Shown here piece by piece: positions 1 through 64,000 of a stretch of 64,000 nt of DNA; position 1 is the stretch's first letter, and every line of letters starts with the position of its first letter. Source of the stretch: Macrostomum lignano (Eukaryota); contig NIVC01002161.1 in the NCBI GenBank assembly GCA_002269645.1, forward strand, positions 133,989 to 197,988, read 5' to 3'. Position numbers and translations under genes: made by a program. The notes below the pieces were generated by a model that worked only from the letters and a program-made list of their open reading frames with translations, was not told the origin of the DNA and made no database searches.

Positions 1-700
1 AAGGGTGCCCAGTCTGAGTGACAAGAGTGAATGGATGCCCAGTCTGAGTGACAAGAGTGAAAGGATGCCCAGTCTGAGTGACAAGAGTAAAAGTATACTT
101 AGTCTGAGTGACAAGAGTGAATGGATGCCCAGTCTGAGTGACAAGAGTGAAAGGGTGTCCAGTCTGAGTGACAATAGTGAAAGGGTGCCCAGTCTGAGTG
201 ACAAGAGTAAAAGGGTGCCCAGTCTGAGTGACAAGAGTGAATGGATGCCCAGTCTGAGTGACAAGAGTAAAAGGGTGCCCAGTCTGAGTGACAAGAGTGA
301 ATGGATGCCCAGTCTGAGTGACAAGAGTGAAAGGATGCCCAGTCTGAGTGACAAGAGTAAAAGTATACTTAGTCTGAGTGACAAGAGTGAATGGATGCCC
401 AGTCTGAGTGACAAGAGTGAATGAATGCCTAGTCTGAGTGACAAGAGTGAAAGGGTGTCCAGTCTGAGTGACAAGAGTGAAAGGGTGCCCAGTCTGAGTG
501 ACAAGAGTAAAAGGGTGCCCAGTCTGAGTGACAAGAGTGAATGGATGCCCAGTCTGAGTGACAAGAGTGTATTGGTACCTAGTCTGAGTGACAAGAGTGA
601 ATGGATGCCTAGTCTGAGTGACAAGAGTGAAAGGATGCCCAGTCTGAGTGACAAGAGTGAAAGTATACTTAGTCTGAGTGACAAGAGTGAATGGGTGCCC
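1..700. repeat. 30-bp minisatellite (aagggtgcccagtctgagtgacaagagtga), open at window start
   Basis: Period 30 is directly visible. Confidence 0.98.
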
Positions 701-1105
701 TGTCTGTAGGTTAATTTTCTGACTGGTACCAGTGGTACCTATTGTCATGCTCATAAAACAATAAAACAGTTTTATAGTTTTGCTTGTGGCTGCTAGCAAG
801 ATTAAAGCTCTAGATTCTTGTTCATCTTCTTACTTTTACGTTTCTGTTCTAACAGGAAATTGCAATCTTTTTCCGCTTCAAAGGCAGCCCACCTGATATA
901 AACTGTTGCTAAAATTAGTAACTGAATCGAAGCCTCTCTTCTACGCAACGATGTTCTATTTTTAGAACATGAAACTAAAATCTTAAGCACAGTTTTGATA
1001 TAATACAGTGGGTGAACTCAATTCATGCTTCAGTTGTGAGCCTAAATAAGCCACAGTCTAATTTTCTAGCTTGAGCTCAATTTCAAATCTGAAGAAAGTT
1101 ATTAA

Positions 1106-4146
<3,041 letters not shown>

Positions 4147-4635
4147 GCAGCTTCGCCCTGCTTATTGAGACCATGCTCAAGACTGACTAATTTGCGATTG
4201 AAATCATTCGAGACTTAAATAATAAGCATTATGAAAACGGGCGTTCGAGTGTTCTGTATAATATTTCATATCGATTTTTCTGTGACGTCATTGCTTTAGT
4301 GAAAATTTTAATGGTCAACATAATAATGCCATGAGAATGACAAGAGCTGTTAAATTGTTTTTTTTGTCTCTGGAGTTCAAGCCGATTTTAAGTTTGTTGC
4401 TTGTTTTATTAATGCTATTTCTCTCTATTCATTTGTCATTTGCATTCTCAGCATTATGTAAACGTTTTAGTGATTGCTAAACTCTTTATTTGCTTACCTG
4501 TGTCGCCCTGTACGTTGAAATCTTAATCAAGAAACACGAAATTTAATATTTAAATTAATCTATTTTTATCAATACATTTATTTACATTATTGACAATAAA
4601 ATTGTGATAAAAGCCAAACACAGGCTTGATTTGTT

Positions 4636-5400
4636 TAACTACCAGATAGCTACCAGTTTGTCTACCAGATGGCTACCAGTTTGTCTACCAGTTTGTCTAC
4701 CAGATAGCTACCAGTTTGTCTTCCAGTTTGTCTATCAGATAGCTACCAGTTTGTCTACCAGATAGCTACCAGTTTGTCTACCAGATAGCTACCAGTTTGT
4801 CTACCAGATAGCTACCAGTTTGTCTACCAGATAGCTACCAGTTTGTCTTCCAGATAACTACCAGTTTGTCTACCAGCTAGCTACCAATTGTCTACCAGAT
4901 AGCTACCAGTTTGTCTACCAGCTAGCTACCCATTGTCTACCAGATAGCTACCAGTTTGTCTACCAGCTAGCTACCCATTGTCTACCAGATAGCTACCAGT
5001 TTGTCTACCAGCTAGCTACCCATTGTCTACCAGATAGCTACCAATTGTCTACCAGGTAACTATCAGTTTGTCTACCAGCTAGCTACCAATTGTCTACCAG
5101 ATGGCTACTAGTTTGTCTACCAGATAGCTACCCATTGTCTACCAGATGGCTACTAGTTTGTCACTCAGATAGCTACCAACTACCTGTTATCTACCAGATT
5201 GTTACCAGTTGTCTACCAGCTAGCTACCAATTGTCTACCAGATGGCTACCAGTTTGTCTACCAGATAGCTACCCATTGTCTACCAGATAACTACCAGTTT
5301 GTCTACCAGATAGCTACCAGCTACCTGTTATCTACCAGATTGTTACCAGTTGTCTACCAGATAGCCACTGGTTATCTACCAGATATTTACTAGTTGTCTA
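4636..5400. repeat. About 23-bp minisatellite (ctaccagatagctaccagtttgt)
   Basis: Tandem units with an internal ctaccag sub-repeat. Confidence 0.95.
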
Positions 5401-5915
5401 CGAGAAAACTACTAAGTGCCTATTTTGTCTATCTGTTTCTTCAAACAGCTTCACCAGCTAACCCGTCTTATGGATTGAATTTAAGCGAGAACTTTTACGA
5501 ATTTCACCTGCACTAGACAAAGGAGACAAATTTTCAAGTGTAAACTAAGCATTACTAGAACAGTGATTTACTACCCCACTTTCTGTCAATTGGCCGCAGT
5601 TTTTATAACTTCCAGTAACGGTGCACTAAATCTCATTATAATAATCAGCTCTGATCATCACGCATCCAGTGCCTTCCGTTTGTTATATCTGTGTCTCTGT
5701 TGAGCTACATTTTTAACCAACACTCGCTTCCTGGAGAGCCGCTTTCAATAATTTTTTAACTGTTTTGATTAAATAGTTTTTTTATCGTTCAATAATGCTT
5801 AGTGAATGCTCACAAATGTCTATATACTTACGAGTATTTTATTTACTCAGCTGTTTCAATAGCATCAGAATTCGATCAGTTGAATTCCCCAGCGGGATAA
5901 TCCAGCAATTGAAGG

Positions 5916-5990
5916 CTGGCTTTTTATTGTCTATGGCCTGAAAGGAGGTCTGTGCTGCAGTCCTTTGGGCCATAGACAATAAAAAGCCAG
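5916..5990. other. Perfect 23-bp inverted repeat with 29-nt spacer (hairpin)
   Basis: ctggctttttattgtctatggcc (5916-5938) and its exact reverse complement (5968-5990); the spacer pairs further (aaagga/tccttt). Confidence 0.9.
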
Positions 5991-6938
5991 GCTCGGGGAA
6001 ACGCTATATTGATTTTGAGTTGCAAAATAAAAAAGCTGGCTTATAATTGCAGTAAACTTTTATAAATATGATGACGTCAGTTATGAGACGTTATGCAAAA
6101 CTTATTTTTGAAGAGTTCTCTTCTTACCTGGTATTTGTTTTTCTGGGAGATTGGGTTGGGCGATTTGTTACCATACATAGAAAAGATGAATAAATAAGCT
6201 TAGTGTTCACAAAATGTCTATCTACGAGTATACTATAATTAAGTAAATTGGGTAAGTTCAGTCGTGTGATTCTGTGACTCTTAGCATAAAATGTAGAACT
6301 AATGTACCAGGGAGTAGTCCCCCCTGACATTTTTTCTGCGCCTGAACAGAGCAACAAAAGCACACGAAATTCAAGAACACTGGCTAAATTTTGTTGCGCA
6401 CTTTCTCAAACAAGACTCAGTTCGCCAGACCCTGTGCGCCAATCAGCACTGCGCCTCAGTGCAGCCTTGCCAAGCCTCCAGATTTCATCAGCACGTCAAC
6501 CGTATGTGTCTGCATCAGCTCTGACTTCGATGGTCACTGGCGTTCACCTAGGCGGAGCTTTTGAACATTAAACAGGTGGCACCAGGGGACTATGGACACC
6601 CTTATTGCAGATTACACTAGGCCAGCATCAACTGCTAGGTATCCTTAGCTAGTCTCTCAAGCATTCCATCGTCATCCATGGACGCTGTCGGCTCCTTCAA
6701 TGGGTGACGCCAGGTGATTGTGACGTTGTCAATTTAAGTAGCCCCGTCAAGCGCCGTTTTAGCATACGGTAACCAATCTATAATATTGTTAATTTAATGG
6801 TCTCGTACTCTCACGTCTGCTTAAAGTAGTGCCCAAAGAATTTTAAACAACTTGCGTTATGTTTGTAAAGCCTAAGTACAGTAGGCGATCGATAATTTCT
6901 GTTTTTCTCGCCGGCCAATAGAAAAGCCGCGCATAAAT

Positions 6939-7440
6939 TGTTAGCCCGAAATTAAGTTCTCCGCGGGCACCCACCCCAGCCTGCTCATCAGTCCTGTCTG
7001 GCTGGGGCGCTCGGGGTTAGCCCGCCCTTAGACCCCTTAGACCCTTGCCACCCCGGCACTCCTTGTTTGCTTGCCTTCTCTCTCCGCCTCGCTCCGCCTC
7101 GGTTCTAAACCACGCCTCTGCCAAGTCTCAGTCACGCCACCTCTACTGTCTGTACGAGCTCTCGCTACGAGCACCGCCACCACACGTTCACCGCCATCAC
7201 ATCGTCACCATTGCCTCAGGCTCATTGACTCACTCCATCGTCTACCATCTATCTTATTGTTGCGTAGCCGCCCAGTGCATTTCTTACGGATTCAGCAAGT
7301 ACTCTGACCTATCTCTGTTGACCACCCAGACGGAATTGATAGTAGCAAGCCTAACTATCCTCTCATACGGTCACAATAAATAAAGACTGCGGCCATCGCC
7401 CGCATCTCAGTCGTTACTATCATCAAGTGCTATTGCTACA
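6939..7440 (+). mobile_element. Solo LTR (502 bp) of an LTR retrotransposon
   Basis: Begins TGTTAGC and ends TGCTACA, flanked by a 4-bp direct repeat AAAT (6935-6938 and 7441-7444). AATAAATAAA lies about 60 nt before the 3' end and the body is C/T-rich. Confidence 0.7.
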
Positions 7441-7589
7441 AAATTTGCCTCTGCCGTGTTTGTCTTCTTTAGTCATTTTCGAGTCTGCCGGATAAATCGT
7501 CACAGTGATTTCGTGTGCTTGTGTTGCTCCGTTCCAGTCCGGCTTCACAATAGCTAGTATAGCAGAGTCCCACTTTACTCAGTCTAGAG

Positions 7590-9732
7590 TCAGCCGAAGA
7601 TACAGCCGGTCTCCTGCATCTCCCTGCTACTCGAGGACGGGTTCACCGAGTAGGCCACAATGCAGGCGCAGTCGCGGGTTCGCTCCCTTTTTCTTTGATA
7701 GTGAGTGTAGAAGCAGTCGCCTTGGTAACCGTTGGACCAACCGGTCCAGAACGTCCAACCACACCAGCCCATGAAGCGGGCCTGCTTCTGCCAGGATGCT
7801 GTCGATGGTGCGGGCACCGAGGCTACGAGGCAGCCGCAGGCTCTCGATCTGCTTCGCTCCTGGTTCACGTTGCAGCCTTGTTGAAGCAGTTCAGATGATA
7901 ATATAATCTTTGCGGTTTTTGGGCTATCGCTTGAATTTTTGTTGCAAGAATCTACTAAAAAGGCAGAGAAGTATCATACTGGTCCATTTTTGAAGTGCCC
8001 AGGGATAGGGAGGATATAAAGTTGGGACTTCGTATCAACTTGCATGTGGATGCAGTTGAAATTAAAACCGCCTTGGGGACTACATGTAGCTTTAAAGATC
8101 AGAAGTCGATTTTGCTGGGGTTTATTGTGTGATGCTAGTGGCGGGATGTTTGGGCCTCGTAGTTTTTTAAGCGAACCTGATGCGCGGTACAAGTACGAGT
8201 AGATGGAGAGGGACAGGAACCATGCGACGCGATGTTGTGGACCAGAAAGAGAATGGTGAAGTCGTCTGAGGGGCGATTATGAGGCAGTTTGAACCTAGCG
8301 TATTAGACATCATTAAACACGTGGAAACGAAACTCCGAGGTTTAGACCCCTGTAGAAATTAAATTCCGGGGATCTGTCACTCTGGGGAAATGAAATTCCG
8401 AGGATTCGTCACTTTTCGGAAATGCAACTACGAGGATCCGTCACTCTGTAGAAATGAAACTTCGAGGATCCGTCACTCTGTGGAAATGAAACTTCGAGGA
8501 TCCGTCACTCTGTGGAAATGAAACTTCGAGGATCCGTCACTCTGGGGAAATGCAACTCCGAGGATCCGTCACTCTGTGGAAATGCAACTCCGAGGATCCG
8601 TCACTCTGTGAAATGAAACTCCGAGGATCCGTCACTCTGTGGAAATGAAACTCCGAGGATCCGTCACTCTGTGGAAATGAAACTTCGAGGATCGGTCACT
8701 CTGTGGAAATGAAACTCCGAGGATGCGTCACTCTGGGGAAATGCAACTCCGAGGATCCGTCACTCTGTGGAAATGCAACTCCAAGGATCCGTCACCCCGT
8801 GGACATGAAACCGGAGGATCAGTGTTCAGGCGCAGTGAAATTCTAGGAGCGCAGGTGCTCATTACTGACTCGGTTAGCGTCTGCTCACCCGAGCTCCAGC
8901 CGCTCCAGCCGGACCATTCGCACCAGCCCAGAAACTGCTCATCCAGCTGGTTCTCTCCGCCAGCACCAGGCGAGCTGCCCTCGCAACTGCCGGCAGGCGA
9001 CTGCGGCTGAGAGCATCGGCAGAGACGATTGCGCCGGCGGTGAGCAGCCGGGCAGGCAGCCGACCAGGCGGACCAGAGAGTCCAGGGGCACCAGCCACCG
9101 CTGGCTGTCAGGGAGAATGGTGTTCAGTTTAGGGTAGAGAAATCAGTCAGAGTTGGCCCCCAAATTGACGCCACAAGTATCAGCACGAAGGAGACTATAA
9201 ACGTGGAATTTTTCGCTCTGGAAAACTGCGAATACTACGACTGCAACAAAGCACTTGCACATGCACACTGTGCCTTGGGGGTCGGCCCTCATCAATTTGA
9301 ATTGTACGACAGTCCCCTGTGTCAATTCTCGTGCACAAGCCGAATGCGAGTCCAATTCTACACAGTTACACGTGCAAGACCAAACTGCTCACTTCGGCGG
9401 CGACTTGTGAGCGCCAGCATCTTGCAGCCGGCCGCAGTCAAGGCCGAGTTGGTGTGGTGATCGTCAGCATCGTCGCCATGGTGACCACGCAGCAGCCGGC
9501 ACCGGTTCGGGGGACACCAGGTGACGCCGAAGCAGTCGGTGGCCGTCAACTCGCACTCGGTTGCGCACTCAATTTCGGAACGGGCGGAAATTACAGTGAA
9601 GATTGGCTCCGCTATTGTCGGCTTGCCGTCACTGCTGCCCCAGGCCGCCTGGACCGCGGTGTACAAGTACTGCTGCTCAGCCACCGCCACGGATGCCAGC
9701 AGGACCCACAAAGCAATGGTTGCCGGGTGCAT
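7590..9732 (-). CDS. Secreted protein: signal peptide + PAN/apple-like domain + three TSP1(TSR)-like repeats; exons 9732-9393, 9104-8889, 7876(or 7954)-7590 (about 280 aa)
   Basis: Exon 1 has a hydrophobic leader (MHPATIALWVLLASVAVA) and a PAN-like Cys pattern (ECATECELTATDCFGVTWCPPNRCRLL). A gtgagc donor at 9392 (phase 1) joins the gacag acceptor to give TSGGWCPWTLWSAWSAACPAAHRRRNRLCRC...FLGWCEWSGWSGWSSG. A gtgagc donor at 8888 (phase 1) joins CNVNQERSRSRACGC...FMGWCGWTFWTGWSNG...RKRERTRDCAC...IFG*. All phases are consistent; the exon 3 acceptor is ambiguous. Confidence 0.85.
8365..8815. repeat. 32-bp minisatellite (gaggatccgtcactctgtggaaatgaaacttc) in PAN-TSR intron 2
   Basis: Period 32. 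Confidence 0.95.
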
Positions 9733-10149
9733 TTCGGTTGCTTAGCTGGGTACTCGATCACTCACTGGCAAATTTGCTTTGTTGACAAAATCTCAGCTTG
9801 AAGGTTTTTTATGCATTGCTTTAAATCCCAAAAAGTCTCTGAAGTTTATAATGACTGGCAGTTTCAACTTCCTGTAGAGAGAATCAGGATTACTTAGTTG
9901 GTCGTCAATTTAACGCATTTAGGAGAAAGCTTTTACGCTTTCAGGAAAAGCAACATGCCAATAACAGGAAAGGGTGGCCAGCCACATTAGTTGAACTTCA
10001 TTTTGTCAATCCTGTCAATATCTTTTTACTGCATTAGCTGAGGCGGCCTATATTGTGTGCGATAAACTGTGAATGAACTCACAATTGACAGGCAGCCTGG
10101 AAATCGAATGAATGCATCTTTTTGAGAAGCGATTGGCACTCATATTAGA

Positions 10150-10437
10150 GTGCCACCTGTTAGACAGGATAGTGTTACCTGTCAGACAGGATAGTGTCAC
10201 CTGTCAGACAGGATAGTGTCACGTGTCAGACAGGATAGCGTCACCTGTTATACAGAAGTGTCACCTGTTAGATAGGAGTGTCACCTGTTAGACAGGCGTG
10301 TCATCTGTTATACAGGAGTGTCAGCTGTTAGACAGGAGTGTCACCTGTTAGATAGGAGTGTCACCTGTTAGACAACCGTGTCATCTGTTATACAAGAGTG
10401 TCACCTGTTAGATAGGAGTGTCACCTGTTAGACAGGT
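10150..10437 (+). repeat. 20-22-bp minisatellite, GTCACCTGTTAGA core family
   Basis: Units gtgtcacctgttagacagga. Confidence 0.93.
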
Positions 10438-10544
10438 GCGTCAGCTTCTGGAGTCCAGCTTCAATGGCCAGTAACCAGTCCTTTTATAACTTTCCAGCTA
10501 GTCATTGTTATTATGAGTTACATGAGCTGCTATGCCCAATGGAT

Positions 10545-10765
10545 AGGGGGCCGTAGCCCAGCGGTCTAGCGCAGGCTCTGGTGTGCCAGCGACCCAGGCT
10601 CGATTCCAAGTGCAGTCAGTGTGTGCCTGCGTACGTATCCGCGCGCTTGTCTGCCTGCTCAGGGTAGTCGGCGGAATGGGCAGTAATGCCTCTCGCCGGT
10701 TGTGTGTCTATGTCGCTTAAAGTGCGCCAGGGTGCACACAACCCCCTGCCTCTAATAAAAAAAAA
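10545..10765 (+). mobile_element. Full-length tRNA-derived SINE with poly(A) tail and TSD
   Basis: A box TAGCCCAGCGG (10554-10564), B-box-like GGCTCGATTCC (10597-10607), A-rich tail, and a 13-bp TSD ATGCCCAATGGAT at 10532-10544 and 10765-10777. Confidence 0.9.
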
Positions 10766-12482
10766 TGCCCAATGGATCTTCTATTTTAAAGCTGCAACGC
10801 AATTACACGCAGAAGAGCTCGCTAGAGATGCATCTGCGACCTTCACCCGGCGGGTGCCCAAATTGGCGTTTCTGCGCTTCGTTCCGGCGCCGCTGCTTCC
10901 TCCTCTAAGCCACAAAAGGTGCAAATCGGGGAGCAATCTTCGTAGTGACATTTGTCTCTGGAAAAAACCAAGTCTCTTGCCATGCAGACGGCACATACCT
11001 CACCCATGCGGCCCCCTCGGTCCTTTGAAATTTCACAATAGCATTCCGGCCCGATCAACAAGCCCGACCAGTTGACAAGAAACCTCAAACTACCCCGGTC
11101 CTGGAATTCGCAGCAAAACACGTCATAAAGTGGCTGCGACACCAATTAGTAACAATAGCATCCTCAGCCTGTTTGTTACTCAGCCTGGTAACAAAGTCTG
11201 AGCGATCCTTGCTGAATTCAAAACCCCATTTTATCCTATTACGTATAATCTCCTAAGAGCCAACAAAGTACCTGGAATGGCAAGTCCCAGAGTGATCAGA
11301 GTCATACAGTTTGGTCCGGAGCTTTACTTCCGGCTGTTTTATTTGGTATCCCCCAACTGGGGGAAGGAATCCAGTCTAAGGGACTGCAGCCACGGTCTGA
11401 CATACGTGGAGTGATATTTGCATGAGTGACGGTGAAGAGATGCGACACTGCAAGAGCTGACACGACACTGCTAGCTGATGGTGTCTGTCATTTCATCATA
11501 ACAAGCTGTCCTGGAGAAACAGATTTCCTCTGCAGGTAAAAGCAAATTTTAACGCAGCTTAGTGTCCGGCGCTTGAAAATGGATGAAACATTTGCAGAAT
11601 GGGGTAAGAGTATAGCATATGCCATTTGGCCTTGTTGAGAACTGCCTGTCAGCAACACTTTTCAGTCCCGGAGTTAACAAATATTTAAAGGGCCAGTCAA
11701 CTTAAGCTCATAAAGTGGTAATCCTGGTGTCACTGTGAGCAGAATGACGCATCATTTGTGTGCATAGGTTACTCGGGCTCCACTTTATGAGCTTAACTTG
11801 ACAGGCCCTTTCAATAAAGCAGCAACCACACTCTCAACTCTTTCAAAGCAGACATTGAAAATGAGCGAGCTGGTAACCGCTTTGACTGTAGTGCTCATGT
11901 TTGTCATGAGTCACAAACTCGAACTCTGTCAAGTGTTTGTCACGAGTGTTTGTCAAGCAGCGGCCGGGACTCGATCCGGGCGCGCTGTGTCCATCTGGCT
12001 ACGGCATGCACCTGTGCGGAGTGAAGTACAAGCTGTACTCTGCACCGAGGGCGTTATCGCAAGGCATAGCAATGCCGGACTCTCCGAACTTTCTGAGTCA
12101 TTATGCCACGGATCGAGTCCTGTGCCAGTGCTTGTTTTCCTTTGGCTGAACTCAAGTCCTTTTTGATGCATTAGATTAACTCATTGGTTGAGTTTCAGTT
12201 TTCAGCTGTACTGAGCACGGTACGTGTATCTAAAAATAGCACAAAAATTACTCACTCGAGTCTCAACAAGTAACCGTAGGCTCTTACTCGTGCAACGTAC
12301 AGCAGAAATGGAGAATCTCAGTACGCTTGTGATAATTTTAGCATCAAATAATTATACAGCCAGCTTAAATTATATTTAGAAATTGAAACTTCTGTTGTCT
12401 CTCTATAAATATTCTTAGTCCCCAACCTGAAGTGTATTTCTTGTCTCCTAATCTCACTTGTATGCCACGCAATACAAAAAGC

Positions 12483-14957
12483 ATGTCACAGAAGGAGGTC
12501 ATCAAGTGCGTGGCTGTTGGCGACGGCGCGGTAGGAAAAACCTGCCTGTTAATCTCCTACGCGCAGGGTCGGTTCCCTCCTGGCTACGTGCCAACCGTGT
12601 TTGACACCTATGCGGTCAGCGTGCGGATCGGGGACATGCAGCACACGCTGGGCCTGTTCGACACTGCTGGACAGGTGAGCGCTTTTGAGAATGCAACTCT
12701 ATAACGTATTGTTAGACAGGGCAGTGTTACCTGTTAGACAAGAGTGTCACCTGTTAGACAGGGCAGTGTCACCTGTTAGACAGGGCAGTGTCACCTGTTA
12801 GACAGGATAGTGTCACCTGTTAGACAGGGCAGTGTCACCTGTTAGACAGGGCAGTGTCACCTGTTAGACAGGATAGTGTCACCTGTTAGACAGGATAGTG
12901 TCACCTGTTAGACAGGGCAGTGTCACCTGTTAGACAGGGCAGTGTCACCTGTTAGACAGGATAGTGTCACCTGTTAGACAGGGCAGTGTCACCTGTTAGA
13001 CAGGATATAGTGTCACCTGTTTGTTAGACAGGATAGTGTCACCTGTTAGACAGGATAGTGTCACCTGTTAGACAGGGCAGTGTCACCTGTTAGACAGGGC
13101 AGTGTCACCTGTTAGACAGGATATAGTGTCACCTGTTAGACAGGATAGTGTCACCTGTTAGACAGGGCAGTGTCACCTTTTAGACAGGGCAGTGTCACCT
13201 GTTAGACAGGATAGTGTCACCTGTTTAGACAGGGCAGTGTCACCTGTTAGACAGGGCAGTGTCACCTGTTAGACAGGATATAGTGTCACCTGTTTGTTAG
13301 ACAGGATAGTGTCACCTGTTAGACAGGATAGTGTCACCTGTTAGACAGGGCAGTGTCACCTGTTAGACAGGATATAGTGTCACCTGTTTGTTAGACAGGA
13401 TAGTGTCACCTGTTAGACAGGATAGTGTCACCTGTTAGACAGGGCAGTGTCACCTGTTAGACAGGGCAGTGTCACCTGTTAGACAGGATATAGTGTCACC
13501 TGTTAGACAGGATAGTGTCACCTGTTAGACAGGGCAGTGTCACCTTTTAGACAGGGCAGTGTCACCTGTTAGACAGGATAGTGTCACCTGTTTAGACAGG
13601 GCAGTGTCACCTGTTAGACAGGGCAGTGTCACTTGTTAGACAGGATATAGTGTCACCTGTTAGACAGGATATAGTGTCACCTGTTAGACAGGGCAGTGTC
13701 ACCTGTTAGACAGGATAGTGTCACCTGTTAGACAGGATAGTGTCACCTGTTAGACATGTGTGTCACCTGTTAGACAGGATAGTGTCACCTGTTAGACAAG
13801 ATAGTGTCACCTGTTAGACAGGATAGCGTCACCTGTGAGACATGAGTGTCAGCTGTTAATAAGTAGTCCTTGGGTTGAGTAAGCTACGATGCTTCCCATC
13901 ATATACCCTAACTCATCAACCCCTTGCCACTCCAACCACAGGAGGAATACGAGATGCTCCGGGATCTGTCCTACCCCGGCACAGATGTGTTCCTAGTCTG
14001 CTTCTCCATAGTGAACCCGACATCGCTGGAGAACGCTCGCCAGCTGTGGATCCCGGAGGTGACTCGGGCCTGTCCCAACGCGCCATTCCTACTGGTCGGC
14101 ACGCAGAGCGACCTCCGAGCGGACAGGCGAACTTTGGACTGGCTGGCTCGGTCGCGACAGAAGCCGGTGCCGACGGAGGTCGGGCAGCGGCTGGCCCGCA
14201 GCATGGGAGCCGCAGCCTACGTGGAGTGCAGCGCTCTGACCATGGTGAGGTCCGGGTGAGGGCTCCACAATGGACTGCCAATGAACACCCCATCATAGAG
14301 CTTGGTGTTTACACAGACACAACACAGCTTTGTGTTTACACAGACATCACACAGCTTTGTGTTTACACAGACATCACACAGCTTTGTGTTTACACAGACA
14401 TCACACAGCTTTGTGTTTACACAGACATCACACAGCTTTGTGTTTACATAGACACATCACACAGCTTTGTGTTTACACAGACATCACACAGCTTTGTGTT
14501 TACACAGACATCACACAGCTTTGTGTTTACACAGACATCACACAGCTTTGTGTTTACATAGACACATCACACAGCTTTGTGTTTACATAGACACAACACC
14601 GCTTTGTGTTTACACAGACACAACACCGCTTTGTGTTTACACAGACACAACACCGCTTTGTGTTTACACAGACACAACACCGCTTTGTGTTTACACAGAC
14701 ACAACACCGCTTTGTGTTTACACAGACACAACACCGCTTTGTGTTTACACAGACATCACACAGCTTTGTGTTTACACAGACATCACACAGCTTTGTGTTT
14801 ACACAGACATCACACAGCTTTGTGTTTACACAGACACTAAAACCGTTTTCAGGACAACCTCAAGCAGGTGTTTGACGAGGCCTTACTGGCAGTGTTGGAG
14901 CCGCCAAAGAAGCCAGTCGCAAGCAAGAAACGCGGTAGACGATGTGCGCTGATGTAA
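12483..14957 (+). CDS. Cdc42-like Rho GTPase, divergent paralog B; exons 12483-12674, 13942-14244, 14853-14957 (199 aa)
   Basis: [20 protein letters not shown]...LGLFDTAGQ|[17 protein letters not shown]...GTQSDLR...VECSALTM|[38 protein letters not shown] sites, all phase 0, 600 nt; ends in a polybasic stretch plus CAAX. Confidence 0.95.
12710..13857 (+). repeat. 22-bp minisatellite (gtgtcacctgttagacagg(gc/at)a) filling Cdc42 B intron 1
   Basis: About 50 units. Confidence 0.98.
14303..14836. repeat. 27-bp minisatellite (ctttgtgtttacacagacatcacacag) in Cdc42 B intron 2
   Basis: Period 27. Confidence 0.97.
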
Positions 14958-15371
14958 AAAATGGGACACTTGGAAGTCACTTGAAGGTCAAAGTTCAGTA
15001 AAAATGCAGTAAACTTACCGCTCTCGCTATCTCTGTAACATATTTTTTCTAGTCGCAAAACCTTCAAATTAACTGTGAACCCGAGTGATACGTCCTGATA
15101 CAACAGCAACTTTCAGTGGCCCTTGAGGATATAAGTATAAGCATCCTTTTCAACATTTCGCACCATATTTGACGTTTTAACTGATTTTTTTCCATAGTGT
15201 AATTACATTGGTCACATTTGTTTATGAGTAAAAAAGTATTCAAAAATACACTAGCACCAGTTAACTTTTTTCATACTACTGATCTGTCGAATTAATACCT
15301 TCTGTCAGTTTAATTAAACTTGTCAAATAAGTAAATATTTGGGTCTAAAATAGGTGACTGTTTAAAGCGCC

Positions 15372-16308
15372 TTTAACAGGTTGACTCTGTAGTGTCTCTA
15401 ACAGATGACTCTCTAGTGTCTCTAACAGGTCTCTAAAGTGTATAACAGGTGACTCTGTAGAGTCTAACCGGTCTCTATAGTGTCTAACAGGTGACTCTGT
15501 GAGTCTCTAACAGGTGACTCTCTAGTGTCTCTTACAGGTGACTCTCTAGTGTCTCTAACAGGTGACTCTCTAGTGTCTCTAACAGGTGACTCTCTAGTGT
15601 CTCTAACAGGTGACTCTCTAGTGTCTCTAACAGGTGACTCTCTAGTGTCTCTTACAGGTGACTCTCTAGTGTCTCTAACAGGTGACTCTCAAGTGTCTCT
15701 TACAGGTGACTCTCTAGTGTCTCTAACAGGTGACTCTCTAGTGTCTCTAACAGGTGACTCTCTAGTGTCTCTAACAGGTGACTCTAGTGTCTCTAACAGG
15801 TGACTCTCTAGTGTCTCTAACAGGTGACTCTCTAGTGTCTCTTACAGGTGACTCTCTAGTGTCTCTAACAGGTGACTCTCTAGTGTCTCTAACAGGCGAC
15901 TCTCTAGTGTCTCTAACAGGCGACTCTCTAGTGTCTCTAACAGGTGACTCTGTAGTGTCTCTAACAGGTGACTCTCTAGTGTCTCTTACAGGTGACTCTC
16001 TAGTGTCTCTTACAGGTGACTCTCTAGTGTCTCTAACAGGTGACTCTCTAGTGTCTCTAACAGGTGACTCTCTAGTGTCTCTAACAGGTGACTCTCTAGT
16101 GTCTCTAACAGGTGACTCTCTAGTGTCTCTTACAGGTGACTCTCTAGTGTCTCTAACAGGTGACTCTCTAGTGTCTCTAACAGGTGACTCTCTAGTGTCT
16201 CTTACAGGTGACTCTCTAGTGTCTCTAACAGGTGACTCTCTAGTGTCTCTTACAGGTGACTCTCTAGTGTCTCTTACAGGTGACTCTCTAGTGTCTCTAA
16301 TAGGTGTG
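15372..16308 (-). repeat. 24-bp minisatellite (gtgtctctaacaggtgactctcta) carrying the GTCACCTGTTAGA core in reverse orientation
   Basis: Period 24; tctaacaggtgac is the reverse complement of the core of the 10150 and 12710 arrays. Confidence 0.97.
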
Positions 16309-16897
16309 ACTATTTTTGGGTTTTGTGAGATATTTTCGTGAAACTTGTGAAGGTCTCATAAGTGCAGACAGTTTATGAAGATGAGAGACGGAAGTGGGCC
16401 GTGGAATAACAGCGATTAAGTAGTTTCTTACGATGTCTGATTAAGAATTAAACTGGATTTGTGGGATTTTCGCAACAACCTAAGAAAAAAAACAGTTTCA
16501 GGTTCAAAGCTACTGAAAGTAGTCAATATTGAAAAGGATTTCTGAGGTTATGAAATGAAAAGTATCTAGTACTGAAGTATTTTTACGAGCGTATTAAGAT
16601 GCTTGGAAGACTGTTTACCTTGAGCGATCTCAATTTTGTAAAGTAACAAACTTTGAAATCAAATTGCGGCTTCAAAGTCAAGCGCAGATTTTTGTTAATT
16701 GTAGGTGTCAAAAATTTCCTGTATAATTAGTATTCAACAATTAACTCTCTTTCGTACAGAAAAAAGCTTTATCGACGATAAAAAAAAGTCAAATATTTGG
16801 GCAACGAAAAGCATGACGGTTTCAAGCAAGCAAGTACTGGACTTCCAAAATTTACAAACAGAGAAAAATGTGTTCAATCCTAAAATGCTACGGGAGT

Positions 16898-17708
16898 TTC
16901 CATGGCTCATGGGGGAGTTGCTGAATGCCATGGCTCATGGGGAAGCTGATGAGATGCTATGGCTCATGGGGGAGCTGCTGAGATGCCATGGCTCATGGGG
17001 GAGCTGCTGAGATGCTATGGCTCATGGGGGAGCTGCTGAGATGCTATGGCTCATGGGGGAGCTGCTGAGATACCATGGCTCATGGGGGAGTTGCTGAGAT
17101 GCCATGGCTCATGGGGGAGTTGCTGAGATGCCATGGCTCACGGGGGAGTTGCTGAGATGCCATGGCTAATGAGGGAGTTGCTGAGATGCCATGGCTCATG
17201 AGGGAGTTGCTGAGATGCTATGGCTCATGGGGGAGCTGCTGAGATGCCATGGCTCATGGGGGAGTTGCTGAGATGCCATGGCTCATGGGGGAGTTGCTGA
17301 GATGCCATGGCTCACGGGGGAGTTGCTGAGATGCCATGGCTAATGAGGGAGTTGCTGAGATGCCATGGCTCATGAGGGAGTTGCTGAGATACCATGGCTC
17401 ATGGGGGAGTTGCTGAGATGCCATGGCTCATGGGGGAGTTGCTGAGATGCCATGGCTCACGGGGGAGTTGCTGAGATGCCATGGCTCATGGGAGAGTTGC
17501 TAAGATGCCATGGCTCATGGGGGAGTTGCTGAGATGCCATGGCTAATGGGGGAGTTGCTGAGATGCCATGGCCCACAGGGGGAGCTGCTGAGATGCCATG
17601 GCTCAGGGGCGGTTGCTGAGATGCCATGGTTCATAGGGGAGTTGCTGAGCTGCCATGGCTCACAGGGGGAGCTGCTGAGATGCCATGGCTCAGGGGCGGT
17701 TGCTGAGA
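16898..17708. repeat. 29-bp minisatellite (gagatgccatggctcatgggggagttgct)
   Basis: Period 29. Confidence 0.96.
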
Positions 17709-19373
17709 TACCAAGTCTTACAGAGGCATCAGACAGTCTTGCAAAATATCGGGAAGAAATACAACAAAAGTTGACACAGACGATCGTACAAGGTACACAC
17801 GATTGCAAAACTGATGGTATCAAGAGAAAGTTTCTGTTAAACTTTCTAGTATGCAAAACGAATGCAATAGAGCATCAATTCAATCAATTTAATAATTTGC
17901 ACACGATGTGAGGAGTCTCAGGATAAGAGCGGAGAGTGTACGGGGCTTTTACGTCACTCCAGATTAGCACGATCAGATGGAGCAAACGCTTGCAAAAATC
18001 GACCGCGATGTTGACCCGGCAGCTGCACGGCGTGGATTTGGGGAGAAAACACTGGGCAAACATCCCCTCAAGGCAGCGCACTCCCAACAGTCCTGTCAGT
18101 GTCTTTTGGCGGAAGAAGGACAAGAAAGCCTCCATCATGTGTGCTCTGATCTTTGCCGCGGTCTTTAGCGTCCCCCTGGGTTGAAGCAGAATATCACCTG
18201 TAAAGCTGAGTTGCAGGTAAACCAAAGCTTCATAGTGGGCCGTATCTTGATTACTAATGCATGGTAAAGTGACCCATTATGCTGAATCATTTGATTGTAA
18301 TTCTACCAGCGGTCCCGCGAGTTGATTAAAGAGTTTTCATTGATAAGCAGCGGGGGGGGGGACGGATTGCCCGCGGATTGAACCAATATTGGCGGGTGCT
18401 TGTGTGCCTTGTGCCACGAAGTCTGGCCTTCCCACTGACCATTTGCAGGACTTTATATTGGAAGATTAAAGGGCTTACAAAAAGCTTTTATCCTCCCGAA
18501 GTTTGGCTAACGTTGTGTAAAGTCAGTACTAGCGTTTGATGCGTTTTGCTTGCATAAATTTTAATAGTCCAGGAAATCTCGTGGAAAAATCTGCAAAATG
18601 CTTCTTATTGTAAAGTTAATGATTTCTACCAAGAGTGCCCGCTATCAGAAGTCACCCTGGCAACACGTGAACAACGTGAGAGAACTTGTATTGTGAAAAC
18701 AATCGGAATGACAATGTGTGGAGATTAGGCAGGGATCGAGTACGCTATAGATTCCCGACGACTAAGTCTGAATGGCACCAGCTTAACCCTTTCATAACTG
18801 GTCATATGGCAATCATTCGCCACGAAATGACTATCCACAACAATGTGAACGCAATTACTAGAAAATAATGTTTGGAAGCGGAAGCTACTCACGGTTGAGC
18901 ATTCAGACAATTCAGACTGCAAGGACTGTCAAATGAAAACTACAAAATCATGAATTGTAGGTCGAGACTGAAGTTGCACCCCTATGACTTTTTGTCGTCA
19001 TAAGAGACGCAACTCAGTCGACCCGCAGCGAGGAGTCAAGTCATGCTGTCCATTTCGCTGTCTTCTCAGCACCCCACAAGCACAGTGCTACGCACAGCAT
19101 CCCTGACTTTCCCATTGTCTGGCATGTCAAAAGCCAGTAAACAACGCGCAGGCGCGAACTTCTCAAAGAGCTCCCCCTGTAGTTACTCGTAAATCATTTT
19201 AATGTTTAATGCCAACAAACAACACGTACACAATCGTGACGGTCTAACCCAAACATTGAGACAATTATTACACCAAGAGATTAAGCGATTGCTAAAGCTG
19301 ACGATTGTTGTCTTACACAACACAATTAATTAGTGTCAGTGCGTTTCTCCTTCATTCAAACCTACCATCCTGC

Positions 19374-22043
19374 CTATCCGGGACGAGGCAGCGACTTCAT
19401 TTCGATCGGCTGGGTGCCTTCGGCTGGCGGCTCGGCGCCGAGAATCTCGTCGGCATGGCTGACCACAGCGATGGAGGTGGCGACGCCGCGGCTGCTCTGG
19501 TAGTTGACGCCGCCGCCCTTCATGCAGCTGCGGCGGGGGCCGCGGTTGCCCCGGCCAGCCAGGCGGCTGCTGCGCCCGAACTGGCCAGCCTCGGCGGCCA
19601 GAACTGCCGCCGCGATGTCGCCGCTGCCGTTGCCGCCTTCGATGCCTCTGCATCGTTGTCTACGTCGACGCCGTCGGCTGCGCTGCATTCCACAGGCCTG
19701 CCCGGCTGTGCGACGGAAATTCCGGCTCAGACAGAAGAAGATGAGGAAGTGCACAGCGCTGTCCAGCGACACCAAAATGTCGTTCACGGCGTAGAACCAG
19801 TCCACGGAGCTGGTCAGGGACAGGTTCAGCATGATCAGAACGGCTCCCGGGGTCTCCAACACGTGGAACGAGATGGACAGGCACAGCACGATGGCTGTGG
19901 CCACTCGAGAGTTGCGACGAAGGTTGGTGACGCCGCTGCTGTTGCCCCGGCTGCTGCCGATCAGGCTGCCGCCTCCGCCGTCAGCAGCCGCGCTGCTGCC
20001 TCCGACGCCGGTCGTGCTGCTGCCCCGACTCGCAACAACTGACTCGCTGTTGGCCAGCTGCTCCTTGGCCCCGCAGAATTTGTAGGCCATGATGAAGGAG
20101 CAGATGAGAATGACTGGCACGGGAATGTAGGACTGGAACACGCGGCTCGTCATGAGCAGGGCCTGCCTGTCCAGCAGCTCCATCAGGCCGGGCGTGTAGA
20201 GACCGCCGATGAGCAGCGAAATGACGAACACGACGCCAAACACCATCAGCTGCATTCGCTTGGTGAAGCAGTGCCGGAAAGCGATGGGGTTCGTGGTCGC
20301 GGCGGTCCTGAACAGGGTCATGCACATCGTCCACTGGTTGCGGTTGAGCAGGGCGACCAGAACTAGGGCAAACATTACCTGGTTGGGGTTGTGACAGGGT
20401 TACAGTTCGGTTCATTGCCCGGGCACGGATCGAGGCTTGTTAAGGTTAGCCTGCAGGAGTGGAGGAACGCCCATTCAGTTGAGAACGTGTTTTCTAAATT
20501 GACTGGTGTGACTAAATCTGAGCTGATGAGAGCAGTGTTAGCATCTGTCTGCAGTCTTGTGTTCTTAAAAATTATTAGAGTCGATAACTGGGTTGAAACC
20601 GTAGGCCAGCCGTCCACAACTTGCCAGCATTATACTTTGAAGTATTGTAAATCTACCCGATATTGAGCAGATGTGCAACCGACAGCTTAGCCGCAGCTAT
20701 TGCGCAGCGCATCTGAAGGCTGCGTACGGCTGTTCAGTCCATGGATTAAGGGGGGGAGGTCGTCACACACACCCTCAATTACTCCAGCTAATGCAGACAC
20801 CCATTTTACAGCTGGGTGAGCTGAAGCAATGCAGAGTTGAGTGTCTTTCTCCAGGACACAATTGTCTAATGCGATCGAAAGTCGAACCCCCGACCTTTCA
20901 GTTTTGAGTCCGATGCTCACGACTGAATGTCTACTGCGATGTCTACCGGAATGAAATGTCCTAGTTGCGCCTCGCCCATCTCCGTGACTCATGGAAGCTC
21001 GTTTCTCAGAAAACAGAACGCCTCCAGATTTCCAAACATTTGTAACATTTCCGTGCGTCAGGGGCCAAGGGGGCGTCGGGCGCGGGAAGAGCCGGGACCC
21101 ACAGAATCCAAGGTTCAGGAAACACGTATTTTGCGGAACCCGACTCTCGAAAAGTGGAGTAGCTCGTACAAGAAATGGGAGGTGCCTGGAGCTTCATGTG
21201 AGCTGCGGAGTTGTTGTGCAAAAAAGCCCGGGCAGCACAAACTGGAGGGAATGCAAAAATATGTTTTTTTAATAAATCAGGTGATTTTTCTTCCGCATTG
21301 TAACAAAGTATCTTTAGAACTTTCTAGTTTGCTTAAATTTTCAAATTCGTCGCAACTGTTAGAGCAGGGATGCCAAGCAAAGAAAAGGAACATTGAAATC
21401 GATAGCTATAAGCCTTTCTTCATGCTGTCATGACAATCTGCTTCAAGTGAAAGCTGTTAACTTATTGGAGATCTAAAGTAAACCTCAGACTTTAAGCGCT
21501 TGTCGCAATCAAGGCAAGGTAAGCAGTCACCACTGACCCCTTTTGAGCATTGTACGATCAGATACTCCCGCAGGGTGGCATGGCGGCCATGACTTTCTAA
21601 TCGTCAGTCATGTACACACTGAGCCTTAGGGTTTGCCCCTTCTCTGTAAATCGCTACTGATTCGCCCTACATTGCTTAGCTACCTCAGCATAAGAGCTAC
21701 GATTCAATTGTTGAACTACCAGCAAGCTGCCCCTCACCTCGTAGATGGTCTTGAACGGCTCCTTGTTGTAGGTGCCCTGCAGCTGGACAGTCAGGTCCAG
21801 GCAGAACGTGGCCGAGCACAATAGGCAGTAGGCCACCTGGCAGGCCTCCAGAATGATGAGGCCGACATCGAAGACGTCCCGCCTGGCCAGGTACTTCCTG
21901 AGCAGCACGGACAGGGAGAAGCTGCTCATGCCCAGGCCCAGCAAGGACACGAAGATCGAAGCGCTCCGGGCGTAGAAGAAGCCGGCGCTCAGATTATCAA
22001 CAGCGGCGGCCTGGGTGGTGGCGGCTAGCGTCTCAGTTTCCAT
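19374..22043 (-). CDS. Orphan class A (rhodopsin-like) GPCR resembling FMRFamide/peptide-receptor-like families; exons 22043-21738 and 20378-19374 (about 436 aa)
   Basis: Seven hydrophobic segments across two exons joined in phase 0 (TIYE|VMFALVLV). TM3 end is TLFRTAATTNP, TM6 is AIVLCLSISFHVLETP, TM7 is LVSLDSAVHFLIFFCLSRNFR. Donor gtgagg at 21737, acceptor ccaaccag at 20379, Kozak gccATGG. Confidence 0.88.
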
Positions 22044-22103
22044 GGCGATGCAGGGCTCAGGCGAGAAACGGGAGCGAAGCGAATGGCGGAACTCCCGGCC
22101 CTC

Positions 22104-22111
22104 CTATATAT
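22104..22111 (-). promoter_or_regulatory. Candidate TATA box for the GPCR gene
   Basis: TATATA on the minus strand about 60 nt upstream of the ATG at 22043; position only, no TSS data. Confidence 0.3.
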
Positions 22112-22694
22112 TCGGAAATTTTTTAACGGGCTGGGACAGCCCCTTCTCTGTTCTTCGCTCCGGTGCCTGTTAAGCTCGAGACAACACCTTGCGTTGAACT
22201 GCTGTCTGCCTGCCTCTCACTCTGTCTCTCTCTCTCGTCCGCTCTTTCTCTGCGTTGTCGCCCCAAGCCTCCCGCGGAGAGTCGAGCCTTCTTGGAAAGC
22301 TGGGAGCGCGACAGGAAAAAGGTAGGTAGCCACGGGCGCTGCTGTGCCTCCTAATTGGTCTCTCGGAGCGGCTTGTATGAGCATTGTTGCTAAGGGTAAA
22401 GCCAAGAAAACAGGAGAGCAATGACTTGCGATCGGTAGCAGGCTATGGGAGATTCTCGGGCGCTGATTGGCTGGGATGGCGTATTAGGTAACTGGGCAGA
22501 GAGTATTAATGTGCTTGTTATGCACCCGTTGAACGCAGCTCAAAACTTAAGCAGGATGAGTTAACAGTGTATGATATCAGTCGCGAGAATTGGGTCTCAA
22601 AAGCTACCTGGATCTCAAAAAGCCACCATGAATGAACTCAAACTCATGTAGTCACCTTAAGTCTCAAGGCTAATGAAACTCAAAAAGACTTGGA

Positions 22695-22965
22695 GCTAAA
22701 AAAGAGAATTGGAACTCACAGAGCTACATGGAACTCACAGAGCTACATGGGGAACTCACAGAGCTACATGGAACTCACAGAGCTACATGGAACTCACAGA
22801 GCTACATGGAACTCACAGAGCTACATGGAACTCACAGAGCTACATGGGGAACTCACAGAGCTACATGGAACTCACAGAGCTACATGGAACTCACAGAGCT
22901 ACATGGAACTCACAGAGCTACATGGAACTCACAGAGCTACATAGGGAACTCACAGAGCTACCTGG
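22695..22965. repeat. 19-bp minisatellite (ggaactcacagagctacat)
   Basis: Period 19. Confidence 0.96.
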
Positions 22966-23654
22966 AACCCAAAAGAAACTGCATGAAGCTTAAAGCTTTC
23001 ATTAAACTAGGTAATTAAAAATTGAAATTCTGAAGCTCTTAAGGTTTTATCTGAAAAAACCAAGAATAATCTCGAGCTGAAATAATCCGAACCCATTAAT
23101 AAAAAGTTGGTTGTTTCCACACTTTTTAAAAAGTAGAACACAGAGTCCCCTGACATCACGGATGCGCGGCGTCCCATTTCCTAGAGAATTACTAGTTAAT
23201 TTTTTTTCAAAGTAGACCAGTTACTCTCTTAGCTGGCTACACTGCTCACCAAGTAAGGAAAAGTCAATATCCTCCTTAATCCGCATATTGGGTCTGACAG
23301 GGAATCCCATTTTTATGGTGACCAAGCATTGCTCAGATTTCTTAAAGTGCAAACTGCTCTATCAATTATTATAACTTACAATTGGTAAGAAAGATTAAAA
23401 CAAAAATTCCCTGAATAATTCAAACATTTATGAAGTTAAATAGATCGAAATTCGATTAGCTGATGATGATTTTATTTTAGACTGAAAAAAGCCTGTACCG
23501 GGCCATTAGACAGACAGCAAGAACGAAAGCTTAGTTTGAAATGTATAAATATAAGAAAAAAATTTTCGGATAAACATTTGGATTAAAAATTGTGACACAT
23601 TGCGCAAAATTAATTTTTATGACAGATTTTGAGACAGCAGTGACTTGAACTCAT

Positions 23655-24575
23655 TACAGACACTGGTTGTGGGGGACCTGACTGTCATTACAGACACTGG
23701 TTGTGGGGGACCTGACTGTCATTACAGACACTGGTTGTGGGGGACCTGACTGTCATTACAGACACTGGTTGTGGGGGACCTGACTGTCATTACAGACACT
23801 GGTTGTGGGGGACCTGACTGTCATTACAGACACTGGTTGTGGGGGACCTGACTGTCATTACAGACACTGGTTGTGGGGGACCTGACTGTCATTACAGACA
23901 CTGGTTGTGTGGGACCTGACTGTCATTACAGACACTGGTTGTGGGGGACCTGACTGTCATTACAGACACTGGTTGTGGGGGACCTGACTGTCATTACAGA
24001 CACTGGTTGTGTGGGACCTGACTGTCATTACAGACACTGAGACACTGGTTGTGGGGACCTGACTGTCATTACAGACACTGGTTGTGTGGGACCTGACTGT
24101 CATTACAGACACTGGTTGTGGCGGACCTGACTGTCATTACAGACACTGGTTGTGGGGGACCTGACTGTCATTACAGACACTGGTTGTGGGGGACCTGACT
24201 GTCATTACAGACACTGGTTGTGGGGGACCTGACTGTCATTACAGACACTGGTTGTGGGGGACCTGACTGTCATTACAGACACTGGTTGTGTGGGACCTGA
24301 CTGTCATTACAGACACTGAGACACTGGTTGTGGGGGACCTGACTGTCATTACAGACACTGGTTGTGTGGGACCTGACTGTCATTACAGACACTGGTTGTG
24401 GGGGACCTGACTGTCATTACAGACACTGGTTGTGGGGGACCTGACTGTCATTACAGACACTGGTTGTGGGGGACCTGACTGTCATTACAGACACTGAGAC
24501 ACTGGTTGTGGGGGACCTGACTGTCATTACAGACACTTGGTTGCAAGATCTGACTCTGCTGTCATTACAGACACT
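23655..24575. repeat. 34-bp minisatellite (gacactggttgtgggggacctgactgtcattaca)
   Basis: Period 34. Confidence 0.97.
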
Positions 24576-24808
24576 TGGTTGCAGTATAAAATTTATAATA
24601 GAATTTGTTATAATTTGTTGATCGTTAGCAATGTAGATTTTCTATTGTTAAAAATGTTTTTAATTTTTATGGCGAATATAATTTTCATTGTTAATTTTTT
24701 TTTGCAAATCGACGCACGAATGACAAAGAAAAAAGTTAATAGCTCCGGCAGGTGGAGGAAACGGCCAACGAGTTTAAGCAAACTTAGTAGTGAAATTTGA
24801 CAAAGCCG

Positions 24809-27800
24809 TCACTCTGACAACCTGCTGCTGTCGGCCTTCAACATTCGCTGCAGCTTCTCTGCTGAATCAATCTTTTCTTCATCCTGAAAGTTTAGATGAA
24901 GATAAAAGATGGGATGAGTGATGAGATGAGTGGGTCAAGCGCAGGCTCTGATGTGCCAGCGGCCCAGGCTCGATTCCAAGTGCAGTCACATTGATCTGAG
25001 GCTAAATCTCGGCTTGGCTCTGCTCGTGCAATGCAACATGAAGTGTACATAAAGTTAGGGCCGCTGTAAACTCCTGTGTGAGTGTGAGCCTGCGCGCATG
25101 ACTGTGTTTCTCCGACCCTCGGGGCCTCCGAAACTTCACAACAGCAACTCGGCCAGCGCAAGGTTTGTGTCTCTTCTTAGCTCTCTTCTCTCTCCTTTCA
25201 TATCTAATCTGATCTATCCTCTTATCTTCTCTCTCGCCTCTCACCTCTTCTCTCATCGTCATAAACACAAACAGCCTGGATTAAACATTCGCACTAAGAT
25301 CAACTCACCAGCTGAAGGAGCCGCTCGCACAGGGGAAACAGGTACATAACGGTGGCTTCATCGGGCACAGACTCAAGCAGCTGGGCCCGGACAGTCAGGC
25401 CAGTCTCTGGCCAGACTCCCGAAGGCTGCATCAGTTCGCGCAGCCTCAGACCGGTATCGTGCTGCTCCTCCAGCAGGTGCAACACGCAGGCGCTCTGGCA
25501 GGCAGCCAGCGCAGGTCTCAGAGCCTGCGGAGCTCCGAATTGGTGCACCAGGCCGTCCAGCACGTCAGCATTGATGGCGGTTCTGTAGGGCCTCCTGGCG
25601 AGCTCGTGCCTGACCTGCTGGAACTGCAGACATAGGGCCTGCTGAGTCAGGCTGAGCAGCTTGGCAACAGTGAGACTGCCCGCGTCCGGCTCCGGCAGAG
25701 CCTCAGGCAGTTGCCATGACAACGACGCAGAGGAGCTCATCAACGGGCTGCCACTCTGACAGTCGTTGGAGAACTCACGAATGGATCGTTGAAGGACAGC
25801 TTCTGGCCAATTCTGATCGCTCAGGTAGCGAAGGATGCTGATTAAGCAGTCTGTCAGCTTCCTGCATTGATGGCGGTTGGTTGGGGAAGCTGGCTTGAAG
25901 CTTCATCATTTAAGAGGATTCAAATTTTTGGTCTGTCTGAGACAGTTATATAGGTCACTTGGAGTGGTTGTGGGGGTTCGAGGTTAGGTCTCTGGTTATT
26001 TAAGTGGGTCAAAGTAGGTCTTTTAGGAGCTTATATGCCTTCTAGGGCCCGTAATTGGGTTTCAAAAGGGCCATTTTTAGGTTTCTTAGCATTGGTCCAC
26101 GACACTTTAAAATCCTATTTTAAGAGGCAGGGGTTTTGTGCACCCTGGCGCACTTTAAGTGACATTGTCACACAACCGGCGAGAGGCATTACTGCCCATT
26201 CCACCGACTCCCCTGAGCAGGCACACAAGCGCGCGGATACGTACGCAGTCATACGCACAGGCAGCGGCCCTAACTTTATTTATCCCTAGGCATGTACACT
26301 TCACTGTGCCTTGTGGGTTGCAGAGCCAAGCCGAGATTCCAGTTTAGCCTCAAATGAATGCGACTGCACTTGGAATCGAGCCTGGGCCGCTGGAACAGGT
26401 GACTACGGCAGGATCACTACGGCATCAGGGATGTGAATTGTCAGATTCAAAAAACTCAGGATTCGCACCTGGCATAGGTGTGATCCTGCTCGTGCAGCTC
26501 TTTCAGCCTGGCCACTTCAGCTGTGCTCAGCACTTCGATGCCCTCGCCAGCCCGATGTCTGAATCGGGTCATGAGCTCCACCGGCTGTCGCTGCTGGTGG
26601 TCGCTGAACCGCGGCCTCCAGCTGGCTGGCGGCAGGGCCCAGCTGCGACCGACTGTGAGCAGGTGACCCAGGGCCGCGTCCAGCAGAGCCCAGTCCAGGT
26701 GTTCGCTGGCCTCAGACAGCCGCGGATCGCTCGGACCGGAGAACTGAGCAGCCAGCCGGTCCAGCTCGGCCTGCTCGAGGCTGACCAAGCCGCATCTGGC
26801 AGCGGTGACCGACCGGGCAGGCAGGGTGACTGAGCACTGGCCGGTGAGCAGGTGGCCGAGTCCGCCGCCCTGCAGAGCCACAGCAGAGGCAGCCAGTAGG
26901 AAGCTGTTCGCCAGTGGGCAGAGTTGAGTAGCCAAGTCAGCTAGTTTTGAGCCCTCGGTGAGCACAGTCTCACGCAGGTGGCTGTCAGCTGATGCGCAGT
27001 CAGGCATTCCGAGTTGGCGCAGACCAGCTTGAGCAGCTGGCCACAGCGCAGCCGCTGCTTCATCTTGCTCAATCACCTCGGCAACGGTGAGCCGCTCCCA
27101 GCCGGCTCTGCTCACCTGGCCGTCAAGCACTGACACGCACCTCCTGTGCCAATCCAGCACTTTGCTGAGGTGCGCCATTTTAATCAGCGCGTCTTGATGC
27201 GCCAGCACCGCTAGTGTGAGATCCAGCCTGCCGGCCGCTGAGGAACTGGTTGCCGGGCTCAGCTGGCGGCCCAGCCACAGGGTGCGGACGTGACAGGCGG
27301 TCGACCAGTCCACTTCAACAGCAGGCCGCAGCAGTTTCTCCGGCACCGACGGCTGCTCAGGCGGCAGGGCGGCGTCGAGTTGAGCGGCCAGAACGCGAGG
27401 ATCGCCGGCCTGAGCAGCCGTCAAGCCTCGCTCAGCCAGCCGATCGGCTTTGAACTTGGCGACGCGCGCTCGACGACAGAGCAGCAGCAGAGCGGCCGAG
27501 TGGAGCAGCGAGCCAACAAACTGGGGGCACGGCTGCGAGGCGAACTGGTGCGCCAAGTCGCCAACCAGCTGCTGGCAGATCCAAGCCGGATCGTCCCAGT
27601 CCATGGCCAGCGCTGCGCGCATCTCCGAGAAGGCCTTGCCAATGAACTCGGAGACTCGGCCGGGGTGTCCGAGCTCGGCGCACAGGTCGACGGCGGCCGA
27701 GACGCTTCCGGAGCTCAGGCAGAGCAGCACGGATGAGGCGCTCGCGGCCCAGCGGAGTAGCGAAGTCGGCAGTCGCGGGCAGTCGGTCGCCAAATCCGAC

Positions 27801-30800
27801 GGCATCATGACGGCTTCAAGCGGACCGGAAGAGCCGCAGAGCGGGCAGCGGCTGCTGGAGGAAAAGAACGAGGAGGCATTCTTGACGGCGACAACCGTGA
27901 CGGCCAGACAGCGGGCGCAGCGGAGCGGATGAACTCCCGAAGTCAGCGGCAGCCTGGCGTCCAGCAGCAGCTTTAACTGTTTAGCAAATTCTCCGACTTT
28001 GCCGCCAGCGGCCAAGGTGGCGGCGCTGCCGAAGCGTCTTTGGCAGCCCAGCAGTTGAGCTGCTCCAGCCGACACCGCGGCAACCATGGAGCGGCCGAGC
28101 CAGTCGGCTCCGTTGTCCGGTGTCGCCTCTAGCCTGGGCTCATCTTCAACCAGGCGACTTCCCAGCAGCAGCCAGTCCAGCATGATGCGATCGGACTCCA
28201 CGGAGGCTGCTGGGTTCGATTCTTCATCAATCAACAAGTCAACAAGCCGACTGTGCAGCAGACTGCCAACTCGCTGCTCTTCTGACGCAACCGGCTGTCG
28301 GTCCAGTTTTCTCAAGAACACCAGCTCAATCCAGGCGGCAATTATGGCATTGACGGACGAGCTCGAACAGTTGAGCAGTCGTTTCAAAGCTTCGGGACTG
28401 TCAGGAGCTTGAAGGAGGTCGTTCAAAGCCGAGCACACGGCGGCGTGGACTGTCTCTGAGGAGTCGGCTGAGTCAGGCAGCGGCAGGAAAGGCAGCGGCT
28501 GCCAGGAGCTGTCGGTGGCCTTCAGCGGCAGGCCGGCAGAGGTCAGGCACCTCAGGACGTCCATCAGCGGTGCCAGCCGTAGGCCGGCCTGAGCGAAGGC
28601 GACAACCAAAGGATGGCCCGGTCGGAAACCGCTGCCTAGGTCGCTTCGTAGCTGATCAGCCAGCCTCTGTCCTTCATCGTTGAGTTCGAGTCGATTCTCG
28701 GTGAGAACGTATGACCGAGAGGCGGTCAGTTTGAAGCGGTGCAGACGGAGCAGGTCTGTCAGGCTCGGAGTCTGCGCGCAGGCGATGCTGTTCAGCGCTG
28801 CTAGCGGTGGCAGGCCAGCCAGCAGGGTCTCGGGAATGTGCGCGGCCACCAGCTGGGCCAGGTCCCGACCAGCCGGCATTCGCAGATGCTCGTCAACCCA
28901 GGCGGTGACGGCCGAGCAGGACGCGTCTTCGTCGGCTGCATTGTCGCCGCGACCGTTGTTGCTCTGGACGGCTCGCCATAGCAACGAGAAGCAGCCGATT
29001 GGCAGCTGCTTTTCGGTCAGTTTCAACAGGAAAGCTTTCGCCAGCCCGGTTGTCAGTGCGCCACGTTCGATAGCCTGCTGCAGGTAGAGGCTCCACAGAG
29101 ACTGCAGCTGCTGTTCCAGCTGGTCTTCGGGCACCGGGAGACCCTGCAGATCAGGCAGAGACTCCAGTAGAAGCTGCTCAATTCTGGCTACTCCGGACTC
29201 GCTGAACAAAGAGTCGGTGTTGCCCGTGTGCTCTGATAGAAAGCTCTGGACCCGGTGCAGACAGACAGCCGGCAAGCTGCAGGGGAGAGCCACCGTGGCA
29301 GCGAACAGGCGGCACATGCTGAGCTGCTCTGTGATTGGCTGAGGGCGGCAGGGGGTGGGAGAAGACAAGCTATATAAGCCCTAGTTTTGTTTTGCGAGCC
29401 ATCAATCGCAGGCCACAACTGGTCAGATGGGTAAGATCGGGTCAGAATACTGGGTCTCAGATCTTTAGAATTGAATTTTTACATTCAGATTCACACAGAT
29501 CTCCGGTGTCTAGGGTTAAGACAATATCCAGGGTCGAGATCGATATGCAGGGTCGAGATCGATATCCAGGGTCGAGATCGATATCCAGGGTCGGGATCGA
29601 TATCCAGGGTCGGGATCGATATCTAGGGTCAGGATCTATATCTAGGGTCGGGATCGATATCCACGGTCGGAATCGATATCTAGGGTCGGGATCTATATCT
29701 AGGGTCGGGATCGATATCTAGGGTCGGGATCGATATCTAGGGTCGGGATCGATATCTAGGGTCAGGATCTATATCTAGGGTCGGGATCGATATCTAGGGT
29801 CAGGATCTATATCTAGGGTCGGGATCGATATCTAGGGTCGGGATCGATATCTAGGGTCGAGACTGACAGCACCAAAGCTTAAAACACTTTTACCCCATGG
29901 CACATACATGTAGTGTGGGCTCCCCACCATCTAACACCCGGAGCACAAGATCCAGTCCACTCACCAGCTGGGCGCACTCCGAGTCCGCAAGCACAAGCAG
30001 AGCCCTGGCGGCCAGACGGTCCCAGTCGGACAGCGAGTCGGCCAGGCCGAGTTTCTGCAGGTTCTCGCTGCTCGGCAGCAGGCAGCCGGTCAGCCGTTCC
30101 GCCAGCTCGCCACGCTCGGTCGGCTCGTCCTCATCGTCGCGGTCGAGCAGGTCTGCTGGGCAAAGTTTCGGCGAGACCGACGTCAGAATCGCCCAGAGAC
30201 GCAGGGCGGTTGCCATGGGAGCAGCCAGGGCGATTGCCGACACCACGGGAGCCCAGCGGGTGCCGGCATCGGCGACTGCGGCAAGCGGCGTCATTGCCGT
30301 CAAGATGCTGTTGAACTGCTGCGACAGGTCGGTGCCGCAGGCGGACTCCGTTGCCATGGCGATGAGATCTCTAGCCAGCAAGTCGGCAGCTTTAGACTCC
30401 GGCGGCTGGTCTTCGTCGGCCAGTCCGAGCACCAACAGCCACGGCTTCAGCGCCGCCAAGGCCGCCTCAGCCGCGGCCTCCTGCGGCTCTTCGGCATCTT
30501 GGTCATCGTCGCCAGCGACAGCCGCAGCTCCGGCAGGGCTGGCAGCTGCTGAAGCCGCGGCCTTCAGATCAGCGAACACGAAGCCGGACAGCGGGAACCG
30601 AAGCGGACCGCCGCTGCCGCCGCCGCCGATGTCGCCGAGGTCGACGCGGAGCCGCCGCGACTGCACCAGGTGGCCGAGGCCGCGCACCAGGCAGTCCAGC
30701 GTGCGCGGTTCCAAAGCGTCGCAGTCGAAGGCGCGGGCATCGCGAAGGAGCCGCAGCAGGTCCAGCAGGCTGGCCTTGACGCGCCTGGCCAGGTGGTCGA

Positions 30801-33800
30801 TGGCGAAATCGGCGAGGGTGGCGAATCTGGCCAGCTGGGCGGCCTCCCTGGCCAGGCCGACCATCCAGTGTCCCGGTGAGAACTCCGCAGCTTCGCCGTC
30901 GAGATCGTCGCCGCCGCAAAAGTCCTCTCTGGCAGCCCGCTTGATGGCAGCATCAATCAGAGCTTCGACAAGTCCACGCCGAGATCTGAGCAGTCGGGTG
31001 GCGGCTTCGAACCTGGGCCCCGGCTCCAGGGCCTCGAGCAGAGCGTCCTGCAGTTTTGGGAGCGGGAGACTCGCGGCGTGATGTTGTGCTTATGAATCCC
31101 TAGCGTTAGTCTGTTAACTTCCCGGGTGTGGGAAAGTGACACACACTGCTAGGAAAGTGACACACACTGCTAGGAAAGTGACACACACTGCTAGGAAAGT
31201 GACACACACTGCTAGGAAAGTGACACACACTGCTAGGAAAGTGACACACACTGCTAGGAAAGTGACACACACTGCTAGGAAACAGATTGCTAGGAAAGTG
31301 ACAGATTGCTAGGAAAGTGACACACACTGCTAGGAAAGTGACACACATTGCAAAGAAAGTGACACACATTGCTAGGAAAGTGACACACACTGCTAGGAAA
31401 GTGACACACATTGCAAAGAAAGTGACACACACTGCTAGGAAAGTGACACACATTGCAAAGAAAGTGACACACATTGCTAGGAAAGTGACACACATTGCAA
31501 GGAAAGTGACACAGATTGCAAGGAAAGTGACGAGCGCGCTTAAAACTCTGCTCAACTAACCTGCAGCCCGGCAGTGGCCCGGGTTCGAACCGCGGCCGGG
31601 CAGCGGTCGGTGAGCAGCTGCCTCGCGGAGCTGCTGCCCACCAGATCCCGCAGAGTGTCGGCCGAGCAGCCGTCGTCAGCCGCGCCCAGCGACTCCAGAC
31701 AGAGCAGGCGCCAGTCCCGCAGCAGCGGCGACCACTGCCAGGTCTGGCGGCCCCTCGAAGCGCCGCCGCCGCCGCCCAGGTGGAAAATCCACAGCAGAGC
31801 CGTCGGGCCCGCGCTGGCGGTCTCCATCAGCGACTCCAGCAGCCAGCGGAGCTGAGGCGCCGAGTCCGCGTCCACAGACGGCCGACAGCTCAGGGCGACG
31901 ACGCCGCCAACTGAGTTGCGAATTGCCGCTGACAGCTCGTCTCTGCGCGATTGGTTGGGTGAGGAAAATGGTGCAGTCAGAGGGCGATTTTCCAGATGGT
32001 CAGAGGGCGATTCTTTGGATCGTCAGAGGGCGATTTTCTAGATGGTCAGAAGGCGATTTTCTAGATGGTCAGAGGGCGATTTTCTAGATGGTCAGAGGGT
32101 GATTTTCTAGATGGTCAGTGAGCGATTTTCTAGATGGTCAGAAAGCGATTTTCTAGATGGTCAGAGGGTGATTTTCCAGAAGGTCATAGCGCTTAAAGTG
32201 CGTTTTTCCGGATGGTCATAAGACTCTAACTCTCTCTCTCTGCCCCTCCCTCTTTCTCACCTCAGCTCGTCCTCTCCCATAAAGTCAATCAGCCGGATGA
32301 TGGAGCACTCGACGCCCAGCTGAAGCTTCCAGGCCGTGTCTTCCATCCGGGTCCTGGTGTACACCACCGTCCCCCGGACGCCGCCTCTGCCAAGCTGTTC
32401 AGCCACGTGCCGAGCCAGGGAAGTGTCCGACAGCTCCTGGAAGTATTGCCTCTGCAGGGCCTCGCGGCTCTCCGAAGGCAGTTCACTGTGCGACAGGCGC
32501 AGCACAGCGTCCGGGAAGGCCTGAGTCAGCAGGTGCTGCGGCAGCCGCTTTGCCGTCTCCTCCACAGAGTCGTCGGCGCCAACCAGCAGGTGCGAGGCGG
32601 CCAGCTCAGGATGATAGCCGCAGAAAGTCTCTTGGGCGGCAAATTCAAGCTTTTCGTGCTCCTCCTGCCATGCCAGGCCGCTTATGCTGCGGATTGGCAG
32701 TTTTAGGTGGTTTTGGAAATGAAAAGGCTTAGCTTTCTACTGAAAGTAGAATGTAAGAGTGTTTTAACTCGATGCATGATGGGAAAAATCAGTTGCTATG
32801 GTATTTTCGTTGCTATCCGATCTCTGGGCCAAAACCAACTAACAAAAACTGTGGAATCCTTGTTGCTAAGCTGTCTCTATGCCAAAACCAGTAAACATAA
32901 ACTGTGGAATCTTTGTTGCTACGCTGTCTCTAGGCCAAAACCAGTTAACATAAACTGTGGAATCATTGTTGCTATGCTGTCTCTGGGCCAAAGCCAGTTA
33001 CCATAAACTGTGGTATCCTTGTTGCTATGCTGTCTCTAGGCCAAAACCACTAAACATAAACTGTGGAATCATTGTTGCTATGCTGTCTCTGGACCAAAAC
33101 CAGTTAACATAAACTGTGGTATCCTTGTTGCTATGCTGTCTCTAGGCCAAAACCAGTTACCATAAACTGTGGAATCCTTGTTGCTATGCTGTCTCTAGGC
33201 CAAAACCAGTTAAAATAAACTGTGGTATCCTTGTTGCTATGCTGTCTCTGGACCAAAACCAGTTACCATAAAATGTGGTATCCTTGTTGCTATGCTGTCT
33301 CTAGGCCAAAACCAGTTACCATAAACTGTGGAATCCTTGTTGCTATTGATGTGGCCGCAGCCTTCTGCTGCAAGCATAGGGCCGCAGTCACATCTTAGGC
33401 ACTGCTGTCCACTGCTAGTATCTGGAATAGGAATTTTCTGCTGCCTCCATGCACTCTAAGCAGCCTTCCTTGGCGCTCAGAAGTTGCACAATATGGCGCA
33501 ATCTTTAACATAGGAAATTAGGAAGTTTTGCCTAGCCTAGGGTTAGTTAGTGGAAGCCGCCAAATTTGGCGCTTGCCTTTGCTATTGTTGCCTGGCCTGC
33601 CGCGTACGATCGCTCAGTGTACGCAAGTCTAGTTAGCAGCACTCCTCCCCCGTGCGCTCTCTGGACCCTTCCCCCTTCTGCTCTCTCGTTCCTCCTGCGT
33701 CCGAGCCTCTCCCCATGCGTCATTCTATTTTTAGACGGAGGGTTTCGCGGACCGCGTGTCCCGAGCTGAACCCTCCCTCACGTGCAGCCTTGTGCGCACA

Positions 33801-36800
33801 AGCCCAAATTTGGCATGCTATTGTCACTAGTGGCTTGAGGCGACTGTCGGCGCTTCGTACAAGCTACTCTTTCCCCCATGTTTAATCAATATCTGTTGTG
33901 CATCATTATCCGCACTTTTCGGGCTGCAGTTCCATGGTCAAGCCACGGAATGCCCAAACGCTCCACCCTCCGCGTTCTATATTAACGAATGCAGGCCCGG
34001 TTGTCTGAATTTTTCCTCAGAACCGGTTTGACCGCTGGTCAGACTCGTTGAGAGCTATACTCAGCAACAGCTAAACCCCCCCCCCCCAACTCACGCTGTC
34101 ACAGGGGCACAAAAGTTAAGCAATGTCTTTAAGTGGGTTGAGTTGCGCCACCCCCTCCCCAAATCCCCCATGCCGCACTTTGCGCTCGCGTCTGGCGGCG
34201 GCAGCCTTCACACATTTCTGAGTCACCGATGGCATACAAAACTTTTGGGCCGTGTGACAGCGTGAGTTGGGGGGGGGGGGTAGCTGTTGCTGAGTATATC
34301 TCCGAGAAAGCGCTCTAGCGCCGGTTAACAGCGAAGCAAAGCTCCTGAGCAGGTCTTGGTAGAGCATTGCAGCGCTCAAGCAGAAAGCACGCTCCTGAGC
34401 AGGTCTTGGCCTGAGCAGGCCGCCCATCTGCGCGAGACGTAGCTATTAGGTTAACAGGAGTTAGGGGTCCTCTGAGAGCTAAACTCAGACACGCTCAAGC
34501 GCGGACATTTGTCAGTGCCAGGACTGCGCCGCTCAGGCCATTGCTACCATTGAGTCCTGTCACTTGGACATTGAAATATCTGAGACTAGTTGTTCTAGCG
34601 TTATTTATTTGCGTGGAGCCCAAACAGACCCCTTCATTGCGGATCCTACGGTTCCCACGCTGGTGGCAGCACTACCCTTAATTTTAGATTTCTCCCCAGT
34701 CTCAGCCCCCATAAGTATACTCAGCAAGGTTGCTTCAGCTGCTTCAAGGTTGCTTCAAGGTTGCTTCAAGGTTACTCAGCAAGCTAGGCCAAAACCAGTT
34801 AACTTAAACTGTGGTATCTTTGTTGCTATGCTGTCTCTAGGTCAAAAAAGACTCTCTAACCCTATTACGAGTTGCTAAGACTAAGAGCAGTTTTAAGATA
34901 AAACGTCTAAAATGGTAACAACTTTATTTGACTTAATTATTTGCTAATCACCTGGTCGCCTTAGCAACAAAACTGTCCCGAAGCTGTTCAACCGCGCCAC
35001 GCTGCTCTGCGGACAGAACGTCGCCAAATCCGAACGTTTGCTTCTCGAAACGGTTGAGAAAGGCTCTGTCCACGCGCTCCAGAGTGTCCGCCCTCACGAG
35101 CACTACGCAGCGGAACTTGTCATCAACGGAGCAATTCTTGTTAGCTTGCGTTCCCATAGCAACGCGGCAGTAGCGACACTGGTTATACTCGGAGTAGTTT
35201 TGGTTGAGCATGTCGTACAAACTGCCGTAGACGAGTTCAAAGTCCTTGAACAGCACAACAATGCCGTTCTCCATGCACATCATCACTTCATGCAGTTTTC
35301 TCAGCGCGAACTGCTCGCTGAGCTGGTCCCTATCGTATGCGCTGCCGTGAAGCACTCGGAACGGGCGCTCCTTCCGCTGAAGCACATGGGCCAGCAGGTC
35401 AAGATCCCGGTCAGTGTCCGTGATCAGCATCAAGTGCCGCGCGCTCTTGTCCTCTAGGCTCTCCATGAGCACCGATACCTAGGGGACGGTTAGTTAGCGA
35501 GTTACGAGCGTAGATCATGGATCACGTTAAGCTTCCGCACAGCAGCCTTGACCTTCTACTAACCGTCAGGCATGTCAGGCTAACCTCAAGCACGTGGAGG
35601 TTCGGTCCCGATTTCTCTACGCCAACCCCTTTTATTTGAAGCAAAATTGCGCCTGATATGCCGAAAACCCGGGGGGGGGGGAGGGAATGGTTGTGAGGGA
35701 GTCTCACAGTCTCATTATGTCCTCCATCAAGGCAGGGTAACATAATGAGAGCTGGTGTGGGGGGTAACATAATCATCATTAATAGATAACATAATGGGGG
35801 CATAAAGTAACATTACTATCGCTCCTATTCTTCAACCAAACATATAAAAGAGCGTTTTTCGTGGTCATCACGTCCCGTTAGCATTTGACGCTTCAAATGA
35901 AGGGATTGGCGTAGAGAAACCGGGACCGAATGTTTCGGGCTCCATTTTGACTCTTAAGTTCACATCCCCTTTAAGTGCACAAGCCCTAAATGAATGAGCT
36001 TGGCGCAAGAATAAGATGTGCAAGACCCATACAAAAATCCGTGATAATTGATTTGGGAAAACAAGAGAATTCAAATGCAAACCTTGTCTTGTTGACGAAG
36101 TGTTTCCTTGTAAGCATTTTCCAGTCCCTCGTAAGCGAAGTCAAAATGTTCGAGAAAGTACGGCTGCTCCAGACCGGAGAAGTTCCTCACCAAGCCGCGA
36201 CTGAGTATAGCCAACTTGTTCAACTGCATTCGAACATTTTCTTTAGCGAGAAACTTCACCAGGTAATAGTAGTCTCTGAGCCCGTGGAAATCCTCTTCTA
36301 CTTGGCTGTCGAAGTATTCGTGACACGCCTGAGCAATTTTTTGCATATCTTCTTTGTCGATTCGACCGCCAACCTCGCCCTGACCGTCTTGCTTGTCCTG
36401 CTGCAGAACAATGGCACTGCCTGTGATGAGCAGCTCCTCGGTTGTCATATCCGGCCTGGAGATGTGCACAGCTCGGTTCATCTTGGCCGGGTCCAGGGCC
36501 CAGTTGGACAAGCCCAGTACGGCAACACGAGCTTTGCAGGTGAATTCCGACTCTTCAGGCTCTAGGAGGCTGTGCAGAACTTTGAGCGGGTTGTGACGCG
36601 ACTTCTCCGCTAGACCGATCTCGTCTAGCAGGACTACATAGCTGCGAGGAGAGGGAGGTGAACCAGTGTAAGAATGCATCTCGGATGTATTGTTAGGTCA
36701 CAACTCATCATAAACCTCGTATGTAATGCCACTAGACCATCACTGATGATTGATTAAGCATCCCGGATTCAATACTAATTCGTCACTGATCATTGATAAA

Positions 36801-39800
36801 ACACTGATGCCATTCATCATGATTCAGTACTGAAGCATCCCGGATGTAATACTAGGCCATGGCCATCACTGATCATTGATCAATCACTGATGCCATTCAC
36901 CAATAATCATAAATTAAGCATCCCGGATGCAATACTAAGCCGTCACTGATTAAGAATCCTGGATATAACACTATGCCATCATTAACATCCATTCCGGACG
37001 TGATGCTCAATCATCTATCATTCCGGACGTGATACTAGACCATCGTGCCTACCAGATGTAATGGCATCTTCATCCTTCAAATTGTGTTTTTAATGAAGTT
37101 AGTTTTTAAAGGAAAGGAAGTTTTCAAACGGGTTTTTTAGTTAGAGGTAGGGGCTGTGTGCACCCTGGCGCACTTCAAGCGACATTGTCACACAGCCGGC
37201 GAGAGGCATCACTGCCCGTTCCGCCGACTCCCCTGAGCAGCGCACACAAGCGCAAGGATACGTACGCAGACATACGCACAGGCACACAGTCACAAAGGAG
37301 TGTACAGCGGCGGTGTTTATTGCACGAGCAGACCCAAGCCGAGATTCCAATTTAGCCCCAAATTAATGTGTCTGCATTTTGAATGCATAATCGAGACTGG
37401 ACGAATGGCGCATACATCGGTGGCTAGACCGCTAAGCTACGCCCCATCAAAGAACAGAGAGAGCTAAGCAGTACACGTATGTCAAGGGAATTTACCGATA
37501 CTCATCCTTTTCCGCATCCTCATCAGCTTTCTTCGTGGCTCTGCGGAACACTTTGAAGATGCCCTCCGAAGTGGACGCCTCGGAGCCCTGGTAGCAGAAA
37601 AACCTCAGGGCTGGCAGAGCTTTGAAGAACGGATCGCGTGAGTCCCGACCTCGCAAATTGCTTCTGAGCAGAGAGACGGCCAGACTCTTGGAGCAGCCAG
37701 GCTTGCCAACTAGGAACACCGGAACTTTGTTGTAAACGCAGCACAGCAGGATAAACACGTTCTCTAGCAGGGCCGCGTTTTGAGCCACATTTTCCGGCAG
37801 CTCCATTCGATTGAGAATGTCTTCCTGCTCCTCGCGTATTGTTTTCTGTATTGACACAGCAGATTATGTACATGTACGCGTGTAATTAGCCATAAATCTA
37901 CATGCACCAGTGCTCACTGACAACTCGGGTACCAAAAAGGGCATTTACATGGTTATGTAAATTTAGGAGAAGCTAACTGTACCAGATGGGGTCAGAAACG
38001 TATAAAAGCTGATAATCAAGCTTACCTCAGCATTGTCAGACAGGAGAGACAAAATTTCGCAAGCGTATTCGGTTCGCTTGTCTGCAGACCGGATGCGCAC
38101 ATAGTAGCACACGTACAAAGACATGACCAGAGGCAGAGTCGATAAACTTCGATATACATCGCTTTTCTCATGCCTCAGTTCGTAGAACCAATCGAAGAAG
38201 GCGATGAACTCGCAGCATCGGCGAACATCTCGCAAGCTGATTGCGTACTCAGTTTTCTCCAGCTTTCGAATGAATTTCTGGGACTTCCACACCGCATCGG
38301 CTAGCGCGTTCAGCAGAACCGACTCCATCTCCGGCAGCTGGTCTCGCAGCATCCGCTTGATGTACTGCTCCTCATCGGTGTCCCGCAGCCGGCCAAAGTC
38401 CCACACCAGGTCCAGAATGGACTCGGGCAGCGGGTTGACCCGGTACACCAGGTGGCGCATGCGGTCATGCTCGCGTTCGGCTAAGCGGAAGCCGGCAGTC
38501 AGAGCGGCATCCGGGTCTCTCAGCCTGTAGGGATTCGAAGCGGCCAAGAATCGCAGGTTGGGCGGCAGCGGAGCACCTAGTAGTCGCCTGTGACATATGA
38601 GCTCCTTCAGCATGCCCAGGTGATCGCAGGTGTTAATCTCGTCGAGAAACAGCCAAACAGTTTTTGTGTCGCGGATCTTATCGCTTGTTTTGCGTTTAAT
38701 AATCAGTTCCCTGGCCTCCTCGGCGGCAGACTGGGCAGTATGGATAATTTGCTCCTGCGTGGTGCCCGCGTGGAAGTTCAGCACGCGGAGGCTGGCCTCG
38801 TGTACCTGAGTTAAGTAGAAAGATATTTGCGTAAAGCAGGGGTCGGCGAACCCCGGCCCGTGGGCCACATGCGACCCGCGAAGCCTCTCTATCCGGCCCT
38901 CGGGTCCTTTGAAACTTATAATAGCGATCAGGCCCGCTCAAAGTGTGTGTCACGTCAGTTCTCTCGGATCACCTATCCTCTCTCCTTTCTTTCCTCCCTA
39001 CTCTCATCGCTCCCCTCTCCCTCCTCTCCTCTCTCCTTTCTTCTCCTTTCTTCTCCCTTCTCTCCTCTCTTCCCTCTCTCTCCTCCTCTCTCCTTTCTTT
39101 CTCTCCCTTCTCTCCTCTTTTCCCTTTCTCCCTCTCTCCTTTCTTTCTCTCCCTTCTCTCCTCTCTTCCATCTCCTCTCTCCTTTCTCTCATCTCTTCTC
39201 TCCTCTCTTCTCTCCTCTTCCCTCTCCCCTCTCCTCTCCCTCTCTCCTCTCTCCCTTCTTCTCTCTCTTCTCTCAAATTTATTCCTTCTCCTTTCCACTC
39301 TCATTTTTCCCGCAACAACGAGCTGAATTTTTTTCTGGCCCTTGAGGAAGAAATGAAAAAACAGACAACTATGACTAAATATAGATTCTGTAACCGCCAT
39401 AAAATCCCACAGCTGATTAGCAAGCGTTACAGCATTGCATATAAATCATACTGGCTTACTTTGCTCAAGAATCTGATCAGGCTAGTCTTTCCGCATCCGG
39501 TCTCTCCGATGATGAGCACCGGCACGTCGCAGTCGATTCGCAGGCTGATCAGCACCATCTTGAGAAAGTTGTCAGCCGTGATGGCGTATCTTCCGCTGCC
39601 GCCGCTTGGCTCGTCGTCCTCATCAAATTGCACTCCAGGCGGCCGGTAGCCAGGGTTTCCGCGGCCAGCGATGCGTACCAGCTTCTCCAGCAGCTTGGCC
39701 TGCTTCATCTCAGTGTAGTCAACCAGCCGGCCGCTGTGCATGTTTCGCTCGAATAGTCGCCGGATTTCGTCAGGTACATCGCGGAGACTGCGGTAGACCA

Positions 39801-42800
39801 ATTCGACAGCGGCAATGTCCTGCTTCTGAAACACGGGCGCCAGGTGGTTAAACGATTCCCAGCTGAGGAAGCCCTCGAATCGTTCAACGGAATCATCCGT
39901 GACCTTGGCGTGCACGCCGCGCTTCGACTCTGATTGCTTGCCTTTGGAAAGAGCAACAGATCGGCTCATGAGCTGACAAATGGACTTAAACAGAAACCGA
40001 ACTAAGTCGGATCGAATTGTTGGCGAAGCATCGCGACCGAACGCTTCTCTGACGCCGGAGATTTTGAAAAACGCGCTCGAAGACAGCTTCTTCAATTGGT
40101 CAGCTAGAACACGAATCGTGGACGTAACAGTCAGGTAGGAATGACCTTCGAGCGGAGCCAGAGCTTTCTGCAGCCTAGAGCGACACTCGTCAGCTTCCAG
40201 TACGCTTTCTAACGAAACTTCAACCGAATCTAAATTTCGCAAATCCAAAGCTCGCTGATACTTAGCAACTATCTGCACCGGACTTTTTGGCTCGCGTGAT
40301 ACCATCAGGTCGTTAAGACATCGCCACTGAAGTATCGTCACATTCTGTTCAGAGAGGCGGTTAAACAAAACGAACTGTTCCGCAAGCTCGTCATTGGCAC
40401 TGTTTGCCAGCTCAATGACAACTCGGCCAGGTTTGAACGCCAGCAGATAGCTGGAGTGGCACAGCATCCCGGTGAGCAGCGCCTCAAACAGCATGGTTTC
40501 TAGAGCGCCTGCGTCATCGATCCAACCAACATCCAGATGTAGGAGGTCACGCTGCTCTAGGCCGCTTAATTTCTCCGCTAAATCGAGCTTGCCGATCTTG
40601 CCGCTGACGTGAACGCAGCGCAGGCGGCTCTCAGTGTCAGCGGCCAGCCTGCGCACCAGCTCGGTCTTGCCGCATCCAGCCCGCTCAGACCGGACAAGTG
40701 TCACAGAGTCGCCGCAGATCGCGCCCAGGGCTGCGGAAAGTTGCAAGTCCGAGTCAAAAACGGGCTGCTGTTGCTGGCATTGGTCTCTGAAGATTCCAAG
40801 TAGACGATGTGTGCTAGCAGCTCTGCAGAATACTGCTAGACGGCCTAGGTTGCCTGCATCGCAGAGGCCTAGAATGCTGGCAGCCAGGTGGTTGAGCAGC
40901 CGCTGACTGAGCAGTTCGGTGCAAAGAATGTAGTGCACTCGGCTGGGGCTGCTAGCGCTTCGCTGAAGCAGCAGTGAAATCTCCTCCTCGGCGGTGTCAG
41001 CAGAGCAAAACAGAATCTCCGACGGTAACGGTGAATGAGTCTGTAGAGCATAGGCGAAAAAGTAATAATTTGGTTTTCAGAATTCAGTGAGCCCCGGTAA
41101 GAAAGGTACCTAAGTCAGGAAGCGTCCTAGAGTCCCTTACGTCGCCCCAGTCGTTGCAGGTAACATGGGTAAAGTGGAAAATGTGACTTTATACAACTCT
41201 AAAATGACGAGACGTCACAGTAAAAGTCGCCAAAAAAGGTTGTCAAAGAGTCACTTAAGAGTCAATTTGAGGCGTTATATTGTTGGGACTCTGAAACGAC
41301 TCTGGGACCACGCCACGCAAGTAACTCTGGGGCGCTTCTAGGCGCTTCTGAGGCATTCTAGAGTCGTTGTAGAATCAATGAATTGCGTCTAAAGCGCATG
41401 TGCGTCATTAACGTTGCATTTCGTATTTATAACTATTCAGGCTACTTAAATCAGTAGAAATTTGAGAGCTATAACACGAAATTTGGAGACACTTTCGACT
41501 CTTACGACTCTACAACTTATGTGATGGACTCGTAACTCAACAGTCAACTTTCCTTCGCATTACGGTCGTTTGAGTCTTTAAAAAGCCACAAAACTCGCCC
41601 AGAGTCACTAGTGAGCTGTTTGCAATGACTAGCGATTCCTGTCACGATAAGTTTTTAAACGGGAGCTTGAGCTAACGTCTTAATGCAAAGTTGCCAACTC
41701 ACCTGAGACTGCCGCCACACGGTAAGGAACGCTCTAACAGAGTGCGGCTCTTTACTGGGATCAACGCGTAAAACCATCAAGCGGCCTCGTTGAACACACA
41801 GTGGAGATTCGGGGAGCTGGTGAGCGCAATCGAGTTGGCGGTCGGGAAGTGCAGGCAATTGAGACAGCCAATCAGCGAGCGCTATGATATGTTCTCGTAG
41901 GATGTCTTTCTGCCCTGTTGGGCCTAATTTTCTGACTTTGTCGACGTTGAATTCGAGGTGCGGCATATTGCCATACTGCGGCAGCCTTTGTGCATCTCTG
42001 TTAACAAATAAAAGTATTGGCCGTATATGTTGATCTGACACATTGGTTTCGGTTAGAAAGTGGTGCATTCTGAGCAGGTTTGCGCCGAATAAGTGGTTTA
42101 ATAGAGGCCTTTTCTGTCTTGCCTCGCTTAGGACAGATTCCCATATTTCTAAATTACGGCGAAACTTTGCCTCTCGATCTGCCAGTTTTTTAGCCGAGCG
42201 TTTTTTGTCGGCTTCGAAGTGAAGTGGATGACCGACTGATTGCAGTTTCCTATGCAATTGGAACACCTGGGAAGAAAAGTGCAGGTTTTTCCTCTTAAAT
42301 TTTACATAAATAGGTAATCCTGGTAAACAAAAATTATAGAAACTTACCCTTTCAAGAGAGTCGATCAGGTCGACAAATATTTTTAACTTCCTCCGATCAT
42401 CGTCTGTGACGAGAGAGTACGAAGAGCCTACGATCATTAACACGCGGCATCGATGGTCAATCAGCTTTGACAGTGGCCAATGTTCGTCACATGTAGCATC
42501 GAATAACTCGCAAGTAGATTTAGACTCACAAATTTCAATTGAAAACATCAGATCATCTTCATCCATGCACTCAACCAAAGCTAGAGCTTGTTTTCTAGAA
42601 GAGTCGCCTCGAGAGGACAAACTGTCGTGCAGATTCTGAATAGCTACAAGATGACTAAAGCAAGTCTCAATACATTCCACGGCATCCTTGGCTCGGGCAT
42701 CTGAGACAACGAAAATCTGATCCGAGCCCTCGAGGCCAAAGTTAAGAGCCATTGCCAGTTCTTCCATGCTTGTCTTCATTCCCAAGATGCCTTCTCCTGA

Positions 42801-43511
42801 TTTGATCTTGTCAATTAGCATTCGGAGCATTTCCTGCAGCTTGATGAGAGCATTGATGTGAGCAAAGCTCACCTCTTCTGAATCTTCGTCATTGGCGGCG
42901 TCGAACAACTGCTGAAAGTCTGAGTTAACCTGAGCTATCAAGAATTTGAATACATTACTTCGCTCACAAAGTTTTGTTAGGATGTTCCAGTGATTTTGTG
43001 ACAGTGGCTTGCACAGCTTTACTAAAAAATTTGCGGCCTCATTGAAATCTTTTACTAAGCTTCCGCCTCGACATTTCCTAAAATATTTCTCACAAACAGC
43101 TAGCACGGAGGGCTCAAACAAATGTTGCAGTGGTGACTGCAAGAGCAGCTGGCAGTAGTGCTTCCATGTCTTTCGGTACTTCAAATTTTCAACCAGCTCC
43201 TTGTCTGATAAAGCTGGTGACTCATAACCGAGAAACTGCTGAGCCAAATATTGCTCCAATTCAATGTCTGTCTTTGGAGAAAACTTTTTCTTGACATCCG
43301 CAACGTTTTCATGCTTTAAACTTCGTTGTAGAAACTGTTTGTAGCGATCAATAACATCCCTGAGAACATCAAATACTTCGGCAACAGTATAGGCCCCCTG
43401 GTCCAGTGAGTAAATCTCAGTGAATATGGTGGATTCAAGAAGGCCGCTCAGATCACGAGCAGTTTTGGCGTACCCTTGAAATACTTTCTCTAGAAAGTTC
43501 GTTGCCTTCAT
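24809..43511 (-). CDS. RNF213: RNF213 (mysterin)-like dynein-type AAA+ ATPase/E3-module protein, 5' incomplete; exons 43511-42348, 42266-41703, 41040-39460, 38805-38026, 37845-37496, 36641-36083, 35478-34952, 32686-32261, 31942-31561, 31047-29908, 29338-26469, 25861-25309, 24883-24809 (at least 3656 aa)
   Basis: RNF213-type motifs occur in the expected order: PLPSEILFCSADTAEEEI, RSERAGCGKT/LLHLDV, VPVLIIGETGCGKT, FHAGTT, WLFLDEINT...AASNPYR, LLENVF..VPVFLVGKPGCSKS, VVLLDEIGLAE..PLKVLHSLLE, SNWALDPAKMNR, LYDMLNQNY, FLNRFEK, FCGYHPE. All 12 introns are GT-AG with matching phases, and the summed length of 10971 nt is divisible by 3. Confidence 0.92.
24935..25100 (+). mobile_element. Truncated copy of the same SINE family (head plus central module)
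   Basis: Shares agcgcaggctctg.tgtgccagcg.cccaggctcgattccaagtgcagtca with the 10545 copy; lies in the last RNF213-like intron. Confidence 0.8.
26115..26393 (-). mobile_element. SINE copy, long variant with central module
   Basis: The reverse complement contains the B-box head, the central module and the 3' part (gcgtacgtatccgcgcgcttg...aagtgcgccagggtgcaca..cccctgcctct) matching the 10545 copy. Confidence 0.85.
29505..29860. repeat. 19-bp minisatellite (ctagggtcgggatcgatat) in an RNF213-like intron
   Basis: Period 19. Confidence 0.95.
31128..31530. repeat. 21-bp minisatellite (gctaggaaagtgacacacact)
   Basis: Period 21. Confidence 0.95.
31972..32215. repeat. 23-bp minisatellite (tagatggtcagagggcgattttc)
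   Basis: Period 23. Confidence 0.93.
32800..33346. repeat. 53-bp minisatellite (aaaccagttaccataaactgtggtatccttgttgctatgctgtctctaggcca), with a detached unit at about 34784-34850
   Basis: Period 53. Confidence 0.93.
33347..34783. other. About 1.4-kb unique insertion interrupting the 53-bp minisatellite (contains the 34060 MITE)
   Basis: The array stops at 33346 and one further unit resumes at about 34784; no clean TSD was found. Confidence 0.5.
34060..34294. mobile_element. MITE with about 58-bp terminal inverted repeats and TA TSD (Tc1/mariner-like)
   Basis: ctcagcaacagcta(aa)C12aactcacgctgtcac..ggc.caaaagtt is mirrored at 34239-34294 with few mismatches; TA at 34058-34059 and 34295-34296. 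Confidence 0.8.
36730..37060. repeat. Degenerate tandem repeat of about 80 bp (aagcatcccggat..aatacta...cactgat)
   Basis: The aagcatcccggat motif recurs at roughly 80-nt spacing with decayed copies. Confidence 0.65.
37133..37360 (-). mobile_element. 5'-truncated SINE copy
   Basis: The reverse complement matches the central module and the 3' half (gcctctcgccgg.tgtgtgacaatgtcgctt.aagtgcgccagggtgcacaca) and ends in an A-rich tail. Confidence 0.85.
38837..38941 (+). mobile_element. Remnant of a hAT-like DNA transposon end
   Basis: Starts CAGGGGTCGGCGAACCCCGGCCCGTGGGCCACATGCGACCCG, like hAT/Charlie-type termini. An internal segment recurs at about 11008-11058. No matching opposite end was found. 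Confidence 0.45.
38975..39290. repeat. CT-rich polypyrimidine microsatellite
   Basis: Almost only C and T on the + strand. Confidence 0.95.
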
Positions 43512-43580
43512 CAGCGAAATTTTTCTTCAACTTCCGCTGACGTTTTCTTAAACCTTGCCTGGTAATCTGAAATGTCATCC

Positions 43581-44284
43581 NNNNNNNNNNNNNNNNNNNN
43601 NNNNNNNNNNNNNNNNNNNNNNNNNNNNNNNNNNNNNNNNNNNNNNNNNNNNNNNNNNNNNNNNNNNNNNNNNNNNNNNNNNNNNNNNNNNNNNNNNNNN
43701 NNNNNNNNNNNNNNNNNNNNNNNNNNNNNNNNNNNNNNNNNNNNNNNNNNNNNNNNNNNNNNNNNNNNNNNNNNNNNNNNNNNNNNNNNNNNNNNNNNNN
43801 NNNNNNNNNNNNNNNNNNNNNNNNNNNNNNNNNNNNNNNNNNNNNNNNNNNNNNNNNNNNNNNNNNNNNNNNNNNNNNNNNNNNNNNNNNNNNNNNNNNN
43901 NNNNNNNNNNNNNNNNNNNNNNNNNNNNNNNNNNNNNNNNNNNNNNNNNNNNNNNNNNNNNNNNNNNNNNNNNNNNNNNNNNNNNNNNNNNNNNNNNNNN
44001 NNNNNNNNNNNNNNNNNNNNNNNNNNNNNNNNNNNNNNNNNNNNNNNNNNNNNNNNNNNNNNNNNNNNNNNNNNNNNNNNNNNNNNNNNNNNNNNNNNNN
44101 NNNNNNNNNNNNNNNNNNNNNNNNNNNNNNNNNNNNNNNNNNNNNNNNNNNNNNNNNNNNNNNNNNNNNNNNNNNNNNNNNNNNNNNNNNNNNNNNNNNN
44201 NNNNNNNNNNNNNNNNNNNNNNNNNNNNNNNNNNNNNNNNNNNNNNNNNNNNNNNNNNNNNNNNNNNNNNNNNNNNNNNNNNNN
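43581..44284. other. Assembly gap (704 N)
   Basis: Run of N characters. Confidence 1.
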
Positions 44285-44685
44285 CTCTCTCCTCTCTCCC
44301 CTTCTCTCTCTCCCTCTCCTCTCTTCCCCTCTCCTCTCTCCCCTCTCCTCTTCTCCCTCTCTCTCTCCCTCTCCTCTCCCCCTCTCCTCTCTCCCTCTTC
44401 CTCTCTCCACTCTCCTCTCTCCCCTCTCCTCTCTCTCCCCTCTCCTCTCCCCTCTCCTCTCTCCCTCTCTCCTCCTCTCCTTTCTCCTCTCTCCTCTCGC
44501 CTCTCCCCTCTCCTTCTCCTCTCCTCTCTTCCCCTCTCTCTCTCCCTCTCTTCTCTCTCTCCTTTCTCCTCTCCTCTCTCCCCTCTCTCTCTCCCCTCTC
44601 CTCTTCCCCTCTCCTCTCTCCCTCTCTCTCCTCCTCTCTCCTCTCTCCTTCCTCTCTCCCTCTCCTCTCTCCTCTCTCCCCTCTT
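44285..44685. repeat. CT-rich microsatellite abutting the gap
   Basis: Only C and T on the + strand apart from rare bases. Confidence 0.95.
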
Positions 44686-45140
44686 GTTGTGACAGTGCAA
44701 CGTGATTTAGTTGCATGATGATTCATTGAATAGTTTGCTTTGAAATCTATTGATAAGTTATTGCACAATCAGTGTTCAGTTTAACGTGCCAATGCTAGCT
44801 AACGATTGAGTAATGTTCATCGTGCATGCTTTGACTATAAATATATTGAGCGAGACCCAAGTGTCTCCAACTGACTGAATTCAATTTCAATTAACTAAAA
44901 CACAACACCTCTCTTCTCCTCTCTCGTCTGTCTCCTCTCCTCTCTCCATTCTCTTCTCCCCTCTCCCCTCTCATCTCCCTCTCCTCTACCCTCTCTCCTC
45001 TCCTTTCACCTCTCTCTCCTTTTCTCTGTTCTCGTCCCCCATTTGATGCCACTCAAAAACATTCTCCCGCAAAGCTTTCAAAGGTGCCACCTATTACTCT
45101 GATGATTAATTGCAGACCAGACCAGACACACCAGGCTCAA

Positions 45141-62184
<17,044 letters not shown>

Positions 62185-63825
62185 CAATGAATCCATCAGC
62201 GAAGGAATTGCCCATTGACTGATTTGAGACAGCTCTGTGACAGCCCACACATTCTCTGCCTGTACATTTGATCTAATCTGTTAACCAAATTTGCACTCTT
62301 GTCGCAGACTTGCTGTACACAGAAACCGTTCGAATAGGTTTGCAAAATTTCTATTGGACTTGTTCATAAAGTGCCACACTTTAACTATTAAATCATTAGT
62401 ATTATTATTGAAGTAAAGCATTCATTATAAAAACTGTCAGAATGAAAATACACAGCAATTTTGCCTATCTGTCATGAACTCTTGCCATCATGTTGTTACT
62501 TATGCATAAAAAGTATAAATTAATGAAATAGGATCCAGAACTCAATTGAAGGTCTAAGTTGAAACATATTTTCTTTAGTTTGGAGGGCTGATTAAAAATT
62601 TGAGGGTTAGCCTCAGTGTTGAGTGACTGCAGCATCGAATCGTTAAAAGTAAAGCACATTGGAATCATTCAAGGGCTCACTGCTCACGGCTTAGAGACGA
62701 TTTACATGCTTCACAGACTTTGCTCAGCCGAGAAAGTACAGGTGCCAAGAATTAAGAAAAGCCGCGAAGTGATGCAGGTACAAAACAGCTGCCTCAAACC
62801 TTGCTCTACAACCGCTGCATTTGAGGTGTTACAAATGGTTCCACAAGTTGGAATTGCACCTGTGCTTGCAGCTCATTCACAACGCATTGGATCTCTATAC
62901 TCTAAGAACGGTGGTCATCTGCCCTTCTCCAAATTTTAAGTTCCAACCATCTGTCGTTCACTACCTACAATGAATTATTTATAATCCTACTACTGTTAAG
63001 TAGTGCGTATGGCGGACTGGTATATAATTCTTCTTTAGGACAGAATTCAAACGAGCGTTAAATCTTGCCGCATACACGAGCTCATTGGGCGATTGTATTT
63101 TAACTAAAAGATGCTGGAGCTTCATCAAGTATTAAAAATTTGAAGAGAGAAAGAGATAAAGAGAAGCGAAGAGGAGAGGAGCCAGCAAAACAGACAGACG
63201 AGTCCCTTGCAAACCAAGTCTACTGGAATGCACTTTTTCAGCTTTATCATCTTATTCTCTCTCTCTCTCTCTGTCTCTCCTCTCCCTAAGCCCCGGCAGT
63301 CCAACAGCCGCGCTTCCGGCCAAACAGGCGCTGAAGCCGCTAGGCTAACAGTAGCACCCGCCGGCCCAGCCAGACTCCGCTGCTCAGAGCCACTTTGCGT
63401 CGTCACTGTGCTCTCAAAGTCTCATCTTCTTTTGAATTTTGGGCGCAGCTAATAGCTGGGTGTATATGTGCAAGTATATATAAAAGCTCGCCTTGAAAGA
63501 CTGCATGGGGAGGGGGCTGTCCTCTGTCATGGCTAGTTACCATTAATTCAGTCCTCGGGTAGTTTCTCAGGCTTAACTATTTTATAGAAGATAGCCATTG
63601 AATAGCAATACCGCTATTGGGTGAAATCTGGCACTGTGGCCGCTGAATGCACATTCTGTTAACAATGAACAGCTTTCGGAGCGAACAGAATAGATTATAG
63701 ATAGCGCAAAATAAAAGCAGAGACACGTTTGCGCCCTGTCTGTCTGTAACTAGCCGTCATTATATCAGCATATAAAGCAGTCAAATCTCTCCGATCTTTA
63801 CACTCTACCAGCTGTCAATCAGGCC

Positions 63826-64000
63826 ATGACGTCAGCCGCGTCAGCATTCGAGTTCATCAAAAACAGCTGACACTCCGGCTCCGTCACTAGCCGAGCCAGC
63901 AGTGGGGGCCGTCAGCCTGGCAGCCGCGGCCGACTCCCAGACCACCATCCGCCTGCTGCCGTTCGGCTTCGAGGAGCGAGTGAACTTCGACGCTCGCCAG
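63826..64000 (+). CDS. Possible start of an unknown gene running off the window
   Basis: TATAAA at about 63769-63774 and gccATG at 63826. The ORF closes at 63870, but dropping one A from the A5 run (63859-63863) gives an open, protein-like frame (...DSQTTIRLLPFGFEERVNFDARQ) to the window end. Confidence 0.25.

What the first reader, a model, noticed from the sequence alone, without database searches (positions are those of the whole stretch)
26469..31942. RNF213-like giant with intact ATPase motifs but no RING, and a C4 zinc ribbon in place of the RZ finger
Seen: Walker A/B motifs of the core AAA modules are intact (GETGCGKT/FLDEIN; GKPGCSKS/LLDEIG). The region after the AAA ring is close to full length, but I find no C3HC4 RING and no CPNGH...GEC...CxxC...GG..H RZ signature. 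The only Cys cluster is C-x2-C-x20-C-x2-C (RCARC...RCPLCG, 27919-27836), about 690 aa from the C-terminus. Established (from memory): human RNF213 is 5207 aa with the RZ finger about 700 aa from the end. RZ uses a catalytic Cys/His pair besides its Zn ligands to ubiquitylate bacterial LPS, and RING is dispensable for that. Inference: the ribbon is a positional RZ homolog that keeps four Zn ligands but has lost the catalytic Cys and His. That would make this an E3-dead or repurposed mysterin (sensor, decoy or ATP-driven scaffold) in invertebrate cell-autonomous immunity.
Basis: partly seen in the sequence, partly recalled or inferred. Interest (0 to 1): 0.75.

Follow-up and report, generated by a model that had tools for sequence, protein, structure and literature searches.

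The report
Flatworm RNF213 relative without ligase motifs
This is the tail of a giant flatworm (Macrostomum lignano) relative of the human immune and vascular-disease protein RNF213: its ATP-driven motor looks intact, but both known ubiquitin-attaching modules are unrecognisable, leaving a bare four-cysteine motif where the catalytic "RZ" finger should sit. It is a mildly interesting natural variant, not a new kind of system.

Summary
The window carries a multi-exon, minus-strand RNF213-family gene of Macrostomum lignano, already predicted as UniProt A0A1I8JA77. The Walker A/B motifs of AAA3 and AAA4 are intact, and AAA3-AAA5 match solved RNF213 structures (E=4e-109). The roughly 1,650 aa that follow stay open across five GT-AG exons. 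No RING or RZ finger is found by Pfam, regex or custom HMMs in any frame. One C-x2-C-x20-C-x2-C motif sits at 27919-27836.

For it:
- The motif lies at the same fractional position as the RZ finger of relatives: 0.60, against 0.59 and 0.63.
- Two relatives (L001, L003) also have a CxxC first knuckle.
- All five RZ-bearing relatives keep the nucleophile Cys. The flatworm has Ala at the aligned position and no His nearby.

Against it:
- The motif scores within six-frame noise against RZ models.
- Its flanks show no significant or collinear similarity to RZ-bearing relatives.
- AlphaFold2 models were unusable.

The tail is also compositionally drifted (GARP 33%, FYMINK 9%) and differs about five times more than the AAA exons between two gene copies. 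The published model's fusion to a downstream GPCR is probably an artefact.

The likeliest reading is an RNF213-family ATPase whose RZ finger has decayed to a zinc-knuckle relic. Interest is moderate to low.

The parts
39484..39507 (-). AAA3 Walker A, GETGCGKT
   Evidence: It aligns to mouse RNF213 GETGCGKT in a collinear alignment of about 850 aa (E=4e-109).
38632..38649 (-). AAA3 Walker B, FLDEIN
   Evidence: It aligns to mouse FFDEAN.
37684..37707 (-). AAA4 Walker A, GKPGCSKS
   Evidence: It aligns to mouse GKPGSSKS.
36614..36631 (-). AAA4 Walker B, LLDEIG
   Evidence: It aligns to mouse VLDEVG (E=5e-19).
34954..35478 (-). AAA5 exon, with FLNRFEKQ at 35061-35038
   Evidence: tblastn of P0001. 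It is aligned to RNF213.
32261..32688 (-). Exon holding the last stretch of detectable RNF213 similarity, which ends about 90-110 codons in
   Evidence: The donor is GAG|gtgaga.
31561..31942 (-). It has no detectable homolog outside M. lignano.
   Evidence: Acceptor is cag|AGAC and donor is CAG|gttagt.
29965..31047 (-). Second exon of the interval. It is Ala/Leu/Gly-rich, with GC 0.68.
26469..29338 (-). Large exon of 957 codons carrying the C4 motif. If left unspliced, the frame stops at 26458-26456.
   Evidence: Its only hit among 1.84 billion representative proteins is P0001.
27836..27919 (-). C-x2-C-x20-C-x2-C motif, CARCLAVTVVAVKNASSFFSSSSRCPLC. It is a candidate zinc ribbon and a possible relic of the RZ finger.
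   Evidence: The four Cys are conserved in P0001, with one F>S change in the linker.
27872..27886 (-). 'VKNAS', the segment that aligns to the G-x-C-G nucleophile motif of RZ fingers. Ala replaces the catalytic Cys.
   Evidence: hhalign and HMM alignments. All five reference RZ fingers keep the Cys.
25303..25861 (-). It ends LQLVS, with a stop at 25302-25300. An alternative donor CTG|gtgagt at 25309 is used by the public model.

Best explanation
The locus encodes a Macrostomum lignano member of the RNF213 (mysterin) family of about 3,570 aa.

Shown:
- The dynein-like AAA core is conserved through AAA5.
- The two ATP-hydrolysing modules, AAA3 and AAA4, keep their Walker A and B motifs, so ATP binding and hydrolysis are expected.
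- The region that follows has the length of RNF213's AAA6-hinge-E3-CTD half and is kept open across five exons.
- That region has diverged beyond recognition and shifted strongly towards GC-rich codons (Gly/Ala/Arg/Pro).
- It has no RING, as in its nearest relative with a readable C-terminus.
- At the relative position of the RZ finger it keeps only two CxxC knuckles.

Inferred:
- These four Cys are the remnant of an RZ finger of the CxxC-first-knuckle subtype.
- The remnant still folds around zinc.
- It has lost the nucleophile Cys (now Ala), the IGG motif and the proposed general-base His.
- The protein therefore cannot take ubiquitin from an E2 by the RZ transthiolation route. It acts, if at all, through its ATPase, as a non-catalytic or otherwise repurposed paralog.
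For: Identity of the gene:
- Family membership of the AAA core: P0001 against solved RNF213, E=4e-109 over residues 1044-1892/1912. The window's own exons give 1e-25 and 5e-19.
- Organism and gene model.
- Intact ORF of 1,774 codons over five GT-AG exons.

Absence of RING and RZ:
- Pfam, regex and six-frame HMM searches.

Case for an RZ relic:
- The motif is unlikely by chance, P=0.014-0.027.
- Its fractional position is 0.60, against 0.59 (L001) and 0.63 (mouse).
- Within the 1,774-aa tail it is the single best match to RZ models, E=0.05-0.09.
- hhalign pairs it with the Pfam-certified RZ of L001. Deleting it drops the alignment score from 32.5 to 23.7.
- Relatives L001 and L003 have the same CxxC first knuckle. 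Five of five relatives keep the nucleophile Cys that is Ala here.

Signs of relaxed constraint on the tail:
- GARP 33% and FYMINK 8.7%, against 23% and 24% in the AAA part.
- 1.31% isolated amino-acid differences between the two copies in the tail, against 0.24% in the AAA exons.

Role of C4516 and H4537 in RZ catalysis: PMC11549300.
Against: - The ribbon is not recognisable as RZ by any statistical test. PF20173 gives no hit at E<=10, while the L001 control scores 43.5 bits.
- As a fragment it scores 6.3-7.5 bits against my RZ HMMs. Random out-of-frame fragments of the same window reach 10.6-11 bits.
- Smith-Waterman of the flanks against L001 or mouse is at null level, z=-0.8 to 0.9.
- The collinear hhalign score is matched by 22 of 60 block permutations.
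- Both AlphaFold2 models were uninformative and drew a helix through the motif.
- Zinc binding, ATPase activity and lack of E3 activity are untested.
- L001 itself lacks the His base, so the catalytic requirements of this subfamily may differ from human RNF213.
Confidence: 0.55

Rival explanations
1. The C4 motif is not an RZ derivative. It is either a chance cysteine cluster or an independently acquired small zinc ribbon, in a lineage-specific helical tail whose relation to the RNF213 E3 module is lost or was never there.
For: - The ribbon scores inside six-frame noise against RZ HMMs, and there is no PF20173 hit.
- Its only weak Pfam hits are generic zinc knuckles, DnaJ_CXXCXGXG and zf-Sec23_Sec24, at E about 0.1.
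- The flanks show no significant similarity to L001 or mouse, and collinearity is not above the block-permutation null.
- The tail has no homolog in 1.84 billion representatives other than itself.
Against: - The motif is improbable by chance (P about 0.02).
- It falls within 0.01-0.03 of the fractional position of RZ in two relatives.
- The tail has the expected length and directly continues a bona fide RNF213 AAA core in one gene.
- The CxxC first knuckle and the R-C-P-x-C-G second knuckle match the L001 RZ.
Confidence: 0.25
2. The protein is still a ubiquitin (or ubiquitin-like) ligase. It would use a different catalytic residue elsewhere in the tail, a partner E3, or an isoform or exon not visible in this window.
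For: - The post-AAA5 region has 43 Cys and 33 His.
- The long ORF is maintained.
- L001 has a Pfam-certified RZ yet lacks the His base, so catalytic details vary in this subfamily.
- The 5' exons (P0001 residues 1-238) are not in the window, and there is an assembly gap at 43581-44284.
Against: - No RING, RZ, HECT, RBR or other E3 domain appears in Pfam scans of the whole model.
- Nothing RING- or RZ-like appears in any frame of the 64 kb.
- The tail shows compositional drift and faster divergence, which suggests weak constraint.
Confidence: 0.1
3. The tail, or the whole gene copy, is decaying. It would be a redundant copy in a neopolyploid genome under relaxed selection, on its way to becoming a pseudogene, and the C4 motif has no function.
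For: - M. lignano has a recent whole-genome duplication (PMC10733133, PMC5704211).
- The tail is GARP-rich and FYMINK-poor, and it differs five times more than the AAA exons between the window copy and P0001.
- One segment of about 25 codons is read in different frames in the two copies (27432-27683).
Against: - There are 1,774 codons without a stop across five exons with intact GT-AG sites.
- GC3 (0.72-0.78) exceeds overall GC (about 0.64), as expected for coding sequence.
- The AAA motifs are intact.
- The differences from P0001 may be assembly errors in the older assembly.
Confidence: 0.1

Closest known systems
Mammalian RNF213 / mysterin (human 5,207 aa; mouse 5,148 aa; PDB 6TAX, 7OIK, 8S24)
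   Same: - A collinear alignment of about 850 aa covers AAA3-AAA5, with both Walker A/B pairs conserved.
- There is a weak match to the preceding degenerate P-loop, 'SERAGxGK'.
- The tail after AAA5 is of similar length, about 1,680 aa against about 1,890.
- A small Cys-rich element lies at about 0.6 of that tail.
   Different: - There is no RING.
- None of the RZ signature is present: CPxGH, GECG, IGG and His are all absent.
- There is no detectable sequence similarity after AAA5.
- The N-terminal part is about 1,300 aa shorter.
- The tail is strongly GARP-biased.
L001: an RNF213-like transcript contig from Logan sample SRR23272282 (organism unknown). It is the nearest relative with a readable C-terminus.
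   Same: - It is 48% identical in AAA4, and phmmer gives 1e-26 to 1e-40 through AAA4-AAA5.
- It has no RING.
- Its finger has a CxxC first knuckle and an R-CPxCG second knuckle.
- The finger is at the same fractional position, 0.59 against 0.60.
   Different: - The L001 finger is a certified RZ (PF20173, 43.5 bits) with the G-N-C-G nucleophile and the IGG motif.
- The L001 tail is still demonstrably related to mouse RNF213 (hhalign E=3e-5; SW z=10.5). The flatworm tail is not.
RZ-type zinc finger (Pfam PF20173; RNF213 and ZNFX1)
   Same: - It has four potential zinc ligands in two knuckles separated by about 20 residues, with a hydrophobic strand after the first knuckle.
- Its position in the host protein is the same.
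   Different: - It fails the Pfam model.
- It lacks the nucleophile Cys and the base His that define the catalytic function (PMC11549300).
- The spacing is 20 residues, against 15-17 in most fingers. L003 shows that longer spacers occur.

Membership tests
RNF213 family (AAA core) | Dynein-like AAA core with collinear homology across AAA3-AAA5 | tested here: met
   P0001 against PDB RNF213 gives E=4e-109 over residues 1044-1892/1912. The window exons alone give 1e-25 and 5e-19.
RNF213 family (AAA core) | Intact Walker A and B motifs in the two active modules, AAA3 and AAA4 | tested here: met
   GETGCGKT/FLDEIN and GKPGCSKS/LLDEIG align to the mouse motifs. ATPase activity itself cannot be tested here.
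RNF213 (as E3 ligase) | C3HC4 RING domain in the E3 module | tested here: not met
   No Pfam RING was found. No RING regex matched in any frame. Mouse RING against the six-frame translation gave noise only. The relative L001 also lacks it.
RNF213 (as E3 ligase) | RZ-type zinc finger recognisable by profile (PF20173) | tested here: not met
   There was no hit at E<=10 on a 78-aa segment, while the L001 control scored 43.5 bits against a cut-off of 27. Custom HMMs gave 6.3-7.5 bits, within noise.
RNF213 (as E3 ligase) | RZ nucleophile Cys (human C4516, in G-x-C-G) | tested here: not met
   The aligned segment is V-K-N-A-S, and the motif has only four Cys. All five reference fingers keep the Cys.
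RNF213 (as E3 ligase) | RZ general-base His (human H4537, IGGxxH after the second knuckle) | tested here: not met
   The sequence after CPLCG is SSGPLEAVMMPSDL..., with no His for about 50 residues. L001 also lacks this His.
RNF213 (as E3 ligase) | Homology of the post-AAA5 region to the hinge, E3 module and CTD | tested here: inconclusive
   phmmer found nothing. hhalign against L001 scored 32.5, against a shuffle null of about 20, but 22 of 60 block permutations reached that score and flank SW was not significant. Length and finger position agree.
RNF213 (as E3 ligase) | E2-to-E3 transthiolation activity | not testable with these tools
   This needs a biochemical assay.
Zinc ribbon (C4) | Two CxxC knuckles that bind one zinc ion | tested here: inconclusive
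   The sequence pattern is present and conserved in both copies. The AlphaFold2 model of the 94-aa segment has pLDDT 48 and no knuckle geometry. Zinc binding cannot be tested here.
CARD-domain protein (name carried by UniProt A0A1I8JA77) | Recognisable CARD / death-fold domain | tested here: not met
   No Pfam CARD was found at E<=1 on the whole model, or at E<=10 on seven 330-400-aa segments covering residues 1-760 and 1801-3570. The PROSITE profile behind the name could not be run.

The most novel reading that the evidence does not exclude
A naturally 'ligase-dead' RNF213. In this reading, a flatworm has kept the ATP-driven dynein-like core and a zinc-stabilised stump of the RZ finger under selection while discarding both ubiquitin-transfer sites. 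The ATPase/coat-forming function of the family would then be usable on its own, as a sensor, scaffold or regulator of catalytic paralogs. Alternatively the tail hides a new catalytic arrangement.
Probability: 0.25. Interest if true: 0.55.

Novelty: new variant of a known kind. Interest (0 to 1): 0.35.

Why it matters
RNF213 is studied for moyamoya disease and for coating and ubiquitylating intracellular pathogens. How its ATPase and its RZ ligase depend on each other is still an open question.

A natural family member with an intact motor but no nucleophile would be a ready-made separation-of-function variant. It would also show that the RZ finger can decay to a structural knuckle.

The relatives found on the way add two points. 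RING-less RNF213-like proteins exist outside vertebrates. So do RZ fingers with a CxxC first knuckle in place of CxxxH.

The practical value is limited. The gene is one fast-evolving copy in a neopolyploid genome, and nothing here shows what it does.

Tried and rejected
1. The search for homologous proteins on the 970-aa ORF returned nothing. This was a false negative, because the full HMMER scan found P0001. Three further calls failed. The last returned only fragments of 330 aa or less.
2. AlphaFold2 without an alignment gave pLDDT 40 for the 970-aa exon and 48 for a 94-aa ribbon segment. I did not run Foldseek, because matches to such models are meaningless.
3. I first read the hhalign chain of seven 'anchors' around the ribbon as evidence of collinear homology. 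I withdrew that reading. Block permutation reached the real score in 22 of 60 runs, deleting the ribbon removed the excess, and Smith-Waterman of the flanks was at null level.
4. Adding mouse RNF213 to the L001 profile did not raise the score: 29.5 against 32.5.
5. The metagenome scan for RZ relatives returned only a mouse RNF213 cDNA contaminant, L009. It was useful as a reference sequence but added no new relative.
6. I tried to link a downstream motif to the moyamoya residue R4810. The numbering did not fit, so I dropped it.
7. I looked for the source organism of SRR23272282 and for literature on RNF213 in flatworms and other invertebrates. Nothing was found.

Full report
**What the locus is**

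The window is eukaryotic DNA. Its introns are GT-AG and full of tandem repeats, and there is an assembly gap at 43581-44284.

A full HMMER scan of 1.84 billion representative proteins with the 970-aa ORF (26456-29368, minus strand) found exactly one hit, P0001. P0001 is UniRef A0A1I8JA77 of the flatworm Macrostomum lignano, 4,020 aa, auto-named 'CARD domain-containing protein'. It maps collinearly onto the minus strand from 43394 to 19377 at 93-99.8% identity, apart from its first mapped segment at about 75%, where the two gene models differ. The window is therefore this gene or its homeolog or allele. M. lignano is a recent polyploid.

**Gene structure**

The gene does not end there. A GT donor at 26469/26468 (TAT GCC AG|gtgcga) joins exon 25861-25303. 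My spliced model, from exon 32688 to 25303, is 1,774 codons with no stop and canonical junctions.

That last exon ends LQLVS-stop. It also offers a good donor (CTG|gtgagt), which the public model uses to continue into exons 22103-21690 and 20399-19377. Those exons encode a 7TM receptor (Pfam 7TM_GPCR_Srw) and contain a possible start Met of their own, so the fusion is probably an annotation artefact. This cannot be settled without RNA data.

**The AAA core**

P0001 matches solved RNF213 structures at E=4e-109 in one collinear stretch. Residues 1044-1892/1912 align to mouse 2352-3255 and human 2432-3356, which is AAA3 through AAA5. The window's own exons reproduce this.

They lie at 39.5, 38.6, 37.7 and 36.6 kb, outside the stated interval. 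A weaker match covers the degenerate upstream P-loop 'SERAGCGKT'.

Membership of the RNF213 family is therefore established for the motor.

**The tail**

- The 970-aa ORF has no hit in the PDB at E<=1.
- It has no Pfam family.
- It has no relative other than P0001.
- The word-indexed search that also returned nothing is not informative, because it missed P0001 itself.

Pfam scans of the whole model and of 400-aa segments at E<=10 show no RING, RZ, CARD or any other domain after AAA5.

I addressed a missed exon in three ways:
- Regexes for RING and RZ in all six frames. They matched only a translated 21-nt intronic repeat at 31131-31531.
- RZ HMMs built from relatives, run against all six-frame fragments.
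- Mouse RING and mouse RZ sequences, run against all 1,784 six-frame fragments of the window. Only noise was found.

**The C4 motif**

CARC-x20-CPLC is at 27919-27836. It is the only CxxC pair in the 1,652 post-AAA5 residues. It appears in 1.4-2.7% of shuffles. It is conserved in P0001 with one linker change. As a pattern it is real and mildly improbable.

**Is it a remnant of the RZ finger?**

The most useful evidence came from relatives.

L001 was reached through an AAA4 hit, P0004, which is 48% identical in AAA4. It is an 8.3-kb transcript-like contig. It encodes AAA4-AAA5 followed by a long ORF with a Pfam-certified RZ finger (43.5 bits) and no RING. Its tail is still demonstrably related to mouse RNF213 (hhalign E=3e-5; SW z=10.5).

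Its finger reads HYQ-CGNC-SYIFIVGNCGALSETGR-CPEC-GATIGGG. The first knuckle is therefore CxxC, not the CxxxH of mammals.

Further RZ fingers lie downstream of AAA4 in three other relatives, L002, L003 and L005. L003 also has CxxC.

All five reference fingers, mouse included, keep the G-x-C-G nucleophile. The flatworm segment aligns as PLR-CARC-LAVTVVAVKNASSFFSSSSR-CPLC-GSS, with Ala in place of the nucleophile Cys and no IGG or His.

I measured the finger's position between the end of AAA5 similarity and the C-terminus. It lies at 0.60 in the flatworm, 0.59 in L001 and 0.63 in mouse.

**Why this falls short of proof**

- The ribbon is the best match to my RZ HMMs inside the tail (E=0.05-0.09 for that one sequence). 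Scored as a fragment, it reaches only 6.3-7.5 bits. Random out-of-frame fragments of the same window reach 10.6-11 bits.
- A collinear hhalign alignment of the flatworm tail to the L001 tail looked promising: 32.5 against 20±3 for shuffles.
- That signal did not survive controls. Permuting 60-aa blocks reached the score in 22 of 60 trials. Deleting the ribbon lowered it to 23.7. Smith-Waterman of the flanks was at null level.
- Against mouse there is nothing at all.
- Both AlphaFold2 runs, made without an alignment because none exists, were unusable.

The case for an RZ relic therefore rests on context: the same gene family, the same tail length, the same relative position, the only Cys cluster, and knuckle details shared with L001 and L003. 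I put it at roughly 0.55-0.6.

**State of the tail**

The tail's composition is unusual. GARP residues make up 33% and FYMINK 8.7%. The corresponding figures are 23% and 24% in the AAA part, 24% and 21% in L001, and 19% and 23% in mouse. Exon GC rises from about 0.51-0.55 to 0.61-0.69.

Isolated amino-acid differences between the window copy and P0001 are 1.31% in the tail against 0.24% in the AAA exons. One stretch of about 25 codons is read in different frames in the two copies. Older-assembly errors may contribute to both of these.

Together this suggests weak constraint on the tail sequence. That fits loss of catalytic function, and it explains why homology cannot be detected. The open frame of 1,774 codons argues against a dead gene.

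**Mechanism and comparison**

The supported part is that an RNF213-family ATPase is present and that no known E3 catalytic element is present.

The inferred part is that the C4 motif is a zinc-binding stump of RZ and that the protein cannot perform RZ-type transthiolation. That route requires C4516 and probably H4537 in human RNF213 (PMC11549300).

The protein works like an RNF213 motor and is a family member by its AAA core. It fails the RING and RZ tests that define RNF213 as a ligase.

Absence of a RING is shared with L001, so it is not a peculiarity of this gene. Absence of the nucleophile is unique among the six sequences compared.

An immune role, or a role as sensor, decoy or scaffold, is speculation that nothing here tests.

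**Verdict**

This is a new variant of a known kind, already present as an unreviewed automatic prediction. Interest is moderate to low (0.35).

Noticed in passing
window 19377-22103 (minus strand): Two exons encode a 7TM receptor (Pfam 7TM_GPCR_Srw, E=3e-6). The public model P0001 fuses them to the RNF213-like gene. The upstream exon has its own stop two codons after the donor that was used, and the receptor exon contains a possible start Met. The fusion is probably an annotation artefact.
   Followed up: partly
window 29524-29859, 31131-31531, 31976-32186, 32809-33346: Each intron of the C-terminal region carries a tandem array, with periods of 19, 21, 23 and 53 nt and 9-20 copies. The 21-nt array translates to CHFPSSV repeats that satisfy an RZ-like regular expression. 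This is a trap for motif scans.
   Followed up: yes
window 43581-44284 and about 44300-51500: An assembly gap (a run of N) is followed by about 7 kb of strongly strand-skewed short tandem arrays, with AT skew down to -0.97. They read open in several frames. The gene's 5' exons (P0001 residues 1-238) are not found in the window.
   Followed up: partly
window 27432-27683 (minus strand): P0001 reads about 25 codons here in the alternative frame ('RRLAAPLGRSAAALS'), against the window's 'VGSLLHSAALLLLCRRARVAKFK'. Either the two copies differ by paired indels, or the older assembly has indel errors.
   Followed up: partly
window 26469-32688 versus 34954-41043: There is a sharp compositional step within one gene. 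The tail exons have GC 0.61-0.69, GARP 33% and FYMINK 8.7%. The AAA exons have GC 0.51-0.55, GARP 23% and FYMINK 24%.
   Followed up: yes
P0001 (UniProt A0A1I8JA77): The database name 'CARD domain-containing protein' is not supported by Pfam, either on the whole model at E<=1 or, at E<=10, on 330-400-aa segments covering residues 1-760 and 1801-3570. The PROSITE profile that presumably gave the name could not be run.
   Followed up: partly
L001 5771-5845; L003 11782-12249: RZ fingers in these RNF213-like relatives have a CxxC first knuckle instead of CxxxH, and the L001 finger lacks the proposed general-base His. The L003 finger is interrupted by an in-frame stop (11878-11880) in AT-rich sequence. 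That could mean a reassigned stop codon, as in ciliates, or an intron.
   Followed up: partly
L009 (metagenome contig ERZ786672 NODE-1): A 'metagenome' contig carries an uninterrupted 1,724-codon ORF that matches mouse RNF213 wherever compared (RZ region and downstream), ending at residue 5148. It is evidently a mouse cDNA or host contaminant in that assembly.
   Followed up: yes
window 8731-9741 (minus strand): GC-rich ORFs contain 'CPWTLWSAWSAAC...RRRNRLCRC', which resembles a thrombospondin type-1 repeat. I did not check it.
   Followed up: no
The word-indexed protein search returned no hit for a query whose near-identical protein is in the collection. Low-complexity words (poly-A, L and S) probably saturated the candidate list. 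Negative results of that tool on such sequences should not be trusted.
   Followed up: yes
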